Of a stretch of DNA of 64,000 nt, positions 1 to 64,000 are shown piece after piece; positions within the stretch are counted from its first letter, which is position 1; each line of letters starts with the position of its first letter. The DNA comes from a virus (taxonomy: Duplodnaviria > Heunggongvirae > Uroviricota > Caudoviricetes). The position numbers and the translations under genes were made by a program. The stretch lies in the IMG/VR virus record IMGVR_UViG_3300016457_000036, positions 7,253 to 71,252 of that record; one strand, given 5' to 3'. Below the pieces are notes generated by a model, which did not search any database, was not told the origin of the DNA, and saw only the letters and a list, made by a program, of their open reading frames with translations.

Positions 1-99
1 GAAGAAGGCTTTTGATCTTCTCACGTGTGACCATCTGAGGAGTATTGGGCACCATCTTTTTAGCGTCCGGAGAAGCTTTCTGCATTAATTTTTCATCCA

Positions 100-336
100 T
101 TACGCGACCTCTATTATTCGTTTATCTTTACGACCTAGCAACACAGATACAGCCAAGCCTAAATAAGTGTTTCCCATTCGTACATCTCGTTGTTGGAAGT
201 CATGAATATAGTGTTCATTATCCTGCATATCTCTAAATGTGACTTCATCAACTATAAGAAAATTTGGCCGCTCAAAAAATTGCTGCTTAAATCTATACAG
301 CTTTTTATTTATATCGTTTTCTAAATTCTGAGCCAT
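100..336 (-). CDS. hypothetical protein (78 aa)
   Basis: ORF on minus strand; AAAGGG Shine-Dalgarno sequence 8 nt upstream of ATG; part of leftward gene block. Confidence 0.4.
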   Translation of the reverse strand: MAQNLENDINKKLYRFKQQFFERPNFLIVDEVTFRDMQDNEHYIHDFQQRDVRMGNTYLGLAVSVLLGRKDKRIIEVA

Positions 337-386
337 GTATACCCTTTACGGTTGAGTTGTTATTGAGTAAGTATAACATAAAATAG

Positions 387-596
387 CTACTTATCGAAGA
401 AGTGTGTCTTAGGAGGAATTTTAGGAAGGTATTTAGGATCTATATAGCGGCCACCCGCGCCCATAAAATCAGCTTCGGCTATCAGTTGCCGCCACTCATC
501 ATCATGGTAAAAACTTCGTGGAAGTAGTTCTTCAAAGACAAGCTCTTTTTTATAAGGCTTCTCTTCAAGCTCTTTGCTTACTGCCATAAAAGACAT
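387..596 (-). CDS. hypothetical protein (69 aa)
   Basis: minus-strand ORF with AAAGGG Shine-Dalgarno sequence. Confidence 0.4.
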   Translation of the reverse strand: MSFMAVSKELEEKPYKKELVFEELLPRSFYHDDEWRQLIAEADFMGAGGRYIDPKYLPKIPPKTHFFDK

Positions 597-666
597 TAGT
601 ACCCTTTAAGAGCATAAGCGCCTATAGCGGCTAGACTTATTATTAATATGCCAATATAATAAGTAT

Positions 667-1020
667 CTACATACATAGTGCATCGTAACGATTTAGAATA
701 GTATCGCCATCAATATCAAAACATTCAGTATGCCCATCGAACACGCTGTCGAACACGCATCTGTAATCCGCGAACTCTTGATGCATCTGAGTTTCTTTTT
801 CAAAATGATTTTCCACCTTTCTAAATCGCTTGATAGATGCGCGAGGCATGTATCTGTATACCATAAAAAATGATCGGAGTATCTGTAACATTCGGTCTAC
901 AGGATTGATACAAGTGATGCCGACTTTATACACTACTCGTTTGTCATCAAGTACGAACTTCATAACATAGAGTGTGCACTTCTCTTTATCGGGATCTCCC
1001 GACACTTTCATAAATGCCAT
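667..1020 (-). CDS. hypothetical protein (117 aa)
   Basis: minus-strand ORF, tightly packed with neighbours. Confidence 0.45.
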   Translation of the reverse strand: MAFMKVSGDPDKEKCTLYVMKFVLDDKRVVYKVGITCINPVDRMLQILRSFFMVYRYMPRASIKRFRKVENHFEKETQMHQEFADYRCVFDSVFDGHTECFDIDGDTILNRYDALCM

Positions 1021-1021
1021 T

Positions 1022-1183
1022 ACTTATCAGGCTTATTAGGTGTCATCTTCGTACCTTTTTTTGGCACAGGATCAGACGTAAATTTCATATCCATTTGGAC
1101 ATCTCTATCGTCTTTAAGATCATCATACATACCCATCTTTAATATCCTTCCTACTCTACGTTTTTTAGGGCCTTTAGCCATTA
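1022..1183 (-). CDS. small basic protein (53 aa, MAKGPKKRRVGRILK...)
   Basis: short minus-strand ORF filling gap between 1020 and 1212; below track cutoff. Confidence 0.25.
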
Positions 1184-1211
1184 CTTCTTCTTGCCGCCGC
1201 CTGATTTTTTC

Positions 1212-1418
1212 TTACATGCCATTACATCCCCTTTTCATACCCATCTTAGCGTACTGAGCCGCTTCTATCTGTTTACGTTCACATTTAAGTGCTTGCTCTT
1301 CGGTCATAGGAGCCGCCATAACTACAACAGCTTTTTTAGGTGCTGTTGAACGCTGACCTTGACTAGAGTTACCTAGTCCTTTGATGTTCTGTGCCGTAGT
1401 TGCAATAAGCTCACTCAT
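1212..1418 (-). CDS. hypothetical protein (68 aa)
   Basis: minus-strand ORF; AAGGATAAG Shine-Dalgarno sequence upstream. Confidence 0.4.
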   Translation of the reverse strand: MSELIATTAQNIKGLGNSSQGQRSTAPKKAVVVMAAPMTEEQALKCERKQIEAAQYAKMGMKRGCNGM

Positions 1419-1551
1419 GCCTTATCCTTGTTGCTTAGTAGAAGTATCTTTCTTCTTGACAATATCAACTTTTGAAATCTTCTTAGTCCGAAGCTCAGGA
1501 AATATTACCGGAGGACGTTTATTAAAATTAGATGTAAGTGCCATGATAAAC

Positions 1552-1830
1552 CTACTTCCGTGCCATTGCAGCACTACGACGCTCTGCTTTAGTCATGCTT
1601 GCCTGCTTTTTAGCTGCGGCTTTTTTATCTGCTGCAATCTCCCACGCTTGTTTAGCTTTAGGTTGCACAGTTTTATTTCCGTCCATATTAAAATCTTCAG
1701 CTTTAGGTGTCTTGGCTATTTCTTTCTTTTTAGCTGCGGCTTTTTTCTTGTCCTCTTTAGAATATTGCTCTAATAGATCATTACCACTTCGTTTACTAAC
1801 TGCTTTTTGCAGGTTCTCTAAAAAACTCAT
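1552..1830 (-). CDS. Lys/Ala-rich basic protein (92 aa), histone-like/nucleic-acid binding candidate
   Basis: AAGGAG Shine-Dalgarno sequence; composition KKKAAAKKK, AAKKQA repeats. Confidence 0.5.
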   Translation of the reverse strand: MSFLENLQKAVSKRSGNDLLEQYSKEDKKKAAAKKKEIAKTPKAEDFNMDGNKTVQPKAKQAWEIAADKKAAAKKQASMTKAERRSAAMARK

Positions 1831-1839
1831 TTTATCTCC

Positions 1840-2232
1840 TTATTTAGTATCGCACATACAGGCGTACTTCTTTTCCCATTCACCGCCCTCTTTGAAGTAA
1901 TCGTGACTAGCTTCCTGGATAGTAATAGCATCAACTGCTTCAGGAGTAACCTCGTCTGTAGGGTGAATACAGAACCACACCGAATCTTCAACTGCATAGA
2001 TACCATGATGTATCCCTGCTCCCATACTAATAACTGTTGGTGCCGTATATTCAGTACCTACACCATTAGCTGTTACAAAAACTTTACCCTCTGCTAAGAT
2101 GCTCATATGCGCAAAATTGTGGCTATGCGTTTCAGCTTCAAAGCCTTTAGGTATATGCATTTCTCTAGCATAAACCCCACTATTAAAGTGATGCTTAGTG
2201 GCGTTGTCAATTACATGTATTTCGTTTTTCAT
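1840..2232 (-). CDS. cupin-like protein (130 aa)
   Basis: AAAGGAAA Shine-Dalgarno sequence; HSHNFAH...E...G and GAGIHHG motifs reminiscent of cupin metal site. Confidence 0.4.
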   Translation of the reverse strand: MKNEIHVIDNATKHHFNSGVYAREMHIPKGFEAETHSHNFAHMSILAEGKVFVTANGVGTEYTAPTVISMGAGIHHGIYAVEDSVWFCIHPTDEVTPEAVDAITIQEASHDYFKEGGEWEKKYACMCDTK

Positions 2233-2247
2233 TAGTTTCCTTTTATG

Positions 2248-2973
2248 TTATCTACCATTTGCTTTTTCTTGCAAAGCTAGAAATCTATCACGCTTAGCAC
2301 GTTCTTGTTGTATCTCTATAGAACTCGCTAGTAACTCTTCTTGTTCTTCATCGGTCATGTCATCAAAAAGGCTATCATTAACCTCAGCATCAGGAAGTAT
2401 AACAACAGTACCATCAGTATCTACATACTCATTAAGCTCTTCATCAAATTGTAATTCATTCCCATACTGATCAAACATCTCAGGATTATCTTCAATGTTA
2501 TAGCCGTCATCTACTTCACCGGTAAGTTCACTACTATCGCCCATAGCATCTTCCCATACTCGCTGTTCACCACTTTCAGTCTCACGGTCAATATCGTCCA
2601 TAACTTGATCTTGTTGGAAGATGTCTACATCACCGTTATCGGCAGCTTGGCTTACTCTCTTCAAGTCATCTACGAAGTTATTTTCATACGCTTCCACAGA
2701 CTCCCAATCGATATTTTCAGCATCCATCAGAGTATTTAGACCCTTCTTAGCATTATAGGCTTTTATAATTTGATCATTTGTAGGAGTACCTTCTACACCA
2801 TGAAGGCCATTATTGACAGCGCTCTCATAAAACTTCTGTTCATCTAAAGCGGCAAGAAGTTCAGGAGATCCTAACCCACCTTGTTTTTGAGCAGGAGTCT
2901 TAGGAGCCATTAAACTGTTATCAGTCACTAAAGCTTGGTGAAGTTCTGTATCCGTAAGAAAGTTCTCAGCCAT
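2248..2973 (-). CDS. highly acidic protein (241 aa)
   Basis: minus-strand ORF, D/E-rich throughout. Confidence 0.45.
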   Translation of the reverse strand: MAENFLTDTELHQALVTDNSLMAPKTPAQKQGGLGSPELLAALDEQKFYESAVNNGLHGVEGTPTNDQIIKAYNAKKGLNTLMDAENIDWESVEAYENNFVDDLKRVSQAADNGDVDIFQQDQVMDDIDRETESGEQRVWEDAMGDSSELTGEVDDGYNIEDNPEMFDQYGNELQFDEELNEYVDTDGTVVILPDAEVNDSLFDDMTDEEQEELLASSIEIQQERAKRDRFLALQEKANGR

Positions 2974-2978
2974 AATAC

Positions 2979-3320
2979 TTACTTCGCTGAATTGGCTTCA
3001 AATAAATGCTGTTTCAAGAGGTAGCCTTCTAAAGCCCAAATCTTTTCACGTGCATTATCTTTAGCTACTTTCTTGCCTATCTCTTCATCGAAGTTATCAA
3101 AAGACACAGCGGCAGACTCACCGACGACACCAAAGCCATTACGTAAACCTAAATAACAGATAGTGACAGTAGTATTATCAACACGAAAGAACTGCTCATA
3201 TACAATAGCTGCATCAATACTATCAGGCGTAAGTCTTGGGGCATTTAAACCCTTGTCCTGGATTTCTTGCTCAAGTGTCTGTTCGTTCATACGTAGCCTT
3301 TTATATAATAAATATGCCAC
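2979..3320 (-). CDS. hypothetical protein (113 aa; more likely 103 aa from ATG at 3290 with AAAGG Shine-Dalgarno sequence)
   Basis: minus-strand ORF; track start is GTG; internal ATG has better Shine-Dalgarno sequence. Confidence 0.4.
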   Translation of the reverse strand: MAYLLYKRLRMNEQTLEQEIQDKGLNAPRLTPDSIDAAIVYEQFFRVDNTTVTICYLGLRNGFGVVGESAAVSFDNFDEEIGKKVAKDNAREKIWALEGYLLKQHLFEANSAK

Positions 3321-3338
3321 AGTATACCAAATTATTAT

Positions 3339-4073
3339 TTAGACTGCCTCACCTCTAATATCATTTTGCATCATAGTAAGAGCTTTTATAACAGCCTCTT
3401 TATCAGCTACTAAAAGCAATGAAGCGGTCATAGGTCTAATCATATCATACGCAATAGCAATACCTTGATCTCCGGGTATACGACTTTCCATCACAGGCTC
3501 GTTCTGCCTGTTTTTTAGATACTGCCATGTCTTATTCATGCTACATTGTTTACCTTCTATTTCAGCAAAACCTGTATTAAAGATCTCAGCGGCATGTGTC
3601 TGACTCTTGTCTACAATAAACTTAGCCTTCTTGTAACTTACAGGACTGATGTCCCACACACTTTTAGCATATTCTAACGCTGTAGGAATACCCATTAGCT
3701 TATGTGCATTACGTGTAACTTGAAATGCGGCGATGATAGCTTTCTGCCCTTTATTAATACTACGTCGAGTATTCTCGGCTAATACGATCTCGTACAACTC
3801 TTTAGGAGTACGGTCAAACTCAACACCTATATCATTCACAGTCGGACTGATGCCTAACTTGGCACATGAGATAGCTCTACGTCTACCATCAATGATTTTA
3901 CCCTTATACAGCATAATAGGCTGAAGCAGACCTGTGCGGTTAATGCTCTGTTCTAGCGTAGCTGTTTTAGGATCCAAAGGAACAATATTAGCCATAGTAT
4001 GTACATCATGTTCTCCTGCTGTAAGTATCTCGGATGGGTTAGTTGGATTAAAAGTATAGTTGTTACCAATCAT
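3339..4073 (-). CDS. ParB-like nuclease domain protein (244 aa)
   Basis: KGKIIDGRRRAISCAKLG resembles ParB/Srx N-terminal motif; AAGGA Shine-Dalgarno sequence; first gene after divergent region. Confidence 0.5.
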   Translation of the reverse strand: MIGNNYTFNPTNPSEILTAGEHDVHTMANIVPLDPKTATLEQSINRTGLLQPIMLYKGKIIDGRRRAISCAKLGISPTVNDIGVEFDRTPKELYEIVLAENTRRSINKGQKAIIAAFQVTRNAHKLMGIPTALEYAKSVWDISPVSYKKAKFIVDKSQTHAAEIFNTGFAEIEGKQCSMNKTWQYLKNRQNEPVMESRIPGDQGIAIAYDMIRPMTASLLLVADKEAVIKALTMMQNDIRGEAV

Positions 4074-4719
4074 GGAGGTATTCCTTCTCGTTTTCTAATT
4101 AGGAAAGTATATCTTATTGCCCATTATAGAATACTTAAGAGCAAAAGGTATACTACGAACTATGCTATACGGTATATGCTATACCTTTTCAATAATGGCC
4201 TGCAATAGTACTACCTATAAGAGGTAGGTACTTTTCCCCTATATCCTACACAACACTACACACCCATCTGACATAAAAATATATCTGCCCGGAGGGATTG
4301 CCTTGCCTGATCCTATTAGAGCACTCCTCGTCCAAATATACTGCTACTGAGCATGGGTAGGGCGAATAGGTGTGGGAAGAGTTGGTGGACTTATATGTAA
4401 ATTTTTGTGTAGCGTGAATGGGTGTAGTATTATGGCCCCCCAGGAATTTAGTGGGTGTACCCCCCCCATGTTCTGTAGATTAACGTTACTTAATTTTTAT
4501 GTGCCATGTAGCTCTGTGTGACACACACATTCTATAGAGTGGTGAACTATTTATATCTTTCATATCAATGAGGCCTGCCGTCCTCAAACTCCTGCTTGCT
4601 CTCTTGACGCAGTTACTCATCGTGCTACCCATACATCCTTGTAGTCCGTGTCATCATTGAGCTTATGGTGCGAAGAACATTAGCGTTTTCTTTAGCCTGT
4701 TAGACCCGAAGGACTTCCA

Positions 4720-4995
4720 ATGAGAAGAACTATTAAACCCCGTAAAGCATTAGGTAATGCAACCTCTGAAGTAGCCGTTACAATCGGTACTACTGCTACT
4801 GTCATCCGTAAGGCTGTTGAAGTTATGGCTATTGCTGTAGACGATATGAGATTTGAATCGGAGCAACAATCTGTTGTTGACCGTAAGCAAGCTGTCTTAG
4901 ATGCATTACTCGATGAGAAGGCTCTGCTTGCTGAAGCTTCTGCTCTTGGTGTGTCAGCTGAACTTACTAAGCGCATTAAGGCTCTTGGTCTGTAA
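4720..4995 (+). CDS. hypothetical protein (91 aa)
   Basis: AAGGA Shine-Dalgarno sequence 6 nt before ATG; first rightward gene after strand switch. Confidence 0.45.
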   Translation: MRRTIKPRKALGNATSEVAVTIGTTATVIRKAVEVMAIAVDDMRFESEQQSVVDRKQAVLDALLDEKALLAEASALGVSAELTKRIKALGL

Positions 4996-5032
4996 TAACA
5001 GGGTTCGTCCCTGCAAATGAAAGGAGCCTATT

Positions 5033-5287
5033 ATGGCTATCCGTGAAACTCTATTTTGGTACGACGAAGCTTCTGATGAGGTCAAAGAAATCTTTACAAC
5101 AGAGTTCTTTATGGCTACATCTTCTGTCTTTTGGAGTCGTGACCGTGAGGACTGCTTAGCTGAACAAGCTCTGCATCAGCCTATCGGTATCGACGAGGAT
5201 ATGGTGGACTCTCTTGAAGTCTCTCAACAAGACCGTTATGGTCAGAACGAGGACTACTTAATTGAGTGTGAACGTAATGAGCCTTAA
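5033..5287 (+). CDS. hypothetical acidic protein (84 aa)
   Basis: AAAGGAG Shine-Dalgarno sequence. Confidence 0.45.
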   Translation: MAIRETLFWYDEASDEVKEIFTTEFFMATSSVFWSRDREDCLAEQALHQPIGIDEDMVDSLEVSQQDRYGQNEDYLIECERNEP

Positions 5288-5386
5288 TGTTCTCATTGCC
5301 GTTGGGCTTTCTCTATGGGTAGTAATACCCTTCTCCCTGTTGCTCTTTTGAGCTTATGACGATAAAACCTCTTGAAAGGAGACGTT

Positions 5387-5455
5387 ATGATGTATGTATT
5401 ACCTGATGGTACGCTTATTTCATATGAAGAGTTCAAAGCTCTTCGTGGATTATAG
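5387..5455 (+). CDS. micro-ORF (22 aa, MMYVLPDGTLISYEEFKALRGL)
   Basis: perfect AAAGGAG Shine-Dalgarno sequence; followed by 6-bp hairpin AAGGGC(10 nt)GCCCTT at 5470-5491. Confidence 0.2.
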   Translation: MMYVLPDGTLISYEEFKALRGL

Positions 5456-6059
5456 GCTATACTTGTAGCAAGGGCTTAGTAATGTGCCCTTAAACATTAA
5501 CCGTGTTGCAATGACGTGAAGCAACAGAGTCGATAATCTCGGAGCAGTACTTATTACAAACCTGCTTAATCAAGGGCGTGAACATACGGACGTGGTATGA
5601 ACAGTAAGCCCTTTTTCTTTTTAGAGCTAGATCGGACACAGGTATTTCTGATAGTTAGTGGCTAACACAGGCTTCCGATAGTCTCAGAGGCTACACACGA
5701 ATCAGATAGACTGTTTACAGCTCACACACACTCAGATAGACAGACTCACACACACCTCATAGAGTACCCTACAAGCCATTTTAGCTCTCAGACGACCTCA
5801 GCTACTCGTTGGGTGTCGTTTGTTTGTCTTACGTGTAGAGAAGTGGTGTGGAGTGGCACGTTGTGGTAACACCCACACCCCATCAACCCACCCATCCCAC
5901 TATCCCTACCTATACACACACCTAATCTCACCCCAACTATAGAATTACCTACCAATAGTTATTCACATCTTATTCACATCTTGTCTATCCTATGTGAATA
6001 TCCTTGACGTTCCACCTTCTATGAGCTTATGTCGAATATCTTATTTATAGGAGGCTCAA

Positions 6060-6332
6060 ATGCCTAGAACCACCACCATTCCACCGTTTGCCCTTAGTGG
6101 CTATAACGTAATGTTCTTAGTCAGTTCGGAGTATTTCGATACATCAGTACCTACCGTTGTTTCTATTATGGAAGCTAGTGCTGAAATAGATAAGCTTGAA
6201 GACGCTTTCTGTACGGACGCTATCCAAAACTACACCACCTTCCTTATTTGTATGGACACTCATACAGTTACTGAAGTATGCAATACGGAGATATACAATC
6301 TTATCCGTTCTAATTTAGCCGAAGGAGAATAA
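6060..6332 (+). CDS. hypothetical protein (90 aa)
   Basis: AGGAGG Shine-Dalgarno sequence; follows conserved promoter-like motif. Confidence 0.45.
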   Translation: MPRTTTIPPFALSGYNVMFLVSSEYFDTSVPTVVSIMEASAEIDKLEDAFCTDAIQNYTTFLICMDTHTVTEVCNTEIYNLIRSNLAEGE

Positions 6333-6587
6333 ATGGCTCACAAAAGAATTGTACTTAGAAGTACACACGTTATCCTTGGTGACTTGACTGATACATTCAA
6401 AGTCAAGACTCCACAGGCTCGTATGCTTATCCGTACCTTACTTAAAGAAAAAGGTTCGCTTACTAGCACTAGCTATGCATACTTTTGTACCGAAAGTCTT
6501 GCCCATCATCGCTATGCTGATTACATTCTATTTGCTAACAGCATTAGAGCTATCTGTAATTCAGACATCAACACACCTACAACTTAG
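6333..6587 (+). CDS. hypothetical protein (84 aa)
   Basis: GAAGGAG Shine-Dalgarno sequence. Confidence 0.45.
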   Translation: MAHKRIVLRSTHVILGDLTDTFKVKTPQARMLIRTLLKEKGSLTSTSYAYFCTESLAHHRYADYILFANSIRAICNSDINTPTT

Positions 6588-6610
6588 TAGGTTTACATAA
6601 AGGAGCCGTA

Positions 6611-6874
6611 ATGGTTTACATCGTAGAAGACGCTTATATGTACGAACGTTCTACCCTCGTTGTTGTAACAGACACACACGAACTTGCCGAAGAGTTTGTG
6701 CAGGACTACATCAGAAAGAACTACTCATATCAAGAGCAGTTCGACCTTGAGTGGGCAGAAGAAGGTACTTGTCCCGACCGTGTTATGCTTATTAATGCAC
6801 AGCACGTTGAGACAGCTACTTCACTTGTTCCTATTAATCCCGACTATCAGTATCAGCCAAAGGAGGCAGTATGA
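6611..6874 (+). CDS. hypothetical protein (87 aa)
   Basis: AAAGGAG Shine-Dalgarno sequence. Confidence 0.45.
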   Translation: MVYIVEDAYMYERSTLVVVTDTHELAEEFVQDYIRKNYSYQEQFDLEWAEEGTCPDRVMLINAQHVETATSLVPINPDYQYQPKEAV

Positions 6875-7146
6875 ACCCCGAACTGAAACCACTCACCCTC
6901 ACTATCTCATCTTATGGTAATCACTATAAGAAGTTACGTGCTTCACTCCGTCACTCACAGAACGCTGTTGAAGAGAAGATACTTCAGTATAAGCACGACC
7001 ATATCAGTAATGATACGGAAGAAGACTCTCACGAATACGAGTCATATATGGAACTATTCAGTACTCGTGATTTCTATCGTAAGCTACTTGCCGACCTAGA
7101 AGCACAGTATAAAATAGCACAACCTCACCTTGTAGAAGAATACTAA
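6871..7146 (+). CDS. hypothetical protein (91 aa)
   Basis: AAGGAGG Shine-Dalgarno sequence; ATGA overlap with upstream gene. Confidence 0.45.
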   Translation: MNPELKPLTLTISSYGNHYKKLRASLRHSQNAVEEKILQYKHDHISNDTEEDSHEYESYMELFSTRDFYRKLLADLEAQYKIAQPHLVEEY

Positions 7147-7147
7147 G

Positions 7148-7171
7148 GAGCTACCGCTCTTTTGTTTTTTT
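7148..7171 (+). terminator. putative rho-independent terminator (short GAGC/GCTC stem + TTTTGTTTTTTT)
   Basis: 4-bp stem then 12-nt T-rich run immediately after stop of 6871..7146. Confidence 0.35.
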
Positions 7172-7287
7172 GTACGTTGTTCTTTTATCTTGAGTACAAG
7201 CATCCTTGCCCTTTAGATTTCTATGAGCTTTTAGAGAGATTAATTATTATCTCAGTAACGGAGTAAACCGTACAAATCATAATCCCA

Positions 7288-7578
7288 ATGCAACTTTATA
7301 AAGGCTTTTATATGCAAACTCCAACTATTCCTAACCCAATGATACCTAACCAAATGGTAGTCGCACCCGCTGAACGTGAAACAAAAACTGTTGACTATCG
7401 TATCAATGTATCTTCTAAAGCAGGTGATGTACGTAGTGCAGGTATTCTTAAATTGTGGAAGCGTTTCGATGAGACTCAACAAGCCGCACTTGTAGCTATC
7501 TTGTCTACATCAGAATCTGTAGTGGAAATTACTCCAATGTCAGAAGAAGCAACAACAGGTGTGAAGGACGAGTTCTAG
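7288..7578 (+). CDS. hypothetical protein (96 aa)
   Basis: ORF after promoter-like motif D. Confidence 0.4.
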   Translation: MQLYKGFYMQTPTIPNPMIPNQMVVAPAERETKTVDYRINVSSKAGDVRSAGILKLWKRFDETQQAALVAILSTSESVVEITPMSEEATTGVKDEF

Positions 7579-7736
7579 GACTCTCCCTCTCCACCGTAAC
7601 TAGCTAGAGACACGAGTTTTGCTAATGTACTCACCCTCTACCTAGTTTGACTGTATGTGACTTATGTCCTACAGTCTTTTTTTGCTTGTATTAGGCTTTA
7701 TGCCTTTCCCCACTTGACTATCTTAAAAGGATTAAT

Positions 7737-8027
7737 ATGTCAGAAACTCAAACTCCAACTTACACTCCACGCCCTCGCAGACAAGGGGTATTTGGTGCTA
7801 CTAACCAAGCACTCACTAAGACTGTCGAAGAGTCTACTCTTACTGTCACATCTGCTTTGACTGCTGTTCGTAAATCTGTTCAACTTGCTGAAATCGCACT
7901 TGATGAGATGAAGGTTGACTTGCAACACGACTACCTTACTCGTAAGCTAGAAGTACAGCACGACTTATCAGCTCAAGGCTACAGTCCTGAACAAATCGAG
8001 GCTATGCTCACATTTCGTGAAGCGTAA
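7737..8027 (+). CDS. hypothetical protein (96 aa)
   Basis: AAAGGA Shine-Dalgarno sequence. Confidence 0.45.
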   Translation: MSETQTPTYTPRPRRQGVFGATNQALTKTVEESTLTVTSALTAVRKSVQLAEIALDEMKVDLQHDYLTRKLEVQHDLSAQGYSPEQIEAMLTFREA

Positions 8028-8043
8028 CTAACTAGAGGGCTTC

Positions 8044-8071
8044 GGCTCTCTTGACTTTTTTGTAGCTCTGT
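8044..8071 (+). terminator. rho-independent terminator
   Basis: AGAGGGC-TTCG-GCTCTCT hairpin (UUCG tetraloop) followed by TGACTTTTTT. Confidence 0.6.
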
Positions 8072-8128
8072 TTGATAGTGGCGTGGAGAAACTTACTAAA
8101 TAGCTAATAGTAATTTCTTTCCGACCTG

Positions 8129-8377
8129 TTGATAGTGGAGACTCAAAGTGATCTAAAAAGGCACAATATAAAAAACCTGGAACTACTCACCTCACTCATC
8201 GCTGAAATGAACCCGGCTGTACTGAAAAGTACAACTCAGAAGAACTACGCACTCAAAAAGATCCATTCTATTCTAGTAGTAGACTATGACCTAAATCTTA
8301 TGGAACTTTCTAAAGATGTTGTATCACCTGAACAGATGTACACCCTACTAGTAGAAATACTCGGAGAGGTTGCCTAG
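8129..8377 (+). CDS. hypothetical protein (82 aa; TTG start uncertain)
   Basis: ORF track; alternative ATG further in. Confidence 0.3.
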   Translation: MIVETQSDLKRHNIKNLELLTSLIAEMNPAVLKSTTQKNYALKKIHSILVVDYDLNLMELSKDVVSPEQMYTLLVEILGEVA

Positions 8378-8430
8378 TACATACTCTAATTGAAGATATA
8401 TTTTAACTGCACACTCTAAAGGAAAACCCT

Positions 8431-8943
8431 ATGGATAATACTGAAATACTATTGTTTCTTATCAAACACACATCTCTACTTAGTAGTACTTCTAGTATGA
8501 CAGGAGCGAAAGCTACTGCCGAATTAAATCAACGCTTATGGTTAGATACTGAACTAGACATAGAAATTGCAGAGCATGAACTATATGCTTTAGACATTAT
8601 CGCTGCTCTACAACTTCGTATCTCTCAAGCTAGTAAAGCTGTGCTACAAGCAGATATTAATAAACAGCAACAAGCTGAAATAGTAAAGAAAGAAAACGAG
8701 CATGTAATGGACAAGAACAGAGTATGTCCTGCTTGTAATAAACCTTTCGTAACTACTAGTGCCCGGAAGAAATACTGTTCAATAAACTGTGGCATGATCT
8801 ACAATAAAGCTAAGAAAATAGCTGAAAGAAAAAACCGACCAATTATTAAAGATGTCTCAAGACACTACATAATGGACAGTACTCAGACTCTTACTGAAGA
8901 TGAGTTAGAACTACAACGCTATATCAGCGACCATTGTCTCTAA
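8431..8943 (+). CDS. zinc-ribbon protein (170 aa)
   Basis: AAAGGAAAA Shine-Dalgarno sequence; C-terminal CPACN...CSINC motif. Confidence 0.45.
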   Translation: MDNTEILLFLIKHTSLLSSTSSMTGAKATAELNQRLWLDTELDIEIAEHELYALDIIAALQLRISQASKAVLQADINKQQQAEIVKKENEHVMDKNRVCPACNKPFVTTSARKKYCSINCGMIYNKAKKIAERKNRPIIKDVSRHYIMDSTQTLTEDELELQRYISDHCL

Positions 8944-8953
8944 AGGAAACCTA

Positions 8954-9199
8954 ATGGAAATACAAGAAAACCCGAACCCGCCTAAATACACACGCGCTGA
9001 AGTTGCAGAGCTTTACCCAAAGATCCAACTCCGTGCATTTGAACTAGATGTATATGGGCATGACCTACCTGAGATCACAAGTATTCTTAACCAAGAATTT
9101 GATGTATCCCCTATGTCATTCTGTGATGAAGACGCAGAGGCTATGATCCGTGCTGAAAACATCTTCTATGGTCTAACTAGCGTATCTCGTAAAGTATAG
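8954..9199 (+). CDS. hypothetical protein (81 aa)
   Basis: AAAGGAAA Shine-Dalgarno sequence. Confidence 0.45.
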   Translation: MEIQENPNPPKYTRAEVAELYPKIQLRAFELDVYGHDLPEITSILNQEFDVSPMSFCDEDAEAMIRAENIFYGLTSVSRKV

Positions 9200-9201
9200 T
9201 C

Positions 9202-9483
9202 ATGTCCTATAACTTACAGTATCAATGTGATAACTGTGGCCGCATAGCATGGGCTGCAGAAGAACCTGAAGAATGGGACTGTCCCTGCTACGATCCGATG
9301 GCTGAAAAGCTAAAAGAATGTGGCTTTGAGCCTACTCACCCGCCGATGAATAAAACAGAGTGTAACGCCCGCTATCGTCATCAGTATCAACTAAATGGAA
9401 ATAAGTGGTTTGATGATCGTGCTAATTGGATGTTCTTAGGAAAATTCGATATTTATCCTGACCGAACGAAGGAGTTTGAATGA
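9202..9483 (+). CDS. Cys-rich small protein (93 aa)
   Basis: CDNCG...CPCYDP motif. Confidence 0.4.
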   Translation: MSYNLQYQCDNCGRIAWAAEEPEEWDCPCYDPMAEKLKECGFEPTHPPMNKTECNARYRHQYQLNGNKWFDDRANWMFLGKFDIYPDRTKEFE

Positions 9484-9668
9484 TAACTGTATACCAACCC
9501 ATCCTACTAGGTGCACGGAATGAGATCGTAACTCGTTCTCTAACTGTTTACTACACAAAAGAAGAGGCTATGCGTCACTTCTCAAACGACGCTACACGCT
9601 ATGTTACTAAGCAAGTCTTAGTTATGAAACTAAAAGGAAATGACCATGAGCAAAGAAATAACTACTAA
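9480..9668 (+). CDS. hypothetical protein (62 aa)
   Basis: ATGA overlap; AAGGAG Shine-Dalgarno sequence. Confidence 0.35.
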   Translation: MITVYQPILLGARNEIVTRSLTVYYTKEEAMRHFSNDATRYVTKQVLVMKLKGNDHEQRNNY

Positions 9669-9843
9669 TCCATTATCCCTGGAAGCATGGTTAGAAATAG
9701 AAGTATATCCTGGTATGAATATGGAGTTCTTCATTGGACTAGAATGTGCTGAAAGTGGCAAAGACAGAGAAAGTGGTTTCGACATAGGAACTGAACAAGA
9801 GGAACAGTATGAACTGTATCTCGAAGCAATGGCTAATTCATAA
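9640..9843 (+). CDS. hypothetical acidic protein (67 aa)
   Basis: AAAGGAAATG. Confidence 0.35.
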   Translation: MTMSKEITTNPLSLEAWLEIEVYPGMNMEFFIGLECAESGKDRESGFDIGTEQEEQYELYLEAMANS

Positions 9844-9852
9844 GGAGCCCAT

Positions 9853-10128
9853 ATGCAAGATCCATACAACTTTTTAAAGGTCACTAGAAGCGACACAGGC
9901 GCAGTATTAGCTATTCGTAAGGATCGCATCATATCTGTAGAAGACTTTCTCGACACACATAGAACTTCACAGATGGAAAAGTTTCATCAACATACCGAAA
10001 CTGTTATCACCTATGAACGTCCACACATCAGCAGAGGCTACCCACAAGGTGAGCCTGACCATGTACTGACCACATCTGTTGCTTTCGTTAGAGAGCCATA
10101 TTCAAAGATTATTCCACTCATCGATTAA
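9853..10128 (+). CDS. hypothetical protein (91 aa)
   Basis: AAGGAG Shine-Dalgarno sequence. Confidence 0.45.
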   Translation: MQDPYNFLKVTRSDTGAVLAIRKDRIISVEDFLDTHRTSQMEKFHQHTETVITYERPHISRGYPQGEPDHVLTTSVAFVREPYSKIIPLID

Positions 10129-10138
10129 AAGGCTATAT

Positions 10139-10360
10139 ATGTCCAAAGAACACTCATTGTTACCTAATGTAAACCTAACAGGAGTCGATGGAAATTCCTT
10201 CGCTATTCTAGGTGCTACTGAACGTGCTATTAAGATGCACTACACCGAACCTGAGAAGAGTAATATCCTTGCTGAGTTCAACACAGAAGCTAAATCCGGT
10301 GACTATGATCACTTAATCCAAACAGTATTCAAATACTGTAATGTAACTATGAAAGGCTAA
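10139..10360 (+). CDS. hypothetical protein (73 aa)
   Basis: internal ATG of track ORF with AAAAGG Shine-Dalgarno sequence. Confidence 0.4.
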   Translation: MSKEHSLLPNVNLTGVDGNSFAILGATERAIKMHYTEPEKSNILAEFNTEAKSGDYDHLIQTVFKYCNVTMKG

Positions 10361-10362
10361 AC

Positions 10363-10662
10363 ATGGCAAATCTTATTCACCTCGAAGTACTCGAAACACT
10401 ATCTAAACTAGAGCAAGAAGAAGTTCTTCTTGTCGCTGTTCGTGAGGATAGAGCAGTTCAAGAAATTAACTACACGCTAGAACAGGAAGATGACCATTTT
10501 GCTCTTACTCAAGAAGATCTATGTGAACTACTCACTATGCACCTTGACGATGATACTATTATCAAAAAGGTACGCAAAGGTAGTAAGTATCGTTACGATG
10601 CAGATGCTCATAAAATCATCACAGAAGCTATTCCATACAAATGGCAAACGGCAGGAGAATAG
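10363..10662 (+). CDS. hypothetical acidic protein (99 aa)
   Basis: ORF, tight spacing. Confidence 0.4.
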   Translation: MANLIHLEVLETLSKLEQEEVLLVAVREDRAVQEINYTLEQEDDHFALTQEDLCELLTMHLDDDTIIKKVRKGSKYRYDADAHKIITEAIPYKWQTAGE

Positions 10663-10663
10663 T

Positions 10664-10879
10664 ATGGAAAACTCTCAATACATCACACAATACGGTGTTA
10701 CAACACAGACTATCGCTATCGTAGACGCTATGTGGGACTTCTCTGAAGATGCTCATACACGTGGTGACATTCTGCAAGAGTTAGGTCTTATTACTAAACT
10801 CTACCAAAAAGTAATGAATAGACCTTTTGACTCGGAAGAGATAATTGCCACTATCGTTGTTAAACACGTACTAGCTTAA
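10664..10879 (+). CDS. hypothetical protein (71 aa)
   Basis: GGAGAA Shine-Dalgarno sequence; ATG at 10664. Confidence 0.4.
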   Translation: MENSQYITQYGVTTQTIAIVDAMWDFSEDAHTRGDILQELGLITKLYQKVMNRPFDSEEIIATIVVKHVLA

Positions 10880-10888
10880 GGAGCTCCC

Positions 10889-11284
10889 ATGACCGCACTA
10901 CAATATATGATCCGTAAAAATGAGATTATTCACGATCTAACAGAACTTACTCTTATTCCTGATGACCAACTAATAGATGTACCACCTCAGTATCTATTTT
11001 TTGAAGGTCTTGCACCTGGTAGAAGAAGTGACGCTAAGATCTGTCCTTACTGTATTATTTATCTTAACAGAGAAGAAAGAGACTACGAAAACGAAAGTCT
11101 CTGTGCAGGATGTCCAATGGATACGGCAGATAATAACTGCATAACAAAACATGATGACACAAGTACATATGAACACGTTAGAGAAGCTTTAAGAGAGGAT
11201 TATGACTATTCTGATATTCATGAAATACCTGCTATTCAAATTCTTATCGCTAAATATAATAAGCAGTTTGGAAAACAAAAATGA
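10889..11284 (+). CDS. Cys-rich protein (131 aa)
   Basis: AAGGAG Shine-Dalgarno sequence; CPYC...CAGCPMD motifs. Confidence 0.45.
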   Translation: MTALQYMIRKNEIIHDLTELTLIPDDQLIDVPPQYLFFEGLAPGRRSDAKICPYCIIYLNREERDYENESLCAGCPMDTADNNCITKHDDTSTYEHVREALREDYDYSDIHEIPAIQILIAKYNKQFGKQK

Positions 11285-11523
11285 AACGTTCGTTAATCCT
11301 ACGATATGTCTCTACATTAGCCTTCATTGTAGGCTATGTAGGCACATCTCTTTATGTTGATCCATTCCTCTTATTATTTATTGCACTTGCAACTGTAGGC
11401 TATACCACAGTAATAGATGTAATTCGTATAGAAGAATCTGAAAAAGAACTTAGTGAGCAAATAGAAGTTCTTACTCAAATTAATAAAGCTCTTGTAGAAC
11501 TACGAAACTTAACCACTAAATAA
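11281..11523 (+). CDS. small membrane protein (80 aa)
   Basis: two hydrophobic helices. Confidence 0.4.
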   Translation: MKRSLILRYVSTLAFIVGYVGTSLYVDPFLLLFIALATVGYTTVIDVIRIEESEKELSEQIEVLTQINKALVELRNLTTK

Positions 11524-11552
11524 CTACTCTCCACTATTAAAAAGGAACCCAC

Positions 11553-13319
11553 ATGGCAGAACAATTCAACTTTAAAGAACTAGATAAGCACCTCAGAGCC
11601 GAGTGGCTTGCTAAACGTCCTGACTTCGTACAAGCATTTATTGATAACATTCAAAACATCGCTGATACGCATATGACTGAAGCTCTAGCAGTTGACAGAT
11701 GGGCTGAGTACATCGATATTGAGCGTCAAGCACCTCATATTTATTACTATCTTGCTTCTTGTCAAGATAGTATGCCTATTCAAAATATGATCGGCGGCAT
11801 GGCTACACTTATCAATGATCATAATGAACGTGACCTACCTACAGTATGGAACACGCACCAAATCGCATCAGAGATTATCTTCGCATTGAATGGTATCTTC
11901 ACTACTGTACAGTTGACATACAATGGAAAGTATGTTGTACGTAGCCTACTACGCGATCCTGAGCTCTCTGAGACACTCATGTATCCATTACCATTAGCTG
12001 AGCCTGCTTATGCCTCACGTGCTCTTGGAGCGTATGCTTGGAATATCACTAATGATGATGCTCTGAATGTATTGAACGCTATTCCTATGACAATCATGCA
12101 GTTTCCTGAGCAGATGCCATTCATCGGTGCTAACCCATCGGACGCAGACAAGGAACTAATGGTCAAGTATGAAGTACGTAAGGCGCTACAGCCTAGCTTT
12201 AGTGGTAAACGTATCTTCTATAATTGGCACTCAGACTACAGAGGTCGTATGTCACCTGGTGCATATCACTTCAACCCGCATGGAAATGAGTATGAGAAAT
12301 CTATCATTGCCTTCGCTGAACCTGAGAAAGTATCTTGGGCAGGTGTGATGGAATACCGTAAAGCCTTAGCTCGCTGTGCAGGTCTTGGAAAAGATACTGA
12401 CATGGAGAAACTAAAGTGGTACGCACAAAACTCACTCACCAACTTCGCTGATGTAATATGGAAAGAGCCACATACTGCTGTCTCTATCCTAACTGCATTT
12501 GAGCAGATCAAGAACACAGGACGTACTAATATCCCTATTGAACTTGACTCTACTAATTCACAGTTGCAAATGGTAGCGGTACTAACCGGTGACATGCAGA
12601 CAGCACTTACTTGTAACGTCGTACCTGATGGTGATAAGATCGCTGATGCCTATGGTATCTTGGCTGAGATTATGACTAAGATCTCCGGCAAACTCTATAC
12701 TCGTCATGACGTTAAATACGCAATGATGGTAGCAGGTTATGGCGGTGGAAAAGATGTAGTAATCGCAGAGTTCGTGGACGCTATGGACAATGACTACGAT
12801 GTTGGTGAAACATACGAGACATTCCTAGCTGCTATGGAATATGTGAGCCCTGCTTCCGGTCTACTTAAAGACACATTCGACAATCTATGGAAGGACGATT
12901 GGACTGAGGTTACTTGGACTCTACCTGATGGATTTGTAGCTTGCTATAAGCCTGTTCAGACTATGACTCTAACTCTACGTCCATTCGGTATCGACATCGA
13001 GTGTCTTGCTACAGTTAATCAAGCTATCGACTTCTCTACTGCACTCTACGTGAATGTAATTCACTCAGTTGATGCATACGTAGCTCGACAGAAAGTTATC
13101 CGTGCTAAGGGTAAATCATGGTCTATTCATGACGGCTTTCCAATGAGAGCAAACTTCGTATCTACAGGTGTTCAGAACTACAAGGACATCTTAGGTGAAA
13201 TCGCAGACTCGCGCCTATTAGAGGACATCTTAACTGAGATCTCCGGATCATACGTACCTACATTTGGAAAACAATTCGGCAACGATGCAATTCAATTAGG
13301 CAACTACGCTATCTCTTAA
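11553..13319 (+). CDS. large hypothetical protein (588 aa)
   Basis: AAAGGAACC Shine-Dalgarno sequence; long uninterrupted ORF; no motif recognised. Confidence 0.6.
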   Translation: MAEQFNFKELDKHLRAEWLAKRPDFVQAFIDNIQNIADTHMTEALAVDRWAEYIDIERQAPHIYYYLASCQDSMPIQNMIGGMATLINDHNERDLPTVWNTHQIASEIIFALNGIFTTVQLTYNGKYVVRSLLRDPELSETLMYPLPLAEPAYASRALGAYAWNITNDDALNVLNAIPMTIMQFPEQMPFIGANPSDADKELMVKYEVRKALQPSFSGKRIFYNWHSDYRGRMSPGAYHFNPHGNEYEKSIIAFAEPEKVSWAGVMEYRKALARCAGLGKDTDMEKLKWYAQNSLTNFADVIWKEPHTAVSILTAFEQIKNTGRTNIPIELDSTNSQLQMVAVLTGDMQTALTCNVVPDGDKIADAYGILAEIMTKISGKLYTRHDVKYAMMVAGYGGGKDVVIAEFVDAMDNDYDVGETYETFLAAMEYVSPASGLLKDTFDNLWKDDWTEVTWTLPDGFVACYKPVQTMTLTLRPFGIDIECLATVNQAIDFSTALYVNVIHSVDAYVARQKVIRAKGKSWSIHDGFPMRANFVSTGVQNYKDILGEIADSRLLEDILTEISGSYVPTFGKQFGNDAIQLGNYAIS

Positions 13320-13381
13320 AAAGGGGTATGCCAATTTTAGAGGGTGTTACACAATAACATCCTTTTTCCTAGGAGGAAATA

Positions 13382-13657
13382 ATGAGTGAACCACTACAAG
13401 AAACTATGCCAGGCAACAGCCTAAAAAGTCTAAGAACTATCCTATTTCAAGAGTTGATGGATCTTCGTAACGATAAAGTAGATACTTCTCACGCAATAGC
13501 AGTAAGTAAAATATCTTCGCAGGTGATTACTAGTTACAAAGCAGAAATTGATGCAGTAAACAGCATTAATAATCTCAAAGATAAGAACATGGCTTATGCT
13601 CATGTACTGGCCAACACAGTTACTCCTGACATTACTACTGTGATAAAAGAAAAGTAA
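13382..13657 (+). CDS. hypothetical protein (91 aa)
   Basis: AGGAGGAAA Shine-Dalgarno sequence. Confidence 0.45.
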   Translation: MSEPLQETMPGNSLKSLRTILFQELMDLRNDKVDTSHAIAVSKISSQVITSYKAEIDAVNSINNLKDKNMAYAHVLANTVTPDITTVIKEK

Positions 13658-13658
13658 A

Positions 13659-14369
13659 ATGCTTAATTACTCATTTGACAAGTTTAGCGGAGAAGAGCTA
13701 AGAAAATGTGGAATATGTGAACTTAATATAGCAGGGCCTGCAGTGGTGCCTGCTCGTGAAAATACTAATATACCTACAGTAGCAAAATTCATATTAGAAG
13801 ATTTATCATTCATCTTCTTAAACCGTAATCATATATGCCCTGACTGCGCTACAGCTTTCATACGCTTTACCGCAAATAAGAAATATACTTCTATTAACTC
13901 CTATGTAGAGGCTAGAGATTTTGGAGATACTGTTGACTATATAAACATACAACTTAATCTTATCAGAAGCAGTGTCTCAGCTATGAGTACAGAATATTTT
14001 GATATGGAAGAATATACCTTCATGCTAAGTATGTTAAAACAACACTCTAAAATAATAGCAAAAGAAGTATTAAGCGTAAAACGTAATGTAGCTACTATAG
14101 ACGCACTTAGAGCTAAGTATGAAGCAGAGTTAGAAGTAGCTTTTATAGAGTTCTATATCCATAAAATAGAGTACAAAGTAGATAATGGTGTACCATTATC
14201 TGAAGCTGCTAGGTTTTCTCGTGTACCTTCAAACCATTTTCATCGTATTAGAAGAATACGTGATATAGGGCACAAAAGCAGAGGTAAGCTCGTAGTTACA
14301 TTAGAAGGTATACAGCAAATAGAGTCGCTATATAAATTAGAACAGGTGCTTAAATGCCCTACACAATAA
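13659..14369 (+). CDS. zinc-finger protein (236 aa)
   Basis: CGICE...HICPDC motif. Confidence 0.45.
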   Translation: MLNYSFDKFSGEELRKCGICELNIAGPAVVPARENTNIPTVAKFILEDLSFIFLNRNHICPDCATAFIRFTANKKYTSINSYVEARDFGDTVDYINIQLNLIRSSVSAMSTEYFDMEEYTFMLSMLKQHSKIIAKEVLSVKRNVATIDALRAKYEAELEVAFIEFYIHKIEYKVDNGVPLSEAARFSRVPSNHFHRIRRIRDIGHKSRGKLVVTLEGIQQIESLYKLEQVLKCPTQ

Positions 14370-14379
14370 AAGGATCCCT

Positions 14380-14730
14380 ATGCAAAAAGAACAACTCATC
14401 ACTAAAGTAATCGAACAGATCAAAAAAGATCTTGCTGTACCTGACACAGAGGCTCTCTATGAGCTTCTTACCTATGTACCATCACACAACTTAGTAGGGT
14501 ATCTACCTGAAGAAGAGGCTCCTATCACAGTAGATCTCACTCTTATCGAATACTTACAGACTAATGAGATCGACTACAAGGAACTTAATGGCGGTGTACA
14601 CGTAGTAGTTATCGGCAAAGATTTTCAAACGTATGATGTCTATCCTACTACTGAGAAGTGGAAAGCTCGCGCTGCTACTGATTGGGGTAAAGGTCTAAAG
14701 AACTTCTACCGTGAATTGGAGGGCAAGTAA
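14380..14730 (+). CDS. hypothetical protein (116 aa)
   Basis: AAAGGATCC Shine-Dalgarno sequence. Confidence 0.45.
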   Translation: MQKEQLITKVIEQIKKDLAVPDTEALYELLTYVPSHNLVGYLPEEEAPITVDLTLIEYLQTNEIDYKELNGGVHVVVIGKDFQTYDVYPTTEKWKARAATDWGKGLKNFYRELEGK

Positions 14731-14873
14731 TGCTATTTACGGGGATCACACCCGGATACTACTTTTGTTTAGTAGGCCAAATAAATAGAGGAACATGCAG
14801 TAAACAAGTGTTCAGACGACATAATAAATATGGCGATGATACGTACTATTTAGTAACATAAAAAGGATGATCA

Positions 14874-15059
14874 ATGGAAGTAATTAAAGAACAGGCTGAA
14901 ATACAATACAGCCTTCGTCTCACAGCAGCCGAAGCTTCATGGCTTAAAGGCATTATGCAGAACCCATTTTGGGGACAGCACCCTACTGAAGAAGCTGAAG
15001 AGGACCGTGAAAATCGTCATGCTTTATTCGACACACTTAATATACAAGGAGTAAAGTAA
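14874..15059 (+). CDS. hypothetical protein (61 aa)
   Basis: AAAAGGATG Shine-Dalgarno sequence. Confidence 0.35.
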   Translation: MEVIKEQAEIQYSLRLTAAEASWLKGIMQNPFWGQHPTEEAEEDRENRHALFDTLNIQGVK

Positions 15060-15316
15060 TGAGCACTTATCAGAAATTCTATGCCCAAGTAACACTTGCT
15101 AATAAAAGTAGCCATGTACTTAGTAGAGTGGAAGATAAGATGCTCAAAATAATTGCGGATCAAGCTGATCGCATTACTAAACTTGAACAGAATGACCACT
15201 TACATGAATTTGTACCTCACACACGTCGTACTATCCATATGGAAGGTATACACAGCGTTCGTGAAACCTACAAGTGTAAATTCTGCAATGCTACAAAGGT
15301 GGTAGATGATGGCTGA
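15059..15316 (+). CDS. hypothetical protein (85 aa)
   Basis: AAGGAG Shine-Dalgarno sequence; CKFCN motif. Confidence 0.4.
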   Translation: MSTYQKFYAQVTLANKSSHVLSRVEDKMLKIIADQADRITKLEQNDHLHEFVPHTRRTIHMEGIHSVRETYKCKFCNATKVVDDG

Positions 15317-15815
15317 TATGATTGGATTTATAATCGGATGGGGAATAGTCACCTGGCTATTCGTTAAATTCGTACAAGGTGGTATGAAACTATCCGGTGA
15401 ACTCAAAAAGAAAAAGGCTAAGGCTACACAGAAACGTAGAGCTGAAGCACAGCATGGCTTTGGAGAGATGCTCACATCATGTGAACGTGAACTCGAAGAG
15501 ATGCATGCATATAAACCTGAAGTACCCTACGATCAGTATCTTGACTACCTCGATTCACCTGAATGGAAGAAGAAACGTCTTGCTACTATCAAACGTGATA
15601 AGAACTGTTGTCAACAATGTGGAAATAAGTTTCCTAATAAGGAATTAGAGGTACATCATATTCACTATAAACGTCTTAAAAGAGAGCAACCGGAAGACCT
15701 CATTACTCTATGTGAATTCCATCACGAACTACTGCATGACTTTCATGGAGATAAAGCAGGATATTATCCTCTCTTAACCATGTCTCAACTAACTACTGCG
15801 CTAAAGGACTACTAA
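15306..15815 (+). CDS. HNH endonuclease with N-terminal transmembrane segment (169 aa)
   Basis: CCQQCG...EVHHIHY...LCEFHHELLH = HNH motif; N-term hydrophobic MADMIGFIIGWGIVTWLFV. Confidence 0.55.
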   Translation: MMADMIGFIIGWGIVTWLFVKFVQGGMKLSGELKKKKAKATQKRRAEAQHGFGEMLTSCERELEEMHAYKPEVPYDQYLDYLDSPEWKKKRLATIKRDKNCCQQCGNKFPNKELEVHHIHYKRLKREQPEDLITLCEFHHELLHDFHGDKAGYYPLLTMSQLTTALKDY

Positions 15816-15935
15816 CTATGGAACTCAAGCGCAGAATACTCAAAAAGCTGTAAAAAGCTCAACACAGTCTCAAGCGCAGCCCTTAAAATGGCTCTGTTTG
15901 TGACTTTTTATTTTTTTCTTACTAAAGGACCGGAA

Positions 15936-16271
15936 ATGGCAGGATTACCAACATCACCCGATATGAAAACAGACAGCTCTAAACTTTACTTCTTATTCTC
16001 AGATAATCCTTATGATGGACTATCTATTATCATGGTGGGAAACAAGTTAGCATGTATCACTCACATTCTAAATCTAATGAAAAAAGACAAGACAGGATAC
16101 TTTGTTTACACAGTAGGAGAAGCTGATGAAGCTCTTCGTAATGATGTTGATGCCTACATTGCAGATGACTTACTTGTATACCTCAGACCTGTCAGTTCAG
16201 TGCGTCATGAACGAGATGCTTATGATCACTTCATGGCACAACCTGTCCCTGAAGAAGAGAGTACTTTTTAA
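15936..16271 (+). CDS. hypothetical protein (111 aa)
   Basis: AAAGGACC Shine-Dalgarno sequence before ATG at 15936. Confidence 0.4.
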   Translation: MAGLPTSPDMKTDSSKLYFLFSDNPYDGLSIIMVGNKLACITHILNLMKKDKTGYFVYTVGEADEALRNDVDAYIADDLLVYLRPVSSVRHERDAYDHFMAQPVPEEESTF

Positions 16272-16471
16272 TGAATAATACATACACATCAAAAGTAACT
16301 ATCTACACAGGCTCCTCTAGTTTATGCACGTACACAGTAGGTCAAAACTGCCTTGAAATTGAATACACAGCAGGTACTTCAGGTGTTGAAGTAACTATCT
16401 TATTCAGCACAGGCAGTATTAAAATCTATCGCGGTAATTTCGCTTATGAATTGGAGCAAGAAAATGTTTAA
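16271..16471 (+). CDS. hypothetical protein (66 aa)
   Basis: ATGA overlap. Confidence 0.3.
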   Translation: MNNTYTSKVTIYTGSSSLCTYTVGQNCLEIEYTAGTSGVEVTILFSTGSIKIYRGNFAYELEQENV

Positions 16472-16733
16472 ATGGATCAAAAATTTATTTACTGCACTTG
16501 ATGAACCTTATAAAGGCAGTAACGAAACCTTCATCAATAAGTATACAGAGATCGAAGCTATCTTAGCTAGAAAACCTCTAACTACCGATGATCTAAAAGA
16601 GGCTAATCTGCAAATGACTATTCTTGTAGAGTATGCTCTTACGCAGGGTGATGCAAGACTTATGCACACACTACACGCTATCATTGGAGTAGAAATCGAT
16701 CTATATGCACTAAGACAAAAAAGGGAGACATAA
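16446..16733 (+). CDS. hypothetical protein (95 aa; start uncertain)
   Basis: ORF track. Confidence 0.35.
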   Translation: MNWSKKMFKWIKNLFTALDEPYKGSNETFINKYTEIEAILARKPLTTDDLKEANLQMTILVEYALTQGDARLMHTLHAIIGVEIDLYALRQKRET

Positions 16734-16842
16734 TGCTTACTATTATAGTAGTATTCCTCGAAGCTTTCGTAAACTATAGACCAGGTGAAATCTACAACGG
16801 TACATTCATCTTAGATCTTGTACTACTTGCTATTTTCGCTAC

Positions 16843-17091
16843 TTGGCTATTATCGTGAAACGTCAGTATCGAATTGAAAAAAGAGAAGATCTCTACCGAG
16901 TAGTCACATATTGGCGCATCTTCGGTATTGTCTTTACTTCTTATGATGACCACGCTGTCGATGGAGGCAGTTTTAGACCTACTACGTTTAAGACTTTAGA
17001 TCATGCTAAAAAAGCACTTAAATTAAAAATGCGTAAATACCATGATCCTGAATGGGTAATTATTTTAGATACTGCAAAGGCTAAACTATGA
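16843..17091 (+). CDS. hypothetical protein (82 aa; TTG/GTG start)
   Basis: ORF track. Confidence 0.3.
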   Translation: MAIIVKRQYRIEKREDLYRVVTYWRIFGIVFTSYDDHAVDGGSFRPTTFKTLDHAKKALKLKMRKYHDPEWVIILDTAKAKL

Positions 17092-17546
17092 ACACTAAAA
17101 ACGGGATCCCGATCAGAGAAGTAAAAGAGAAATTTGTCAACACTGTAGTTCTATTTGACTCTGAAAATGTAGATGTTACTAATTGGTATAAACGCATACA
17201 GAAGTTCTTAGGCGCACAGGCTAAAGTAAACAAAGAGTATCACTGCATAGCAGCCTTCTCACGACACAATCAAGAGTATGCCTTCTCTGTACACGATAAT
17301 CGAGTAAAACAGCTCACAACAAACAGTAAACAGCCTAATGCTGCAGACGACCTGATAGTTGAGTGGTATGAAAAAGATACTCGCTACTACAGATATGTAA
17401 TTGTCACAAATGATAAGCTTCTAATTGAACGCTTAAATAAAATCGCACACGACAAAGATAAATATCTAATGATTATTTACACAAATAAAGATCTACTTAC
17501 TTCCTACGAAAATGTAATGTTTCATCACTTAGTGGCTAAGGACTAA
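17088..17546 (+). CDS. hypothetical protein (152 aa)
   Basis: ATGA overlap with upstream. Confidence 0.45.
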   Translation: MNTKNGIPIREVKEKFVNTVVLFDSENVDVTNWYKRIQKFLGAQAKVNKEYHCIAAFSRHNQEYAFSVHDNRVKQLTTNSKQPNAADDLIVEWYEKDTRYYRYVIVTNDKLLIERLNKIAHDKDKYLMIIYTNKDLLTSYENVMFHHLVAKD

Positions 17547-17547
17547 T

Positions 17548-17859
17548 ATGACTAAAATAGAATTATGGCAAGACTCTGTAGTAAAAACTGTTATAGCAGC
17601 TCGTAAATCACAACGGCTATTAAAAGAAGCGGAAGCGAATTTTGAAATGCCTATTAATCTCAGACCTGCTACACCTGAAGATATTCGTCCTGGTAATATT
17701 ATTTGGTATCCTGTTACAGAAAACTCGGACCCGTTTTGGCAATCAGTTACACAGATACTAGCCGGAGGTACTGACGATTTCAAAGCGTATGAAGCACACG
17801 ATGGATGCCGATATGGATTACATAATGCCTACATAGAAGTCACTCATGAAAGCCATTAG
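17548..17859 (+). CDS. hypothetical protein (103 aa)
   Basis: AAGGACTAATATG. Confidence 0.45.
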   Translation: MTKIELWQDSVVKTVIAARKSQRLLKEAEANFEMPINLRPATPEDIRPGNIIWYPVTENSDPFWQSVTQILAGGTDDFKAYEAHDGCRYGLHNAYIEVTHESH

Positions 17860-18196
17860 CGGAAAAATCTTTGATGATATGCGAGTTATCAGCTATCACC
17901 ACAAAGATAAAACTAAAGCATGGTGGGCTGTAGAGTGCATCTTCTGCCATAAACGTAAGATTATGGCTCGACCTAAGATCTTAGAAGGCGTAGGCACTCA
18001 TTGTGTCCTATGTACTAATAAAAAAGGCAACGTCTTAAAAGCAGAAGAGATAGAGATCACCGACGAATATAACTCAGGCATCGCTGTAAAAATAATCGCT
18101 TACAATCATTCGCTCAGTTTAAGATCAGTTTATAATATCTTACATAGAACAAAAACTAATCTACGAAGAAAAAAGGATGATAATGACTCAAAATGA
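17846..18196 (+). CDS. zinc-ribbon protein (116 aa)
   Basis: CIFCHKRK...CVLCTN. Confidence 0.4.
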   Translation: MKAISGKIFDDMRVISYHHKDKTKAWWAVECIFCHKRKIMARPKILEGVGTHCVLCTNKKGNVLKAEEIEITDEYNSGIAVKIIAYNHSLSLRSVYNILHRTKTNLRRKKDDNDSK

Positions 18197-18446
18197 GCTA
18201 AAGACTACATTACAGGGTATATGTAAAGACTACTACACTATTACAGAAATTCTCTTTTATACAAATGAACATAGTCAATTAATTGTAGTGATCTTCACAT
18301 TCAACAATAGAGATGAGGCAGACTTACGCTCTATGAGCTTCGATAAAATTCAAGGCGCTATTAACTTCTTCGATGCTACTGATCGAATTACAATGGGTAA
18401 TGCACCACTCGCTGAAGTATCTCAACCTACCCTCTCACTATCATAA
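18177..18446 (+). CDS. hypothetical protein (89 aa)
   Basis: AAAAGGATGATAATG. Confidence 0.4.
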   Translation: MIMTQNELKTTLQGICKDYYTITEILFYTNEHSQLIVVIFTFNNRDEADLRSMSFDKIQGAINFFDATDRITMGNAPLAEVSQPTLSLS

Positions 18447-18456
18447 GGAAACACAC

Positions 18457-18810
18457 ATGGAAAAGCCTTCAATAGCACTACTCACAGCTATACACGGTGA
18501 AAAAGTCATCTTCGTAGATGATGAACCAATTAAAAACGATGTACTTCGCTTTCTCTTTCTTAACCGTTGTTACACTAACTCGACAGCAGAGTTCATGAGC
18601 ATCTATAAACTCACAGACCTGATGAAAACATGGCTACTAACCTTAGACTATGAAATCGACATGGCAATCTCTACACACAGTGTCGGAGCTGAGCTTATCG
18701 GTGAATGTGACTGTGATGAATTTGGCTGCTTAAAATTCTCTGCTACTAAAGACTCTGAATATGAAGCTGTTCTAGCTCTTGCTGAGTGGGCATTAAAGGA
18801 AATTAAATGA
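18457..18810 (+). CDS. hypothetical protein (117 aa)
   Basis: AAGGAAACACACATG start inside track ORF. Confidence 0.4.
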   Translation: MEKPSIALLTAIHGEKVIFVDDEPIKNDVLRFLFLNRCYTNSTAEFMSIYKLTDLMKTWLLTLDYEIDMAISTHSVGAELIGECDCDEFGCLKFSATKDSEYEAVLALAEWALKEIK

Positions 18811-19220
18811 CTAAACAAGAAATCCAAGCTCAAATAAATGAGCTACAAAAACAGTTGGACAAATGTCCTGACGTAGCACCATTTACTTGTAAAGGTCAGT
18901 GGCATACAGGATATGGTGGTCAAGCACATGAAGAAGTTTCGCAATCTACTTATAGAAAAGCCTCATTCAACTATTGGCAAACCCAAAAGATCGCAGAGAA
19001 GGCTTATCAGCTACAGCTATGTCATCGTAAGATGTTAAGTTTTATTAGTCAGTATCAAGAGTTGGGTGAAGGTGAATATTACATATATAAGTCAAGTACA
19101 GCGATTGGATGGCATACATCTCGAAACACTGCATACTTTCCTGATGTGGTAACAATGACCAAAGAGACAGCAGACAAGATGCTAAAAGCTCTTGAGAATG
19201 GCTCATTGGATCTATTATGA
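18807..19220 (+). CDS. hypothetical protein (137 aa)
   Basis: ATGA overlap. Confidence 0.45.
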   Translation: MTKQEIQAQINELQKQLDKCPDVAPFTCKGQWHTGYGGQAHEEVSQSTYRKASFNYWQTQKIAEKAYQLQLCHRKMLSFISQYQELGEGEYYIYKSSTAIGWHTSRNTAYFPDVVTMTKETADKMLKALENGSLDLL

Positions 19221-19297
19221 TCAAATACCCAAATAAAGGCAGAGGTGTACACCGCATAAAAATGTGGAAATATCTTCGCGCTAAATAAGGATCTCAA

Positions 19298-19534
19298 ATG
19301 AATAAATACATACTACTAATGGGCTATTGGTACTTCTCTATGAACACAGGAGAAGACTGTGAATCAGATGTGGTCGCTATCTTTGACTCACAAAAAGATC
19401 TTGATAAATACATCTCAGAAAAAGGTATTGAATTAGGTAAAGTCAAACTTACTTATGCAGATGAAGATCCTATCACCGGCGACAAAGAGTGGTATTACAC
19501 TCAAGAATTGACTACTGATGAAAATAAGAGATAA
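19298..19534 (+). CDS. hypothetical protein (78 aa)
   Basis: AAGGATCTCAAATG. Confidence 0.4.
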   Translation: MNKYILLMGYWYFSMNTGEDCESDVVAIFDSQKDLDKYISEKGIELGKVKLTYADEDPITGDKEWYYTQELTTDENKR

Positions 19535-19625
19535 GCTACTATTTGCAATCGCTATACTAGCCGCTCTAACAGATACGATATTAATCATTAATGTCGTACA
19601 CCATTGGAACTAAAAAGGAACAAGT

Positions 19626-20342
19626 GTGACTTATAAAATAGGAGACATAGTAGCTGCAATACACGGAGAATATGTATATGTAATTAATGCTGTCAATACA
19701 AGTACTGCTACCCGTCTGTACAACAGTTCATCTACTGATGTTGAACACTGTATCAGTCTTCCCGCCTCAGAGCTTAGATTTGCCACTCCAACAGAGAAAG
19801 CCCTATATTTCACAGAAATAAAAAAAGCTGCTCTCGAATATACCGGACCGGGTTTAAGAGAACTCTTACAGAACACAGAAGTACTCGCAAAAGCGATTAT
19901 AGACTTCAAACCTAAAGGAAAGAATATGATACACCCGCACAAAGATGAAATCGTTAAATGGGCTAATGGCAACTACAACGTAGGCGTATGGTGGAAACCT
20001 AAAAACAGCAGTGCTAAATGGTCATTAAAACATTTCTCTATAGCATGGGCTAAAGAAGCTGACTACATTATCGATGATGAATGGGCGACTATTCGTAAAT
20101 TTGCAATAGATAATGGCTACATCTATTTCAAAGGTACTAAATTCATAGCTAACATAGCATGGGACGGAGATATAACTGACTATGCTACAGAACTTGATCC
20201 TATTGTACATAGATGTGATACTTGTGGTTTAATCTTACAAGAACTTGCGCATAACTCTAAACACACTAAAGGCTCTTACTGCTCTACTTTCTGTGCAGCT
20301 GTAGCCGATCATAAACGTATTCAGCAGTATATCGATGTCTGA
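19626..20342 (+). CDS. hypothetical protein (238 aa; GTG start) with C-terminal Cys/His cluster
   Basis: AAAAGGAACAAGTGTG; HRCDTCG...HNSKH...CSTFC. Confidence 0.45.
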   Translation: MTYKIGDIVAAIHGEYVYVINAVNTSTATRLYNSSSTDVEHCISLPASELRFATPTEKALYFTEIKKAALEYTGPGLRELLQNTEVLAKAIIDFKPKGKNMIHPHKDEIVKWANGNYNVGVWWKPKNSSAKWSLKHFSIAWAKEADYIIDDEWATIRKFAIDNGYIYFKGTKFIANIAWDGDITDYATELDPIVHRCDTCGLILQELAHNSKHTKGSYCSTFCAAVADHKRIQQYIDV

Positions 20343-20405
20343 TACATACGAAGATGCCTACGATAAACGCGGAGGCCGTCTACCTGAAGGAAATGAGAAG
20401 ATGAA

Positions 20406-20855
20406 ATGACTGAAATACAGCACCTAATGGGGCAGATCGAAGCTCTGAAAGAACAAGTAAAACTTTACCGCTTCGACTACGTTACCGGTTTAAAACAGCG
20501 TCACGACTTCGAGCATGATGCACGTACTAAATTTGAACAAGGCAGCTACTACCTCACTATGTATGACATAGATGGTCTTCACACAGTAAATCGTATTAAA
20601 GGCTATGATGTAGGTGATGCCCTAATCAAACGTATTGCTAACGACATTAAAATACTAGGTGGCCGCTCTTACCGTATTGGTGGTGATGAATTCATGACTA
20701 TCAACTGTGAGCGTCCTCTAACTGCAAAAGTACGTAATACTACCTACGCAACTATTTATACAGGTGATTATGATACATTCGACGAAGCACTTAAAATTCT
20801 CGACGAAGCTATCATCCGTAAAAAGATCGGCACTAACCGCAGAAAGGAAAGCTAA
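20406..20855 (+). CDS. stand-alone GGDEF-domain protein (diguanylate cyclase-like, 149 aa)
   Basis: DYVTGLKQRHDF...MYDIDGLHTVNRIKGYDVGDALIKRIA...RIGGDEFMTI matches GGDEF core motifs incl. intact GGDEF; short N-terminal coiled-coil stalk. Confidence 0.6.
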   Translation: MTEIQHLMGQIEALKEQVKLYRFDYVTGLKQRHDFEHDARTKFEQGSYYLTMYDIDGLHTVNRIKGYDVGDALIKRIANDIKILGGRSYRIGGDEFMTINCERPLTAKVRNTTYATIYTGDYDTFDEALKILDEAIIRKKIGTNRRKES

Positions 20856-21133
20856 TGCATACCAATGACATTATCGGACTTATACTTTTGGGTGGTCTTA
20901 TAATTGCAGGACTTATAGATTTTTATCTAGCACGTAAAAAATCAACTCGTGAAGAAACGATCCTAAAAACCTGTGGCTGTGTATGCTACTGTCCTCAATG
21001 TAAAGAACCTCTTAATGACCAGGCTGACTGTACTGACGAAGAATTTGTCACCTACACTTGCTCTGTTTGTGGCACAGTTTCTAAGTGGAACTTTGACATA
21101 GCACCTGTACCTATCTTAATGAAGGATTTATAA
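20855..21133 (+). CDS. membrane-anchored zinc-ribbon protein (92 aa)
   Basis: N-terminal TM helix; CGCVCYCPQC...CSVCG. Confidence 0.4.
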   Translation: MHTNDIIGLILLGGLIIAGLIDFYLARKKSTREETILKTCGCVCYCPQCKEPLNDQADCTDEEFVTYTCSVCGTVSKWNFDIAPVPILMKDL

Positions 21134-21411
21134 TGAACACTCAACATTCAGGAATAGGCAAACAACCTAAAGCAACGCCTGCTGCAGAGCCCTTAAATAA
21201 TATAGGTAAACCGATCAGTGCTGAAAGCAGAGAACGTGCAAGTAAGATGCTGAAATCTATCGGAATGAAAAACTCCGGTGATCGCTATAACTGTATCAGA
21301 GACGTAGCTCTTTATCTTGAAAAAGATGAGCCTCACACAGCAATGAAAAAAGCAATGGGCTATGTGGACCTTACCGGTGCATACCGTCTATTTGCAGAAC
21401 TTTTAATTTAA
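21133..21411 (+). CDS. hypothetical protein (92 aa)
   Basis: ATGA overlap. Confidence 0.4.
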   Translation: MNTQHSGIGKQPKATPAAEPLNNIGKPISAESRERASKMLKSIGMKNSGDRYNCIRDVALYLEKDEPHTAMKKAMGYVDLTGAYRLFAELLI

Positions 21412-21421
21412 GGAAATCCCT

Positions 21422-21610
21422 ATGAGTATGACATTAGAAAAAGACACAATCGCTATCTTAGACGCTATTAAAGCAACAGGCGCACAAATCACAGTAAGCT
21501 TCGACATTGATGCTATGAAAATCATATCCGCTATTGACAAAGATCTTAGAGACTTCTCTACCGAAGAAGATTTTCGTGATTACTTATCAGCTATTCTTGA
21601 AGTAGCTTAA
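21422..21610 (+). CDS. hypothetical protein (62 aa)
   Basis: AAGGAAATCCCTATG. Confidence 0.35.
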   Translation: MSMTLEKDTIAILDAIKATGAQITVSFDIDAMKIISAIDKDLRDFSTEEDFRDYLSAILEVA

Positions 21611-21611
21611 T

Positions 21612-21806
21612 ATGGCACTCACAGAACATCAACTCTTCTTTAAAGGAGAGGCTAAAAACTGTAAAAACTGTTTCTATTTTCAACGAGGCTTCTTAGGCAA
21701 TCAATGTAACTTATGGCCAAATTGGAGCATTAACTCAGCTCTTAGAGACTGTGGCTATAGAGAGTGGAAGCCTAATCATAAGCTTCACCATAAAAAGGAA
21801 AAGTAA
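21612..21806 (+). CDS. Cys-rich small protein (64 aa)
   Basis: CKNCFYF...C..C. Confidence 0.35.
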   Translation: MALTEHQLFFKGEAKNCKNCFYFQRGFLGNQCNLWPNWSINSALRDCGYREWKPNHKLHHKKEK

Positions 21807-22219
21807 TGATCCCTTATGTAGAAAACGATGACACATGCTCTATTGCTATGCTTATTGAACCTCTCGATATGATGGCGTATTATCTACGTACAGGTTTAGT
21901 TGACCACCCTAAAGATAACACAGAAGAGAACTATACTATGAACTGTGTAGATCTCTGTAATATCAGTACCTTCACTATCGCTAAAGAACTTTCTCGTTTC
22001 GCAGATGATGAAGAACTGACGGTACATGAAGGTGTCTTCAATATGCAAGGTAATCATACCTGGCTACAAATCGGTGACACTATTATTGACGCTACTTTAG
22101 CTCAATTTATAGCACATGCAAAGCCTTTGTCTATGGTCGATGCTTCATGGGATGCCTACTCTTCAGTACGAAGCTACACATTTAGTGAGTGGCAAAAACA
22201 CAGCCCATTAGTGGCATAA
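21806..22219 (+). CDS. hypothetical protein (137 aa)
   Basis: ATGA overlap. Confidence 0.45.
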   Translation: MIPYVENDDTCSIAMLIEPLDMMAYYLRTGLVDHPKDNTEENYTMNCVDLCNISTFTIAKELSRFADDEELTVHEGVFNMQGNHTWLQIGDTIIDATLAQFIAHAKPLSMVDASWDAYSSVRSYTFSEWQKHSPLVA

Positions 22220-22236
22220 AAATTAAAAGGAAAATT

Positions 22237-22731
22237 ATGGGATTAGATCAATACCTATACGAACGTACTTACATCGGCGAAGAATTTACTCACAGAAAAG
22301 TAGAGTTAACTATCGACTTTAAAATAGACGGCGAAGCACAAAAAGTACCTCGTCCTATCACATACATGACTTCAGAAGTAATGTATTGGCGTAAAGCTAA
22401 TCAGATCCAAGAGTGGTTCCAACAGTTCACAGAAGGTATGAGCAGCACTAACAGTGTAGACATCTCAGTAACTCCTACAGATCTTATTAATTTACTTAAT
22501 ATCTGTAACAAAGTACTTGAACGTAAGCCTATAGAGGGACGTGATCCAGGTTTCTCACAAGCAGCTACACCTGCCTCTGAACTTCTACCTACTTCACAGG
22601 GCTTCTTCTTCGGTAGTGATGAATATGATGATTACTATTACAATCAGATACAAGCAACTAAAGAGATGTTAGAAAATCTTAAACTTAACACAGATGATTA
22701 TCGTGATTTCATCTACAATGCAAATTGGTAA
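22237..22731 (+). CDS. hypothetical protein (164 aa)
   Basis: AAAGGAAAATTATG. Confidence 0.45.
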   Translation: MGLDQYLYERTYIGEEFTHRKVELTIDFKIDGEAQKVPRPITYMTSEVMYWRKANQIQEWFQQFTEGMSSTNSVDISVTPTDLINLLNICNKVLERKPIEGRDPGFSQAATPASELLPTSQGFFFGSDEYDDYYYNQIQATKEMLENLKLNTDDYRDFIYNANW

Positions 22732-22742
22732 AGGGACATTAC

Positions 22743-23129
22743 ATGGGACGTTATTATCAAGGTGATATAGAAGGCAAGTTTTGGTTCGGAGTACAAAGTA
22801 GCGATGCTGCTGACCGCTTTAATCCTACCAATAATGAGTATGCTGCAGAAGACGGAGAGATCTGTTATGAGTTTTCAAGAGAAAATGATCTTGCTGATAT
22901 AATCGAAGAACTTACAAATATCGAAGAAACTATTGGCGGTGTCGCCATGAAAAAACTTGATGATTTCTTCGACGAAACAAACGGCTATAACGATACAATC
23001 ATGAAAAAACATGGTGTACTAGATATGTGGAACGAGCATAAAACTAATTATGCTGACTATTATTTAGGCATTAAAATTCGTGACTACCTAAAAGAACATT
23101 CTTACTGTGCCTTCACAGCTGAGTGCTAA
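22743..23129 (+). CDS. hypothetical protein (128 aa)
   Basis: AAGGGACATTACATG. Confidence 0.45.
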   Translation: MGRYYQGDIEGKFWFGVQSSDAADRFNPTNNEYAAEDGEICYEFSRENDLADIIEELTNIEETIGGVAMKKLDDFFDETNGYNDTIMKKHGVLDMWNEHKTNYADYYLGIKIRDYLKEHSYCAFTAEC

Positions 23130-23130
23130 T

Positions 23131-23481
23131 ATGGTAACTCTTATTTGTGGTGGCCGTGACTTCACTTCTTACGATGCACTTGAAGAAGCTATGAAAATGC
23201 TACCTACTAAACCTACTATCCTCATTCAAGGTGGTGCTAAAGGCGCTGACTATCTTGGTAAACTATGGGCTATCTTAAATGATGTACAATACGCCGAAGT
23301 TCCTGCTATGTGGGAAAACTTCGGTAAATCTGCAGGCTTTAAACGTAATGCTGCAATGCTTTTACTAAGACCTGAATACTGCATCGCCTTACCTGGTGGT
23401 GTCGGTACTCGTATGATGATCGATCTCTGCAATAAAGCAAATGTTCCTGTATGGGAACCATATCCAAAGGAAACCACATGA
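23131..23481 (+). CDS. SLOG / DUF2493-like (YspA-type) nucleotide-binding protein (116 aa)
   Basis: LICGGRDF...ILIQGGAKGADYLGKLWA matches DUF2493 GG..D / GGA.GAD motifs. Confidence 0.5.
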   Translation: MVTLICGGRDFTSYDALEEAMKMLPTKPTILIQGGAKGADYLGKLWAILNDVQYAEVPAMWENFGKSAGFKRNAAMLLLRPEYCIALPGGVGTRMMIDLCNKANVPVWEPYPKETT

Positions 23482-23765
23482 AAGTCGAATCAAAATTTAA
23501 CATAGGTGATAAAGTATACAGCGTAAGCTCTAATATCTATGTTCATATCATAAAGCGAATAACTACTACATCCTGGCAAGCTAGTAATAAAGATGGACTT
23601 AGTACAGATTATTCTTATGACGTTAGTAAAGTACCTAATGTAGACAATTCTGAAACAAGTTCTTATACAGGTATAGGCCAACATCGTCTTTACTCTACTA
23701 AACAAGCAGCAGGTGAAGCATGGATGAAAAGTAACGGTCTTGATTGTGGAATGAGTGAGACATGA
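23478..23765 (+). CDS. hypothetical protein (95 aa)
   Basis: AAAGGAAACCACATG. Confidence 0.4.
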   Translation: MKVESKFNIGDKVYSVSSNIYVHIIKRITTTSWQASNKDGLSTDYSYDVSKVPNVDNSETSSYTGIGQHRLYSTKQAAGEAWMKSNGLDCGMSET

Positions 23766-23926
23766 TCTGTAAAAACTGTCAATATTACTCATACAACGAA
23801 AATGATGAGCTTGGACATTGTGAACAAGGTGTTAATGACGGCACCGACGATACTAACTATCAAATAGCTAATGGCGATGTAGTTGAAGAAGATTTTGGCT
23901 GTAATAAATTTGAGGACAAAAAATGA
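23762..23926 (+). CDS. small CxxC protein (54 aa)
   Basis: MICKNCQ...GHCEQ...FGCNKF; ATGA overlaps both neighbours. Confidence 0.3.
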   Translation: MICKNCQYYSYNENDELGHCEQGVNDGTDDTNYQIANGDVVEEDFGCNKFEDKK

Positions 23927-24156
23927 AATTCTCAGACTTAACACATCACTTCCCACTTGCCGGTGCAATCATGGAGGTGAAAGCCTCTACTAAAAAGAAA
24001 CAGGGCTATATCAAAGTAGCTGTTCCTGATGAACTTCTTAATCATCTAATGAACGCTGCTATGGATATAGAAGTACCTATTGACGGACTCATTATTGCTT
24101 ATCGCGATAAGAATGTTACGTCACCAAAAACTGATGATGCAGAGGAGCACTCATGA
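23923..24156 (+). CDS. hypothetical protein (77 aa)
   Basis: overlap coupling. Confidence 0.4.
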   Translation: MKFSDLTHHFPLAGAIMEVKASTKKKQGYIKVAVPDELLNHLMNAAMDIEVPIDGLIIAYRDKNVTSPKTDDAEEHS

Positions 24157-24626
24157 AACAACTAACTGAAGAACAACTTGAACTTATCGAACACTTATTT
24201 AGTGGCGGTGAGGTAACTGCACAGGATCCAAGTATCAAATCCCTGCCTAAAATCTGTACGCTTAGTGAATTAACACTAGCCTGTATCGATATTGGACAGG
24301 GTGAAAAACTTGTTGATATAAACCCTGCTAACTTCCTTACTATTGGACGTATCTATAAAGACGCTAAAACTTTACGTATTGAGGAACTTGAACGACAATT
24401 AGCTATACAGTCTGAAGAGTTACAAAAACTTTGTACACCTCCTCCTCGTAAACATCGTGCACATGTTACAAAAGAAGAAGCTATAGACATCGAAGAAGCA
24501 CTTGCTAAAGACGTACCACATGAACAGATCATGGCTACTTACGATCTAACAGAAAATCATCTCTATCAGTTTCGTAGACATCTTCACAAATTCTCTACGC
24601 CTCTTATAGCTAAAAAAGAAAAATAA
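24153..24626 (+). CDS. hypothetical protein (157 aa)
   Basis: ATGA overlap. Confidence 0.45.
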   Translation: MKQLTEEQLELIEHLFSGGEVTAQDPSIKSLPKICTLSELTLACIDIGQGEKLVDINPANFLTIGRIYKDAKTLRIEELERQLAIQSEELQKLCTPPPRKHRAHVTKEEAIDIEEALAKDVPHEQIMATYDLTENHLYQFRRHLHKFSTPLIAKKEK

Positions 24627-25468
24627 TGCTGTACGATAACGCATACACGGATTACTTCCAAAAACTCTATGACACAGGTGTAGCCTTAAAGTTTAGTAAT
24701 TCTGCACTTACAGATAACTGTCGATGGGGAAGAGTTAACGATACATTCTTTCAACCTAAACAAGAACGTTGCAGACACTCCGCAGACTATCCTTCTCGGT
24801 ATACTTTAAATTCTCATCCTGCAGATTGCCCACAACATGAAAATACTGCAGAGTATCGTGACTATTGGAAAACTGCTTACCTGACTAGACTTGTAGGTTA
24901 CTATGATATGGAAGGTATAGCATGTCTAGTAACAACTACTGAAATTTTTAATACAGTGCTTGGTCCTACTGTTTTCTTTTTATGGAGTGAAGAACTTCCT
25001 ACTCCAGTAATTTCTGATTCTATATCGGTACAAAGCTCTGCTTCAGATGCTTTTGTTAGTGATGGTACTACTCTATTTGATACAGTAGCTACACAAGAGT
25101 ATGTAGATACCGCTATCGCTAATCATGTTTGTACACATTCTACTTGCTGCTCTCCGGAGCCTACCCCACCCCAAAATCTTAAGGAAACCCCTATGTCTAC
25201 TGAAAAAATCACAATCGAAATCGATGCTAAATGTATCAAAACACCTAAAGCTGTAAAAGAACTTACTGCATTTGAAAAGAAACACACACTACTTGTTAAG
25301 TATTACTCTCAATCAGGTAGCCTTTACTCTTCTAAAGAGTTCTCAGGTAAACGTGCCTTGAAAAAAGCTAAAGATCTATTGCGCGATCCTGCATTTGCCG
25401 GTTGTACTATGGTCCCTTACACTATCGGTAAAATGGTACGTGTCAAGATCGATCTCGAAGAGGTTTAG
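24626..25468 (+). CDS. hypothetical protein (280 aa)
   Basis: long ORF; followed by hairpin. Confidence 0.5.
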   Translation: MLYDNAYTDYFQKLYDTGVALKFSNSALTDNCRWGRVNDTFFQPKQERCRHSADYPSRYTLNSHPADCPQHENTAEYRDYWKTAYLTRLVGYYDMEGIACLVTTTEIFNTVLGPTVFFLWSEELPTPVISDSISVQSSASDAFVSDGTTLFDTVATQEYVDTAIANHVCTHSTCCSPEPTPPQNLKETPMSTEKITIEIDAKCIKTPKAVKELTAFEKKHTLLVKYYSQSGSLYSSKEFSGKRALKKAKDLLRDPAFAGCTMVPYTIGKMVRVKIDLEEV

Positions 25469-25478
25469 ATCTCTTATT

Positions 25479-25501
25479 GAGCCGTAACTTTTTTACGGCT
25501 C
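25479..25501 (+). terminator. stem-loop (GAGCCGTA-ACTTTTT-TACGGCTC), possible terminator
   Basis: 8-bp perfect stem right after stop; no downstream T-run. Confidence 0.35.
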
Positions 25502-25528
25502 TGTTAATAGATTTATAAAAGGACTTAC

Positions 25529-25741
25529 ATGGACAGCTTATTTTACATTCTCGTTACTTGGATAAGAAAAGAGGATATGGTACTACAAGAGACAGTATTC
25601 ACTATGAGTCGAGATACAAAATTCGGGCAAGAATACATGTATTGGGGCGAAAGCTATATTGCTAACTCATATGCAGAACGCTTCGACTTCGATGATGAAG
25701 TAGTAATCCTTGGTGCTAGAGAAATTGAAGGTATCCGTTAA
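25529..25741 (+). CDS. hypothetical protein (70 aa)
   Basis: AAAAGGACTTACATG. Confidence 0.4.
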   Translation: MDSLFYILVTWIRKEDMVLQETVFTMSRDTKFGQEYMYWGESYIANSYAERFDFDDEVVILGAREIEGIR

Positions 25742-25744
25742 GTT

Positions 25745-26083
25745 ATGACTAACTATGAAATGAAAGAAGAGTTAGGCGCATCTGAAGCTCTTATCGTAGT
25801 AATCTCTCGCATCCTTTATAAAAAAGAAATTGATTACAGCATGAAACATGTGACAATGGATCTCTTTACACCCGATTCACTTGGACGTGAGGTACGAAAA
25901 AAGGAAGTAGCAACATATGACTTAGATGAAGTCTTAGAGTTCCTACAGGACCGCTTAGAACGTCTTGAACTCACATGTAACATTAAAGAGCAAAAGGCAG
26001 TTGAGCATACTAAACGTATGATCACAGAATTAGAAGGCATCATAAAAGATTGTGAAGCCTTTAACATAGACACAGGAATATAA
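25745..26083 (+). CDS. hypothetical protein (112 aa)
   Basis: ORF track. Confidence 0.4.
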   Translation: MTNYEMKEELGASEALIVVISRILYKKEIDYSMKHVTMDLFTPDSLGREVRKKEVATYDLDEVLEFLQDRLERLELTCNIKEQKAVEHTKRMITELEGIIKDCEAFNIDTGI

Positions 26084-26084
26084 A

Positions 26085-26429
26085 ATGGTAAAATCACCTA
26101 TCACTAAATCACTTGGAAAGATCGAAAAAGTATTCTTCGGAGTACAAGATGGCCGTATTGGAATATGGTTTACTCTTACTACAGACGGATGGGGCGTAAT
26201 GCACCACACAGCTTCTTGGGATCCGGAAACAATAGAAGTTACAGAACATACTCAATGGACTGAAAAAGACCGTAGTGACGAACTTGATAAAATTATGCGT
26301 TACATTAGTAAACTCCTGTCTCAAGCTAAAGTAGAAAGTATTAATAGTCTTAAAAATGTACCGGTAGAAGTCTCTATCGATGCTACGAGATCTATTACGG
26401 GGTTTAGAATTCTTACAGAAGTACTCTAA
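26085..26429 (+). CDS. hypothetical protein (114 aa)
   Basis: ORF track. Confidence 0.4.
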   Translation: MVKSPITKSLGKIEKVFFGVQDGRIGIWFTLTTDGWGVMHHTASWDPETIEVTEHTQWTEKDRSDELDKIMRYISKLLSQAKVESINSLKNVPVEVSIDATRSITGFRILTEVL

Positions 26430-26641
26430 TGGATAACGATATTATCGAGATCACAGAACTTACTGACTTCTTTACAGTTATTAAAAAAGAAGTGGATAAA
26501 GCTCCTTTTTCTCCTGCTAAAAAAATCAGAGTAACTAACTATCTACGCAAACTTATTACACAAGGCTTTGAACTTGGTAAGAACGGAAAAACAACTATCG
26601 AACTAAGTGAGTTCGGTGAAGATGAATTGGAGAACCTATGA
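26429..26641 (+). CDS. hypothetical protein (70 aa)
   Basis: ATGG overlap. Confidence 0.35.
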   Translation: MDNDIIEITELTDFFTVIKKEVDKAPFSPAKKIRVTNYLRKLITQGFELGKNGKTTIELSEFGEDELENL

Positions 26642-27165
26642 CTAAACGAGATCCTATGCCTGGAGAATTACATGAATTTTATTCTAAAGTACTTGTAATC
26701 TCCGTATTTCTTGCACATGCAGGAGTAAAAGACTCTACAAGAAAAATGTCAAAACTTCGCAGACATATTCGCATTGCTTTAACTAAAGATACACTAAAAT
26801 GGCGTGAGCAAATGGTCGCGCTATCTAAGCATGTAGATCATTCATATTCAGAAGCTACTAAGGCTATTCCTAAAGAAGCACATTTAAAAGTACAGCTATC
26901 TATGGCTATGAATATCCTCTATGGCACACTTGATAACAATGAGTACCAGCATAAATGGTTCACTAATCGTGTATTCATCGACGCAGTACAATCACTCGGC
27001 TATGGCACAGGTGAAGATACAGACTGCAATGACGAAGAAGATACATATTTTCTTGTAGATAAATTCTTAGAAATCGTAGGCTACCCACGTGAGTCAGCCT
27101 TTGCTAAAAAGATACGCCTTGCTAAAAAGATCAAAGAGCAGAATGACATACTAGAAGGAAGATAA
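26638..27165 (+). CDS. hypothetical protein (175 aa)
   Basis: ATGA overlap. Confidence 0.45.
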   Translation: MTKRDPMPGELHEFYSKVLVISVFLAHAGVKDSTRKMSKLRRHIRIALTKDTLKWREQMVALSKHVDHSYSEATKAIPKEAHLKVQLSMAMNILYGTLDNNEYQHKWFTNRVFIDAVQSLGYGTGEDTDCNDEEDTYFLVDKFLEIVGYPRESAFAKKIRLAKKIKEQNDILEGR

Positions 27166-27166
27166 C

Positions 27167-27409
27167 ATGAGTGTTAACACAGGTATTTACCGTAGAGTAG
27201 AACGTAATAATAAAGTGGAAACAGTACTTCTTGAAGATCATACTGCTGAAGAACTTAGTGACTTATTGCACTATCTTATTGAACATGAAGATGCGACAGG
27301 TGAAGATTTAGTAAAATGGATTATGCCTATTATTGAAGCACTTAAAAACTCAGAAGCTTATCGACTAGAACTACAACAAAGTATCGAAAACTTCAGAGAG
27401 CAATTTTAA
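27167..27409 (+). CDS. hypothetical protein (80 aa)
   Basis: GGAAGATAACATG. Confidence 0.4.
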   Translation: MSVNTGIYRRVERNNKVETVLLEDHTAEELSDLLHYLIEHEDATGEDLVKWIMPIIEALKNSEAYRLELQQSIENFREQF

Positions 27410-27416
27410 AGGAAAT

Positions 27417-27641
27417 ATGATGAAACTAAACTATGCTATCGGCACAGACGATATAGGCAAATATATTGAAGTAGCTAATTTACCTATTATAGGTAGTCCC
27501 GATACTATGGTAGCTCAACTAGCTCGTTATTATTACGACACTATTGATATAGCAGTTATGGTAGAAATGCCTACTGAAATGTTAGAAGCTATCATCGAAC
27601 GCTCTACAACTGAACTTAAACGACGAAAGGCTGAAGGATGA
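27417..27641 (+). CDS. hypothetical protein (74 aa)
   Basis: AAAGGAAATATGATG. Confidence 0.4.
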   Translation: MMKLNYAIGTDDIGKYIEVANLPIIGSPDTMVAQLARYYYDTIDIAVMVEMPTEMLEAIIERSTTELKRRKAEG

Positions 27642-27844
27642 AAAAGGGCCAAATAGTAGTATTAAAAGATACTACTTGGGGAGGTATAACACTTTTACGT
27701 TATCACTCATCTTACAATGAAACTCATTTTAATGCTTATCTTCACTTTGATATGTCAAGTGAACATTCTGTTATTGAGGACCTCTCAGAAATTATGTCTA
27801 CAGAGTTTTTAACAGAATTACTTAAAAAGGAAACACATGAGTAA
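27638..27844 (+). CDS. hypothetical protein (68 aa)
   Basis: ATGA overlap. Confidence 0.35.
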   Translation: MKKGQIVVLKDTTWGGITLLRYHSSYNETHFNAYLHFDMSSEHSVIEDLSEIMSTEFLTELLKKETHE

Positions 27845-28163
27845 TTGGGAACCTACACCTGGTGAGATGATTAATACACCTATGGGCATACGAGAGTTTT
27901 TAGCTTTAAGCTCAGAAGAAACGTATATTTGTTGGACACCTAGAAAAACAAATACAGGAGTATATCCCTCACACCTATGTTCAGAAATCAAACCTGAACC
28001 TATTATCGAACGTAGATGGATATGGCTACGAGATGTGGCAGAAGGTCACACAGTATCAACAGCAAGTTATTTTAGTGCTGCATACGCAAATATTAACTAC
28101 GCAAAACTTGACGGATGGTACAGATCTGAGCATTACATCGATGTGGACGTATCTCATGACTAA
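27837..28163 (+). CDS. hypothetical protein (108 aa)
   Basis: AAAAGGAAACACATG. Confidence 0.45.
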   Translation: MSNWEPTPGEMINTPMGIREFLALSSEETYICWTPRKTNTGVYPSHLCSEIKPEPIIERRWIWLRDVAEGHTVSTASYFSAAYANINYAKLDGWYRSEHYIDVDVSHD

Positions 28164-28356
28164 ATTAGAAGTAGTACAAGTTATGGAAGCTGCTGATGAC
28201 TTTGTTCTGTGTAACTCTGAAGATGCTCTTATCGGTCGAATGGTACGATTAGGTGTAGCCCTTAAAACAGCTGATGATAATAATGCACCTGCTATCGGGT
28301 TAGAATTAGCCTGTCTAGTTGCTTTTGCGCAAGACTATTATATGAAGGACGAATAA
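28156..28356 (+). CDS. hypothetical protein (66 aa)
   Basis: internal ATG of track ORF 28033..28356 overlapping stop of upstream gene. Confidence 0.35.
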   Translation: MTKLEVVQVMEAADDFVLCNSEDALIGRMVRLGVALKTADDNNAPAIGLELACLVAFAQDYYMKDE

Positions 28357-28886
28357 TGAATTACCCTGTAAGAAAAATACACCGCAAAGAAAGATTTGTT
28401 GTAGAGTTTACAGCCCAAGAACAAGGGACGGTTATTGCAACTACTGACTTAATGGAAGCTACACGTCCTGTAGGCTATGTCTCTCATTCATGGCGTACTT
28501 GTCTCGACACTAGTTTATGGGAAGATGTTATTCTTGCTTGTAAAACTTGTGGTAAAGAAGCTCTCTTATACGCTAATGGATACTGCTCTCAAGCTTGTCA
28601 AGATAAAGCACTTAGCAGTAAAAAAACTAATGGCAGTAACGACGGATCTAAGAACTCATTCTACGCAATTCCTGAATGGGTAGAAGACGTAGATGATTTA
28701 GCTGAGTATCTTAAGCTAGATGGCTTTGAATTTAACGTACTGAAGAGCTTATGGGCTCATATCGGTGATCGTCACTCCGGCACTAACGTCAAACGTGAAG
28801 CTAACAAGCGAGTACATTATGCAAATCGCTCAGTAGCTAAAATTATACGCGCAGAAGAAGAGGCAAGAAATGAAAGCAGAACTTAA
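28356..28886 (+). CDS. zinc-ribbon protein (176 aa)
   Basis: CKTCGKEALLYANGYCSQAC. Confidence 0.45.
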   Translation: MNYPVRKIHRKERFVVEFTAQEQGTVIATTDLMEATRPVGYVSHSWRTCLDTSLWEDVILACKTCGKEALLYANGYCSQACQDKALSSKKTNGSNDGSKNSFYAIPEWVEDVDDLAEYLKLDGFEFNVLKSLWAHIGDRHSGTNVKREANKRVHYANRSVAKIIRAEEEARNESRT

Positions 28887-29127
28887 ATTCTCAGTACCCT
28901 GTACTGCAACAGATTACTATTATGTAGACTCTAAAACACTTACTAATGCAGAAGTGAAAGCGGCTATCGCTGCATGTGACAATGATCCCTGGCAAGCTGA
29001 AGATGAATACGACATTGTAGTATCTCTCGGTAGTTCATGTGATCCTGACACAGATGTAGAAGCACTTGAATGGGAGGAAGAATATGAAGAACGAAAAAAC
29101 TCAGAACGTGCCGCTAAATCTATGTGA
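28870..29127 (+). CDS. hypothetical acidic protein (85 aa)
   Basis: ORF track. Confidence 0.4.
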   Translation: MKAELKFSVPCTATDYYYVDSKTLTNAEVKAAIAACDNDPWQAEDEYDIVVSLGSSCDPDTDVEALEWEEEYEERKNSERAAKSM

Positions 29128-29512
29128 CACTTGCCGTTTCAGTTTTGCAACTTGCCGTCCTAGAAAAGTTGTGTTTAAATCTGCGACAGAAGACGCTGTT
29201 ATTGAGTGTGACAAATTCGAGGAACCGCCTACTAAACATGGTTTTAAATACACAGGTCCCGGTCGTATACCTGACACACTTCTTCTTAACGTATCTCATC
29301 GTGAATATCATCGTAGAGTATTTGAAAAATGTGTACCTGAATACCTTACATACAAACTTCGTAAACTAAAAGACGTTATTGAACATTCTGTAAAAGATGG
29401 ACTACTAGTTCTTTCACCTAATGAAAACCTTCAATTACTACATCGCCTCAAAGCACTTAAAACTGTACAGGCTGAACTCGACTATATCTACTCAACAGGA
29501 AAAACTTCATGA
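29084..29512 (+). CDS. hypothetical protein (142 aa)
   Basis: ATG at 29084 inside track ORF. Confidence 0.4.
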   Translation: MKNEKTQNVPLNLCDTCRFSFATCRPRKVVFKSATEDAVIECDKFEEPPTKHGFKYTGPGRIPDTLLLNVSHREYHRRVFEKCVPEYLTYKLRKLKDVIEHSVKDGLLVLSPNENLQLLHRLKALKTVQAELDYIYSTGKTS

Positions 29513-30267
29513 AACCATTCTTTAAGTACGCAGGTATTCACTACCCTGTATTCGGCTCTGCTGTAGGGTGGGAAAACGGCCGCTATAAGTCAGAAATGTC
29601 ACGCTTAGTCGGTGGCTATGGTGATAACTACGGTAAGTGGTGGACATTCTCTTGGGGATGGAAAACACGTGTATGGAATAAAGCTAAGCCTCTTAAACAG
29701 TTTATCGTTGATGCAGTAGCCGATCACCCTGAGATGGAAATTGAATGGCGTTGGTTCGAGGACTCACATCCTGAACAAGGCGGTATGTGGGCGGTAGTTC
29801 ACGCTGAAACTAAACAGTATCTTGGAAATCTCTTAGATGCGTTCTACATGACACCACTTACACAGATCACACATGGTACAGGCTTTAACATCTCAGAGCA
29901 GAAATGGTACGGATGGTCACACCGTGCTAAATATGGCTTTGGTGTTGGTTCTACAGTCAAGAAAGGCGATGTTGCTTATAAAGCACGTAACCCACATGAA
30001 CTTGTAGAGGCCTGTCTCAGATTTTGGGGCGATGTAGACTACCCTAAAAAAGTAGAGAAAATTGAACATAACTACCTTGAAGATTTTAATAATACTACAG
30101 GTGTGATGATCACTTTCGATACTACTGAAGAACTCGTAGAAGGCGGTGTACAACAGACCGGTGAATTTATCCCGTATCCTGAAACATGGGGACGTGGTGA
30201 ATGGACTGCAGAAACTCTTGAAGATGCTCATGAAATGGCACTAGCTTTCTCAGATGGCGTATCGTGA
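29509..30267 (+). CDS. hypothetical Trp-rich protein (252 aa)
   Basis: ATGA overlap; no motif recognised. Confidence 0.5.
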   Translation: MKPFFKYAGIHYPVFGSAVGWENGRYKSEMSRLVGGYGDNYGKWWTFSWGWKTRVWNKAKPLKQFIVDAVADHPEMEIEWRWFEDSHPEQGGMWAVVHAETKQYLGNLLDAFYMTPLTQITHGTGFNISEQKWYGWSHRAKYGFGVGSTVKKGDVAYKARNPHELVEACLRFWGDVDYPKKVEKIEHNYLEDFNNTTGVMITFDTTEELVEGGVQQTGEFIPYPETWGRGEWTAETLEDAHEMALAFSDGVS

Positions 30268-30476
30268 AAGAACTCTATGCAGTAACCATATGGGATCTTT
30301 CTCTAAAAAATCCTGCTTCTAACGACTTCTTAAAAGGTTGGGAACGCTTGTGGTTATCTGAAGTAGGTACAGATAGACCGCTATACCTATCTAAAAAAGA
30401 CATCATTCGTTTTAAAGAGAATGGCTACACAGTACATCATATAGCATTGGAGTATCCGAATGACCGAAATTCATAA
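30264..30476 (+). CDS. hypothetical protein (70 aa)
   Basis: GTGA/ATG overlap. Confidence 0.35.
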   Translation: MKELYAVTIWDLSLKNPASNDFLKGWERLWLSEVGTDRPLYLSKKDIIRFKENGYTVHHIALEYPNDRNS

Positions 30477-30699
30477 CTACTTCTCATTTAAAAAGAAGTT
30501 TCTATATGACTTACAAGCTTCCTACGCTAACACACAAACTAACTTAGAATTTGAGGATTATGTAGACTTCAAGTATACACAATACGTAGAAGATGAGTAT
30601 GATAAATGTGTTAAAACTGTATCTGCTCGTCATGCACCTACATACAACTTAGTAAACGCCTTCAGACGTTTTATCTCAGAAAGGGGCTTTAATGCCTAA
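30460..30699 (+). CDS. hypothetical protein (79 aa)
   Basis: ORF track. Confidence 0.35.
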   Translation: MTEIHNYFSFKKKFLYDLQASYANTQTNLEFEDYVDFKYTQYVEDEYDKCVKTVSARHAPTYNLVNAFRRFISERGFNA

Positions 30700-30860
30700 T
30701 TTAAAAAACATGCTCTTCGATGTAGCTAAAGATACCGGCACAGACTACGTTAAGTCAGGGCTCGGTATTATGACGGCTATAAAAGTCTTCATCTACTTTA
30801 TGATGGCAGTAATCGCTGTCAGCTTCACAGCAGGGCTATACGCTCTATTCACCAATTAAA
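30692..30860 (+). CDS. small membrane protein (55 aa)
   Basis: AAAGGGGCTTTAATG; C-terminal hydrophobic helix IKVFIYFMMAVIAVSFTAGLYALF. Confidence 0.35.
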
Positions 30861-30870
30861 AAGGACACAC

Positions 30871-31215
30871 ATGGAATTTATGATCGCTTGGTATCCCCTA
30901 GCTCGTTTCTTCTTCTTCGGAACTATTATCGCTATCGCAGGTTATCTACTTTATAAAAAATGGTACAAGACATCGGGCACTTTGTTTATGGCACTGTTTC
31001 TTTTCGCTGTCTTTGCTCCGGTAAAGATCGACGGTACACAATCGCACTCTGCCCATAAAGCTGAAGTAAGTGCACGTACTCAAGAGTATAGAATCGTCGA
31101 AAGTGAAAAGGTAATAGTCACCACTAAAAAACCCACATTTGAAGAACGCATGGCAGCTGAAGAAGCTCGCTCTGCCTCTGCAAACAATAAGGTCGAAAAT
31201 GAAATGCTCAAATAA
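30871..31215 (+). CDS. membrane protein (114 aa, two TM helices + charged tail)
   Basis: AAAAGGACACACATG; FFFFGTIIAIAGYLLY and LFMALFLFAVFAPV. Confidence 0.45.
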   Translation: MEFMIAWYPLARFFFFGTIIAIAGYLLYKKWYKTSGTLFMALFLFAVFAPVKIDGTQSHSAHKAEVSARTQEYRIVESEKVIVTTKKPTFEERMAAEEARSASANNKVENEMLK

Positions 31216-31378
31216 AACAGGCTTTACAATTATCGAATTAATTTTCGTAATTGTTATCTTAGGTATCTTGGCTTCTGTAGCCATTCCTGGAATAAAAAAA
31301 GCTCAAAAAAGAGAAGCCGCAGCTCAACAATCTTTTGAACAACCTGCTAAAACAGATGACGATGGAAGTACCTGGTAA
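31199..31378 (+). CDS. type IV prepilin / pseudopilin-like protein (59 aa)
   Basis: MKCSNKTG|FTIIELIFVIVILGILASVAIP = class III signal peptide (G-1, F+1, E+5) and N-terminal pilin helix. Confidence 0.55.
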   Translation: MKCSNKTGFTIIELIFVIVILGILASVAIPGIKKAQKREAAAQQSFEQPAKTDDDGSTW

Positions 31379-31587
31379 TGGAACTCTATGATGCCTTATG
31401 GATAGTTATACCTCTATGGCTATTCGTCGATGAAAGATTAGCTTTCCTTGTAGGTGTTGTTCTTTTATTCGGAGTAGGTATTACTTATCTTCCCGAACAT
31501 TCTCCATCTCAAAACTTAACTCAGATCCACGCAACAGATGTAAATACGTCTGCACCTAGTAGTGATGATACTACTGATTGGCATTAA
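31378..31587 (+). CDS. small membrane protein (69 aa, 2 TM), possible NfeD-like SPFH partner
   Basis: hydrophobic WIVIPLWLFV / LVGVVLLFGVGITYL; immediately upstream of SPFH gene. Confidence 0.4.
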   Translation: MELYDALWIVIPLWLFVDERLAFLVGVVLLFGVGITYLPEHSPSQNLTQIHATDVNTSAPSSDDTTDWH

Positions 31588-31588
31588 C

Positions 31589-32461
31589 TTGAAAAAAATT
31601 CTATCTCTATTGGCTTTAGTAGCCGTAATGATGCTCAGCACAGGCTGTTCGTATGACACAGTACCACAAGGTACAAAAGGTAAGGTCTTAGACCGCTCAG
31701 GCTTCCAACCGGAAGTTTACCCACCGTCACGTGTTGATGTTGGTTTACACGGTAACTTGGTACTTGTTGAAACGATCACACATACTGTAAACGAAACTGT
31801 TACAGTACGTATGAAAGACGATATGAACCTTGTTGCACAGGTACGTTTTAAATTACGTATGGGTGAGAAACCAAAATCTCTTAATCTTGTATTCAATGAT
31901 ATTAGACCTGGTGAAGGTGGTATTATTACTCTGAAACAGATCTATGAAGTACACGGTAAGATGCTTGTTAACAAGATCGCACGTGAAGTACTTTCACAGT
32001 ACAACATTGGAGATGTAAACGATAACTTTACACATATCTCTTCTGACATTTATAACAAGACTCTTGAAGCTTTCAAGCCTACACCACTTATCGTAACTGA
32101 TGTAGCACTTGGTAAACTTGACTATCCTGATGTTATTGACCGCGCTATTGAAGCAGCAGCTAAACGTGAACTTGAAATCAAACAAGCCGAAGCTGATGTT
32201 GCTGTACGTCTTACAGAACTGAAGGGTAAAGAGAAGGTCGCAGAAGGTGAATATCGTATCAAAATGCAGGAAGCGAAACGTATTCGTGACTACAATAAAA
32301 TGATCGCTAAAGGTATTACACCACAACTTCTACAACTTCGTCAGCTTGAAGTACAACAAGCGATGGTGCAAACTATCGAAAAGGGTGATGCTACCACTAT
32401 CTTTATTCCTTACGGATCTCAAGACAGCTTAGGTATGCAAACACGCATGTACAGTAAGTAG
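31589..32461 (+). CDS. SPFH (band-7/stomatin/HflC-like) domain lipoprotein (290 aa from TTG)
   Basis: TTG start gives MKKILSLLALVAVMMLSTGC lipoprotein signal; body has SPFH-like ...VALGKLDYPDVIDRAIEAAAKRELEIKQAEADVAV. Confidence 0.55.
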   Translation: MKKILSLLALVAVMMLSTGCSYDTVPQGTKGKVLDRSGFQPEVYPPSRVDVGLHGNLVLVETITHTVNETVTVRMKDDMNLVAQVRFKLRMGEKPKSLNLVFNDIRPGEGGIITLKQIYEVHGKMLVNKIAREVLSQYNIGDVNDNFTHISSDIYNKTLEAFKPTPLIVTDVALGKLDYPDVIDRAIEAAAKRELEIKQAEADVAVRLTELKGKEKVAEGEYRIKMQEAKRIRDYNKMIAKGITPQLLQLRQLEVQQAMVQTIEKGDATTIFIPYGSQDSLGMQTRMYSK

Positions 32462-32468
32462 TGATATT

Positions 32469-32500
32469 CAGCAGCCTTTTGGCTGTTGGTCTATCTCTAT
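32469..32500 (+). terminator. putative terminator hairpin after SPFH gene
   Basis: CAGCAGCC-TTTT-GGCTGTTG stem-loop then T-rich GTCTATCTCTATT. Confidence 0.45.
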
Positions 32501-32589
32501 TAGAGAGATTTTAAAATGAAGATTATGAGAATTAAAGAGGCTATATAAATCATGTAATGATTATACCTACTACTACTTAAAGGACTCCT

Positions 32590-32820
32590 ATGCCATCTAT
32601 TCATTCACAAGCAGAACGTCATCGTATCCATGAAAAGTATGATCTTACATTCAAACTTATTGATATGTATCTTACACTAGAACCTGTTCTAGCCACAGAC
32701 ACAGCACACGAACAACTACTACTGCTAGAAGATGCTTCAGAAGCTACTAAACGTCTTGGTGGACAGCTAGTATCGCGCCAGGCTGTAGCAGTATTGCTTG
32801 CACCTTACTTGGAGTTATAA
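32590..32820 (+). CDS. hypothetical protein (76 aa)
   Basis: AAAGGACTCCTATG. Confidence 0.4.
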   Translation: MPSIHSQAERHRIHEKYDLTFKLIDMYLTLEPVLATDTAHEQLLLLEDASEATKRLGGQLVSRQAVAVLLAPYLEL

Positions 32821-33221
32821 TGACTGAAATATTCCTTCTACTAGTCCTGTTTCAACTTAAACATTTCCTAGCAGATTACCCTCTGCAATTTCCGTATATG
32901 TATGAAAATAAAGGTAAAGCTACAGGATGGGTTGCGCCATTAGCTAATCATGCTTGGATACACGCTGCAATGACTTTAATCATAGGCGTATTCTTTTTAC
33001 TTGATGTAAATCCTGAGATACTAACAAGACCTGCATTTGCTATCTTATTCTCTATTACTGCAATAGACTTTACTACTCACTTCATAGTCGATAGATGGAA
33101 GGCTACACGCAAAGGTGGACCTGATACACCTCGTTTTTGGATCAACCTCGGATTAGACCAAATGGCTCATCATTTAGTTGGTATTTTCATTATCTACATT
33201 TTAATAACTCAAGGACTTTAA
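32820..33221 (+). CDS. polytopic membrane protein (133 aa)
   Basis: 3-4 hydrophobic segments. Confidence 0.45.
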   Translation: MTEIFLLLVLFQLKHFLADYPLQFPYMYENKGKATGWVAPLANHAWIHAAMTLIIGVFFLLDVNPEILTRPAFAILFSITAIDFTTHFIVDRWKATRKGGPDTPRFWINLGLDQMAHHLVGIFIIYILITQGL

Positions 33222-33515
33222 ATGTCATGCTCCTCCCTCACAGAAAAAGAAAAAGCAAAAGCGCTCACAGAAGCAATCAATGAACTGCATAAAAAAGAGT
33301 TGTTTAAAGACAATTTAAAAACATGGTCTGAAAGAGTGGTACAAAGTCTTTATACACCTAAAAAAGGTGATGATGCTCTACTCTTCTACCACTCTCGTTT
33401 ACCTATCGAATTTCCTGCTGCAGAGTGGTTTATCCGCTATCCTGCAGATGAATTCGATGTTCGTCTTGACTACCTAACACTTACTGCTTATGCTGAGTTA
33501 AAGGAAGAGTCATGA
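33222..33515 (+). CDS. hypothetical protein (97 aa)
   Basis: ORF track. Confidence 0.4.
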   Translation: MSCSSLTEKEKAKALTEAINELHKKELFKDNLKTWSERVVQSLYTPKKGDDALLFYHSRLPIEFPAAEWFIRYPADEFDVRLDYLTLTAYAELKEES

Positions 33516-33961
33516 TTACACCTAAATTTGATCCTGAAAGTATCTCTCATGATATTCTAAAAGAAGTCATAGAGCCTATCCTCAAAGATAAGTTAGAAGC
33601 TCTTGCTATTAACGGTGTAAAAAACATTAAGTACAAAGAGGATACATGGAATAGAGACTTATCTTATGAAATAGATACAGACAACCTATCAGCTAAAACT
33701 GTTAAGCAATGTAAGCGTCTTTTTACTATTCGTATGGAAGCTAAAAATAAAGTAGTTGTAGACCTTCTAGCTAGGTGTGATGCAGTACTTTACGATATTA
33801 AATCATACCCTAAATTTAAAGAAGCCATCTTTGAAATGGATCTATGTAAAGCTGAAACAGAGATGAGTGACTTCCTTAAACGCTACATTAAAGGTACTGC
33901 TCCAAGTAAAGCTATCTATCGAGCTAGACTACAAAAATTTTATAAAATTCAATGCACATAA
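33512..33961 (+). CDS. hypothetical protein (149 aa)
   Basis: ATGA overlap. Confidence 0.45.
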   Translation: MITPKFDPESISHDILKEVIEPILKDKLEALAINGVKNIKYKEDTWNRDLSYEIDTDNLSAKTVKQCKRLFTIRMEAKNKVVVDLLARCDAVLYDIKSYPKFKEAIFEMDLCKAETEMSDFLKRYIKGTAPSKAIYRARLQKFYKIQCT

Positions 33962-33971
33962 AGGACAAATA

Positions 33972-34286
33972 ATGGCAATCATTACTACTTCAATTTCCGG
34001 ACCTAAAAAAGGTATCCCACATCGCCTCAGAGCAGGTGTAGTTATTAGAACACCTGAACGCGCAGAAACAGATGGCGAGTATTATGAACGTAATTTAGGC
34101 TTCTTCAACAATAGTGCTAACGTCCCTACTACTTGCCCTAAGTGTGAAGCTGTGCTAATACAGCGTATGAAACGTCTCAGTCCTGGTAACATCACAAGTG
34201 TTACTCTAAACTGTTCTAACAAAAAATGTAAACGTGTGTATGTATCTGCATACCCGGCTAAAAAGGTAAACGCTTATGGAAACTAA
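33972..34286 (+). CDS. zinc-ribbon protein (104 aa)
   Basis: AAAGGACAAATAATG; CPKCEA...CSNKKCKRV. Confidence 0.4.
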   Translation: MAIITTSISGPKKGIPHRLRAGVVIRTPERAETDGEYYERNLGFFNNSANVPTTCPKCEAVLIQRMKRLSPGNITSVTLNCSNKKCKRVYVSAYPAKKVNAYGN

Positions 34287-35136
34287 ACAAAAAACAGTGT
34301 GTGTATATCACGGTAACTGTCTTGATGGATTTACTGCTGCATGGGTTCTACACTCAGCCTTAAATCCTTTTACTGATTTAACACTTGTAAAAGGTGCATA
34401 CACAGAAAAACTTGATGTAGATCAATTTATTGATGCTGACGTATACTTTGTAGACTTCTCAGTTAAAGCTCCTGAAATGCAAGCAATCGCTGCAGTAGCC
34501 AATAAAGTAGTTATTCTTGATCACCACGCTTCAGCAGAACGTGAACTACAAATCGTAGCTGAAAAAACCGGTAATGTTCACATCGAATTTGATATGAAAC
34601 GCTCAGGCGCTATGATTACATGGGATTATTTTTTCCCTTCTTCAGAAGCTCCTACTCTTATTAAAATCGTACAAGATCGTGATCTATGGCTATTTAAAAA
34701 TCAGTATACTAAAGCACTTACTGCTTATATGTTTACACTTGAACAGACTATTGATGTATGGAACGATCTTCTTACTGATGTAAATTCAGGTAAAGCTATT
34801 GACATGGGTCAAGTACTTCTTGATGCACATGACAAAAATGTAGCTGCTATCATCGATGGCTGTACTCGTGAAGTTTTACTCGGAGAGCATAAAGTCAATT
34901 TAACTAATGCTCATTGGATGTATGCCTCTGATATAGGTCATAAAACTATTGGTGACAACCTATTCTCAATGTCGTATTTTATCAACTCAGATGGGGTATA
35001 TTCATACTCTCTACGCGCTGATAATAATTTCGACTGCTCTGTATTAGCTGAAACTTACAGAGGTGGTGGGCATCCTAATGCTGCAGGTTTCTCATCAGTT
35101 TTACCGGTATGGACTGAGATCAACGAAGAACTGTAA
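34276..35136 (+). CDS. DHH/DHHA1 family phosphoesterase (NrnA/RecJ-like, 286 aa)
   Basis: VCVYHGNCLDGFTAAWVL (motif I), ILDHHASAE (DHH), GGGHPNAAGF (DHHA1). Confidence 0.75.
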   Translation: METKQKTVCVYHGNCLDGFTAAWVLHSALNPFTDLTLVKGAYTEKLDVDQFIDADVYFVDFSVKAPEMQAIAAVANKVVILDHHASAERELQIVAEKTGNVHIEFDMKRSGAMITWDYFFPSSEAPTLIKIVQDRDLWLFKNQYTKALTAYMFTLEQTIDVWNDLLTDVNSGKAIDMGQVLLDAHDKNVAAIIDGCTREVLLGEHKVNLTNAHWMYASDIGHKTIGDNLFSMSYFINSDGVYSYSLRADNNFDCSVLAETYRGGGHPNAAGFSSVLPVWTEINEEL

Positions 35137-35447
35137 TGGGTAAAGCACTTAAAGTCTTTACAGCAATCTATGGCGATACAGTTAAATACGGTCCTACTCT
35201 CTATAGCATACAAGATAGAGACGGTACAGAATTTACAGATCATCTCAACATCGACATAGCAGCTAATTCTGAAGTACCTCCTAGAGGTGCTTTGGTTATG
35301 GTGAAGGGGTATAAACCTTCTCACAAAAATAAACAAACTGTAGTTTTAGTAACTGTTGCTCGTAAAGGGCTCATTAAAGCTATCATAAAAGGAACTTTCC
35401 ATGAAAAAATATTTAATCGCATTTATCGTGAGTGCCACACTCGCTAG
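35136..35447 (+). CDS. hypothetical protein (103 aa)
   Basis: ATGG overlap. Confidence 0.4.
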   Translation: MGKALKVFTAIYGDTVKYGPTLYSIQDRDGTEFTDHLNIDIAANSEVPPRGALVMVKGYKPSHKNKQTVVLVTVARKGLIKAIIKGTFHEKIFNRIYRECHTR

Positions 35448-35559
35448 TGCATGTATCACACCTATTAAACCTATCGCACCTATTGGTTGCTCGTCTTCTG
35501 ACGCTGTACTGATCACAAATTCTGATGGTACATGCTATTGGGTATTTATGGGTTGTTAG
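35401..35559 (+). CDS. small secreted Cys-containing peptide (52 aa)
   Basis: AAAGGAACTTTCCATG; signal peptide MKKYLIAFIVSATLASA|C; overlaps upstream ORF by 47 nt. Confidence 0.3.
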   Translation: MKKYLIAFIVSATLASACITPIKPIAPIGCSSSDAVLITNSDGTCYWVFMGC

Positions 35560-35865
35560 GCTATAATACATCTCTTGGGTCCATGTTCCCGCTACACATG
35601 GCATGAAAACTAGATCTGCAGATCTTAAGCGCCTCAGTAAGCAAGTAGCCGTTATCGGAAGAGTACGTAACTCTTCTAAAAAACTTACCTCTTAAAATAT
35701 AATATAAAATATTCTAAAAGGTGTGTTTTATAAGCCGCCAATCCCGCACTCTGTAGGGGCATATAACAGAGTATGAAAAAAGGTTATGGTACGCAGCCTA
35801 GACATCATCTAAACGTCTAAAGGTACTAGGTGTAGAAATTAAATACTTCTACACCGCGCACTTAT

Positions 35866-35940
35866 CGAGGTATGGCCAAGTGGTAAGGCGGCGGCTTTTG
35901 GTGCCGTTATTCGGGGGTTCGAGTCCCTCTACCTCTACCA
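35866..35940 (+). tRNA. tRNA-Gln (anticodon TTG)
   Basis: cloverleaf: D-arm GCCAAGTGGTAAGGC, anticodon stem GCGGC/GCCGT loop TTTTGGT, T-arm GGGGG-TTCGAGT-CCCTC, CCA encoded; resembles E. coli tRNA-Gln. Confidence 0.8.
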
Positions 35941-36106
35941 TATGGTCGAAAGACCACCATGACTAAACAACAGGTAACTTCAGAAAGCTTATAGTGAGCT
36001 ACGTTGAAGATTAAAAGCATCACGTACTAATGGATCACTAATCCATGAACGCAACGTCATCCTGTACTGCATACTAAGTTACAGTAGAGAATTGTTTAGT
36101 CTAAAT

Positions 36107-36190
36107 GTAAAGTAAAAGTTGTTCGGATACAGCACCGAGACTGTAAATCTCGTCTTTAGGGGAGTGGTTCGAGTCCACTACTTTACACCA
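36107..36190 (+). tRNA. tRNA-Tyr (anticodon GTA), long D/variable region
   Basis: acceptor GTAAAGT/ACTTTAC, anticodon stem CGAGA/TCTCG loop CTGTAAA, T-arm AGTGG-TTCGAGT-CCACT, CCA encoded; D-arm fold ambiguous. Confidence 0.6.
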
Positions 36191-36195
36191 TATGT

Positions 36196-36271
36196 TACGT
36201 TATAGCTCAGTTGGTAGAGCGTTTCGCTGTTAACGAAAATGTCCCTGGTTCGAGTCCAGGTTACGTAGCCA
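36196..36271 (+). tRNA. tRNA-Asn (anticodon GTT)
   Basis: TAGCTCAGTTGGTAGAGC D-arm, TTTCG-CTGTTAA-CGAAA anticodon arm, CCTGG-TTCGAGT-CCAGG T-arm, CCA encoded. Confidence 0.85.
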
Positions 36272-36443
36272 CATGATCGCAAGATCACCAAAAAAACAGG
36301 TACTCACCTGTACAAAAAGAGTAGCTAAATTTTTGACAACTTGGAAAGACAAGTCAGTAGTCCTCTCGAAGCCGAGGAGCAAATAGTTATTTAAGGGTAG
36401 AGCCTATATGCCTAGTCATACAATGATAACTAGCTACATAAGT

Positions 36444-36519
36444 GGGGAATTAGCTCAGCTGGGAGAGCGTCTGCCTTGCACGTAGAAGGTCAGCGGTTCG
36501 ATCCCGCTATTCTCCACCA
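36444..36519 (+). tRNA. tRNA-Ala (anticodon TGC)
   Basis: GGGGAAT acceptor with G3:U70, anticodon loop CTTGCAC, T-arm AGCGG-TTCGATC-CCGCT; near-identical architecture to E. coli tRNA-Ala. Confidence 0.85.
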
Positions 36520-36725
36520 AATATGGGACGAAAGTTAGCGAATACTGTCGGAGTCATGACCTTCAGGAGTGAGTAAAAATCTCACAGATCCCACCACTTA
36601 AATATGGTCCGACTAGAAATAGATTACCATGCGCGGTAAGGGAAGCCTAAAACTTTCTCGGCCACCACCTAAATATGGTCGTTACACGATCACCATCACA
36701 CACAAATTAAATAAGGAACTACCCC

Positions 36726-37487
36726 ATGTCAAAACCTGTATTACACGAATTACTTGCCGTAGAGCAAGGACTATCTGAAACAGCTAATCGTATCACTAAA
36801 GAGACGATCAAAACACTATCTACTAAGCAATCTATCTTTGCCGGTATGAACAAAGCACACACTATCTTCGCAGAAGATCAGCAACACCTGGTTCAAGCTA
36901 CAGAGTACAAAGAAGTACAATCTACTGCAGATGAGCAGATCAACTTTCTAAACACAGAGATCGCTCGTTATTGGGACGTTACTCTACAAAAAGAAGAGGC
37001 AAACCAACGTGCTAATGCAGACATCATTATTGATGGTACTACTCTCGCTACAAATGTACCTTCTATCGTTTTACTAGGTCTTGAAAAGAAACTTACTTCT
37101 CTTCTAGCAGTTTATAACGCATTACCTACACTTGATGCTGCTACAGCTTGGGAAAGTGATCCATCTGCATCTAAAGATGGTATCTTTCGTACTAAGTATC
37201 CTGAAGAGCGTCAGCACAACGTAACTGAGCTAAAGTATATCATTGCTGCACCTGCAACTGAGCGTCATCCTGCACAAGTCAAAGAGCAAAGTATTACTGA
37301 TGTTATCGGTAAATATGTGATCACTACTTTCTCAGGTGCTATCACTTCATACGACAAAGCAGCACGTCTTGAGAAGCTTACTAAACTGATCCGTGCTGTG
37401 AAAAAAGCTCGTCAACGTGCCAACAACACAGAAGTAAACACAGATCTTACTATCGGTGCTACTATGCTAAAATACATTAACGATTAA
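36726..37487 (+). CDS. hypothetical protein (253 aa) embedded in stable-RNA island
   Basis: ATAAGGAACTACCCCATG; long clean ORF. Confidence 0.5.
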   Translation: MSKPVLHELLAVEQGLSETANRITKETIKTLSTKQSIFAGMNKAHTIFAEDQQHLVQATEYKEVQSTADEQINFLNTEIARYWDVTLQKEEANQRANADIIIDGTTLATNVPSIVLLGLEKKLTSLLAVYNALPTLDAATAWESDPSASKDGIFRTKYPEERQHNVTELKYIIAAPATERHPAQVKEQSITDVIGKYVITTFSGAITSYDKAARLEKLTKLIRAVKKARQRANNTEVNTDLTIGATMLKYIND

Positions 37488-37806
37488 TTCGTTAGTGGGT
37501 AAACGAAAGTTTGCCACATTAAGTGTATTTACAATAGCTATGTAACGTAGGCATTAAATGATAGTATATGTCTCAAAGCACAGCTAGGAAACTATCCTTG
37601 TTCATTCGGCTATGCATAGTTGTATGATCACCTGTAAATACATTTACTGTGGTAAATTTATCTTTACATTTATTCACCCTACTATACTCTAACTGAGGTG
37701 GTAGGTTATTTTCATTCTTATTTTATCACCACGATAAATTAAGTTCTGAAGACCTTTAAAAAAGAGTACACCACTCGCGCAGAACTACTTCTTTTAGTTA
37801 ACGTAC

Positions 37807-37868
37807 ATGGGTTCGAGTCCCATTCCGGCCACCATTTAATACGGCCGGGTGATGTAAGCGGCTTACAT
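37807..37868 (+). ncRNA. permuted tRNA-like element P1: 3' half (T-arm + TCCGGCC-A-CCA) followed by matching 5' acceptor GGCCGGG
   Basis: ATGGG-TTCGAGT-CCCAT T-arm, acceptor 3' strand, ACCATTTAATAC spacer, then complementary 5' strand and 8-bp palindrome ATGTAAGCGGCTTACAT. Confidence 0.4.
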
Positions 37869-37940
37869 CGTTAATATAATTTATCTTAAAAAGTAGTTAC
37901 TAGCAACTAATAGGTTGAACATCATTTAACACAAAAATTT

Positions 37941-38010
37941 GAAGGTTCGAGTCCTTCCCCGCCTACCATTACTTTACAGGCGGGTAGTCGAATTGGTTAT
38001 AGACGTTTGT
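37941..38010 (+). ncRNA. permuted tRNA-like element P2: T-arm + CCCGCCT-A-CCA, spacer, 5' half AGGCGGG-TA-GTCG...
   Basis: GAAGG-TTCGAGT-CCTTC T-arm; 5' acceptor AGGCGGG perfectly complementary 13 nt downstream followed by D-arm-like GTCGAATTGGTTATAGAC. Confidence 0.4.
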
Positions 38011-38019
38011 ATAATGCAC

Positions 38020-38052
38020 GACAGAGGAAATAAAGGTTATTATTCCTCTGTC
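38020..38052 (+). other. strong hairpin (10-bp stem GACAGAGGAA / TTCCTCTGTC, 13-nt loop)
   Basis: perfect 10-bp inverted repeat in ORF-free region. Confidence 0.6.
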
Positions 38053-38297
38053 TCAAAACATAGCTCTAGGGGTATATACGTATTGTAGTACTTAGTAGTG
38101 TGGATCACGGACTACAATCCCGATCTCGTATTTTGTCTCGTCCCGCAAGGATGTACAGACAGAGCGACAAAACGCTGCGGTGTACCCTGAGAGGTGTGTT
38201 TTAAAGCCACCACAAGATTCTGTAGTAATAGTCTCTAATGCTGTAAGTATGGCACTACTTGTAATAGTGTCAGGATCACTTACTGTATTACGTCCGA

Positions 38298-38419
38298 CAT
38301 GACGTTAAACATGACATTACTTTGTGATTAAAGTAGTTACCGAGAACGTAGACTAATAATCTACTCAGTACCGGACCGGCATGACGTTAAACATGACATT
38401 ACTTTGTGATTAAAGTAGT
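38298..38419 (+). repeat. two perfect 40-bp direct repeats (CATGACGTTAAACATGACATTACTTTGTGATTAAAGTAGT) 42 bp apart
   Basis: copies at 38298-38337 and 38380-38419; each contains ACTTT-GTGATT-AAAGT inverted repeat. Confidence 0.7.
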
Positions 38420-38736
38420 CAGTACAGACTTAAAAAACATAATCATATATTCACGATTATTTTTATTGTGACTGATAGGATAGACTATCTCCTGCTGCGG
38501 ATTCGCGGTGGGGTAACATATAAGGTAATAATTATGAGTAATCTTAAAAATGCAATCGTACAACAGTTAATAACAGAAGACGCTGCAATCTATAAAAACA
38601 ATGATAAATATATCCACATCTACGGACGAGAAGATGCAGATTGGGGTATAGATATTTACGATGGAATGGATTATAATGTTCCTTCATTTTCCTGTATAAT
38701 GGAAAAAGGCACAGCAGCTGAAGCTTTCGATTACGC

Positions 38737-38811
38737 GGGTGAGTCGTCTAACGGTTAGGGCCCGCCTCTCATAAAGGCGGTATCAGAGTTCGATTCTCTG
38801 CTTACCCACCA
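38737..38811 (+). tRNA. tRNA-Met/Ile2 (anticodon CAT), elongator-type
   Basis: acceptor GGGTGAG/CTTACCC (G1-C72 paired), anticodon arm CGCCT-CTCATAA-AGGCG, T-arm CAGAG-TTCGATT-CTCTG, CCA encoded. Confidence 0.7.
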
Positions 38812-39262
38812 TTTAGCACAGCCTAGTGCATAGAGCCTACATGGTTAAAGGCTTGAGTATATGTAAGAAATACCTATCTTAACATAACTCTTAATCTATG
38901 TACTATGGTGTGCTTTGAGGCATACACAACGAGTTCTTCTTTGATGTAACTCAGCATAAAGTTCTCAGCTCCCACCGGCCCAGTTTAATCAGCAGCGATG
39001 GCCTATAACTCAGAAATGATTAGCGAGACTCAGGTTCCTCTTTTAGGCTCCTTCCTTGTCTCGCGATTAAGCATACCTTTCATTACATTATGTGTACTGA
39101 CAGGTGTGCTTTTTTGGTAATTATGTACACATGGTGGAGATTTCTAGTAGTGGCGGAATTCAATAAAGACGCTAAATAACAGTTCCTCCGTTCAGAGTGC
39201 TGTATGAGCTAACTTGAAAATTAGCAATTCATAGGTGGAAGTCCTGTGACTACTTTATATAT

Positions 39263-39610
39263 GGGCGCAACATGGCTTCGACAGGAAATTGGTCCCACCC
39301 CGAATGATACAAGGTATGATACTACCTCAACAGATCATTAACTTAAATGTAAACAACATGAATTTTAATCCTACTGCAGAGCTTGCTGCTGCGTAGTGTG
39401 GACCGGGACAGACACATAACCAACTTGTCCCACACTTTAAGTCTTTGCCTTGTTGCAGAGCCTAGCACCGTAAGTTCACGCTAGTAACCAATTCTTACAT
39501 CCTTGTTTTACAGTTTTACGCATATTGACTGTGATAAATTGCACGTATCGTGAAGTTCGGTTAAAAAGATGATTTTTTGGACTCGGGTTCGATACCCGAT
39601 GCGTCCACCA
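39263..39610 (+). ncRNA. ssrA: tmRNA (ssrA-like transfer-messenger RNA), tag reading frame ...NFNPTAELAAA-stop
   Basis: 5' GGGCGCA-ACATGG-CTTCGAC-AGG and 3' GGAC-TCGGG-TTCGATA-CCCGA-TGCGTCC-A-CCA match tmRNA consensus; internal ORF gca gag ctt gct gct gcg tag ends 39396. Confidence 0.75.
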
Positions 39611-39762
39611 TACGCTATCCCCTTGATACTATTATGTAGTATGAATGGGGTTGCGAAGCTGCAGATGCAACCACTAAAATCTTATACGCAGCATAGTACT
39701 TCTTCATTTCTATTAAAACTATGAAGAACGCTCCCGGGTATGGTCGGCTAGGGAGAGTAGTG

Positions 39763-39785
39763 TTGACCTTTGTTTATGATATAAT
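39763..39785 (+). promoter_or_regulatory. promoter candidate: TTGACC ... extended -10 TGATATAAT
   Basis: perfect TGnTATAAT at 39777-39785; -35-like TTGACC at 39763 (short spacer). Confidence 0.4.
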
Positions 39786-39824
39786 TTTCTCAGTTCCTTT
39801 ATACATGTTAAGTATATAATTGTA

Positions 39825-40021
39825 GTTACTCCGCCTTCGGGCATCACATTTGGGATATGACTTACTGCAATTTCTAACTTAGCATTTATAAGGGAATATG
39901 TACACAGTTACTCCTGCTGTTTTCAGCAATTCACTGCTAATGATTTTACTGTGCACACTCTCCCTGTTAGTCTTCAATAAACTCAAGTTTATGGTATTGG
40001 TTACTCCGCCTTCGGGCACCA
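39825..40021 (+). repeat. repeated leader element GTTACTCCGCCTTCGGGCAYCA (x2; GTTACTCC x3) each preceded by AT-rich -10-like box
   Basis: copies at 39825-39846 and 40000-40021, third GTTACTCC at 39907; contain C-UUCG-G tetraloop. Confidence 0.5.
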
Positions 40022-40098
40022 AACTTCTAATTTGATCTTACCTCTACTACTCACTTGAGTTTATTGAACACTATCACTAAAACTAAAAGGAAATCCCC

Positions 40099-42294
40099 AT
40101 GAAAAACTTAGCACTACAACGCCTAATCTATGGCATGACAAACACTATCGTAATCGAGTCTACCGGTCCTAAAGAAGTCGTAACTGAAATCGAGGCTGTA
40201 CGTTCTAGCATGGCTATCGAGGGCTTTATCTTCCGTCCGGGTTTCGCTAACACTACTGAACTAACTGACTATACAGAAGCTGATTGGGCTGCTATGTATG
40301 CACAATATTCTTTAACATATGGATGGAGTACACTTTACACAGCCCGTACAGGTAATAATCCTGTTACTGTACTTGATGCATACTTTACTGATCTTGGCAA
40401 TATCTTTTCTCCGCTTGAAGTAGCGCCTAAAGCGTATTATGTGGCTGAGCCTGTTTTCTATGAAAAAGTATTGACTGACATCGCTGAGTCAAAAATTGTA
40501 TTACGTACACATCAGATCGAGATCTTAAATCTTATGCCTATCGAAATACTTGCTAAAATTTATGAGAATGTCGTATTCACCATCATAGAAACTCGTATTC
40601 TGTTTCTAAAACGTCTCATTACTGAAGGTAAAGAAATCGCTGCATTTACTACACCTGAAGAGATTGTAAAATTCGTCATAGCTGTCTTTCCTAAGAACAC
40701 AGAGCCATACACAGGACAAGTCACTAACGACATATTAAAAGCAATCGAAGTAAAAATTCCTACATCTATGCGTAAAGTTATTGTTCGCTCTATTCAAAAG
40801 ATGAGCTACTTTAAAGCTATCAGAGGCATGAAGAAAAACAAAAACTTTTGGAAACGTCTATTTAAGCAACTTGCATGGCAATCCGAAGAAAAAATGATCG
40901 CTACTGCTCGCTTTCAAAACTACCTTGATATTAAAGGTACTGTCTTCAATGAGACTATCATCACACCTCGCTCAGACATCGAACAGTATCGTCGTGAAGG
41001 TAACTTAGAAACTGCTTTTATTGTTGAGATGAAAAACACAGGCGGGATGTTACGAAATCTTATGTCATACCTACGTTATCCGATCGGATCTACTTATGCT
41101 AAAAAAGTAAGCATGGCACCTGATGCAAAAGAACACGGTATTGCTATGTACTTTAATAAAAAAGTACAGGAAGAAGTACGTGCTACTGTCGTTCATTCTG
41201 ACATTACCAATGTCTTAGCATCTGACGAATTTATGAAGTGTCTTACTCAGGCTAACTCTAAGCTACTATGGCAAGTACTCACACTTCTACAGGACAAGAA
41301 AAACACAGTCCCTAAATCTGTTCGTGTTGTAAACGACACTAAGATCAAATACTCAAAAGCTTTACCGGGTATCGATCCTAAAATGACTGAGCTTGCTAAA
41401 AAAGCCATTAAAAAGGCTATCAAAAAAGTGAAACGTGCTGAAAATGCATCTCTTGGTAAAGTTTACATAGACAAAACACTTAAAAACTACGCTATGCAGT
41501 TCTCAGGTCGCTCAGAAACGTCAATCTCACTATCAGGTGAATACTTGTCTCCGGGAAGTAAAATTGACCTTACAGACCTTCTGAAGGGTGAAGATAAAAT
41601 CTTACGTATGGGTATTGCATGGACAGGTGCTTCATGTGATGTTGACCATGCTCTAAATATCTTCGGTATGCGTTCTATCTATTACGGTAATCCTACCTTA
41701 GCAGATACAGAAGGTCGTGTAGTTATCTCATCTTCAGGTGATATTACATCATGTAGTCCTGGTCTATTCAGTACAGAGATTATCGATATTGATGTAGATC
41801 AACTTGCTACGTCTAACGTAGAGAAGATCTTTAATTCTGCTCATATGTTTGCAGGTCCTACTTTCGATAAAATTGAATGTTATTGGTTCATGAATATCAT
41901 CGATAAAAAAGATCGTATCCTTGAAAAACGTAAAGTTGCAATCGCACTTGATGCAATGCAATATGCTATTAAGCTTCAAGAACCTACTCGTGCACAGGTA
42001 GGTTTCTCTGTCGATCTGAAAAAGAAAGAACTTGAAGTTTTAAATCTTCCATCAAAACAATCGCAGTATAATAATGCTGCTACTTGTAAAGAAGATTTTG
42101 AGAAGCTGTTAGCTGAACGTCCTAAGCAAAAATCATTGTATAAAGCAATGAAAACTGTTATCGCTAAAGATCAGCTGACTGATAATATTTTAGAAGCTGA
42201 CTTGATTATTTCTGCTGAACCTGATCAGCCTGCAGGCATTACTGTCTTGCATCCGGGCAGAGATGCAGTAGCACTACAAGAAATTATCTTTTAG
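40099..42294 (+). CDS. large hypothetical protein (731 aa)
   Basis: AAAAGGAAATCCCCATG; long clean ORF; no motif recognised. Confidence 0.6.
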   Translation: MKNLALQRLIYGMTNTIVIESTGPKEVVTEIEAVRSSMAIEGFIFRPGFANTTELTDYTEADWAAMYAQYSLTYGWSTLYTARTGNNPVTVLDAYFTDLGNIFSPLEVAPKAYYVAEPVFYEKVLTDIAESKIVLRTHQIEILNLMPIEILAKIYENVVFTIIETRILFLKRLITEGKEIAAFTTPEEIVKFVIAVFPKNTEPYTGQVTNDILKAIEVKIPTSMRKVIVRSIQKMSYFKAIRGMKKNKNFWKRLFKQLAWQSEEKMIATARFQNYLDIKGTVFNETIITPRSDIEQYRREGNLETAFIVEMKNTGGMLRNLMSYLRYPIGSTYAKKVSMAPDAKEHGIAMYFNKKVQEEVRATVVHSDITNVLASDEFMKCLTQANSKLLWQVLTLLQDKKNTVPKSVRVVNDTKIKYSKALPGIDPKMTELAKKAIKKAIKKVKRAENASLGKVYIDKTLKNYAMQFSGRSETSISLSGEYLSPGSKIDLTDLLKGEDKILRMGIAWTGASCDVDHALNIFGMRSIYYGNPTLADTEGRVVISSSGDITSCSPGLFSTEIIDIDVDQLATSNVEKIFNSAHMFAGPTFDKIECYWFMNIIDKKDRILEKRKVAIALDAMQYAIKLQEPTRAQVGFSVDLKKKELEVLNLPSKQSQYNNAATCKEDFEKLLAERPKQKSLYKAMKTVIAKDQLTDNILEADLIISAEPDQPAGITVLHPGRDAVALQEIIF

Positions 42295-42414
42295 TATTGA
42301 TGCGTTGAGTTCTTCCATGTCTCTTGTAAGTCATCGCTCCTTTAAGACTATGGGGATAGTCCTTAAATAATTTCCGTCGGGTTATTAACTTTTTCCCGGC
42401 GGTTTCCTAAATGT

Positions 42415-42491
42415 TAGAGATTAGCTCAGTTGGTAGAGCAATCCTCCGTAAAACAGAAGATGTGTCGAAGGTTCGAGTCCTTCATCTCGCC
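42415..42491 (+). tRNA. degenerate tRNA-like gene (possible pseudo-tRNA; anticodon arm not foldable)
   Basis: perfect D-arm TAGCTCAGTTGGTAGAGC and T-arm GAAGG-TTCGAGT-CCTTC, but acceptor has 2 mismatches and no 5-bp anticodon stem; no CCA. Confidence 0.3.
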
Positions 42492-42536
42492 ATTAGTAAG
42501 TATATTGTATTAGTTACTTCAAACACGCACGATGTC

Positions 42537-42613
42537 GCAGGTTCGAGTCCTGCTCGCTCCACCATTTAATTATGAGGAGCGATAGCTCAGTTGGTAGAGC
42601 GCATGCCTTAACT
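42537..42613 (+). ncRNA. permuted tRNA-like element P3: 3' half (GCAGG-TTCGAGT-CCTGC + TCGCTCC-A-CCA) then 5' half GGAGCGA-TA-GCTCAGTTGGTAGAGC-G-CATGC-CTTAACT
   Basis: 5' acceptor perfectly complementary to upstream 3' strand; spacer ACCATTTAATTATGA; no T-arm downstream of 5' half. Confidence 0.4.
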
Positions 42614-42970
42614 ACTATTACAACTCACTTACTAGTTTATTCTATACAGCATCCGAGTACTGCAACTCCTCGGATACTGTCAGAGTAAACTGTAAATCAT
42701 TTCCGTTTAAGGGCCCTATCCACTCTGTAATAACGGCAGATATAAAACTGTAAATTGATCCAAAGGTAACTCTTAACAGTAAGACCTATATCGCACATCG
42801 CAATAGGCAAGTTTAGAGTGTAATTCCTATCTTACATTCCCTGTATATTCGTAACACCTTTATACCCTCTACGTGTCTATCCTACTCGTAGAGGGATCAT
42901 TAAATATGGCTGAAATGCCACCAAAATAATCTGAACCTGCAGAAATACAGGCGAAGATGTTTGAAACAAC

Positions 42971-43049
42971 TTGACTGCTAGGAAAGACTAGTTAACATAA
43001 TCGATTTAACAATCGGATGTGAAAAAATTTGACTGTTAGGAAAGACTAA
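42971..43049 (+). repeat. two copies of TTGACTG(C/T)TAGGAAAGACTA, promoter-like
   Basis: copies at 42971 and 43030 in 1-kb ORF-free region; begin with TTGACT. Confidence 0.4.
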
Positions 43050-43282
43050 CACAACTAGAGACATGGCAACTAATCGCGATACGTCGTGGGGTAGCCCGCT
43101 GTCCTAGTCTCTTTTGTTTATGGTAAAGTATATTTTGATATACTATCTCATGAATAAGGTTTCCCCATGTTATACACATCATTGTTGACGTATGCTCAAG
43201 GCATTATCATTCCCTCACTTACACTTACCTGTACTGCACCGTACCAACCATTTCTCGTACTTATGTCCGATAATACATCAAA

Positions 43283-43501
43283 ATGGTTCTGCTTATGAGC
43301 CTTAAAAATTTAGGAGTATCAATGCTTAATTTCTATAAGACTATTTATCATGAGATGAAAATCTCTGTCAGTCGCATCATGGACAATAACTATACACATC
43401 AGGATAAGATGACTGAAGCTGTTGGTCTTGTAATGTTAGGTACTGTCAGTATCCTGCCTCCACTAATGATCATTCTTGGTACTTCTTGGTTAATCTTCTA
43501 A
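43283..43501 (+). CDS. small membrane protein (72 aa)
   Basis: TAGGAGTATCAATG; C-terminal hydrophobic helix. Confidence 0.4.
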   Translation: MVLLMSLKNLGVSMLNFYKTIYHEMKISVSRIMDNNYTHQDKMTEAVGLVMLGTVSILPPLMIILGTSWLIF

Positions 43502-43881
43502 TGGCAGTTTATAATCAAAATCCTGAAACTTATGAACACACCTACTATGTAGGGCAGTCGCTCGGTAAGTTAGAGATCATTCAGATCGACAAAGTTAACA
43601 TCACAGCAGTATGTGAATGTGGTAACGTCCTTTCAAGGGGTATTGCTGCTTTTCAAGCTCGTCCACCTTTTAGTTGTAAGCCTTGTGCTAAAGCTGTACA
43701 TGCTGATAGTGCTATTATCCAAAATAATAATACTGCTTTACATATTCGTGACTATGATGCTATTGAAGCACTCATGATGAAAGAAGCATCTCATAAAAAG
43801 CTTACCTCACATGAAAAAAATATTCTTTGTGAATACAGAGAAAAAATCGCTAATACTAAAATTAAAAAGAAGGCCTCTTAA
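43501..43881 (+). CDS. Cys-containing protein (126 aa)
   Basis: ATG at 43501; CECG...CKPC. Confidence 0.4.
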   Translation: MAVYNQNPETYEHTYYVGQSLGKLEIIQIDKVNITAVCECGNVLSRGIAAFQARPPFSCKPCAKAVHADSAIIQNNNTALHIRDYDAIEALMMKEASHKKLTSHEKNILCEYREKIANTKIKKKAS

Positions 43882-44030
43882 TGTCCCCTGCTCTAATTGA
43901 AATTCGTCAAGACAATAAATTCTTTGTCGTCTATGTAAAAAATATCGAAGTCTCTCGCCAAAAATCGCTTGTAAAAGCGACACAAAAACTTGCTGCTTAT
44001 GTAAAAAGTCAGCCACAAATAGGAGCCTAA
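43881..44030 (+). CDS. small protein (49 aa)
   Basis: AAGGCCTCTTAATG. Confidence 0.25.
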   Translation: MSPALIEIRQDNKFFVVYVKNIEVSRQKSLVKATQKLAAYVKSQPQIGA

Positions 44031-44031
44031 C

Positions 44032-44544
44032 ATGGGTGCATATTATCAAGGTACAGTAAATCATACTCGTTACGAAACTTGGTCTATAGGACAGGGCGCT
44101 AAACTTATGGAACACTCATATATAGGTAACAACTATGTAGGCTTAGTCATGGACGAGCTAGAGAAAAAGCCCGCGCCTGTTAGATGGGTATGTGATTATT
44201 CAGAAAATGAAGATGGCTTCGATTGGGAAAAAACTACAGAGGCATCTTTCTCAAAAGACGCTAAAGCTTTTGATCCTATATACTTTATTTACAACCACAC
44301 TAAAAATGTATACATCGATATGGCTGAGCTTATCTCTTTATTTAGTGATCGCTCAATGATGATGCACCCTATCCCTATTCTCTGTAACTCTGAAACAGAA
44401 AGTATGGGCGGTGGAGATCTACATCAGGAAGAGTCTCGTCGTGGCACATGGTACGGTGACACACTAGAAGTAGTCTATGACAGAATTAATGTTCTTGATG
44501 CTCTAAATGTCACAGAAGAAGTAAAATTTGTAGAAGGGGAGTAA
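44032..44544 (+). CDS. hypothetical protein (170 aa)
   Basis: AGGAGCCTAACATG. Confidence 0.45.
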   Translation: MGAYYQGTVNHTRYETWSIGQGAKLMEHSYIGNNYVGLVMDELEKKPAPVRWVCDYSENEDGFDWEKTTEASFSKDAKAFDPIYFIYNHTKNVYIDMAELISLFSDRSMMMHPIPILCNSETESMGGGDLHQEESRRGTWYGDTLEVVYDRINVLDALNVTEEVKFVEGE

Positions 44545-44545
44545 T

Positions 44546-44818
44546 ATGGCAACAGACATTAAAAAAGCACTTGAAGATATTATTGAACTTCGTAAAGAAT
44601 TTGAAAATGATATTCTATACATTACCCCTGAATTAGCTGCACAGCAACTAACTAAACTTATGATGGCTATGCAACCTACTTCTGCTAATGCACTTGATGT
44701 TGTAAAATATCGTGCAGATATTGCTACTTTCTTTGAAGAAGTAGACAAGATAAAAGTTATAGCAGAAAAAGTTACTCCACAATCTATTCTTGAATACAAA
44801 AAGGTACATAATGATTAA
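44546..44818 (+). CDS. hypothetical protein (90 aa)
   Basis: GGGGAGTAATATG. Confidence 0.4.
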   Translation: MATDIKKALEDIIELRKEFENDILYITPELAAQQLTKLMMAMQPTSANALDVVKYRADIATFFEEVDKIKVIAEKVTPQSILEYKKVHND

Positions 44819-45269
44819 TCAATTACTGCTTTCATTAGAAAATTGTACGGAGCCTACTAAAGGTTCTAAATATTCAGCTGCTGTTGATCTTTACTCTTCT
44901 CAAACTACTACTATGTATCCAGGTACTACTCATATTATAGGACTTGGAGTAAAAATATCTAAAGAACAATTAGAGAAACTAACGCCTGAAATAAGAGAAC
45001 ATTTTATGCTTCGTCACTATCTTGCTTTACATCCACGCAGCTCTTTCCGTGCTAAAGGCATGGTATCGAATACCGGTATTATTGATATGGACTACCCTGA
45101 TGAGATTAAAATCATTTTACACTATCCTGAAGGCTCCGATCAAAAACCTTTTGAAATTAAAAAAGGTGATCGTATCGCTCAAATCATGCTAATGTCTCAT
45201 GACAGTATGCTACTTAACGTACATTCAGAAGAGGAGAGAACCGGTGGCATTGGTAGTACCGGGACATGA
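44811..45269 (+). CDS. dut: dUTP diphosphatase (dUTPase, 152 aa)
   Basis: SAAVDLYSS (motif 1), GIIDMDYPDEIKIILH (motif 3), RTGGIGSTG (motif 5). Confidence 0.75.
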   Translation: MINQLLLSLENCTEPTKGSKYSAAVDLYSSQTTTMYPGTTHIIGLGVKISKEQLEKLTPEIREHFMLRHYLALHPRSSFRAKGMVSNTGIIDMDYPDEIKIILHYPEGSDQKPFEIKKGDRIAQIMLMSHDSMLLNVHSEEERTGGIGSTGT

Positions 45270-45537
45270 AAAGCTTCTAAGAGTATTCACCGCAGGTTGT
45301 AAAACTGTTATGCCTGAATTACCGCATAGATATTTCTCAATAGATTTCTACGCTGACAGCGCACCTACTCAGTCTATGAGTAATCAGCTTATTAACATGC
45401 TTGATCAGGTAACACCTGAAATTATTGATGAGATAGGTTTTCTAATCGATAATGAAACAGGCCAACTCATGTGGGCCACTAAAGATTTAGAAAAAGAAAT
45501 AAAACATAAATTTCTACACGATAATGTAGACTTTTAA
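45199..45537 (+). CDS. hypothetical protein (start uncertain; 75-112 aa)
   Basis: ORF overlaps dUTPase 3' end; likely starts at internal ATG ~45311. Confidence 0.3.
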   Translation: MTVCYLTYIQKRREPVALVVPGHEKLLRVFTAGCKTVMPELPHRYFSIDFYADSAPTQSMSNQLINMLDQVTPEIIDEIGFLIDNETGQLMWATKDLEKEIKHKFLHDNVDF

Positions 45538-45547
45538 AGGACTACCT

Positions 45548-45754
45548 ATGGGTAAGAAACACCAAATCCGTAAAAAAGTAAAAATGAGTGACATCACTAC
45601 ATGTTGTTTTGACTGTGCTACTAAGTACAAAGATCCTGAAATACCTGCATACGATGGTACATGTACAGTTCATGAAGGTATTTGTGAAATCTGTAAAGAG
45701 ACTAAACCTGTAACGTCAGCTCGTAAACTTTTCGGATACCATCGCTTCTTATGA
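45548..45754 (+). CDS. zinc-ribbon protein (68 aa)
   Basis: AAAGGACTACCTATG; CCFDC...CTVHEGICEIC. Confidence 0.4.
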   Translation: MGKKHQIRKKVKMSDITTCCFDCATKYKDPEIPAYDGTCTVHEGICEICKETKPVTSARKLFGYHRFL

Positions 45755-45891
45755 ACCCTGTATGTACAGGATGTAAATTCTATAAACATGTATTCGACGA
45801 AAAAACGGGAAAGTGGACAGGACGTTCAGGCTGTACTCTCCCTTACCCAAAACTCAGACAGTACACTTGTCTAAGCTTCAGAAAAGAGTAA
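45751..45891 (+). CDS. small Cys-rich protein (46 aa)
   Basis: ATGA overlap; CTGC...CTLPY. Confidence 0.25.
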   Translation: MNPVCTGCKFYKHVFDEKTGKWTGRSGCTLPYPKLRQYTCLSFRKE

Positions 45892-45892
45892 T

Positions 45893-46690
45893 ATGAAAAT
45901 AGTAATTTACGACATTGAAACCACAGCTATTGAACGTGACCTACAAGGCCTCGTAAGACGCATTTGGGCTATCGGTCTAAAAGTGATTGAAGATAACGTA
46001 GTACAGCCTACACAGGTCTTTAGTGCATATCATACTACAGGCACAGACGGCTCACTTGTTCACGCTAAAGCAATTATTCTCTCAGCAGATGTCCTAGTCG
46101 GCTTTAACTCTATATCATTTGATGATGCAGTACTTAGATCCCATTGGAAAATAGAGATACCTACCTCACTTGATTTGATGATACTTGCTAAATTGATGTT
46201 CACTAAAGATGAGCTATTCGCTATCGATATGGACCTCAACTTACCTAAAGACCTATGGGGCTCATTCAGTCTTAAAGCCTTCGCTCTAAGAATGGGTGCT
46301 GAACAGAAAATAGAGTTCGATGATTGGACTAAGCTCACACCTGACATGCTTACTTACTGTAAGGGTGACGTTGACATTACCTATAATTTCTACGGCTTCC
46401 TGACACAGCATGAACGCTATCCTATCCCCACAGTAGCTAATCTTGAAATGCATGTAAAACGTCTTGTTGTAGATCAAGAACGAGCAGGCTTTCACTTTAA
46501 CTACGGAGCTGCTAGAATACTCAGCACTAAAATGCTCGGTGAAAAGTTTACACTTGAACGTAAGCTCACTAAAACTTTCACACCTCGCTTCTTACCGGAA
46601 GGGCAGCCTAAAAAAACTGATAATATGATCAAGTCTAAAGTATGGCTACCTAATAAAGACTACACTCCATTATTAGGAACTAAACTATGA
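45893..46690 (+). CDS. family-A DNA polymerase, N-terminal 3'-5' exonuclease part (265 aa)
   Basis: IVIYDIETTA (Exo I), VGFNSISFDDAVL (Exo II), YCKGDVDITY (Exo III-like YxxxD). Confidence 0.65.
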   Translation: MKIVIYDIETTAIERDLQGLVRRIWAIGLKVIEDNVVQPTQVFSAYHTTGTDGSLVHAKAIILSADVLVGFNSISFDDAVLRSHWKIEIPTSLDLMILAKLMFTKDELFAIDMDLNLPKDLWGSFSLKAFALRMGAEQKIEFDDWTKLTPDMLTYCKGDVDITYNFYGFLTQHERYPIPTVANLEMHVKRLVVDQERAGFHFNYGAARILSTKMLGEKFTLERKLTKTFTPRFLPEGQPKKTDNMIKSKVWLPNKDYTPLLGTKL

Positions 46691-46923
46691 ATAAACAACA
46701 TTCACTCAATACATTAGCACTCTTCGCTGTACGCTATGCATTGCCTCGCAACACATCGGCTGATTTTGCTACTACAGCATCTTTAAAACAATGGTGGCCT
46801 AAAATCTCAAAACGCGTACAAGAACAAATTATAAATGAGATCGAATCTGAAAAAGATCTCTATGGAAACAATCCTTGGTTATGGGACGATTTCCTAACTT
46901 GGACTAAAAAGGACATTAAATGA
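46687..46923 (+). CDS. hypothetical protein (78 aa) inserted between polymerase halves
   Basis: ATGA overlap with exo gene. Confidence 0.4.
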   Translation: MNKQHSLNTLALFAVRYALPRNTSADFATTASLKQWWPKISKRVQEQIINEIESEKDLYGNNPWLWDDFLTWTKKDIK

Positions 46924-47153
46924 TAACATGGATTAAATCACTAGCAATACGACTCAGTTACTACAATCAAAATACAGCAGATACTAAAACTGCTAGTAAC
47001 TACACTCTATTAATTGAGTATCTTAATAATCCTTCACATCCTGACTATATTATGCGGATACATACTGATAAAGATGACGGAAAATTTATTGATGTCAATC
47101 CTGAATGGATGCAAGCAGCGTGTGAAAAAATTAAAGCAATGGAGAAGTTATAA
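46920..47153 (+). CDS. hypothetical protein (77 aa)
   Basis: ATGA overlap. Confidence 0.4.
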   Translation: MITWIKSLAIRLSYYNQNTADTKTASNYTLLIEYLNNPSHPDYIMRIHTDKDDGKFIDVNPEWMQAACEKIKAMEKL

Positions 47154-47350
47154 TGTTAAGTGATATTGTATGTCCCTATTGCAACTGTTCTCATAGACAG
47201 GATCAAGAAGATGTAGGTGAGTGGCTCTATATAGAACTTAAAGAACCCTTTAATGAATGTGGTCATACTTTTGTATGTGCTGCGTGTGAGCGAGAATTTG
47301 AAGTATGTATTAATGTTACATATTCTTTCTCTACTGTAGAAATGGATTAA
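47153..47350 (+). CDS. zinc-ribbon protein (65 aa)
   Basis: CPYCNC...CAACE. Confidence 0.4.
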   Translation: MLSDIVCPYCNCSHRQDQEDVGEWLYIELKEPFNECGHTFVCAACEREFEVCINVTYSFSTVEMD

Positions 47351-47352
47351 AA

Positions 47353-47583
47353 ATGAGTGATAAAATGATAATGGAACAAGAGTACTGTGTAATCTGTAAC
47401 GGTACAGGTGTAGCACGTGTAGGCTTAGGCCATGCAATTTATAGAAATATAACTTGTGACCATACACTAGCTAAGTCCGAGTTTCAAAGACACCTAGACT
47501 TTCTGTTAGAGGATCGTAAAGAAACTGATGATGCTATTGCACAATGGGAAGAAGCCTCAGAGCACTCCGAGTTTATAGAGTAA
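47353..47583 (+). CDS. hypothetical protein (76 aa)
   Basis: CVICNGTG motif. Confidence 0.4.
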   Translation: MSDKMIMEQEYCVICNGTGVARVGLGHAIYRNITCDHTLAKSEFQRHLDFLLEDRKETDDAIAQWEEASEHSEFIE

Positions 47584-47587
47584 GCTT

Positions 47588-49045
47588 ATGCTGTCTCCTT
47601 TCACAGAACCGTGGCACTATGTCAAGAAGCTTACTTGGATACCTGATAACTCATATTCTGTCTCCGGTATACTCACATTCAACAGAAAAAAGAAACGAAA
47701 AATGTTTAAAAAATCTGATATGTTTCACGCTCAACCTGTACGTGGCATACATGAAATTAAGTTTCCTTCTAAGTCTAAAATAAAATGGTTTGCCATTCCT
47801 ATGCGTATGACTATGCAATGGAAGAACGGTGAGTATCAAGATGTTAAATATACTAAATTCACAGCTACTGATAATCAGATTAAAATATGGCTTGACATCA
47901 TGTATGATTTTCAATTCACTAGCTATACCGAAAAAGGTAATGTGAAAGTGGATCGTGATGAGCTTGAAAAACTAGGTGATTACGGTGCAGATCTACGCCG
48001 CCTTATGAAACTTAAAAAAGATATTTCACAATTAAGCGGGACAGATAATTCACTTATCGCACGTTTTAATGAAAATACTCACTCTATACATGGTCGTGTA
48101 GATACACTAGGTGCTGCAACTCATCGATGTACCCACTCTGGACCTAACCTCGCGCAGATCCCACAGGGCGACTATTTCCGTGAACTATTTACGGTGCCTG
48201 AAGGCTACGTCCTGGTCGGGGCTGACCTCGCTAACATTGAAGTTAGAGTACTCGCGCACTACCTTGTAAATTTTGGTAATACTGACTACGCTAAAGCTGT
48301 ACTATCAAAAGATATGCATTGGTATCACGCAAGTCTTGCCGGCTTTATCGATGAAGGTATCGAGTATGATGAACATAACCCTATACACAAAGCTGCACGT
48401 ATGGCATCTAAAGTATTCTTCTTTGGATATTTATACGGACAGGGTGACACCATTCGTGGCTTTACACTATGGAAAGACGGCATCTTAAAATCGTATACAC
48501 AAGAAGAGTATGACTCTGCTTATGAACGTATACAGAACCGTCTTAATGATGCAGGACTTTTTCCACTTAAAACAGATCTCTACGTACAACCTACTGAACT
48601 ACTTATATTTCAAACTATTTACGGTAAACAAGTAGCCGATGACTTCTTAAAAAATCTTGATGGTATTAAAGATCTCATCAAAGACTGTCAGAAGCAATCT
48701 CGTAAAAAGGGTACTGTCACAGCGATAGATGGTCGTGAACTATACTCACGTTCTCCTCACTCATCTCTGAACCTATTACTACAAGGCTCAGCAGGAGTAA
48801 TCGGAAAACAATGGATGGTGAACTACCATGCTCTAGCTGATGCACAGGGACTTAAAACACCTGACGATTGGTATCAGATGGCTTACATTCACGATGAGTT
48901 TCAATGTGCTGCTAAAAAACAGTACGGAGATATACTTGGTAAATGTCTTGAAGACGGAGCTATCCTCGTTGGTGATCAATTCAATATGAACCTTCCCATT
49001 AAAGCTGACTACGACATCGGTCAGTCATGGGCAGACACACACTAA
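47588..49045 (+). CDS. family-A DNA polymerase, C-terminal polymerase part (485 aa)
   Basis: motif A LVGADLANIEVRVLAH, motif B KAARMASKVFFFGYLYGQG, motif C YIHDEFQCAA. Confidence 0.8.
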   Translation: MLSPFTEPWHYVKKLTWIPDNSYSVSGILTFNRKKKRKMFKKSDMFHAQPVRGIHEIKFPSKSKIKWFAIPMRMTMQWKNGEYQDVKYTKFTATDNQIKIWLDIMYDFQFTSYTEKGNVKVDRDELEKLGDYGADLRRLMKLKKDISQLSGTDNSLIARFNENTHSIHGRVDTLGAATHRCTHSGPNLAQIPQGDYFRELFTVPEGYVLVGADLANIEVRVLAHYLVNFGNTDYAKAVLSKDMHWYHASLAGFIDEGIEYDEHNPIHKAARMASKVFFFGYLYGQGDTIRGFTLWKDGILKSYTQEEYDSAYERIQNRLNDAGLFPLKTDLYVQPTELLIFQTIYGKQVADDFLKNLDGIKDLIKDCQKQSRKKGTVTAIDGRELYSRSPHSSLNLLLQGSAGVIGKQWMVNYHALADAQGLKTPDDWYQMAYIHDEFQCAAKKQYGDILGKCLEDGAILVGDQFNMNLPIKADYDIGQSWADTH

Positions 49046-49053
49046 GGATAAAA

Positions 49054-49311
49054 ATGTTTAACTTTCTTAAACAAAAACAAAATTACACCCCTACTTACTT
49101 TTTAGTAACTGTATCTTTTGTACCTACTAAAAAGGGTGTAAGACTTACTACAAGCCAAAAACACAAAGGCATCGAAATTAGTAATCACCGTCTTCAATTT
49201 ACAATGTTAGTAGTTAACCCTCTAAAAATTAGAGAAAAGGTAGACGCACATCTTCGTACTATTAAACCCGACGCACACAACATACATATCACAGATATGA
49301 TCAAACTTTAA
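49054..49311 (+). CDS. hypothetical protein (85 aa)
   Basis: ATG at 49054 (GGATAAAAATG). Confidence 0.4.
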   Translation: MFNFLKQKQNYTPTYFLVTVSFVPTKKGVRLTTSQKHKGIEISNHRLQFTMLVVNPLKIREKVDAHLRTIKPDAHNIHITDMIKL

Positions 49312-49321
49312 AGGATATACC

Positions 49322-49585
49322 ATGAAAGAAATTATCGCAAAAAGAAAAACATCTCATGAACTACGTACTAAATACATTGAATCACTTCATGAATACTATG
49401 CCGCTGAAAATGAAGATGAACAAGCACTTGTCATCGAAAAAGCTAATGCACTTATAAATGAAATTGATCACGCAGAAATAGCAGAAATGGACGCTATTCG
49501 TGCGGTTGAACTCGCTAAAACTGTAGCTGAGAAAAAGTACACGACACTTGCAGACGCTATAAAGAAAATCTTAAACGAGCAATAA
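49322..49585 (+). CDS. hypothetical protein (87 aa)
   Basis: AAGGATATACCATG. Confidence 0.45.
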   Translation: MKEIIAKRKTSHELRTKYIESLHEYYAAENEDEQALVIEKANALINEIDHAEIAEMDAIRAVELAKTVAEKKYTTLADAIKKILNEQ

Positions 49586-49586
49586 T

Positions 49587-51869
49587 ATGAGTATTCAAAC
49601 TAAATATACCCAAGAAGATCTCGATAATATGGCGGTCACTAAAAAGACAATGATGGACTATATGGTTTCTCGTCATGCCTTTACTTCTAAGAAAGTCGGG
49701 GATGTGTTTGAACAAGGTGTAGCAGCTATTTATACTGACGCACCTTATAAAATGAAGCTTATTATGGCTGCATCTGAGTTCATCACTTTCGCTAGTCAAC
49801 TTCGTAAGCCTATTCAACTAGACTCTAAAACACTTGTCACAGTAAACACTATTACTATGCTTCTGTCACAAAGTGGATCAGGTAAAGATGCTGCGATGAA
49901 GATGATACGTAATCCACTTATCCCTGCTTACGACAAGATTTCTGAGTATCGTAAAGAACTTGCTCGTGAACAAGCAGAGGCTAAAGCTATTGCTAATGGT
50001 AAAGAGGCAGAAGATTGGTATCAATTTTATTCTGCACCTCGTGAACTATTCGCAGGTATCTCAACACTTGAAGGTACTATTAAGCATCTCGCATCTATTG
50101 AATCAGGTAGACTCGGCGCGGGTTACTTACAAGTATCAGAAATTGCTTCTGACCTTCAATCAAGTAAAGATCTTATTCCTAATATAGAAGCTCTCTCACT
50201 TGGATATGACTTAGGTGCCATTCCTAGTAAAATAGTAAAGTCTGACGAAAATCAGATACCTTCTATCAAAGGTTTACCGTTTTCGGGGCTGTTATTTGGC
50301 TCTTTCGACATTATCTTATATGATGAGGCTGTTAAGACGAAATTTGATCTGCTATTCAAGTCAAAACTGTCAAGACGTACTACACTTCATTTTAATACTG
50401 AACTATCAGTTGAAACAGCTATTACGGATATTGACAGTATGGACGATGCCGAAGAAGAGTTAGAGGCTAAAGCTATTGAAGCTCAATTAGCTCTTGAGCC
50501 TTGGATGACAAGTCTTGTAGACTCAACAACACAAGATCCTCTAGGCTTTAGTAAAGCCGCTAAAAAACTATACCGCTCTTATAAGAAGTACAATACAGTA
50601 GAGTTTAAGCTTATGTCAAAACTCTATCCACTTGTAATCCTATCTCGTGCTCATGCTCATTGGAGAGCTTTAAAAGTAGCCGCTGCTTTAGCTGTTCTAA
50701 ATGGTCGTGAGAACATTGAAGAAGAAGATATGGTACATGCTATTAACTTTACTGAGCTGTATAGTGAAGATCTGAAAGAGTTTGAGATGGAACTTGCTAA
50801 AGAGCAATACGAGCTGTTCTGTGACTACATGCAATCACGTTCTATCGACGGCGCTTCATCAATCTCTGCACACGCACTTCGTAAATTGGGCTACATTCCT
50901 AAAACAGGTCGTATGGAAAATTCTATGACTGAATTAGTGAAATGGGCAGCCACCTATGACGCAGAAGGTATTTACTCTGTGCAAGAAGGTAACTCGATCC
51001 ACTATGAACTTATTCAACGTACTGATGTCATCGGCTGTAGTTGGCGTACTATCGACAACACTAAACTGCATGACTTAGTAGCTAATCATAGACCTCGTAA
51101 TCTTATACAGGACGAGAAATCTTATGTAGCTTCTACAGCAGTTAATGACTACGTTTATTCTGAAGGAGACTTCGCATCACTTGGAGTATTCTTACAGACT
51201 GACGTAGCCTTTACACCTTTCCGTCTTAAAGATGGTATACGCGGTAAAGACAATACATTTGGAGCTATTAAGTGGGTTTGTTTAGACATCGATGACAGTA
51301 AGATTACTGACGAAGAAGCACATATTATTCTATCGTCTATTAATCATCACATTGCTCGTACATCTGATCCTGAAAATGCCTTTAAGTTTCGTATTATTCT
51401 TGAGTTAGATGCTTCAGTAGAAGTAACCGATAAAATTTGGAAGTTCTTTATTGACTCAATGAAAGATTATCTATCTATCAACATTGATCCTATATCTCGC
51501 TCACACATCATCTTTGGCTACGCTAATAGAAATGTACTCTCTGTAACCGATCAGTACCCTGTAGAGGCTAAAGAGCACATCATGTATGCACATAGCGCTG
51601 AGGCAGATCGCCCTGAGCAACCACCTATGACCGAGAAGCAGAAAAAGGCAGCACTTGGCACACCTTTCTCAACTTACGGCTATGCATTTGAAGCTGAACA
51701 GGGTGAAGGCAGTAGAAAGCTTATCGCTGCTGCTTACCACGCTAAAAAACTTGGTGCCACTAACCATGAGATTATTGAGCTATTACATGAGATCAACAAT
51801 TATTGGGAATATCCTATGCCGCAAGAGCGGTTAGACGCTACGATACTTGCACAAGTAAGGAGATTTTAA
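49587..51869 (+). CDS. large replication protein, possible primase/prim-pol-like (760 aa)
   Basis: position after polymerase; SQSGSGKD P-loop-like; C-terminal WVCLDIDD ... INHHIARTSD resembles archaeo-eukaryotic primase (AEP) DxD / sxH motifs. Confidence 0.35.
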   Translation: MSIQTKYTQEDLDNMAVTKKTMMDYMVSRHAFTSKKVGDVFEQGVAAIYTDAPYKMKLIMAASEFITFASQLRKPIQLDSKTLVTVNTITMLLSQSGSGKDAAMKMIRNPLIPAYDKISEYRKELAREQAEAKAIANGKEAEDWYQFYSAPRELFAGISTLEGTIKHLASIESGRLGAGYLQVSEIASDLQSSKDLIPNIEALSLGYDLGAIPSKIVKSDENQIPSIKGLPFSGLLFGSFDIILYDEAVKTKFDLLFKSKLSRRTTLHFNTELSVETAITDIDSMDDAEEELEAKAIEAQLALEPWMTSLVDSTTQDPLGFSKAAKKLYRSYKKYNTVEFKLMSKLYPLVILSRAHAHWRALKVAAALAVLNGRENIEEEDMVHAINFTELYSEDLKEFEMELAKEQYELFCDYMQSRSIDGASSISAHALRKLGYIPKTGRMENSMTELVKWAATYDAEGIYSVQEGNSIHYELIQRTDVIGCSWRTIDNTKLHDLVANHRPRNLIQDEKSYVASTAVNDYVYSEGDFASLGVFLQTDVAFTPFRLKDGIRGKDNTFGAIKWVCLDIDDSKITDEEAHIILSSINHHIARTSDPENAFKFRIILELDASVEVTDKIWKFFIDSMKDYLSINIDPISRSHIIFGYANRNVLSVTDQYPVEAKEHIMYAHSAEADRPEQPPMTEKQKKAALGTPFSTYGYAFEAEQGEGSRKLIAAAYHAKKLGATNHEIIELLHEINNYWEYPMPQERLDATILAQVRRF

Positions 51870-52075
51870 TGACTACTAAAGAAAAAGCAGTTGCTTGGCT
51901 ACTACATCGTGATATAGATGCGAAAGAAGAGACATTCACTCCTATCATAGGGACATCTAATGTGTATGTACATTTGAATGAAGACATTACTGTAGAGCTT
52001 TCTACTAATGAAGTAGATTATCGTGCTGAACTATGGGACGATATGCAAGAAACTAATGAAGAAGAGGGAGTGTAA
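51869..52075 (+). CDS. hypothetical protein (68 aa)
   Basis: AGGAGATTTTAATG. Confidence 0.4.
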   Translation: MTTKEKAVAWLLHRDIDAKEETFTPIIGTSNVYVHLNEDITVELSTNEVDYRAELWDDMQETNEEEGV

Positions 52076-52389
52076 TGCAATACTTACTAACACAAGAGGA
52101 ATATAATGACATCTCTGCTACTTTCGAGAAACGTATTGCAGACCTCGAAAAACAGCTTGAAGAGAAACGTAAAAATGAACTTGATATTAGTATCGAGATT
52201 GAACAGATGGAAAGATTTACTCATGTTCGCATAGAAAATAATTCTATAGGCATAGATCCTTATAATCAACAAAAAAGAGTATCTCTGCAATACGACTATA
52301 ATAAGCTTCCTGAAAATATGCAACGTAAAATCGACAGACAGCTTATGATCGATGGTTCTAACGCACCTAAGACGGGACGTAAATACTAA
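52075..52389 (+). CDS. hypothetical protein (104 aa)
   Basis: GGAGTGTAATG. Confidence 0.4.
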   Translation: MQYLLTQEEYNDISATFEKRIADLEKQLEEKRKNELDISIEIEQMERFTHVRIENNSIGIDPYNQQKRVSLQYDYNKLPENMQRKIDRQLMIDGSNAPKTGRKY

Positions 52390-52443
52390 TAGACTTTGTT
52401 TGTGAGTAATTTTTACTCTACTCCCCAAACTAAAGGATCTACT

Positions 52444-52668
52444 ATGGAACTAATTCTAATCGCAGGTATAGCAACCGCATTTAACTTCATTATTATTTTA
52501 TGGAAATTCAGCCATGACAGAACTATGGACGGCGTTATTGATTTAGGCGGATTTATCGCTATTTCAACACTCTTTGCCGGAACTATGTCAGGCATGGCTG
52601 CAGGTATGGTAGCGTCTGCACTATTAAGTGTATACCTACTTATTGCGCCTCCTAAGTTTGCATTATGA
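52444..52668 (+). CDS. small membrane protein (74 aa)
   Basis: AAAGGATCTACTATG; three hydrophobic stretches. Confidence 0.4.
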   Translation: MELILIAGIATAFNFIIILWKFSHDRTMDGVIDLGGFIAISTLFAGTMSGMAAGMVASALLSVYLLIAPPKFAL

Positions 52669-53192
52669 TAAATCCTTATCGTACAATGAAAGCTAAAGAC
52701 TGGGATTTTCGCAGTCCTACTCTTTATAAGACAAATAAAACACTTCTTCTTTTAGACGAAGCTAATGATGCACAGATGAAATTCTTAGAAGCTATCGAAC
52801 GATCTACCGAAGACTTCGAGTGGGCATGGTCAGACAGCGTAATGATAGATGAGAATTACACAGCTTATCTTATCGATTACAATGAGTCTGACACAGTAAT
52901 AATGGACGGATGGGTACTAGGACGTAAAATGATTGAGGATGGTGAACTTGACATCGATGAAATACTCGAAATTTTCATCAACGTAAATAATCGAGCCCTA
53001 CCATCATGGATTACCCCGCCTAAGTCTTGGACAGAACGCTCTTGTGATTTTCAAGCCGGTATGTATGACCGCTATGATGATCCTAAAGTAATATGTAAAC
53101 AACTAAATGAAGATGGCTTTGATGTCCTCTTTCAAATAGATACAGTATCACCATTCGCAGTAGATTACTGTGTGTGGGTAAAGGAAAAATAA
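52665..53192 (+). CDS. hypothetical protein (175 aa)
   Basis: ATGA overlap. Confidence 0.45.
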   Translation: MINPYRTMKAKDWDFRSPTLYKTNKTLLLLDEANDAQMKFLEAIERSTEDFEWAWSDSVMIDENYTAYLIDYNESDTVIMDGWVLGRKMIEDGELDIDEILEIFINVNNRALPSWITPPKSWTERSCDFQAGMYDRYDDPKVICKQLNEDGFDVLFQIDTVSPFAVDYCVWVKEK

Positions 53193-53608
53193 TGGATATA
53201 GCAGCAGAACTCAGAGAATGTACTGTCTTATGGGACAAGTGCAGAACAGAAGAACTTGTACACACTCTTAAGACTATTCACGACTTCATCATAAACGATA
53301 TTCCTCTTGAATATTACAGTTGTGAAGATGCAGAAGCTACTTCATTTGAAGACACTATGGCAGAAGCTTGTAAAATTTTAAACGAAGACTACGCTCATGT
53401 AGTTGGAGTACAACATAGATGGGACGGAGCAGCTGACATTGATCTTGATATGCCTATGTCTAATTTCACCTCTCTAATTAGAGATATGGATGGTCCTGTA
53501 ATTACTGTGTACATGGACAGAGTAGAAGTAGAAAATCGTCATTATGACGGTACTAATCGCTATACACTTACACCTACACTTACAAAGGAAACTGATGAAT
53601 CTGAATAA
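53192..53608 (+). CDS. hypothetical protein (138 aa)
   Basis: AAGGAAAAATAATG. Confidence 0.45.
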   Translation: MDIAAELRECTVLWDKCRTEELVHTLKTIHDFIINDIPLEYYSCEDAEATSFEDTMAEACKILNEDYAHVVGVQHRWDGAADIDLDMPMSNFTSLIRDMDGPVITVYMDRVEVENRHYDGTNRYTLTPTLTKETDESE

Positions 53609-54800
53609 ACTACAACAAAAAGCTTTTGACCTTGTAGTAGTCGATAAGGAACCTGTAGTTGTACTAACAGGCTCAGGCGGTACAGGTAAATCTACCACTA
53701 CTGCCGAGATTATCCGTGCCTATAAAGGTGAGATAGCTGTAACTGCTACCACTAACAAAGCTAAAGATGTTCTTGCTCAAGCTTCTAGTCATCATGCATC
53801 TACTATTCAGTCACGCATGGGCTTCGTTATCGTACAGAAAGGTTTTACACAAGACCTTCAACAGATGAACGATCCTAAATATGCTCGTCTTATTGTAGTT
53901 GATGAAATCTCTATGCTGCCGTATAACGTATACGCTGAAATTATGAGAGCACTTGATGAGAAGCTTATTCAACAAGTACTATTCTTAGGTGATCCTATTC
54001 AGCTTAAAGCTATTGGTAAAAGTATTCACCCGGATGAAATTCCAGGTGTGCATCTTGAACTTATGGAACAGATGCGACAGACCGGTGACGACCCAAGCAG
54101 AACTGCTTACTTACAAGCACTCAGAACTGCTATCGAAGAAGGGCATGACGCACCTCCACCATTCCCTGAAGACTCTCCATCACTAACACTTACACAAGAT
54201 CATAAAGAATTTGCTGATGCTTATAATGCACAAACAGGCATTAAAAAAATCATTGCTTACCGTAATCGTGTCGTAGATAAGTATAATACGACTATCCATG
54301 AAGGTGATGAAGCTTTCTTACCTGGCGACTCTGTAATTATCGATCAACCACTTGGAAAAGCACGTAATGGCGACTTAGTAAACATTATCTCTGTAGATCT
54401 TGAAGATAAGCTTGATCGTTATCGTTTACGTGTAGTAACTACCATTGGTGAACGCTATACTATTTATCATTGGAATAACACTACAGCCTATAATAACTAT
54501 CTCGAAACCTTCGTAGATGTTGGTGATGAGATCGGCTATTGGAAAGTACGTAATGAGTCATTCGGTCTGAAGCACCAATATGCATGTACAGTATTTAAGG
54601 CGCAGGGTTCGTCATACGATGCGGTCTTTTTAGACGGCACAGACTTATGGAACGCTCATGCAACACCTAAAAACGAATGGAACCACCCTATTTCAATGGA
54701 CGATTTCCTTCGTATGCTGTACGTATCAGTATCACGTATGAGAGAACATTGCTACGTATTTGTCGGAGATCTTCGCCGGTACGAAAAATTCTCTGTATAA
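53595..54800 (+). CDS. Dda/RecD-like SF1 DNA helicase (401 aa)
   Basis: VVLTGSGGTGKSTT (Walker A), IVVDEISML (motif II), TVFKAQGSSYDAVFL (motif V/VI). Confidence 0.75.
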   Translation: MNLNKLQQKAFDLVVVDKEPVVVLTGSGGTGKSTTTAEIIRAYKGEIAVTATTNKAKDVLAQASSHHASTIQSRMGFVIVQKGFTQDLQQMNDPKYARLIVVDEISMLPYNVYAEIMRALDEKLIQQVLFLGDPIQLKAIGKSIHPDEIPGVHLELMEQMRQTGDDPSRTAYLQALRTAIEEGHDAPPPFPEDSPSLTLTQDHKEFADAYNAQTGIKKIIAYRNRVVDKYNTTIHEGDEAFLPGDSVIIDQPLGKARNGDLVNIISVDLEDKLDRYRLRVVTTIGERYTIYHWNNTTAYNNYLETFVDVGDEIGYWKVRNESFGLKHQYACTVFKAQGSSYDAVFLDGTDLWNAHATPKNEWNHPISMDDFLRMLYVSVSRMREHCYVFVGDLRRYEKFSV

Positions 54801-54828
54801 AAGATTTAAACACTAAAAAAGGAACACT

Positions 54829-55629
54829 ATGTCATTCGCATTAAATAACCCCGTCCGTCAGGACATTATTACACAAACTGAGGCTTTCGGAGACGTATCT
54901 GAACGCTATATCGCTACTTCAACTGAGGACATCATTACTGAAATGAACCACTTTCACAAATTTTCTCCGGTAGGCTTTAGTAACTCACAAGTACGTAAAC
55001 CTGAACGTGATGGCTTTCAAAAGCACACTATCATGCTTGAAGCACCTGATGCTGAGATGATCGATGGAACTAAAATGCGTGTTGTACTATTTAATAGTAA
55101 TGACCGTTCTACTTCTATCCGTCTTTACCTTGGCCTCTACCGTGATGCATGTGCTAACGACTGTGTATTCGGTCAAGACTTTATGGAGCCTATCTTTATT
55201 CGTCATACTAAACAAGATTGGCGCTCATCTGTCCGTAATCTAATGGACGAGTATGAAAACATTCAGGCTAAAACTGATGAGATGATCAATCGCATGATGG
55301 ACAGAAAACTATCTTACGGTGACATTGGTCGCTATACTGAACGTCTTGCAGGTGCTATGAACAAAGAAATCACCGGTAAAATTCTTGATCCTATGCAATT
55401 CAACATCGCACAACGTGAAGAAGACATTGGTAAAGACCTATGGAGCCTATATCAGCGTTCACAAGAGCATGTACTAAAAGGCGGCATTGACCGTATCGTA
55501 CCTCAATTCGATCCTGAAACTAACGCTCCACTTGAAGCAGTTATCAGTAAAACACACATTGTTACATCTGACATGCAAAAGATCAAACTTAACCGTATGG
55601 TGCATGATCTTGCTTACGATATGGTGTAA
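54829..55629 (+). CDS. hypothetical protein (266 aa)
   Basis: AAAAGGAACACTATG; no motif recognised. Confidence 0.5.
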   Translation: MSFALNNPVRQDIITQTEAFGDVSERYIATSTEDIITEMNHFHKFSPVGFSNSQVRKPERDGFQKHTIMLEAPDAEMIDGTKMRVVLFNSNDRSTSIRLYLGLYRDACANDCVFGQDFMEPIFIRHTKQDWRSSVRNLMDEYENIQAKTDEMINRMMDRKLSYGDIGRYTERLAGAMNKEITGKILDPMQFNIAQREEDIGKDLWSLYQRSQEHVLKGGIDRIVPQFDPETNAPLEAVISKTHIVTSDMQKIKLNRMVHDLAYDMV

Positions 55630-55632
55630 AAA

Positions 55633-55818
55633 ATGACTCCTAAAGAAATTGCTATGTACTACAATAGCGGTACTCTAGGTAGCTTCAGCACAAAACTTAT
55701 GGACCTTTTCGGAATTGCCGATTTAGGTAACAGAGCTGTACTTGCTGCAGCTTTTCCTCTCTATGCAGAAGCATGGGAGTTATGGTTTCACAAACCTGAA
55801 GGATGGAACAATGTTTAA
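55633..55818 (+). CDS. hypothetical protein (61 aa)
   Basis: ORF track. Confidence 0.35.
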   Translation: MTPKEIAMYYNSGTLGSFSTKLMDLFGIADLGNRAVLAAAFPLYAEAWELWFHKPEGWNNV

Positions 55819-55987
55819 TGCAGACAAAGAAGAACTCACAGTAACTCTCCCACTTAGCGGAGAAGCTAGTATCATAGTCGCACATATCCTCAGAATTATT
55901 AATACTGATGGAGATGAAATGACTGATGGCGAGTGTATTGATGCTATTTATGACTACTGTACGGAATTAAACACAGGCGGAGCATAA
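55811..55987 (+). CDS. hypothetical protein (58 aa)
   Basis: ATG inside track ORF overlapping upstream stop. Confidence 0.3.
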   Translation: MFNADKEELTVTLPLSGEASIIVAHILRIINTDGDEMTDGECIDAIYDYCTELNTGGA

Positions 55988-55988
55988 C

Positions 55989-56120
55989 ATGGAAAAGAAA
56001 TCTGAAAAAGAGCAATGTGCTCAAGAAGTCATGGAAATTCTTACAACATCTGATATAGATGAAGAGGAACAACTTTCTCGTATTTATGACTACTGTCGAA
56101 AAATCATCGAAGGAGACTAA
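55989..56120 (+). CDS. small acidic protein (43 aa)
   Basis: fills gap; GGAGCATAACATG. Confidence 0.25.
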   Translation: MEKKSEKEQCAQEVMEILTTSDIDEEEQLSRIYDYCRKIIEGD

Positions 56121-56121
56121 C

Positions 56122-56658
56122 ATGGCTAATTTATCTCAAACAGATATTGAAATGTACGGTACTGATGAAGCTATTGCAGCTGCAACTGCGGATATAAAAA
56201 GTATTGTACACGGTACTGATCCCGACTTTCTTTACCTAGTACCTAATAAAGGTGAACTAGGTAAAAATGGCTATAATTCCTTAGAAGCAGATCAGTTAGA
56301 TTTTAATCCTAATTCAATCATTATAAGCGGCTCAGGACGTTGGGCAGGTCCCGACAAGTACATTGCTCACCTTATGGAAGAGTATGGCTTAACAGGCACT
56401 TATACCGACTCAGAAAACGGCTGTAACTTCTTCTATCGTACTGAATTTGAAGAAGGTAAACTCACTAAAGAGATTGAAAGCTCGTACTTTTCTAACGAGT
56501 CTATAAAGTATTTCGGTATCGACTACTTCTTAGAGCATTACGCTTATATCTCAGAAGAGGACGATTGGGAAGACGATTGGAAAGATGAGATTAAACTCTT
56601 CGCTGATAACGGCTACTCTTTCGCAGATTTAAAAGAAGCGTGGAAAGGATATACATAA
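56122..56658 (+). CDS. hypothetical acidic protein (178 aa)
   Basis: AGGAGACTAACATG. Confidence 0.45.
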   Translation: MANLSQTDIEMYGTDEAIAAATADIKSIVHGTDPDFLYLVPNKGELGKNGYNSLEADQLDFNPNSIIISGSGRWAGPDKYIAHLMEEYGLTGTYTDSENGCNFFYRTEFEEGKLTKEIESSYFSNESIKYFGIDYFLEHYAYISEEDDWEDDWKDEIKLFADNGYSFADLKEAWKGYT

Positions 56659-57095
56659 TGAGTTGGACTACTTTAAAACATAATGTACAGTTACCTCTTT
56701 ATGAAGGGGATAATTTTGCTGAAGTAACAACATCAGAAGAATTACTACAGGGACTTTCCGGAACATTGCATGACAAAGACATCTTTTCTGATGAAGCTCT
56801 AATGGAGCTATTAAATGCATTATTACTTCCTTGTAAAGATAGATATATTCGTGAAAATATGACATATGACATGGCACTCGATATGATTGCTGCTGAAGGT
56901 AAAACAGTAATTGAAGATCTTGAACTCACTTCACCACAAATAGCTGATGCCATCGGTATTTATTACCATAATGACATCAACTACTCAACTGAAAACCCTA
57001 ACACACTACCATACATTCTCTGTATGGAATACCCAACTGCTGCTGCTTCTCTTTATGAAGAGTTAAAATATTGGGCCTCTAAAGGACGTATCTAA
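56658..57095 (+). CDS. hypothetical protein (145 aa)
   Basis: ATGA overlap. Confidence 0.45.
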   Translation: MSWTTLKHNVQLPLYEGDNFAEVTTSEELLQGLSGTLHDKDIFSDEALMELLNALLLPCKDRYIRENMTYDMALDMIAAEGKTVIEDLELTSPQIADAIGIYYHNDINYSTENPNTLPYILCMEYPTAAASLYEELKYWASKGRI

Positions 57096-57346
57096 TGACC
57101 ATAACTACTAAATATAACCCGGAAGACGTAGTATTCTTAATTGTAAGTAATGCTATCAAAGAAGTAAAAATCAATTCTTTTAAGATCACTTCTTATGCAA
57201 CTACTAACACTCCTCCTGCTATTCACTACTACATAGGAGCATTAGATCGTAATTATTCTGAAAATGAAGTATACGCTACTAAAGAGTTAGCTGCTACAGA
57301 TTGGCTACATGCACAAGGTATTAAAACTGCTTTAGTGGAGACATAA
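57095..57346 (+). CDS. hypothetical protein (83 aa)
   Basis: ATGA overlap. Confidence 0.4.
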   Translation: MTITTKYNPEDVVFLIVSNAIKEVKINSFKITSYATTNTPPAIHYYIGALDRNYSENEVYATKELAATDWLHAQGIKTALVET

Positions 57347-57347
57347 T

Positions 57348-57554
57348 ATGAGTGAAGAATATGACATCATTCATGATGGTAGGCTCAGAAACGAGATTAG
57401 GACTGATGCTGAAGAAAAAGGTTTAACACCTCTTGAAGCTCGTATACTTGCTGATACTAAAGGCTCATATATCGTCAGCGGTATGTGGGATAACTACAAC
57501 GATACACTTGATGATCTTGTAGAACGTACCATCGATTCAAGAGAAACGTCATGA
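57348..57554 (+). CDS. hypothetical protein (68 aa)
   Basis: GGAGACATAATATG. Confidence 0.4.
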   Translation: MSEEYDIIHDGRLRNEIRTDAEEKGLTPLEARILADTKGSYIVSGMWDNYNDTLDDLVERTIDSRETS

Positions 57555-58108
57555 CCATATATGGCATAGACATCGGTTTATCCGGTGGTGTCTCAAATGG
57601 TGATTACGATTTAAAAATGCCTACCTATAAACGTCTCACTAAAAAAGCCTATATGGTACAAAAGAAAGACGCAAAAGGTAAGGCTATTATTACTAAGTCG
57701 GGACCTAATAAAGGCCAAAAGCAGATGGTTATTAAATCACCCGCTAAGCACCAAAATGAAATCGACACACCTGTACTTTATAAGTGGCTAAATGATGCTG
57801 ATTACATCGTGATAGAAGCACCTGGTAACACACAAGGTAATTCTGCACGTGTAACTAAAACAACTATGACTAATTTTGGTAAAGTACTTGCATGTGCTGA
57901 ACTTTCTAATGCTAAAGTGATCATAGTACCCCCTTCACAATGGAAAAAAGATCTTGATCTCTCTAAAGAAAAACAAGACTCTATCGATCTATGTGAAAAA
58001 CTCTCCGGTCGTAAACATAAAATTACATGGGACGGACCTGCAGAGGCTTATCTTATACGTCATTGGTTCATGACAGTAAAACTACCTCAACTTGAAAAGG
58101 AGTCCTAA
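57551..58108 (+). CDS. RuvC-like Holliday junction resolvase (185 aa)
   Basis: N-terminal MTIYGIDIGLSGG (catalytic Asp in GIDxG), IVIEAPG, later acidic residues; typical RuvC/YqgF fold order. Confidence 0.45.
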   Translation: MTIYGIDIGLSGGVSNGDYDLKMPTYKRLTKKAYMVQKKDAKGKAIITKSGPNKGQKQMVIKSPAKHQNEIDTPVLYKWLNDADYIVIEAPGNTQGNSARVTKTTMTNFGKVLACAELSNAKVIIVPPSQWKKDLDLSKEKQDSIDLCEKLSGRKHKITWDGPAEAYLIRHWFMTVKLPQLEKES

Positions 58109-58713
58109 TGGGCTGTGACATACACTTAAATCTCGAAGAAAAAATAACTCGAGATGATGAAACGCTATGGGTAGACCGTAACTTCTACGCACGAAACGAA
58201 TACTACCCTAAGTATAAAGACGATGGAGAAAATGAGTTTACTCCTTATTGGAGTGGTGAGTCAGATAAACGTAACTATCTCTTGTTCGCTATTCTTGCTA
58301 ATGTACGTAATGATGGCTCTATCACTCCTATAGCTGAGCCTAGAGGCTTACCTGCTGACATGAATTCTTATATAGCTGAAAAAGCTAAATCATGGGAAGA
58401 TGATGGACATTCAATGAGTTACTTCACACTTCAAGAACTTGAAGACGCTAATGATGATTACGAAATACTTCCTTGTACAGGTTATGTAACAGAAGTAGAT
58501 AATGTCAAGCTAAAAACCGGACAAGGTGTACCTACATTTTGGTATACCACTTCTAATGATCGTCATTCTATCTATGCTGAATGGGATATGGAAATTACTT
58601 GTCTTACAAATCTTATTGCAGATATTAAAGCACAACTAAGCGCACAGTATCGCTACGTACAAAAAGATAAACCTGCAGACAATTTTCGTATTGTCTTTTG
58701 GTTCGATAACTAA
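58108..58713 (+). CDS. hypothetical protein (201 aa)
   Basis: ATGG overlap. Confidence 0.45.
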   Translation: MGCDIHLNLEEKITRDDETLWVDRNFYARNEYYPKYKDDGENEFTPYWSGESDKRNYLLFAILANVRNDGSITPIAEPRGLPADMNSYIAEKAKSWEDDGHSMSYFTLQELEDANDDYEILPCTGYVTEVDNVKLKTGQGVPTFWYTTSNDRHSIYAEWDMEITCLTNLIADIKAQLSAQYRYVQKDKPADNFRIVFWFDN

Positions 58714-58721
58714 GGTTCATC

Positions 58722-59282
58722 ATGATCACTATTACACTAACCGGTGAAGAAGCTGAAGAGTACATTGCATTTAAGACAGCTAAAAAAGAGCCGTCAAAAG
58801 ACGTTTCGGACGAAATTATGCCGCTTTCGGCTTTTAAAGCCCCACTTGTAGCTCGTTCTCCACAACCTCCTATTACTGAAACTAAGGTAGATTTACCTAT
58901 ATCTACTGTAAAAACAACTACAGCTCATCTAACAAGACAGGCTGCTATTCAAGATGAATTAGAAGCTAGTAAATCTCCATCATTTCCTACTCCTCCTTCA
59001 ATCAGTAAGCCTATTCCGGCTAACCCTCTTGAAAAGCCTGTAAAGAAAAAACCTTTCAGTTGGAAACCTTACATGCCTTCATTAAAAAACATCATGAGGC
59101 TTAAACCTAGAGAACGTACACTTCAGCGTGTTATTAACGTATTACAACCTAAAGTAGTAGCTACTACTGTACTTCGTGATAAATTAATGCGTGAAGGTAT
59201 TACCTACGATTTAAACACAGGTTTATTATATTGGCGTGATGACGGTTTTAACCACGCTAAAAAAGGAATTCGATATGAGTAA
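58722..59282 (+). CDS. hypothetical Pro-rich protein (186 aa)
   Basis: ORF track. Confidence 0.45.
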   Translation: MITITLTGEEAEEYIAFKTAKKEPSKDVSDEIMPLSAFKAPLVARSPQPPITETKVDLPISTVKTTTAHLTRQAAIQDELEASKSPSFPTPPSISKPIPANPLEKPVKKKPFSWKPYMPSLKNIMRLKPRERTLQRVINVLQPKVVATTVLRDKLMREGITYDLNTGLLYWRDDGFNHAKKGIRYE

Positions 59283-60135
59283 AGTAACAACACGCCTCGA
59301 CTATTATAATGGTCAAAATGAAGTCCCTGCAGGATCAACACGTATCTCTGCTTCATCTATTGCTAAATTCTTCTCTAAAACTACAGGTTGGTGGAGAGAA
59401 AACTTAATGGGTGAAGAAGGCTTCACTAACTCAACTGCCTCTATTTTAGGTACATGTACACACTTCGTAGCTGAGGAATTTGCTCGTACAGGTGAAGTAG
59501 ATAAAGACGAAATTGAACGCTATATTGCACAATTCGATGATGAAACTGTCGAAGAGAATTGGGAATTAGACACCTCACTTATTCGTCTACAGTACCCTAT
59601 TATGGGCATGGCTCTTGTCAATAACTATTTAATGGAGAACCCTCCTTCTGCTATTGAAGAATTTATGTATAAAGAGATCTTACCTGGCATAGGTGTAGGT
59701 GGCTCATGTGATAACCGTACTAACGATTGTGTTGTAGATTACAAGACATTCGGAGGCCTCACAGCACCTTCTACGATCTCCTATGAGTACAAGTTGCAAT
59801 TACTTGTTTACGCATGGCTCTATACTCAAATGGGCATCAAAATCAATCAAATACGTATCGTCTACATTACTCGTAACACAGTCGGTCGTATTTCTGAAAA
59901 AACACAGAAGCCGATGAAAGATTATCCTACTACTGTTACAGTCATAAATGAAGTAATTGAGCAAAAAGATCTTGACTTTATTGAGTCACTTATCTATCTA
60001 GTATCTGACAGTATCGACGCATGGAATAAAATGCCTGAACTACGTTATTTACTAGCGCAAGACTATAGACTTAAGAATTATAATTGGGACGGCTTACCGA
60101 GTACTCTCCATGCCTTCCCTACTGCAAAAGCTTAG
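59275..60135 (+). CDS. PD-(D/E)XK nuclease, Cas4/RecB-exonuclease-like (286 aa)
   Basis: AAAGGAATTCGATATG; GSCDNRTNDCVVDYKT (D..EVK/DYK motif) and YKLQLLVY (QxxxY motif). Confidence 0.55.
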   Translation: MSKVTTRLDYYNGQNEVPAGSTRISASSIAKFFSKTTGWWRENLMGEEGFTNSTASILGTCTHFVAEEFARTGEVDKDEIERYIAQFDDETVEENWELDTSLIRLQYPIMGMALVNNYLMENPPSAIEEFMYKEILPGIGVGGSCDNRTNDCVVDYKTFGGLTAPSTISYEYKLQLLVYAWLYTQMGIKINQIRIVYITRNTVGRISEKTQKPMKDYPTTVTVINEVIEQKDLDFIESLIYLVSDSIDAWNKMPELRYLLAQDYRLKNYNWDGLPSTLHAFPTAKA

Positions 60136-60145
60136 TCTATGGTAA

Positions 60146-60162
60146 AGCCCTCCTACAGGGCT
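60146..60162 (+). terminator. stem-loop AGCCCT-CCTAC-AGGGCT after nuclease gene
   Basis: 6-bp perfect stem 10 nt past stop; followed by TATAAT at 60170-60175. Confidence 0.35.
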
Positions 60163-60200
60163 ATAACGCTATAATACACATCTAAAATAAAGGTAACAAC

Positions 60201-60440
60201 ATGATCAAAGAAATGATGGGAAAAATTGCTAATATGGCAGCATCCCCTACTATGAAAACAGAAAAGAAACAACGTATTGTCGGCGGAGGCTATTGGGCTC
60301 TTGAAGACACTAAATATGGAAGTAAGCTTGTAAAAGCTGTACAGATCGCAGGTACTAACACATATCAAGATGACACTATGCGTAACCCGCAAAAACGTCG
60401 TGGTCGTCGTGCTATTAAATTGCTTCAACAGGCGGCTTAA
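60201..60440 (+). CDS. hypothetical protein (79 aa)
   Basis: AAAGGTAACAACATG. Confidence 0.4.
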   Translation: MIKEMMGKIANMAASPTMKTEKKQRIVGGGYWALEDTKYGSKLVKAVQIAGTNTYQDDTMRNPQKRRGRRAIKLLQQAA

Positions 60441-60442
60441 TC

Positions 60443-61153
60443 ATGGCTATTAAATTACTTGTATGTGGATTTGAAAACTCTGCAAAATCAACAATCACCT
60501 CTAAACTTGCTAACTCGATGGTAGTAAACTTCGACCGTAAAGAATACGGCTTTGAAGTACCTCACGTTAACATTCCTACATGGACACAAGAGAACGCACC
60601 TAACAGCGTCTCAGAATCTGCAATCAGTCTTATCAATGAGAAACTTGGTGTATATCAAGAAACTTATGGAAAATTACCTGAAAGCATCATTCTTGATACT
60701 GTTACACAATTCTATAGTGGTATGTCAGCCTATAACGAAAATCGTTACAAAGGCTTTGACATTCACTCAGGTAACAATAAAGACACTATGAACTTTAACA
60801 ACTATGTTGAAGATGTTCTTATCGGCAATAACATTAACGTCATCATTGTTGCGCATACTGTTTATGATGAAAAAACACTTCGTCATATTATCCCGGCCGC
60901 AGGTAAATTTAAAGACGCAGGCTCATGGTTATCAGTCGTAAATGATGCTATCTTCATTGAGAAAAAGTCTAATAAACTTATTGCTCATCAGAAGTCTCTA
61001 AAGTATCCATGTAGATCGACTCTTCCTAAAATTGAAGCGTCACTACCTGTACCTGAAGCAGAAGCAGAGCCTAAAAAAGGCGAGTACGACATTAACAAAC
61101 ACATCGCTGATCTAACAGCATCTAAAGTCGAGGCAATCAAGTTCGTACTTTAA
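60443..61153 (+). CDS. Sak4-like / RecA-fold ATPase (236 aa)
   Basis: N-terminal KLLVCGFENSAKSTIT P-loop-like; size and position next to SSB-like gene. Confidence 0.35.
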   Translation: MAIKLLVCGFENSAKSTITSKLANSMVVNFDRKEYGFEVPHVNIPTWTQENAPNSVSESAISLINEKLGVYQETYGKLPESIILDTVTQFYSGMSAYNENRYKGFDIHSGNNKDTMNFNNYVEDVLIGNNINVIIVAHTVYDEKTLRHIIPAAGKFKDAGSWLSVVNDAIFIEKKSNKLIAHQKSLKYPCRSTLPKIEASLPVPEAEAEPKKGEYDINKHIADLTASKVEAIKFVL

Positions 61154-61221
61154 CGACCTTGTTTATGATGATTTTACCTCCGCAACGAGGCTAATCTAAA
61201 ATTTAATAAAAAAGGACCTAC

Positions 61222-61887
61222 ATGGCATTTTTAAAAGTAAACGCGGATACAGTCGCAAAAGAAGGACAAGGCGGGAATTTCTTCGCTACATCAGGAGTCT
61301 TCCCTGTAACATTACGTGCTTGTGAGATTAAAGGCACAACAAACGGAGCTACTGAAGCTAACTACTACTTCAAAGAGGGTAACTCTTTTGGTAACACTAT
61401 TTTCGGTAAAGACGGTAAGCAGCTATTTGGTGGAAATATCCTTGAAGCACTTGGTGCAGTACTTGGTCTTAGCGAACTTGCTGATCCTGAAGAGTTCGAT
61501 CTTAAACTTAAGACTCGTACTAAGCAGATCATGGCACTTCCTGATCTTGAAGAGATCGAATGTAAAGTATGGGTTCAATACGGCTACCGTGTGTACAACA
61601 ATGCTATTCAAGAGTCTATCTCTGTAAAACGCTTTTATCGTTCTGAAGATGATGCAAGTGGATCTGAAGTTATGTCGGGTGAAGGCATGGGTACACAGTT
61701 TGAAAAAGACACTAAATACCATGCAGAAGTTAAGTATGAAAATGACCTAACTCCTGAGATGATTGAAGACTGGAAAAAAGACCAAAAGAGCGCATCTAAA
61801 GGTGCCGCATCTACTGCCGGTTCTGCTGCAAAGTCGGGCTTTCCTAAGCCTGCTGCAACTACAGGTTTTCCAACACCTGCTGCATAA
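61222..61887 (+). CDS. single-stranded DNA-binding protein-like (221 aa)
   Basis: AAAAAGGACCTACATG; context in recombination module; Gly/Pro-rich C-terminal tail. Confidence 0.3.
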   Translation: MAFLKVNADTVAKEGQGGNFFATSGVFPVTLRACEIKGTTNGATEANYYFKEGNSFGNTIFGKDGKQLFGGNILEALGAVLGLSELADPEEFDLKLKTRTKQIMALPDLEEIECKVWVQYGYRVYNNAIQESISVKRFYRSEDDASGSEVMSGEGMGTQFEKDTKYHAEVKYENDLTPEMIEDWKKDQKSASKGAASTAGSAAKSGFPKPAATTGFPTPAA

Positions 61888-62027
61888 GTAAAATTATCGC
61901 TCCTACTACTTTCTTAAGCCTTTAGTAGTAGGTAGCTTCACAATGGGATTGTGATTTAACGTAACTTATTCGAGTAGCCTTCGGGCTCCTCTCTATAAGC
62001 TTATATACTCCTTTTAAAGAAACTCCT

Positions 62028-63506
62028 ATGACACTAACTGATGAACAACAAAAAATTATTGATGCCTGCCTTGACCCTAAAATAACTCTTCTACTTGTTG
62101 AAGCAGTTTCCGGTGCAGGTAAGACTGCCACACTTATCGAGATTGCTCTCGCTACAAAACCTAAAAGAGGTAGATACTTAGCTTACAATAAAGCTATTGC
62201 TACTGAAGCAACTGAAAAATTTGCAGGTACTAACATCGAATGTAGCACTATCCATTCACTAGCTTATCAAGCCGTAGTACGTCCTTATGGACTGAAAGTA
62301 GGCTTCTTCAAAGCACGTGATGTAGACAAGACTTACCCATATCAAGCTCGTCTTGAAATTGCAGGTATTATTGAAGACTTCTGTCTATCTGCTTCAACTG
62401 ATGTAAACGAGTATCTAGCTAATGCTACTATCGTATACGAAAATCCTAATCTTGTAAAAGAAGGTATCCAAGTACACCTAGATAAAATGGCTAGAGGTGA
62501 CATCGCCTGTAACCATAGCTTCTACTTAAAGTTCTACCACCTAATGCTTGCTACAGGTGAGATCGTACCTCCTGAGATGGATATTCTGATGCTCGACGAG
62601 TTCGGAGACATCACAGGTCTTACACTTGAGATATTCAAACTTATGAACGCTAAAATGAAAATTGCTGTAGGTGACTCTATGCAGACTATCTACCGCTTCA
62701 ATAAAACGATTAACGGCTTCAAAGCACTCGAAGGTCAAGGAACACTATTAAAACTCTCTCAGAGCTTCCGTGTGTCCACTCAGATAGCACAACGTATCGA
62801 ACTCTTTTGTAATGAGTATATGAAACGTGATAATATTGAATTTAAAGGTATGGATTACCCTTCTATTCCACCTATTGCTTCACATGCTTACATAGCTCGT
62901 ACAAACAGTTCTCTCATTGCTGAGATGATCCGTCTCGATAACATGAATATTCCATACTCACTAACTCGATCGGTCAAAGCTATGTTCTCATTACTACTCA
63001 CTCTGATGAACCTCAAAGAGGGTATGACAGTACATGATGCACAGTATAAATTTATTGAACGCGACATAAAAAAGTATTACGACAGTAAAGATCTCAAACA
63101 ACGCTATGCCACACCTGCTAAATATGTGATGTATAAACATGAAGATGACATCACTATCATGGGAGCTTTCCGTTTACTACAGAAGCACTCATACACTACA
63201 ATTTACTCTGTATATGGCAATGCTAAAGATCATGAAGCAACTAAACGTAAACAGCTTGTGACACTCACTACAGCCCATTCAAGTAAAGGACTAGAGTACG
63301 ATAAAGTAACTCTATTGCCTGACATGAACGAGGCTTTCTCTTTCGCTTATACTGAATATCTTTCTATTCAACGTGACCCTGAAGCTACTGATGCAGATGA
63401 ATTTGAAGCCCTCAATAACTTTGAAGACGAAACAAAACTCTATTATGTAGCTACATCTCGTGCACGTTACATTATAGAAAATGCAGGGTACTTACCAAAT
63501 GCTTAG
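62028..63506 (+). CDS. UvrD/PcrA-like SF1 helicase (492 aa)
   Basis: VEAVSGAGKT (Walker A), ILMLDEFGD (motif II), TAHSSKGLEYDKV (motif V), YYVATSRAR (motif VI). Confidence 0.7.
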   Translation: MTLTDEQQKIIDACLDPKITLLLVEAVSGAGKTATLIEIALATKPKRGRYLAYNKAIATEATEKFAGTNIECSTIHSLAYQAVVRPYGLKVGFFKARDVDKTYPYQARLEIAGIIEDFCLSASTDVNEYLANATIVYENPNLVKEGIQVHLDKMARGDIACNHSFYLKFYHLMLATGEIVPPEMDILMLDEFGDITGLTLEIFKLMNAKMKIAVGDSMQTIYRFNKTINGFKALEGQGTLLKLSQSFRVSTQIAQRIELFCNEYMKRDNIEFKGMDYPSIPPIASHAYIARTNSSLIAEMIRLDNMNIPYSLTRSVKAMFSLLLTLMNLKEGMTVHDAQYKFIERDIKKYYDSKDLKQRYATPAKYVMYKHEDDITIMGAFRLLQKHSYTTIYSVYGNAKDHEATKRKQLVTLTTAHSSKGLEYDKVTLLPDMNEAFSFAYTEYLSIQRDPEATDADEFEALNNFEDETKLYYVATSRARYIIENAGYLPNA

Positions 63507-63572
63507 TCTTAACTCAACAACTGACCTGGTAGCTTTAGCTCTTGCCGTATTAAAGACATACAAGGACATTTA

Positions 63573-63728
63573 ATGAAAGCAGCCATAATTGCAATTATCG
63601 TAGGAGTAATCACAGTATTACTATCAGTAAGTTTTGCCGCTACCGGTCTTATTTACGACTTCCTAATGCCTAAAATTGCAGTAGGTGCTATCATCGGATT
63701 TCTAGTATATTTCGTAGTATTGGACTAA
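63573..63728 (+). CDS. small membrane protein (51 aa)
   Basis: two hydrophobic helices. Confidence 0.3.
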   Translation: MKAAIIAIIVGVITVLLSVSFAATGLIYDFLMPKIAVGAIIGFLVYFVVLD

Positions 63729-63729
63729 C

Positions 63730-63960
63730 ATGGTAAAAACAACTGTTAAAGAATTTAATGAAAAGTATGGCCATAGCACTTATAGACAAAATGTTTATAA
63801 GATAGCCTCTGATGAAGACATCGGAACTTTCGTATGTATGAAGCTTGCCGGTCTGAGATTACCGTACTTTTGCCATTGGGAGCAAGAAGCTACATATGAA
63901 AAACTTCCACAAGGCAAAGAATGGGGCTACTACCACGAAATAGTGGCAGAGGCTTCTTAG
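63730..63960 (+). CDS. hypothetical protein (76 aa)
   Basis: ORF track. Confidence 0.4.
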   Translation: MVKTTVKEFNEKYGHSTYRQNVYKIASDEDIGTFVCMKLAGLRLPYFCHWEQEATYEKLPQGKEWGYYHEIVAEAS

Positions 63961-64000
63961 TCTCCGTAGAACATAAATGGAAACAGACCATGTTTTACTG

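What the first reader, a model, noticed from the sequence alone, without database searches (positions are those of the whole stretch)
5690..6010. CA-/C-rich tract with CAGATAGAC repeats and TTATTCACATC iterons next to an early promoter-like motif
Bases 5690-5760 contain repeated CAGATAGAC/CACACA units. Bases 5866-5945 form a strongly C-rich plus strand (ACCCACACCCCATCAACCCACCCATCCCACTATCCC...). Bases 5959-6000 carry two tandem TTATTCACATC repeats plus an inverted ATGTGAATA that overlap the TTGACG box at 6004. The 770-bp stretch is ORF-free. This is a candidate replication origin, packaging site, or operator array for a repressor controlling the downstream early operon.
Basis: seen in the sequence. 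Interest (0 to 1): 0.55.

Follow-up and report, generated by a model that had tools for sequence, protein, structure and literature searches.

The report
Phage early control region, likely terminal-repeat edge
This 600-base gene-free stretch lies near the probable left end of a large N4-related phage genome; it holds transcription stop signals, a conserved repeat array that in related phages sits at the edge of the terminal repeat, and a conserved early promoter, so it is a new example of a known kind of region rather than a new system.

Summary
The described features are real and far beyond chance. The C tract (5866-5957) is the most C-rich, G-poorest stretch of the 64-kb window.

The window belongs to a ~119-kb N4-related podophage. 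It encodes a split virion RNA polymerase, an N4 RNAPII-like polymerase and a weak gp1 homologue. Its nearest isolates are Alteromonas phages R22Y and AD45.

The gap 5456-6059 reads, in order:
- terminator T1;
- terminator T2;
- a conserved GT-rich block;
- the C tract;
- the TTATTCACATC repeats;
- a promoter-like motif, ATCCTTG-N15-TGAGCTTATG.

That motif recurs four times in the early region and at the four orthologous sites of a ~70%-identical relative.

The same layout occurs in LIT1 and LUZ7. There, and in JA-1 and R22Y, GATAG repeats lie just before the mapped inner edge of the direct terminal repeat.

My best reading is an early inter-operon control region that probably holds the terminal-repeat edge, where the right genome end is cut. 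The predicted repeat runs from ~4430 to 5741-5866. No read data could confirm this.

An origin is not supported. The TTATTCACATC repeats (DnaA-box-like) are absent from the relative.

The parts
5388..5455 (+). Conserved 22-codon micro-ORF (MMYVLPDGTLISYEEFKALRGL). It is the last gene of the first early unit and bounds the non-coding gap on the left.
   Evidence: It has an RBS and an ATG. It is 79% identical in nucleotides to L005, with 10 synonymous and 1 non-synonymous codon change.
5572..5622 (+). Terminator-like element T1: a long interrupted hairpin (AAGGGC..GCCCTT with inner CATAC/GTATG) followed by TTTTTCTTTTT.
   Evidence: The fold is -12.6 kcal/mol. L005 has a hairpin of equal energy with a different inner stem (GTGACTC/GAGTCA), but its tail is TTTAAAACTTTTT. 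The z-score is only -1.1, so this is a moderate call.
5636..5765 (+). Array of five units ACAC(A)-N5-9-(G/C)ATAG. Cores lie at 5650, 5677, 5705, 5735 and 5759, spaced 24-30 nt.
   Evidence: On the + strand the unit pattern is otherwise found only once nearby (4521-4539) and once loosely at 30427. L005 also has five units in the same order, although the array is only 46% identical. GATAG background is 0.5 per kb.
5789..5829 (+). Terminator-like hairpin T2: a 14-pair stem (CAGACGACCUCAGC / GUUGGG.GUCGUUUG) followed by UUUGUCU.
   Evidence: The fold is -19.1 kcal/mol with z = -3.6. The consensus scan also flags it. The outer stem CAGACG/CGTTTG is conserved in L005, and the region is 71% identical.
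5833..5866 (+). GT-rich block GTGTAGAGAAGTGGTGTGGAGTGGCACGTTGTGG. It is the best conserved non-coding piece and contains AAGTGGTGTGG.
   Evidence: Over 5836-5873 it is 84% identical to L005, against 51% for the whole gap. Composition is 48% G and 6% C. The motif AAKKGGTGTRG occurs 3 times in the window against 0.16 expected. One of the other copies lies in the conserved block at 4417-4427.
5867..5957 (+). C-rich, G-poor tract (45% C, 1% G).
   Evidence: It is the compositional extreme of the whole window. Its composition is conserved in L005, but its sequence is not (42% identity, with indels that are not multiples of 3). LIT1 and LUZ7 show the same switch from negative to positive C-minus-G at the mapped terminal-repeat edge.
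5959..6000 (+). Two tandem TTATTCACATC repeats (5959-5980) plus the inverted copy ATGTGAATA (5992-6000). Each direct copy fits the DnaA-box consensus TTATNCACA.
   Evidence: The hairpin potential gives z = -2.8. The repeats fall in alignment gaps in L005, so they are lineage-specific.
6000..6031 (+). Early promoter-like motif ATCCTTGACG-N12-TGAGCTTATG (site P_c), 29 nt upstream of the start codon of gene 6060-6332. The RBS GGAGG is at 6050-6054.
   Evidence: The same motif lies at 4635-4664, 5327-5355 and 7202-7230, all on the + strand upstream of genes. It also lies at four orthologous places in L015. The region is 78% identical to L005.
4402..4467 (+). Context outside the finding: the predicted left genome end. 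A 29-nt block, TTTTTGTGTAGCGTGAATGGGTGTAGTAT (4402-4430), is identical in four lineages. It is followed by the only C7-or-longer run of the window (4460-4467).
   Evidence: See alignment A5. A C7-C10 run lies 28-45 nt from the mapped left end in N4, G7C, LIT1, LUZ7, R22Y and JA-1.
4515..4539 (+). Context: a sixth CACACA..ATAGAG unit. Here it is joined to a hairpin with a 6-bp stem and a 3-nt loop (TGTGTG-aca-CACACA), which makes it a candidate N4-type hairpin promoter.
   Evidence: It is partly conserved in L005, L013 and L009.
4720..4995 (+). Context: a 91-aa protein, a weak homologue of N4 gp1. In N4, gp1 is the first gene at the left genome end.
   Evidence: It matches phrog_5020 with E = 1.4e-3. 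The L005 orthologue scores 1.7e-4 and N4 gp1 itself scores 1.3e-46. Direct BLASTP against N4 gp1 is not significant.

Best explanation
The gap 5456-6059 is the non-coding junction between the first and second early transcription units. It lies about 1-1.6 kb inside the predicted left end of an N4-related podophage that carries a virion RNA polymerase.

Shown:
- The gap carries two terminator-like hairpins, T1 and T2.
- Between them lies a conserved array of five ACACA..GATAG units.
- A conserved GT-rich block then switches abruptly into an extreme C-rich tract.
- A lineage-conserved early promoter-like motif (ATCCTTG-N15-TGAGCTTATG) sits in front of gene 6060.

Inferred:
- The GATAG array and the G-to-C switch mark the inner (right-hand) edge of the direct terminal repeat. 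This is the place where the packaging enzyme cuts the concatemer to make the right genome end.
- The left end is predicted at ~4424-4432, about 30 nt before the poly-C run. That gives a repeat of about 1.3-1.44 kb holding the whole first early unit: the gp1-like gene, the 84-aa gene and the micro-ORF.
- The array would then be the recognition platform for terminase or an accessory protein.
- T1 and T2 would stop the first early unit.
- The promoter motif would restart early transcription, probably by the injected virion polymerase. This would happen on DNA that enters the cell first.
- The TTATTCACATC repeats are a lineage-specific add-on next to that promoter, possibly a regulator or DnaA site.
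For: Identity of the phage:
- The window has a 588-aa RNAP that is 24-26% identical to N4 RNAP1 plus RNAP2.
- Its primase is 36-38% identical to those of Alteromonas phages R22Y, PT11-V19 and AD45.
- An 1868-aa gene just beyond the window matches the virion RNAP family phrog_2206 (E = 4.5e-62). It sits beside a 2854-aa gene.
- There is a weak gp1 homologue at 4720.
- Genes switch from the - strand to the + strand at 4.1-4.7 kb, as at the joined ends of N4-type genomes.

Conservation of the region:
- The relative L005 keeps T1, five array units, T2, the GT block (84%), the C-rich composition and the promoter motif (78%). The whole gap is only 51% identical.
- The promoter motif occurs four times, and at four orthologous sites in the relative.

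Same layout in phages with mapped ends:
- LIT1 and LUZ7 (ends mapped by run-off sequencing) read: gp1, terminator, CACACA repeats, G-rich block with GATAG repeats, repeat edge, C-rich tract, promoter.
- Their C-minus-G profiles match the window's.
- GATAG repeats lie 0-30 nt before the mapped repeat edge in LIT1, LUZ7, JA-1 and R22Y, and about 50-65 nt before the approximate edge in G7C.
- G7C's repeat (1-1160) also holds gp1 plus two small genes and stops just before the next promoter.

Left-end signature:
- A poly-C run lies 28-45 nt from the left end in six phages.
- The window's only C7-or-longer run is at 4460-4467. It follows a 29-nt block that is identical in four lineages.
- A shared motif, AAKKGGTGTRG, sits in both conserved blocks, at 4417 and 5841.

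Repeat length: N4-like terminal repeats range from 335 to 1974 bp (PMC3670811, PMC11705849).
Against: No reads could be mapped, so neither genome end is observed.

Evidence for a shorter repeat ending inside the gp1-like gene:
- In N4, IME11 and R22Y the repeat is only 335-440 bp and ends inside gp1 (PMC3896407). R22Y is the closest isolate with mapped ends.
- The window has GCT|GTAGA at 4834-4840, resembling R22Y's edge GGCT|GTAGA.
- Two contigs start exactly at 4834 with no variant within 1.7 kb.

Weaknesses of the comparative argument:
- GATAG is only 5 nt, and N4 and IME11 have no GATAG at their right ends.
- In the window the array and the G-to-C switch are about 100 nt apart with T2 between them. 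In LIT1 and LUZ7 the GATAG repeats lie inside the G-rich block. The predicted edge is therefore only bracketed, at 5741-5866.
- The motif shared by the two conserved blocks was defined after seeing them.
- All large contigs read straight through the region. That is expected for a collapsed repeat, but it gives no positive support.
- The promoter motif has no conserved hairpin, unlike known N4-type virion-polymerase promoters. Its -10 region is poor for sigma-70. The polymerase that uses it is therefore unknown.
Confidence: 0.45

Rival explanations
1. The region is purely transcriptional. The terminal repeat is short (about 400 bp, from ~4430 to ~4835) and ends inside the gp1-like gene, as in N4, IME11 and R22Y. 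The gap then only separates early units: tandem terminators T1 and T2 followed by promoter P_c. The ACACA..GATAG units are binding sites for an early regulator, or decayed copies of the hairpin promoter at 4515-4539.
For: - R22Y, N4 and IME11 have repeats of 335-440 bp ending inside gp1 (PMC3896407).
- GCT|GTAGA at 4834-4840 resembles R22Y's edge.
- Contigs L003 and L004 start exactly at 4834 with no nearby variant.
- The one array-like unit outside the gap (4515-4539) carries an N4-style hairpin with a 6-bp stem and a 3-nt loop, placed ahead of ATAGAG.
- N4 and G7C have GATAG motifs between early terminators and the next promoter.
- Terminators and promoter are conserved.
Against: - 4834 has no GATAG upstream.
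- A second break in the same sample, at 4111|4112, fits a strain-level replacement or deletion of 4112-4833 better than a genome end.
- Other samples read through 4834.
- Units 1 and 3-5 of the array have no hairpin.
- This reading does not explain why the GT-block-to-C-tract switch is shared with the mapped repeat edges of LIT1 and LUZ7.
Confidence: 0.3
2. The region is a replication origin. The five-unit array acts as iterons for a phage initiator. The three TTATTCACA-type boxes bind host DnaA.
For: - The five repeated units are conserved in number in the relative.
- Two exact copies and one 8-of-9 copy of the DnaA-box consensus TTATNCACA lie within 43 bp.
- The location is non-coding and close to the genome end.
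- In N4 the virion polymerase is needed for replication. This is from my own recollection of Guinta et al. 1986 and was not checked here.
Against: - There is no AT-rich unwinding stretch: the gap is 44% G+C against 39% for the window.
- Unit spacing is irregular (24-30 nt) and off helical phase.
- No initiator gene lies beside it.
- There is no GC-skew inflection, and the AT-skew change simply follows the coding-strand switch.
- The DnaA-like boxes are absent from L005.
- The window-wide count of such boxes is at chance level: 4 against 3.7 expected.
- As far as I recall, N4-type replication does not depend on DnaA. This was not checked.
Confidence: 0.07
3. The TTATTCACATC pair plus the inverted ATGTGAATA form an operator for a dimeric regulator, from the phage or the host, that controls promoter P_c. 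This covers only that sub-element and can hold together with the explanations above.
For: - There are three exact 9-nt copies, two direct and one inverted, ending 4 nt before the -35-like box.
- They are unique in the window.
- The palindrome has hairpin or cruciform potential, z = -2.8.
Against: - They are not present in the ~70% relative, which keeps the promoter itself.
- There is no second site elsewhere in the window that would indicate a regulon.
- A recent 11-nt tandem duplication would produce the direct pair by a single event.
Confidence: 0.15
4. The C tract is a Rho-loading (rut) site that insulates promoter P_c from read-through transcription.
For: The tract is 91 nt with 45% C and 1% G. 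It lies downstream of two imperfect terminators, and its composition is conserved in L005, LIT1 and LUZ7.
Against: - If early transcription is carried out by the single-subunit virion polymerase, Rho coupling is not expected.
- Similar C-rich sequence lies at N4-type left ends, upstream of the first promoter, where nothing is transcribed.
Confidence: 0.08

Closest known systems
Left-terminal region of Pseudomonas N4-like phages LIT1 and LUZ7 (Schitoviridae). Their terminal repeats of 655 and 660 bp were mapped by run-off sequencing.
   Same: The order of elements is the same: gp1, hairpin terminator, CACACA short repeats, a G-rich block with GATAG repeats, a C-rich G-poor tract, a promoter, then the next early gene. 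The C-minus-G profile also matches.
   Different: - There is no sequence homology.
- In the window the GATAG cores lie inside the CA-rich array, about 100 nt before the G-to-C switch, with a second terminator between them.
- LIT1 and LUZ7 promoters are hairpins with 3-nt loops. The window's promoter motif has no conserved hairpin.
- The predicted repeat is about twice as long.
- The window's genome ends are not mapped.
Coliphage N4 and G7C early region: promoters P1-P3, terminators and terminal repeat.
   Same: - A poly-C run lies about 30 nt from the left end.
- A gp1 homologue is the first gene.
- Terminator-promoter modules follow one another.
- GATAG motifs lie between an early terminator and the next promoter.
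- The promoter core ends in CTTATGG, as in N4 P1 and G7C P1/P2 (CAACTTATGGA, CGTCTTATGGA).
- G7C's repeat (1-1160) holds gp1 plus two small genes.
   Different: - N4's repeat (390-440 bp) ends inside gp1.
- N4 promoters need a 5-7-bp hairpin, which is absent here.
- N4 RNAPII has two subunits, whereas the window has a single 588-aa protein.
- The genome is about 119 kb against 70 kb.
Alteromonas phages vB_AmeP-R22Y (terminal repeat 335 bp by PhageTerm) and vB_AmaP_AD45-P1..P4.
   Same: - They are the closest isolates by primase (36-38% aa).
- AD45 also has a split virion polymerase.
- The signature GGTA-C7 lies near the left end (R22Y) or in the strand-switch region (AD45-P1, at 34563).
- A GATAG lies 7 nt before R22Y's repeat edge.
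- AD45-P1 has CTCACACTCACACCGATAGG just after its first early terminator.
   Different: - R22Y's repeat ends inside its first gene, and its intergenic region is short with no array.
- AD45's published 437-bp repeat is a 434-bp overlap of the record ends inside a gene, so it is not comparable.
T7/T3 concatemer-junction region: terminal repeat flanked by arrays of short repeats, followed by strong early promoters.
   Same: It works alike in outline. A C-rich top strand and short direct repeats lie beside the terminal repeat, immediately ahead of the promoters that drive the first-entering DNA. This comparison is from my own knowledge of the T7 sequence.
   Different: The phage family, terminase and repeat units (CCTAAAG-type) are all different. 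No homology was tested. This is an analogy only.

Membership tests
N4-type (Schitoviridae-like) left-terminal early region with direct terminal repeat | The phage encodes a giant virion RNA polymerase, an RNAPII-type polymerase and gp1. | tested here: met
   - An 1868-aa gene matches phrog_2206, virion RNA polymerase (E = 4.5e-62).
- The 588-aa RNAP matches N4 RNAP1 and RNAP2.
- The gp1 match is weak (E = 1.4e-3 and 1.7e-4).
N4-type (Schitoviridae-like) left-terminal early region with direct terminal repeat | The region lies at the junction of leftward late genes and rightward small early genes. | tested here: met
   Genes are on the - strand up to 4073 and on the + strand from 4720. AD45-P1 has the same layout at 34.2-34.6 kb.
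N4-type (Schitoviridae-like) left-terminal early region with direct terminal repeat | There are fixed physical ends with a two-fold coverage plateau, i.e. a direct terminal repeat. | not testable with these tools
   No reads were available. Contigs of about 118.2-119.1 kb with different start points show only that the genome assembles as a circle.
N4-type (Schitoviridae-like) left-terminal early region with direct terminal repeat | A poly-C run lies about 30 nt inside the left end. | tested here: met
   The only C7-or-longer run of the window is at 4460-4467. It is conserved in four lineages. The signature is seen in six phages with mapped ends. Here the end itself is predicted, not observed.
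N4-type (Schitoviridae-like) left-terminal early region with direct terminal repeat | GATAG repeats and a G-rich-to-C-rich switch lie at the inner edge of the repeat. This pattern was derived here from LIT1, LUZ7, JA-1 and R22Y. | tested here: inconclusive
   The motifs and the switch are present and conserved. The edge is not mapped, and N4 and IME11 lack the motif.
N4 virion-RNA-polymerase hairpin promoter | A 4-7-bp stem with a 3-nt loop is centred about 11-14 nt upstream of a G start. | tested here: not met
   The four ATCCTTG..TGAGCTTATG sites and their four orthologues share no hairpin. Only the separate element at 4515-4529 has one.
Sigma-70 promoter | -35 TTGACA and -10 TATAAT hexamers separated by 16-18 bp. 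| tested here: not met
   TTGACG is a good -35, but the best -10 candidates are TTATGT and TATGTC. The scan does not report the site.
Iteron / DnaA-box replication origin | Regularly spaced iterons, an AT-rich unwinding element, an adjacent initiator gene and conserved DnaA boxes. | tested here: not met
   - Spacing is irregular, 24-30 nt.
- There is no AT-rich stretch.
- No initiator gene was recognised.
- The DnaA-like boxes are absent from the relative.
- There is no skew inflection.
Known RNA families (Rfam) | A match to a covariance model. | tested here: not met
   There was no hit at E <= 1 over 4000-7000. The whole-gap fold gives z = -2.2 only.

The most novel reading that the evidence does not exclude
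The composite 'CACA repeats, then GATAG repeats, then a G-rich-to-C-rich switch', together with the poly-C run about 30 nt from the left end, may be a conserved and so far undescribed end-recognition code of the terminases of the whole N4 supergroup (Schitoviridae plus the large Alteromonas-type podophages).

If so, both genome ends and the repeat length could be read from sequence alone. Deposited genomes such as AD45-P1 would also need their ends re-assigned.
Probability: 0.3. Interest if true: 0.55.

Novelty: new member of a known kind. Interest (0 to 1): 0.38.

Why it matters
If the reading is right, it places the physical ends and the first-entering DNA of an uncultured ~119-kb N4-related phage. 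It also defines that phage's early promoter class, which lacks the hairpin thought typical of N4-type virion-polymerase promoters.

It further points to a simple sequence signature for N4-type genome ends: a poly-C run near the left end and GATAG repeats at the inner repeat edge. That signature could be used to orient and trim metagenomic assemblies and to check published termini.

For phage biology at large it is an incremental result. The kind of region is known, and nothing here suggests a new mechanism.

Tried and rejected
- DNA searches of the gap and of the first 20 kb against 50,697 phage records found nothing.
- Looking for relatives was largely unproductive. I tried the 90-aa and 91-aa neighbour proteins, the RNAP, the conserved GT block and the promoter motif against IMG/VR and JGI metagenomes.
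  - Only one diverged lineage carrying the gap turned up, L005/L015/L016.
  - The 17 other hits to the promoter pattern were chance matches.
  - Two further lineages (P0003 and P0004 types) have contigs that stop before the gap.
- Contig ends as a proxy for genome ends were rejected. Ends scatter over 4834, ~5080, ~5120, ~5290, 5603 and ~6050.
- A 120,543-bp contig could have shown both repeat copies, but the look-up tool would not display it.
- Regions 4074-4719 and 5456-6059 are not significantly similar overall: local alignment score 21 against a shuffled mean of 21.
- AAGCACTTAAA, a recurrent 11-mer, lies inside coding sequence (..EALK..) and is not a promoter.
- The array unit pattern essentially does not recur on the + strand outside 4500-5800, so it is not a general middle or late promoter.
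- TGGCAC-N5 in the GT block does not fit sigma-54, because it has no GC at -12 (read directly from the sequence).
- Strain comparison gave no information. All 14 loci of this phage are identical over 5388-6358.
- The LUZ7 transcript-start table could not be read, because no supplement is held.
Full report
OBSERVATION

- TCAGATAGAC is exact at 5702-5711 and 5732-5741. CTCACACACAC is exact at 5721-5731 and 5745-5755.
- TTATTCACATC is exact at 5959-5969 and 5970-5980. Its 9-nt inverted copy lies at 5992-6000. These are the only exact copies in the window.
- The C tract is the compositional extreme of the whole 64 kb. It has 46% C and 2.5% G over 5866-5945. All 23 of the 63,920 80-nt windows with at least 37 C lie here, and it is the only place with 2 or fewer G per 80 nt.

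Corrections to the observation:
- The repeat array is larger than described. It has five units of ACAC(A)-N5-9-(G/C)ATAG between 5636 and 5765.
- The 770-bp 'ORF-free' stretch holds a real 22-codon ORF at 5388-5455, with 10 synonymous against 1 non-synonymous change versus the relative. The non-coding gap is therefore 5456-6059.
- TTGACG (6004-6009) has no usable -10 hexamer, and the sigma-70 scan does not call it.

WHAT GENOME THIS IS

There is no DNA match in 50,697 phage records. The gene content identifies an N4-related podophage.
- A 588-aa RNA polymerase is 24-26% identical to N4 RNAP1 plus RNAP2.
- The primase is 36-38% identical to those of Alteromonas phages R22Y, PT11-V19 and AD45.
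- Six tRNAs and a tmRNA are present.
- Just beyond the window an 1868-aa gene matches the virion RNA polymerase family (phrog_2206, E = 4.5e-62). It lies next to a 2854-aa gene. This looks like the split virion polymerase reported for AD45 (PMC3821669).

Identical or near-identical contigs of 118,165 to 119,116 bp, with different start points, show a genome of about 119 kb that assembles as a circle.

Genes run leftward up to 4073 and rightward from 4720. AD45-P1 has the same arrangement at 34.2-34.6 kb. It is also the arrangement obtained when the two ends of an N4-type genome are joined.

The first rightward gene (4720-4995, 91 aa) is a weak homologue of N4 gp1, the first gene at the N4 left end. 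It matches phrog_5020 at E = 1.4e-3, its L005 orthologue at 1.7e-4, and N4 gp1 itself at 1.3e-46. Direct BLASTP is not significant.

ANATOMY OF THE GAP AND ITS CONSERVATION

Only one diverged lineage carrying the gap could be found (L005 = L015, plus L016; about 70% nucleotide identity). The whole gap is 51% identical to it. The parts differ sharply.
- T1 (5572-5622) is 60% identical. It is a hairpin followed by a T run. L005 has a different inner stem of equal energy, but its tail is less T-rich.
- The array is 46% identical, yet L005 also has five units in the same order.
- T2 (5789-5829) is 71% identical. It has a 14-pair stem, -19.1 kcal/mol, z = -3.6, and a U-rich tail.
- The GT-rich block (5836-5873) is 84% identical, the best-conserved piece.
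- The C tract is 42% identical. Its composition is kept but its sequence is not, and its indels are not multiples of three, so it is not coding.
- The TTATTCACATC region is 36% identical, because the repeats fall in alignment gaps in L005.
- The promoter-like region (6000-6049) is 78% identical.

All 14 loci of this phage's own population are identical over 5388-6358. There was no Rfam hit. The whole-gap fold is only mildly structured, z = -2.2.

THE PROMOTER

TTGACG is part of ATCCTTG-N14-16-TGAGCTT(ATG).
- The motif occurs at 4635, 5327 (two mismatches), 6000 and 7202. All copies are on the + strand, about 30-55 nt upstream of start codons, and two follow terminators.
- The relative has it at the four orthologous places. 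This is a phylogenetic footprint of a promoter class confined to the first 3 kb of the early region.
- Its 3' core ends in CTTATGG, as do N4 P1 and G7C P1/P2 after their hairpins. No hairpin is conserved here, however.
- The sigma-70 geometry is poor.

I infer that this is the early promoter, probably used by the injected virion polymerase. The polymerase assignment is not shown.

COMPARISON WITH PHAGES WHOSE ENDS ARE MAPPED

LIT1 and LUZ7 have terminal repeats of 655 and 660 bp, mapped by run-off sequencing (PMC3715699). They read: gp1, terminator, three CACACA repeats, a G-rich block with GATAG repeats, the repeat edge, a C-rich G-poor tract, a promoter, then the next gene. Their C-minus-G profiles match those of the window and L005: positive, then negative, then strongly positive.

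GATAG repeats lie immediately before the mapped inner edge of the repeat in four phages:
- LIT1: ..GGATAGGGGAGATAGTGGGGTCTGGCA|
- LUZ7: ..GGATAGTGGGAGAGTTTGGGGACTGTGTAC|
- JA-1: ..GAGATAGTGGAGAGATAGGGGATAG| (repeat of about 1974 bp by coverage, PMC3670811)
- R22Y: ..GCGATAGAGAGGCT| (335 bp by PhageTerm, PMC11705849)

In G7C the motifs lie about 50-65 nt before the approximate edge. Background GATAG frequency is 0.5-1 per kb. AD45-P1 has CTCACACTCACACCGATAGG right after its first early terminator.

The window's array, with four GATAG and one CATAG in 115 nt, is the richest example of this element.

THE LEFT END

N4, G7C, LIT1, LUZ7, R22Y and JA-1 all carry a C7-C10 run 28-45 nt from the mapped left end.

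The window's only C7-or-longer run is at 4460-4467. It is conserved in four lineages. It follows a 29-nt block (4402-4430) that is 100% identical in all four, against a background of about 72%.

This predicts the left end at ~4424-4432. That is about 1.3 kb upstream of the finding, in the strand-switch region.

The two best-conserved non-coding blocks, at 4402-4430 and 5833-5873, are both GT-rich. Both are followed by C-rich sequence, and both contain AAKKGGTGTRG (3 matches in the window against 0.16 expected; the pattern was defined after the fact).

In LIT1 and LUZ7 the sequences around the two cut sites also resemble each other: GCAGTACT|T against GGCA|GTGC in LIT1, and GCAGTACTT|CAG against GTGTAC|TGCAC in LUZ7.

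BEST EXPLANATION

The gap is the junction between the first early unit and the second early unit. The first unit runs from promoter P_a through the gp1-like gene, the 84-aa gene and the micro-ORF to T1.

Most likely the gap also contains the inner edge of a terminal repeat of about 1.3-1.44 kb, running from ~4430 to 5741-5866. The GATAG array and the G-to-C switch would then be the signal for the right-end cut.

G7C offers a precedent. Its repeat (1-1160) likewise holds gp1 plus two small genes and stops just before the next promoter.

- Shown: the anatomy, its conservation, the recurrence of the promoter motif, and the shared layout with phages whose ends are mapped.
- Inferred: both genome ends, the role of the array in packaging, and which polymerase uses the promoter.

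MAIN RIVAL AND AN UNEXPLAINED OBSERVATION

N4, IME11 and R22Y have short repeats that end inside gp1 (PMC3896407). The window has GCT|GTAGA at 4834-4840, resembling R22Y's edge GGCT|GTAGA.

Two contigs, L003 and L004, start exactly at 4834 and are identical to the window for more than 1.7 kb. They come from two different assemblers, so the break does not depend on k-mer size.

In the same sample another contig ends at 4111. The pair of breaks is more simply explained by a genotype in which 4112-4833 is replaced or deleted. I could not retrieve the alternative junction. Other samples read through.

I give the short-repeat, purely transcriptional reading 0.3.

OTHER READINGS

Replication origin: not supported.
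- There is no AT-rich element.
- Unit spacing is irregular.
- No initiator gene is nearby.
- There is no skew inflection.

TTATTCACATC repeats: they fit the DnaA-box consensus TTATNCACA. They are absent from the relative, and the window-wide count of such boxes is at chance level. They may be a lineage-specific operator or DnaA site beside the promoter. This cannot be decided here.

C tract: it has the composition of a Rho-loading site. Similar C-rich DNA lies upstream of the first promoter at N4-type ends, where nothing is transcribed.

VERDICT

The kind of region is known, namely the left-terminal early region of N4-type phages. This is a new member of that kind with some variant traits: a long GATAG array, a promoter motif without a hairpin, and a 119-kb genome.

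Interest is moderate to low. The end-signature idea (poly-C plus GATAG) is the part worth testing further.

Noticed in passing
window 4402-4467: A 29-nt block (TTTTTGTGTAGCGTGAATGGGTGTAGTAT) is 100% identical in four diverged lineages. It is followed by the only C7-or-longer run of the window. Six N4-type phages with mapped ends carry a poly-C run 28-45 nt from the left end, so this is the predicted left genome end.
   Followed up: partly
window 4111|4112 and 4833|4834: Contigs from SRR14000033 and JGI 3300017593 stop or start exactly at these two positions, although they are identical to the window for kilobases beyond. This points to a co-occurring genotype in which the 722-bp segment (strand-switch region plus the first 38 codons of the gp1-like gene) is replaced or deleted. 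It could instead reflect a physical end at 4834.
   Followed up: partly
window 4515-4539: A perfect hairpin with a 6-bp stem and a 3-nt loop (TGTGTG-aca-CACACA) is followed by TTCTATAGAG. It looks like an N4-type virion-polymerase hairpin promoter and is related to the array units. Smaller hairpins occupy the same place in three relatives.
   Followed up: partly
window 4135-4200; L025 (AD45-P1) 34260-34460: The strand-switch region carries GGTATAC/GCTATAC repeats that form an inverted repeat (AAAGGTATA..TATACCTTT). AD45-P1 has six or seven GTATAAC/GTTATAC repeats at the same place. This may be a shared operator or late-promoter element.
   Followed up: no
L025/L065 (NC_021532, AD45-P1) record ends; L025 34563-34569: The published 437-bp terminal repeat of AD45-P1 is a 434-bp identical overlap of the record's two ends, lying inside one split CDS. 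It is therefore probably an assembly overlap. The N4/R22Y-type signature GGTACCCCCCC sits at 34563, 60 nt before the first rightward gene, which suggests that the real end is there.
   Followed up: partly
window 5388-5455: A 22-codon ORF (MMYVLPDGTLISYEEFKALRGL) has its own promoter-like motif and RBS and is under clear purifying selection. Its function is unknown.
   Followed up: partly
window 39263-39610 and 35866-42491: The phage carries a tmRNA gene (tag VNNMNFNPTAELAAA) within a cluster of six tRNA genes. Further tRNA-like words (GGTTCGAGTCC at 37810, 37944 and 42540; TAGCTCAGTTGGTAGAGC at 42583) lie outside the called genes. They may be uncalled or decayed tRNAs.
   Followed up: no
window 11553-13319: The middle-type RNA polymerase is a single 588-aa protein that aligns to both N4 RNAP1 and RNAP2. 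It is a fused or unsplit form of N4's two-subunit RNAPII.
   Followed up: no
L066 11930-21479 (about 0.2-10 kb beyond the window end): Two giant leftward genes of 1868 and 2854 aa lie here. The first matches the C-terminal third of the N4 virion RNA polymerase, so this appears to be a split virion polymerase as in AD45.
   Followed up: partly
L064 (JA-1) 67810-67860: Vibrio phage JA-1 has T10, then four ACACAT-type repeats, then AGAGATAGTT upstream of a small gene inside its terminal repeat. This is another copy of the CACA-then-GATAG composite.
   Followed up: no

Follow-up and report, generated by a model that had tools for sequence, protein, structure and literature searches.

The window (the whole stretch of DNA analyzed, 64,000 nucleotides) is a dense phage segment with almost all of its genes on the + strand. 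It encodes an N4-like single-subunit RNA polymerase (11553-13319; phrog_2051, E 3e-44) and, at 45-63 kb, a PolA exonuclease plus polymerase, a primase-like protein, two SF1 helicases and a PD-(D/E)XK nuclease; it also carries six tRNAs plus a tmRNA-like gene. The RNA polymerase, PolA, helicases and tRNAs all lie on the same strand, which bears out the phage setting claimed in an earlier, sequence-only reading of this DNA. The annotated parts show neither an integrase nor a repressor, and a look-up of the 418-residue helicase gave no record. Among cultured phages the closest relatives are Alteromonas podophages (36-38% identity in the primase) and Vibrio phages (50% in DUF7873), and this protein similarity of 36-50% to Alteromonas and Vibrio phage genes suggests that the host may be a marine gammaproteobacterium. 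Marine gammaproteobacteria have extensive c-di-GMP signaling.

A gene for a short GGDEF protein lies after the RNA polymerase and before the replication genes, where small ORFs of unknown function form a long series; from gene order alone, its early or middle expression is plausible. The features of the locus are:

20386..20400, + strand: SD-like purine-rich stretch GAAGGAAATGAGAAG, 5 nt 5' of the ATG, read directly from the sequence
20406..20855, + strand: mini-GGDEF ORF, ATG start, 149 amino acids plus stop, complete (from the ORF list and a reading of the sequence)
20406..20468, + strand: N-terminal amphipathic helix and predicted coiled-coil stalk, residues 1-21 (AlphaFold2 helix 2-19)
20469..20846, + strand: mini GGDEF catalytic domain, residues 22-147, without helix alpha3 and the terminal strand
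20499..20501, + strand: codon of Arg32, equivalent of the Arg in DxLTGLxNR, predicted to stack on guanine across the dimer; in 88/95 clade members
20565..20567, + strand: codon of Asp54, predicted Mg2+ ligand; in 93/95
20589..20618, + strand: Asn62...Asp71, predicted guanine-recognition pair; Asn62 in 94/95, Asp71 in 91/95
20673..20693, + strand: RIGGDEF hairpin, Arg90-Phe96, with Glu95 the predicted general base
20802..20843, + strand: D133...K140...R145 R146 helix motif, equivalent of the canonical 'AD.ALY.AK..GRN', with predicted phosphate-binding Lys/Arg
20855..21133, + strand: downstream ORF of 92 amino acids, its ATG overlapping the GGDEF stop (TAATG)

Gene callers in public assemblies start this protein at Met8 (P0001, 142 amino acids), but the 149-residue start is likelier, because the N-termini of the family all read 'MT..E' and the SD-like stretch lies just upstream. 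A scan for sigma-70-like promoters and terminators near the gene gave no enrichment over shuffled sequence, so that it probably belongs to a long polycistronic unit on the + strand. The product of the overlapping downstream ORF has one predicted TM helix plus CxxC...CxxC; it has no Pfam or PADLOC match, and a homologue is absent from the other 10 loci compared.

The 149-residue protein matches Pfam GGDEF (PF00990) above the gathering score (32.5 bits vs GA 23.8, E 8.6e-8). Owing to the shortened C-terminal half, the match is limited to profile positions 3-92 of 161, and the same shortening explains why the NCBIfam GGDEF model TIGR00254 scores 30.2 bits, under its 37.4 cut-off. Sequence matches in the PDB, by phmmer and by profile, are exclusively diguanylate cyclases. 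An AlphaFold2 model from nine family sequences (mean pLDDT 81.7, pTM 0.72, with low confidence at the stalk-domain hinge, residues 17-24) has helices at residues 2-19 (the stalk), 29-45, 58-65, 67-84 and 125-142, and strands at 49-55, 87-90, 95-100 and 112-118. All 50 matches listed by Foldseek against the PDB are GGDEF proteins, and the top ones include the stalk-plus-GGDEF constructs of SadC (300-487), PadC, GCN4-WspR and DgcB. Two of the checks proposed in the sequence-only reading, a PF00990 search and a structure prediction, thus came out in its favor, the latter giving an N-terminal helix followed by a GGDEF fold; its description of a stand-alone protein with an intact GGDEF motif and no sensor domain holds, and the three core motifs that it quoted are present verbatim in the ORF (DYVTGLKQRHDF at residues 24-35, MYDIDGLHTVNRIKGYDVGDALIKRIA at 52-78 and RIGGDEF at 90-96). 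We conclude that the protein is a GGDEF, and not an mCpol, a Cas10 palm or an adenylyl-cyclase-type enzyme. In PHROGs it matches only long multidomain GGDEF families of unknown function, the short form being without a family; no near-identical DNA was found among deposited phages, and tblastn with the protein gave weak partial matches only.

We next consider its relatives. A word-indexed search returned seven only, 40-49% identical and all of 146-160 amino acids; when 1.84 billion cluster representatives were searched exhaustively with hmmsearch, 21 matches fell below 1e-30 and 2,230 below 1e-10. About 100 of the best 150 matches are short stand-alone proteins (roughly 105-230 amino acids) whose alignment spans the entire profile; in multidomain cellular GGDEFs the alignment is confined to about profile positions 18-100. 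We call the short proteins the mini-GGDEF clade, its size of about 100 being a count of sequence clusters, at 50% identity, of such proteins of 145-190 amino acids. The contexts examined are all phage-like. The window's own phage is found on contigs that reach about 120 kb, among them Ga0187538_147707 of about 119 kb, and seven full-length matches lie on IMG/VR viral contigs with lengths up to 100 kb; the gene of one relative (P0008) neighbors T5orf172, HNH, PIN and PhoH genes, and that of a distant member (P0036) lies among type II topoisomerase subunits, a DNA ligase and a CCA-adding-type enzyme. A scan of one genome per species across 185,579 bacterial and archaeal species, seeded by two short peptide patterns and covering the window protein's close subfamily only, found no short or close relative; its matches are canonical cellular GGDEFs of about 25-44% identity, mostly over the N-terminal half. 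These searches point to a distinct and apparently virus-restricted clade.

Across 11 loci with a clade member, the related ones retrieved with a 9-sequence alignment, the GGDEF gene is the sole gene common to all. No conserved partner (PilZ, effector or phosphodiesterase) lies beside it in the 11 loci; the only recurring neighbor, in five of them, is a T5orf172-type and probably mobile gene. Nor did a mini-pilin ORF co-occur with a mini-GGDEF in other loci. Given the lack of a dedicated partner gene, the mini-GGDEF presumably acts on host components. In the window's own phage a DHH/DHHA1 protein is a weak candidate for a c-di-GMP/pGpG phosphodiesterase partner, its Pfam and PDB matches being marginal and its gene 13 kb away.

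The catalytic domain of the mini-GGDEF is reduced by the deletion of helix alpha3, about 25 residues. In the AlphaFold2 model no helix follows the GGDEF hairpin and the terminal strand is missing, which leaves the beta-alpha-alpha-beta-beta-alpha-beta-alpha-beta palm fold incomplete. When a profile of 82 relatives is aligned with DgcR (6zxm; E 6e-19), the alignment runs over the full length and is broken by one gap of about 22 residues, right after the GGDEF strand at the position of DgcR alpha3, and the C-terminal 'vdkkliekK' pairs with 'ADknLYeAK' of DgcR. The spacing from F96 to K140 is 43 residues (clade median 45); the equivalent spacing in PleD, F372 to K442, is 69, and the alignment with PleD stops at PleD residue 442, in keeping with it. 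Because alpha3, one of the two palm-core helices, and the last strand are absent, and no solved active cyclase is so short, catalytic activity is not guaranteed.

The same losses would fit a catalytically dead or weak GGDEF that acts by binding, either as a dominant-negative heterodimer that lowers c-di-GMP or as a GTP or c-di-GMP decoy. Two further features point the same way. His59 occupies, in 78/95 members, the usual Lys position of 'DxDxFK' (PleD K332), and about a quarter of the clade varies in the signature motif, which is exactly GGDEF in 69/92 members and of xGDEF type (SGDEF, AGDEF, TGDEF and similar) in the rest. In its dominant-negative form, such a protein would pair with host cyclases via the stalk or the GGDEF face.

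The pattern of conservation, counted over 95 clade members of about 25-50% identity, argues instead for catalysis across the clade. Against a mean column identity of about 25%, fourteen positions are conserved in at least 90% of members: T27, R32, D34, D54, L58, N62, G66, G70, D71, G93, D94, E95, F96 and K140. Arg32 lines up with the first Arg of 'NRR' in DgcR, PA0861 and DgcZ. Asp54 lines up with the first Asp of 'DiD' in solved cyclases and is the predicted equivalent of PleD D327 at the end of beta1. Of the metal-binding DID named in the sequence-only reading, only this first Asp is kept almost throughout the clade, the second position being Asn in 59/95. Asn62 and Asp71 are the predicted counterparts of PleD N335 and D344. 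In the hairpin, G93, D94, E95 and F96 are each present in 92-94/95 members and R90 in 83/95 (87%). Further on, K140 is invariant (95/95) and D133 present in 82/95, in a motif that lines up with 'kiADknLYeAKssG' of DgcR; the C-terminal phosphate-binding Lys and Arg have their counterparts in PleD K442 and R446. One clade departure is Tyr67, which stands in for the His of 'GH'.

A protein that acted by binding would not need the metal, guanine, Glu95, Lys140 and Arg32 residues, yet these are kept at 87-100% across about 100 divergent clusters. GGDEFs that serve as c-di-GMP receptors use the RxxD site, and a canonical RxxD upstream of GGDEF is present in 0/92 clade members. Moreover, P0042, a clade member in which two complete mini modules are naturally fused in tandem, points to homodimers. 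We therefore regard a dead or weak binder as unlikely.

Conservation bears equally on whether the gene is a decaying, functionless remnant of a captured host GGDEF gene, as its truncation relative to cellular GGDEFs, and a homologue split into two ORFs on one viral contig (L011), might be taken to indicate. Sequence is conserved over the full length across about 100 clusters (50% identity), most strongly at the catalytic residues; the same truncation is found throughout the clade; and the 149-residue protein is identical on at least seven contigs from different samples. This pattern effectively refutes decay, which we consider scarcely credible.

The sequence-only reading had also raised the option of a Hypr-type or other cyclic dinucleotide, and had proposed the residues that discriminate GTP from ATP as a check. 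In GGDEF enzymes, the fourth residue of the motif (Glu) is the cross-dimer general base and a conserved Arg stacks on the partner's guanine; Asp at the Watson-Crick position goes with GTP, Ser with promiscuous purine use, and Hypr enzymes mutated from Ser to Asp turn into pure diguanylate cyclases (PMC6456294). Here the Watson-Crick residue is Asp71 and not Ser, and the cross-dimer residue is Arg32 and not Tyr, both clade-conserved, so that the Hypr option fails by this check. From these canonical specificity residues c-di-GMP is the predicted product, and by the same published criteria the protein and its clade are predicted to be canonical GTP-specific cyclases.

Some evidence does favor a different nucleotide signal, whether 3',3'-cGAMP as made by Hypr GGDEFs, c-di-AMP or a linear product, that would interfere with cyclic-nucleotide-based immunity. 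A minimal palm cyclase with a non-GMP product exists, the Panoptes mCpol OptS, which makes 2',3'-c-di-AMP (PMC12657218); the chemistry could differ because of His59 and the altered C-terminal half; and genes for a Tad6 homologue, a YAcAr SLOG protein and the DHH/DHHA1 protein lie in the same phage region. Weighed against the missing Hypr markers, the lack of any PADLOC match and the lack of a conserved effector or partner gene in the 11 loci, these points leave a different signal improbable. There is a similarly slim prospect that the product serves counter-defense, with the smallest natural GGDEF cyclase, found only in viruses, flooding the cell with cyclic dinucleotide and so jamming or pre-empting host immune sensors, and not steering motility or biofilm. 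A cyclase of this kind would work alongside the Tad6, SLOG and DHH genes of the same phage region. Its product could also replace signals removed by phage sponges, an 'anti-anti-anti-defence' as anticipated for Panoptes-like guard systems.

The N-terminal helix is the second element of the protein. Its heptad a/d positions (I4, L7, I11, L14, V18 and Y21) are hydrophobic in 76-99% of the 95 members, its flanking positions are charged or polar in 57-96%, and it passes without a break into the DxLTGL motif, an arrangement shared with WspR, PadC and DgcB. The amphipathic helix proposed in the sequence-only reading is thus supported, by the model and by clade-conserved heptads, and its role as a dimerization stalk stays a prediction, with which the tandem fusion fits in that it would correspond to a dimeric working unit. 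The allosteric RxxD I-site, common but not universal in GGDEF proteins and canonically five residues upstream of GGDEF, is absent, the local sequence being 'ILGGRSYRI'. We infer a dimeric cyclase, probably constitutive and without product feedback: lacking both a sensor domain and an RxxD site, it would have its output set only by its expression level.

Diguanylate cyclases are slow enzymes, the phage needs GTP itself for its RNA polymerase and replication, and nothing in the data specifically supports a GTP drain, all of which makes it distinctly improbable that the main effect is metabolic, with consumption of GTP (2 GTP to c-di-GMP and 2 PPi) slowing translation, altering (p)ppGpp or arresting division and any signaling incidental. 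In favor of such an effect, the missing I-site and sensor would allow unrestrained GTP turnover, and YfiN-type cyclases have been linked to division arrest (PMC8085984).

We suggest that the phage probably makes a minimal, constitutively active diguanylate cyclase inside the infected cell. Two copies would pair via the N-terminal coiled-coil stalk (residues 2-21), bringing two half active sites face to face, each of which would bind one GTP-Mg2+, the metal being held by Asp54 and the Asp94/Glu95 hairpin. Asn62 and Asp71 would read the guanine, and Lys140 and Arg145 would hold the beta and gamma phosphates; Arg32 would stack on the partner's guanine while Glu95 deprotonated the partner's 3'-OH, to yield 3',3'-c-di-GMP. 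The resulting surge would act through the host's own effectors, switching flagellar motility off and changing pili and exopolysaccharide. Most plausibly, and here we speculate, the benefit to the phage would be to limit superinfection by competing phages or to hold the infected cell in place.

There is published precedent for the use of this messenger by phages. The phage peptide YIP (Pbunavirus) activates the host cyclase YfiN, raising c-di-GMP and biofilm and lowering motility, and superinfection exclusion has been proposed as its benefit (PMC8085984). PlzR, which is induced by c-di-GMP, prevents type IV pili from being assembled and pilus-dependent phages from adsorbing (PMC11461919), and phage N4 needs a surface glycan under c-di-GMP control to infect E. 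coli (PMC8669472).

Phage GGDEF genes have been annotated before, so the concept is not new; what is new is a compact, I-site-free, alpha3-less and apparently virus-restricted clade. The miniaturization by deletion of alpha3, the missing RxxD and the apparent restriction to viruses are points absent from the sequence-only reading. If active, the mini-GGDEF would be the most compact diguanylate cyclase known, with about 125 catalytic residues and a 20-residue zipper; alpha3 and the I-site would be dispensable for catalysis, and the protein would be of use in enzyme engineering and as a small constitutive source of c-di-GMP. Activity would also mean that large lytic phages of diverse kinds come with a cyclase of their own, taking over the host's main lifestyle messenger directly and so complementing the indirect route of YIP. 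The mini-GGDEF offers a handle on why phages want high c-di-GMP, be it for superinfection exclusion, host immobilization or receptor control, and its value lies in the definition of the clade and the tests that this enables.

Among known systems, the canonical stalk-GGDEFs (WspR/GCN4-WspR 3bre/3i5c, DgcB 6ttr, SadC 4wxo, PadC 5llw, SiaD 7e6g and PleD 1w25) share with the mini-GGDEF the core of the fold, the active-site residues and a coiled-coil helix that runs straight into the DxLTGL motif. The mini-GGDEF differs from them in being phage-borne, in having no sensor or receiver domain and no RxxD, in the His that replaces the 'FK' Lys, and in the deletion of alpha3 and the last strand, which leaves the GGDEF-to-catalytic-Lys distance about 25 residues shorter. 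Hypr enzymes (GacA, Bd0367) likewise share the GGDEF fold and the GGDEF (not GGEEF) motif, but their Watson-Crick residue is Ser and their cross-dimer residue usually Tyr, Ser, Ala or Gln, where the mini-GGDEF clade has Asp and Arg.

Short GGDEFs have been annotated in Bordetella Vojvodinavirus MW2, CN1, CN2, FP1 and LK3 (gp42, 152 amino acids) and in Pseudomonas phages PSA20/Psa21, beside which Bacillus phage G gp350 and a few uncultured Caudovirales GGDEF proteins are also annotated. Like the mini-GGDEF, the annotated phage proteins are stand-alone, of about 150 residues, and are labeled diguanylate cyclases; in our literature searches we found no biochemically characterized phage-encoded diguanylate cyclase. 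MW2 gp42 nevertheless falls in another subfamily: hhalign pairs no more than gp42 residues 17-97 (27% identity), the C-terminal halves do not align, and gp42 has an AGDEF motif, a nearly deleted alpha1, a short alpha3 that is kept and no heptad stalk. A tblastn search with the window protein did not retrieve phages of the Vojvodinavirus/Yuavirus type. For LK3, a congener of MW2, a temperate lifestyle and a genome of about 64% G+C are reported, and the hyper-biofilm of Bordetella LK3 lysogens has been linked loosely to the GGDEF gene, the cause not being established (PMC8471281).

Panoptes OptS/mCpol is, like the mini-GGDEF, a minimal stand-alone palm-domain cyclase of similar size, and OptS is constitutively active; mCpol is, in contrast, a host defense component, paired with the OptE effector, nearly without a GGDEF motif and making 2',3'-c-di-AMP (PMC12657218). 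An mCpol/OptS identity for the window protein was considered and rejected, since that would be a Cas10-like palm nearly without GGDEF, encoded beside a 2TM-beta OptE in a bacterial genome. YIP, finally, resembles the mini-GGDEF in the predicted outcome, a lytic phage raising host c-di-GMP (PMC8085984). The two have no sequence relationship: YIP is a small peptide that acts indirectly via a host enzyme, whereas the mini-GGDEF phage would supply the enzyme.

The mini-GGDEF gene, which encodes a shortened predicted diguanylate cyclase, is apparently translationally coupled to the ORF that follows it, through a TAATG overlap. The two other genes listed here lie further downstream.

20855-21133, +: 92-aa ORF
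31562-32461, +: SPFH/Band-7 protein
32820-33221, +: DUF3307 protein

The 92-aa product is predicted to have a single transmembrane helix, with CxxC...CxxC after it, and yielded neither a family match nor a homologue in the other mini-GGDEF loci. Homologues of the mini-GGDEF gene are carried by three viral contigs, L010, L011 and L012: a DUF3307 homologue lies directly downstream of that gene in L010 and L012, whereas in the window the two are 12 kb apart, and in all three contigs a T5orf172-type gene (GIY-YIG-like, and probably mobile) lies just downstream of it. The window's homologue of this T5orf172-type gene lies away from the GGDEF gene, at 667-1020 (-). The mini-GGDEF homologue of L011 (1704-2153) is broken into two ORFs, by either a frameshift or an assembly error. 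In P0042, a metagenomic member of the clade (325 aa), two complete mini-GGDEF modules are naturally fused in tandem, one at residues 7-144 and the other at 184-313, both with GGDEF and the catalytic Lys; judged from its sequence, the protein would in effect be a covalent dimer.

Three further genes are candidates for anti-defense or nucleotide-signal functions.

23107-23481, +: YspA/YAcAr SLOG-family protein, 124 aa (Pfam, E 6e-11)
29509-30267, +: Tad6-like protein, 252 aa (Pfam PF25188 "Type I Thoeris inhibitor Tad6," E 4e-25)
34276-35136, +: DHH/DHHA1 phosphoesterase, 286 aa (marginal Pfam scores, one weak PDB match)

The Tad6-like gene follows the GGDEF gene at a distance of 9 kb and is likely an anti-Thoeris gene; its product matches the C-terminal part of the profile, and direct ThsB binding has been reported for Tad3-6 (PMC13402655). 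YAcAr SLOG domains of jumbo phages are predicted to use NAD+ or to produce ADP-ribose-derived signals (PMC7824862). The DHH/DHHA1 protein could degrade nucleotide signals, because phosphodiesterases acting on cyclic dinucleotides, pGpG and nanoRNA belong to its superfamily; no connection of its gene to the GGDEF gene was established.

The remaining genes of interest comprise a short pilin-like ORF, translation-related RNA genes, homing-endonuclease-like genes and an RNA polymerase.

8431-8943 and 15306-15815, +: a pair of HNH genes resembling homing endonucleases (PHROGs, lowest E 5e-13)
11553-13319, +: N4-like single-subunit RNA polymerase, 588 aa (phrog_2051, E 3e-44)
31199-31378, +: mini-pilin, 59 aa, prepilin-type N-terminus
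35866-42491: six tRNAs (Gln, Tyr, Asn, Ala, Met, Leu)
39263-39610, +: tmRNA-like gene (Rfam RF00023, 56.2 bits; gathering 47)

Because the N-terminus of the 59-aa ORF (MKCSNKTG|FTIIELIFVIVILGILA...) is that of a classic type IV prepilin and its globular domain is almost absent, we classify it as a predicted mini-pilin encoded by the phage. Its product might poison the assembly of type IV pili or of type II secretion systems, perhaps for superinfection exclusion; the other mini-GGDEF loci yielded no counterpart. The tmRNA-like gene sits within the phage tRNA cluster, and ARAGORN predicts its tag peptide as VNNMNFNPTAELAAA. The HNH genes are scattered in the accessory region. The RNA polymerase matches Pfam RNA_pol only partially, and the closest cultured relatives of the window's phage are Alteromonas podophages of roughly 70-104 kb.

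What the first reader, a model, noticed from the sequence alone, without database searches (positions are those of the whole stretch)
30692..32461. Membrane cassette containing a type-IV-prepilin-like protein and an SPFH lipoprotein
Five consecutive small membrane-associated genes lie here: a 55-aa TM protein, a 114-aa 2-TM protein, a 59-aa prepilin-like protein, a 69-aa 2-TM protein and a 290-aa SPFH/band-7 lipoprotein. The prepilin-like protein has a textbook class III signal peptide and pilin N-terminal helix (MKCSNKTG|FTIIELIFVIVILGILASVAIP, with Glu at +5). The SPFH protein has a lipoprotein signal (MKKILSLLALVAVMMLSTGC, from a TTG start). A phage-encoded pseudopilin would be a substrate of the host prepilin peptidase. 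It could poison or remodel type IV pili or type II secretion, for example for superinfection exclusion via receptor-pilus blockade, or it could be part of a non-canonical lysis or membrane-remodelling system. The SPFH protein with a small upstream membrane partner resembles bacterial stomatin/NfeD operons.
Basis: partly seen in the sequence, partly recalled or inferred. Interest (0 to 1): 0.75.

Follow-up and report, generated by a model that had tools for sequence, protein, structure and literature searches.

The report
Phage mini-pilin paired with SPFH scaffold
A virulent phage carries a tightly packed operon that pairs a prohibitin-like membrane-scaffold lipoprotein with a tiny decoy copy of its host's pilus-subunit membrane helix; the same pairing recurs in unrelated phages and probably switches off host pili or related filaments.

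Summary
Five co-oriented, overlapping or abutting genes lie at 30692-32461: a 55-aa TM protein, a 114-aa 2-TM protein, a 59-aa prepilin-like protein, a 69-aa TM protein and a 290-aa SPFH lipoprotein. Pfam N_methyl and Band_7 both score above their cut-offs. All five are under purifying selection against a related metagenomic phage.

New findings:
- The conserved partner of the SPFH lipoprotein is the 114-aa 2-TM protein. This pair occurs in Pseudomonas, Klebsiella and many uncultured phages. The pilin-like and 69-aa genes sit in a variable slot between the two.
- The pilin-like protein is a "mini-pilin": leader, alpha1N helix and a roughly 29-aa tail, with no globular domain. Its helix matches Campylobacterota pilins at 20 of 22 residues.
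- Mini-pilins lie directly next to SPFH genes in at least five gene orders and three SPFH subtypes, including Aeromonas phage 44RR2.8t. This held for 7 of 10 viral mini-pilin loci, 0 of about 68 loci with long pilins and 0 of 79 bacterial loci.
- No endolysin, holin or NfeD domain was found. The cassette lies in the early/middle region.

The proposed function, interference with host type IV filaments helped by an SPFH scaffold, is inferred and not shown.

The parts
30692..30859 (+). 55-aa protein with one C-terminal TM segment; its start overlaps the stop of the upstream 79-aa gene (ATGCCTAA)
   Evidence: ORF. One TM segment at residues 29-45. Homologue in L040 with 62% identity and dN/dS 0.08. 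No family hit. Seen only in close relatives.
30871..31215 (+). 114-aa 2-TM protein, the conserved partner of the SPFH lipoprotein. The positively charged KKWYK loop between the TM segments predicts that the N- and C-termini face the periplasm. The roughly 60-aa tail ends in a conserved helix, TFEERMAAEEARS..AN.
   Evidence: A 100-125-aa 2-TM protein sits just upstream of the SPFH gene in PS119XW, Miami, Nankokuvirus and most IMG/VR loci. 82% identity and dN/dS 0.13 against L040. Conserved motifs in alignment A7. AF2 model shows helices 3-28, 32-48, 60-79 and 90-113, pLDDT 67. No NfeD hit.
31199..31378 (+). 59-aa mini-pilin. It has an 8-residue basic leader ending in Gly, then F+1, T+2, E+5, G14 and P22 of an alpha1N helix, then a roughly 29-aa hydrophilic tail ending DGSTW. 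It has no globular pilin domain.
   Evidence: Pfam N_methyl 30.3 bits against a cut-off of 21.2. PHROG pilin families. Orthologues in the same slot in L040, L005, L019, L127, L128 and L131, plus P0002. dN/dS 0.27. 20 of 22 identity with Campylobacterota pilin N-termini.
31378..31587 (+). 69-aa protein with two short hydrophobic segments and an acidic Ser/Thr-rich tail ending TDWH; an occupant of the variable slot
   Evidence: ORF. TM segments. Homologue of 84 aa in L040 with 46% identity and dN/dS 0.31. Small TM proteins occupy the same slot in L014 and L018; homology to them was not tested. No family hit.
31589..32461 (+). 290-aa prohibitin/HflK/C-like SPFH lipoprotein with a TTG start and lipobox LSTG|C20. 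It has an SPFH domain, a 62-residue helix and a second helix. The SPFH domain is predicted to face the periplasm.
   Evidence: Band_7 48 bits. phrog_200 at 1.3e-38. Invariant lipobox. AF2 pLDDT 83.4. Foldseek top hits are prohibitin 8rrh (1.6e-14), HflK/C 7vhq, 9cz2 and 7wi3, stomatin, erlin and QmcA-YbbJ. The PDB profile search gives prohibitin at 3.7e-7. dN/dS 0.06.
32457..32501 (+). Hairpin directly after the SPFH stop codon (9-bp core at 32468-32489), followed by a second small hairpin and a T-run. It is the probable end of the transcription unit.
   Evidence: Sequence. RNA fold -22.7 kcal/mol, z = -3.2. The simple terminator scan did not call it. Phage Miami has an annotated terminator at the equivalent place after its SPFH gene.

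Best explanation
This is an early/middle-region phage operon encoding an inner-membrane and periplasm module. It is not a lysis cassette.

The core is a prohibitin/HflK/C-like SPFH lipoprotein. Its SPFH domain and long coiled coil face the periplasm, where such proteins assemble into ring or cage scaffolds on a membrane. It is paired with a conserved 2-TM partner whose helical tail also faces the periplasm.

A 'mini-pilin' is inserted between the two. It has a class III signal peptide, a near-perfect copy of the host pilins' alpha1N transmembrane helix and a short flexible tail.

Most likely mechanism (inferred):
1. The host prepilin peptidase processes the mini-pilin.
2. The mini-pilin accumulates in the inner membrane as a decoy subunit.
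3. There it engages the partners of the host pilin helix: the assembly platform, other pilins, or pilin-sensing kinases. This shuts down or poisons type IV pili, pseudopili or competence filaments.
4. The outcome would be exclusion of superinfecting pilus-dependent phages, or protection of progeny from adsorbing to cell debris.
5. The SPFH scaffold and its small TM partners organise, concentrate or stabilise the decoy in a membrane microdomain.

Shown: gene identities, topology signals, conservation, host mimicry, and recurrent adjacency of mini-pilin and SPFH genes.
Inferred: processing, the target, the phenotype, and any physical interaction between SPFH and the mini-pilin.
For: Family and fold:
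- N_methyl and Band_7 score above their Pfam cut-offs.
- The SPFH model matches full-length cage-forming prohibitin, HflK/C, stomatin and erlin. Prohibitin, HflK/C and erlin face the non-cytoplasmic side (from memory).

Host mimicry:
- The mini-pilin helix matches Sulfuricurvum and Sulfurimonadaceae pilins at 20 of 22 residues. It diverges right after P22, where host pilins continue into alpha1C and a globular domain.
- Phage relatives use Ala at -1, as host pilins do.

Recurrent linkage, in at least five gene orders:
- 2TM-pilin-(TM)-SPFH lipoprotein: the window, L040, L005, L019, L127, L128 and L131.
- SPFH lipoprotein then pilin, with ATGA overlap: L042 and L045.
- 2TM, SPFH lipoprotein, then pilin: L076.
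- Pilin then TM-anchored SPFH: L047, L080 and L108.
- TM-anchored SPFH then pilin: Aeromonas phages 44RR2.8t and relatives (Table 3 of PMC1524935).

Numbers:
- 7 of 10 viral mini-pilin loci have an adjacent SPFH gene, against 0 of about 68 loci with long pilins (Fisher p = 4.5e-8).
- Counting only lineages that were not in the query gives 3 of 6 against 0 of 68 (p = 3e-4).
- 0 of 79 bacterial loci have an SPFH neighbour or a mini-pilin.
- In 290 kb of SPFH loci plus the whole 64-kb window, the pilin-like ORFs found all lie next to an SPFH gene.

Precedent:
- A 17-aa PilA transmembrane peptide alone signals through PleC, impairs pili and cuts PhiCbK susceptibility by 77% (PMC7196804).
- PilA regulates PilS through intramembrane contact (Kilmury & Burrows 2016, cited in PMC6058289).

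Context: a Tad6 anti-Thoeris gene lies two genes upstream, and the region sits between the RNA polymerase and the replication genes.
Against: - No experiment exists for any member.
- Most SPFH-bearing phages lack a mini-pilin. Examples are many A1-type loci, the three isolates checked from the 740 GenBank records with the 44RR-type SPFH (T5-like JLBYU40, Lw1 and Privateer), and DLP3.
- Some mini-pilins have no SPFH neighbour: KVP40.0030, avDM12, L070, L085, L104 and L044. Each part can therefore work alone.
- The sampling is pattern-limited and partly seeded with known pairs, so the frequencies are rough.
- The conserved C-terminal (D/E/K)G(S/T)TW of the slot mini-pilins overlaps the ribosome-binding site and start codon of the next gene. 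It may reflect a nucleotide constraint rather than a docking motif.
- The host is inferred only from pilin similarity. No prepilin peptidase or host machinery was examined.
- In Privateer and Lw1 the SPFH gene lies near lysis or lysis-inhibition genes.
Confidence: 0.4

Rival explanations
1. This is an envelope-homeostasis or lysis-timing module. The SPFH scaffold and its small TM partners stabilise or compartmentalise the inner membrane during infection. They might prevent premature lysis, counter membrane-targeting abortive-infection systems, or modulate a host protease as HflK/C does with FtsH. In this reading the pilin-like protein is only a convenient N-in/C-out single-pass client or anchor and has no role in pilus biology.
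For: - SPFH genes are very common in virulent phages whose hosts lack active type IVa pili, and they stand without any pilin there. This covers 740 records, of which T5-like JLBYU40, Lw1 and Privateer were checked.
- The variable slot also holds non-pilin small TM, soluble or secreted proteins.
- The SPFH gene lies beside rI/rI.-1 in Lw1 and two genes before the endolysin in Privateer.
- The fold matches HflK/C, which cages FtsH.
Against: - This does not explain why the client copies the host pilin helix at 20 of 22 residues with an intact class III leader, F+1, E+5 and P22.
- It does not explain why only truncated pilins associate with SPFH genes.
- No lysis gene is adjacent in the window.
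Confidence: 0.25
2. The clustering is coincidental. The five genes are independent small membrane 'morons' that accumulate in the same permissive early-gene region. The mini-pilin and the SPFH protein act separately.
For: - Both parts occur alone in many phages.
- The junction between the 2TM and SPFH genes is an insertion hot spot with varied contents.
- Part of the recurrence within the A1 clade can be shared ancestry.
Against: - Adjacency recurs with three distinct SPFH subtypes and in both gene orders.
- The junctions are often overlapping start and stop codons.
- The enrichment is specific to mini-pilins, and bacterial loci show none.
Confidence: 0.15
3. The mini-pilin is actually polymerised. 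The host machinery incorporates it into pili or pseudopili as a capping, terminating or filament-altering subunit, or as a phage-specified thin filament like the truncated Geobacter PilA. In this reading it does not act as a membrane-resident decoy.
For: - The assembly-relevant residues F1, E5 and P22 are invariant in the nine aligned mini-pilins, and G14 is present in most.
- Naturally short pilins exist. The bacterial contig L043 encodes a 50-aa example. Geobacter PilA is about 61 aa (from memory).
Against: - A 29-aa unstructured tail offers no globular domain for subunit packing.
- There is no evidence of any filament.
- This reading does not explain the SPFH linkage.
Confidence: 0.1
4. This is a non-canonical lysis cassette of holin, antiholin and spanin type.
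For: The cassette consists of small TM proteins plus a lipoprotein. In Proteus phage Privateer the SPFH gene is close to an endolysin.
Against: - Pfam and PHROGs find no endolysin, holin or spanin family in or around the cassette.
- The lipoprotein is a 290-aa SPFH protein, not a roughly 60-aa o-spanin.
- The cassette sits between the RNA polymerase and the replication genes.
Confidence: 0.03

Closest known systems
Caulobacter PilA 'CIP' transmembrane peptide acting on PleC, and P. aeruginosa PilA acting on PilS (pilin alpha1N as an intramembrane signal)
   Same: In both cases a pilin reduced to its N-terminal transmembrane helix is enough to act on membrane partners. The CIP peptide impaired pili and lowered PhiCbK susceptibility by 77% (PMC7196804). 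The PilS reference is cited in PMC6058289.
   Different: Those are host pilins or synthetic peptides. Here the truncated pilin is encoded by a phage, mimics the host helix and is genetically coupled to an SPFH gene. No sensor kinase target is known for the presumed Campylobacterota host.
Cage-forming SPFH complexes: HflK/C-FtsH, prohibitin PHB1/2, and QmcA-YbbJ (SPFH-NfeD)
   Same: The protein has a Band_7 domain, a long CC1 helix and a CC2 helix. Its full length matches 8rrh, 7vhq, 9cz2, 7wi3 and 8z5g structurally. It faces the non-cytoplasmic side, as HflK/C and prohibitin do. It is encoded with a small membrane partner.
   Different: It is anchored by a lipid (lipobox), not a TM helix. It is probably homo-oligomeric. 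Its partner is a 2-TM protein with a helical tail and has no NfeD/OB domain. No protease client is evident.
Aeromonas phage 44RR2.8t ORF098c (SPFH) and ORF097c (N_methyl), and the same pair in phages 31.2, 60AhydR15PP and AhFM11
   Same: An SPFH gene sits directly next to a mini-pilin of about 70 aa in a virulent phage. Both Pfam hits were listed without comment in 2006 (PMC1524935).
   Different: That SPFH protein is TM-anchored and belongs to another subfamily. The gene order is reversed. The pilin tail carries two Cys residues. A DUF1190 lipoprotein follows.
Phage superinfection-exclusion and receptor-masking membrane proteins: T5 Llp and Cor lipoproteins, T4 Imm/Sp, and the pilus blockers Tip, Aqs1 and PfsE (all from memory)
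   Same: These are small early-expressed envelope proteins, often lipoproteins, that disable the entry route. PfsE is a tiny inner-membrane protein that acts on the pilus platform.
   Different: No sequence relationship was found or tested. None of them is a pilin mimic or an SPFH protein. The only hint was a weak hit (E = 0.0068) of the 114-aa protein to the 'superinfection exclusion' family phrog_15667.
Naturally truncated pilins: Geobacter PilA-N of about 61 aa (from memory) and the 50-aa bacterial mini-pilin P0005
   Same: They have a class III leader, an alpha1N helix and a very short tail.
   Different: They are chromosomal and have no SPFH neighbour. 0 of 79 bacterial loci had one.

Membership tests
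Type IV pilin-like proteins (class III signal peptide; Pfam PF07963 N_methyl) | HMM match above the curated threshold | tested here: met
   N_methyl 30.3 bits against a cut-off of 21.2, E = 2.6e-7. phrog_3433 'pilin' at 2e-9.
Type IV pilin-like proteins (class III signal peptide; Pfam PF07963 N_methyl) | Short basic leader ending in Gly or Ala, Phe at +1, Glu at +5, about 20 hydrophobic residues, and the helix-kink residue P22 (with G14) | tested here: met
   MKCSNKTG|FTIIELIFVIVILGILASVAIP. F+1, T+2, E+5 and P22 are invariant in 9 mini-pilins. Relatives and host pilins use Ala at -1.
Type IV pilin-like proteins (class III signal peptide; Pfam PF07963 N_methyl) | Amphipathic alpha1C helix plus a globular beta-sheet head domain | tested here: not met
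   The mature protein is 51 aa. Only about 29 hydrophilic, low-complexity residues follow P22. It is therefore an alpha1N-only 'mini-pilin', not a complete pilin.
Type IV pilin-like proteins (class III signal peptide; Pfam PF07963 N_methyl) | Cleavage and N-methylation by a prepilin peptidase, and assembly by a type IV filament machine | not testable with these tools
   This needs expression in a host carrying PilD. None of the 32 window ORFs scanned with Pfam, including 20 of the 35 ORFs of 150 aa or more, hit a prepilin peptidase family.
SPFH / Band 7 (PF01145) cage-forming scaffolds | SPFH domain HMM match above threshold | tested here: met
   Band_7 48 bits against a cut-off of 23.6. The PDB profile search finds prohibitin at 3.7e-7.
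SPFH / Band 7 (PF01145) cage-forming scaffolds | SPFH domain followed by long coiled-coil helices, with full-length fold similarity to solved cages | tested here: met
   AF2 pLDDT 83.4, helices 181-242 and 245-264. Foldseek hits to 8rrh, 7vhq, 9cz2, stomatin and erlin at E = 1e-14 to 1e-11 over 264-321 alignment columns.
SPFH / Band 7 (PF01145) cage-forming scaffolds | Assembly into a membrane-attached oligomeric ring or cage | not testable with these tools
   Only a monomer could be modelled.
Bacterial lipoproteins (SPase II substrates) | Signal peptide with a lipobox and an invariant Cys | tested here: met
   MKKILSLLALVAVMMLSTG|C. G19 and C20 are invariant in 11 homologues and C20 in 37. 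No dedicated predictor such as LipoP or SignalP was available.
SPFH-NfeD operons (stomatin/NfeD, QmcA-YbbJ) | A partner protein carrying an NfeD domain (C-terminal OB-fold) | tested here: not met
   No NfeD Pfam hit at E<=1 for the 114-aa or 69-aa proteins. The AF2 model of the 114-aa partner is all-helical, pLDDT 67, so confidence is low. The arrangement of SPFH plus a small membrane partner is similar, but family membership is not shown.
Holin / endolysin / spanin lysis cassette | An adjacent muralytic enzyme, a holin family match, or a small o-spanin lipoprotein nested with an i-spanin | tested here: not met
   Pfam and PHROGs find no such families in 27837-35559. The cassette lies between the RNA polymerase (11553-13319) and DNA polymerase A (47588-49045).
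Known anti-phage defence system proteins (PADLOC) | HMM match to a defence-system component | tested here: not met
   The only hit was a chance-level JetA match at E = 0.0094.

The most novel reading that the evidence does not exclude
Mini-pilin plus SPFH is a dedicated and so far unrecognised phage system. A periplasm-facing SPFH ring or cage uses a host-mimicking alpha1N decoy to capture or corral the host's membrane pilin pool or its assembly platform. This would give virulent phages of pilus-bearing hosts (Aeromonas, Campylobacterota and other uncultured hosts) a general way to switch off type IV filaments. It would also be the first defined client for a viral SPFH protein.
Probability: 0.25. 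Interest if true: 0.8.

Novelty: new variant of a known kind. Interest (0 to 1): 0.62.

Why it matters
SPFH genes are among the commonest unexplained accessory genes of large virulent phages. The 44RR-type alone is in 740 GenBank phage records, and phrog_200 covers T5-like, T4-like and jumbo phages. No function has been assigned to them.

Short pilin-like genes in phages are equally unexplained. A recurrent genetic coupling between the two gives both a concrete and testable hypothesis: a decoy pilin helix working with a membrane scaffold to disable host pili, pseudopili or competence filaments.

Cultured models are available for the test, namely Aeromonas phages 44RR2.8t, 31.2 and 60AhydR15PP.

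If the hypothesis holds, three things would follow:
- A new mechanism of superinfection exclusion.
- A natural counterpart of the synthetic pilin-peptide inhibitors proposed as anti-biofilm agents.
- A handle on what viral SPFH cages enclose.

Tried and rejected
- Near-identity DNA search of 29500-33500 against GenBank phages gave no match. The phage has no cultured close relative. Its primase is only 37% identical to those of Alteromonas podophages.
- PADLOC gave nothing meaningful.
- NfeD partner hypothesis: there is no HMM hit and the model is helical.
- Lysis-cassette hypothesis: no lysis families are nearby.
- Stenotrophomonas phage DLP3 is pilus-dependent, and its SPFH lipoprotein is followed by a 50-aa ORF. 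That ORF is not pilin-like.
- The '7 of 7' adjacency for 44RR-type SPFH in IMG/VR was not taken at face value. A GenBank tblastn search found 740 records with this SPFH type. The T5-like, Lw1 and Privateer examples have no mini-pilin. The IMG/VR figure therefore reflects the narrow search patterns.
- I first read the conserved C-terminal DGSTW/KGTTWN of the slot mini-pilins as a docking motif. These codons contain the ribosome-binding site and ATG of the downstream gene, so the question is left open.
It was redone with database homologues.
- The putative promoter motif after the terminator is unique in the window. No phage promoter consensus could be derived.
- Literature searches for phage SPFH together with pilin, for phage-encoded pseudopilins, and for SPFH with superinfection exclusion found no functional study.


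Full report
**1. Observation**

- They are packed as one translational unit. The 55-aa gene's ATG overlaps the stop of the upstream gene. The 114-aa and 59-aa genes overlap by 17 nt. The 59-aa and 69-aa genes share TAATG. One base separates the 69-aa stop from the TTG start of the SPFH gene.
- A strong hairpin follows the SPFH stop (-22.7 kcal/mol, z = -3.2). Klebsiella phage Miami has an annotated terminator at the equivalent place.
- Pfam scores the 59-aa protein as N_methyl (30.3 bits, cut-off 21.2) and the 290-aa protein as Band_7 (48 bits, cut-off 23.6).
- PHROGs places them in pilin families (phrog_13280, phrog_3433) and in phrog_200 'lipoprotein'.
- Hydropathy gives 1, 2, 1, 2 and 1 hydrophobic segments.
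- The complete cassette is conserved in a diverged metagenomic relative, L040. Amino-acid identities are 62, 82, 64, 46 and 92%. dN/dS values are 0.08, 0.13, 0.27, 0.31 and 0.06, rough because dS is saturated. All five are therefore real genes.
- The identical cassette is on nine metagenome contigs.
- The TTG start is conserved in L040 and aligns with the ATG-MKK start of homologues. The lipobox Gly-Cys is invariant.

**2. Genomic setting**

- The window is phage DNA. It has a T7-like RNA polymerase fragment hit (11553-13319), DNA polymerase A, a primase and helicases. It also has a tRNA cluster and a tmRNA.
- It has no close cultured relative. The primase is 37% identical to those of Alteromonas podophages.
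- The cassette lies between the polymerase and the replication genes.
- A Tad6 (Thoeris inhibitor) homologue lies two genes upstream. A DUF3307 membrane protein and a DHH phosphoesterase lie downstream.
- Pfam and PHROGs find no endolysin, holin or spanin family in 27.8-35.6 kb.

**3. The SPFH core**

- Homologues of the lipoprotein (31-38% identity) occur in Pseudomonas Pawinskivirus and Nankokuvirus, Klebsiella Miamivirus, and Aeromonas and Vibrio phages: 89 GenBank records. They also occur on many viral and metagenomic contigs.
- In nearly all of these, a 100-125-aa protein with two TM helices and a charged tail sits just upstream, often with an ATGA overlap. The window's 114-aa protein is this partner.
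- The partner's basic inter-helix loop (KKWYK) predicts that its tail is periplasmic. This is the same compartment as a lipoprotein's body.
- An AF2 model of the SPFH protein (pLDDT 83.4) shows an SPFH domain, a 62-residue helix and a second helix.
- Foldseek matches it over its full length to the cage-forming prohibitin, HflK/C, stomatin, erlin and QmcA-YbbJ (E = 1e-14 to 1e-10). A sequence profile finds prohibitin at 3.7e-7.
- The partner has no NfeD domain and is modelled as helices (pLDDT 67). The operon resembles SPFH-NfeD pairs in logic but is not a member of that family.

**4. The variable slot**

The junction between the 2-TM partner and the SPFH gene varies between phages.
- It is empty in L004, L006, L126 and the cultured phages.
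- It holds small TM proteins in the window (69 aa), L014 and L018.
- It holds soluble proteins in L007, L009 and L016, and a secreted protein in L017.
- It holds a pilin-like gene in the window, L040, L005, L019, L127, L128 and L131.
- Among the loci examined whose SPFH is at least 74% identical to the window's, six carry the pilin-like gene and three do not.

**5. The mini-pilin**

- The mature protein would be 51 aa. It comprises F1, T2, E5, G14 and P22 of a canonical alpha1N helix, about 29 hydrophilic residues, and no alpha1C helix or globular domain. One defining pilin feature is therefore tested and not met.
- The most similar N-termini in bacterial genomes are from Campylobacterota: Sulfurovaceae, Sulfurimonadaceae, Sulfuricurvum, Campylobacter and Nitratifractor.
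- Identity over the mature 22 residues is 20 of 22. The sequences diverge immediately after P22.
- Those genomes carry arrays of full-length pilins that use either Gly or Ala at -1, as the phage orthologues do.
- This points to a Campylobacterota host and to mimicry, or capture, of only the membrane helix.

**6. Recurrent pairing with SPFH (new)**

- A pattern scan of IMG/VR for pilin N-termini returned 80 loci. Ten encode mini-pilins (mature length 65 aa or less), and seven of these abut an SPFH gene. None of about 68 loci with longer pilins does (Fisher p = 4.5e-8).
- Counting only lineages that were not represented in the query gives 3 of 6 against 0 of 68 (p = 3e-4).
- The pairs involve three SPFH subtypes and both gene orders:
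  - SPFH lipoprotein then pilin (L042, L045).
  - 2TM, SPFH lipoprotein, then pilin (L076).
  - Pilin then TM-anchored SPFH (L047, L080, L108).
  - TM-anchored SPFH then pilin in T4-like Aeromonas phages 44RR2.8t, 31.2, 60AhydR15PP and AhFM11.
- The two Pfam hits in 44RR2.8t were tabulated in 2006 without comment (PMC1524935).
- In both anchor types the SPFH body is predicted to be periplasmic, like the mini-pilin tail.
- Of 79 bacterial loci with the most similar pilin N-termini, none has an SPFH neighbour or a mini-pilin.

**7. Limits of the pairing**

- It is facultative. Most SPFH-bearing phages lack a mini-pilin. The 44RR-type SPFH is in 740 GenBank records, including T5-like and Pseudotevenvirus phages. 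The three checked (JLBYU40, Lw1 and Privateer) have none. DLP3 has none either.
- Mini-pilins also stand alone in KVP40, avDM12, L070, L085, L104 and L044.
- The asymmetry is that SPFH is often present when a mini-pilin is, but not the reverse. This suggests that SPFH is the general platform and the mini-pilin a host-specific add-on.
- The sampling is pattern-limited, so the frequencies are approximate.

**8. Mechanism**

Shown: the identities, topology signals, conservation, host mimicry and linkage.

Inferred:
- The host prepilin peptidase processes the mini-pilin.
- The mini-pilin stays in the inner membrane as a decoy for the partners of the host alpha1N helix.
- Type IV filaments are shut down.
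- The SPFH assembly organises or stabilises the decoy.

Precedent makes the decoy step plausible. A 17-aa PilA transmembrane peptide signals through PleC, impairs pili and lowers PhiCbK susceptibility by 77% (PMC7196804). PilA also controls PilS through intramembrane contact (reference in PMC6058289).

Rivals:
- A pilus-independent role in envelope homeostasis or lysis timing. This is supported by SPFH genes next to rI in Lw1 and near the endolysin in Privateer.
- Coincidental clustering of membrane morons.
- True polymerisation of the mini-pilin into filaments.
- A lysis cassette, which is disfavoured.

**9. Caveat on the C-terminal motif**

The conserved (D/E/K)G(S/T)TW end of the slot mini-pilins coincides with the ribosome-binding site and start codon of the next gene. 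It cannot be read as a protein docking motif without experiment.

**10. Novelty and verdict**

- Both parts belong to known families and to existing PHROGs.
- I found no paper on the function of phage SPFH proteins or phage mini-pilins, and none noting their linkage.
- I classify this as a new variant of known kinds. It is a recurrent, phage-specific two-part module whose function is still to be shown.
- Interest is moderate to high, because it gives a testable hypothesis for two very common unexplained phage gene families and because cultured models are available.

Noticed in passing
window 29509-30267 (+): A 252-aa protein whose C-terminal half matches Pfam Tad6 (type I Thoeris inhibitor) at E = 4e-25. 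It is an anti-defence gene two genes upstream of the cassette and is present in all copies of the cassette on metagenome contigs.
   Followed up: no
window 39263-39610 (+), with tRNAs at 35866-42491: A phage-encoded tmRNA (ARAGORN; Rfam RF00023 at 56.2 bits against a cut-off of 47) with tag peptide VNNMNFNPTAELAAA. It sits in a cluster of six tRNA genes. The tag resembles epsilonproteobacterial tags (from memory), which fits the host inferred from the pilin.
   Followed up: partly
window 35401-35559 (+): A 52-aa ORF with a lipobox-like LASA|C and four Cys residues. It overlaps the end of the 103-aa ORF at 35136-35447. No family hit. It could be a small lipoprotein.
   Followed up: no
window 32820-33221 and 34276-35136 (+): A DUF3307 multi-pass membrane protein (phrog_2470, 'moron' category) and a DHH/DHHA1 phosphoesterase (phrog_4771, 4e-81) lie just downstream of the cassette.
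   Followed up: no
GenBank phages; L247 (JLBYU40), L248 (Lw1), L249 (Privateer): The TM-anchored SPFH of the 44RR type is present in 740 phage records, including T5-like Tequintavirus at about 65% identity. In Lw1 it directly follows rI/rI.-1. In Privateer it lies two genes before the endolysin. None of the three checked has a mini-pilin.
   Followed up: partly
L013 9385-9993 (Aeromonas phage 44RR2.8t ORF096c): The gene after the SPFH and mini-pilin pair encodes a 202-aa DUF1190 lipoprotein (E = 1.9e-21). The T4-like version is therefore also a cluster of three envelope genes.
   Followed up: no
L044 (GCA_029935755.1 contig, 496 kb) 5001-5183: A 60-aa mini-pilin sits on a 496-kb contig with phage-like genes (T4 RNA ligase, TROVE, NUMOD3). 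The contig may be a megaphage. No SPFH gene is called next to it, but about 1.5 kb downstream is unannotated.
   Followed up: no
L127, L128 and L131 junctions; window 31360-31380: The last codons of the slot mini-pilins (…GGA ACA ACA TGG…) contain the Shine-Dalgarno sequence and the ATG of the next gene. Part of their C-terminal conservation may therefore be a nucleotide-level constraint.
   Followed up: partly
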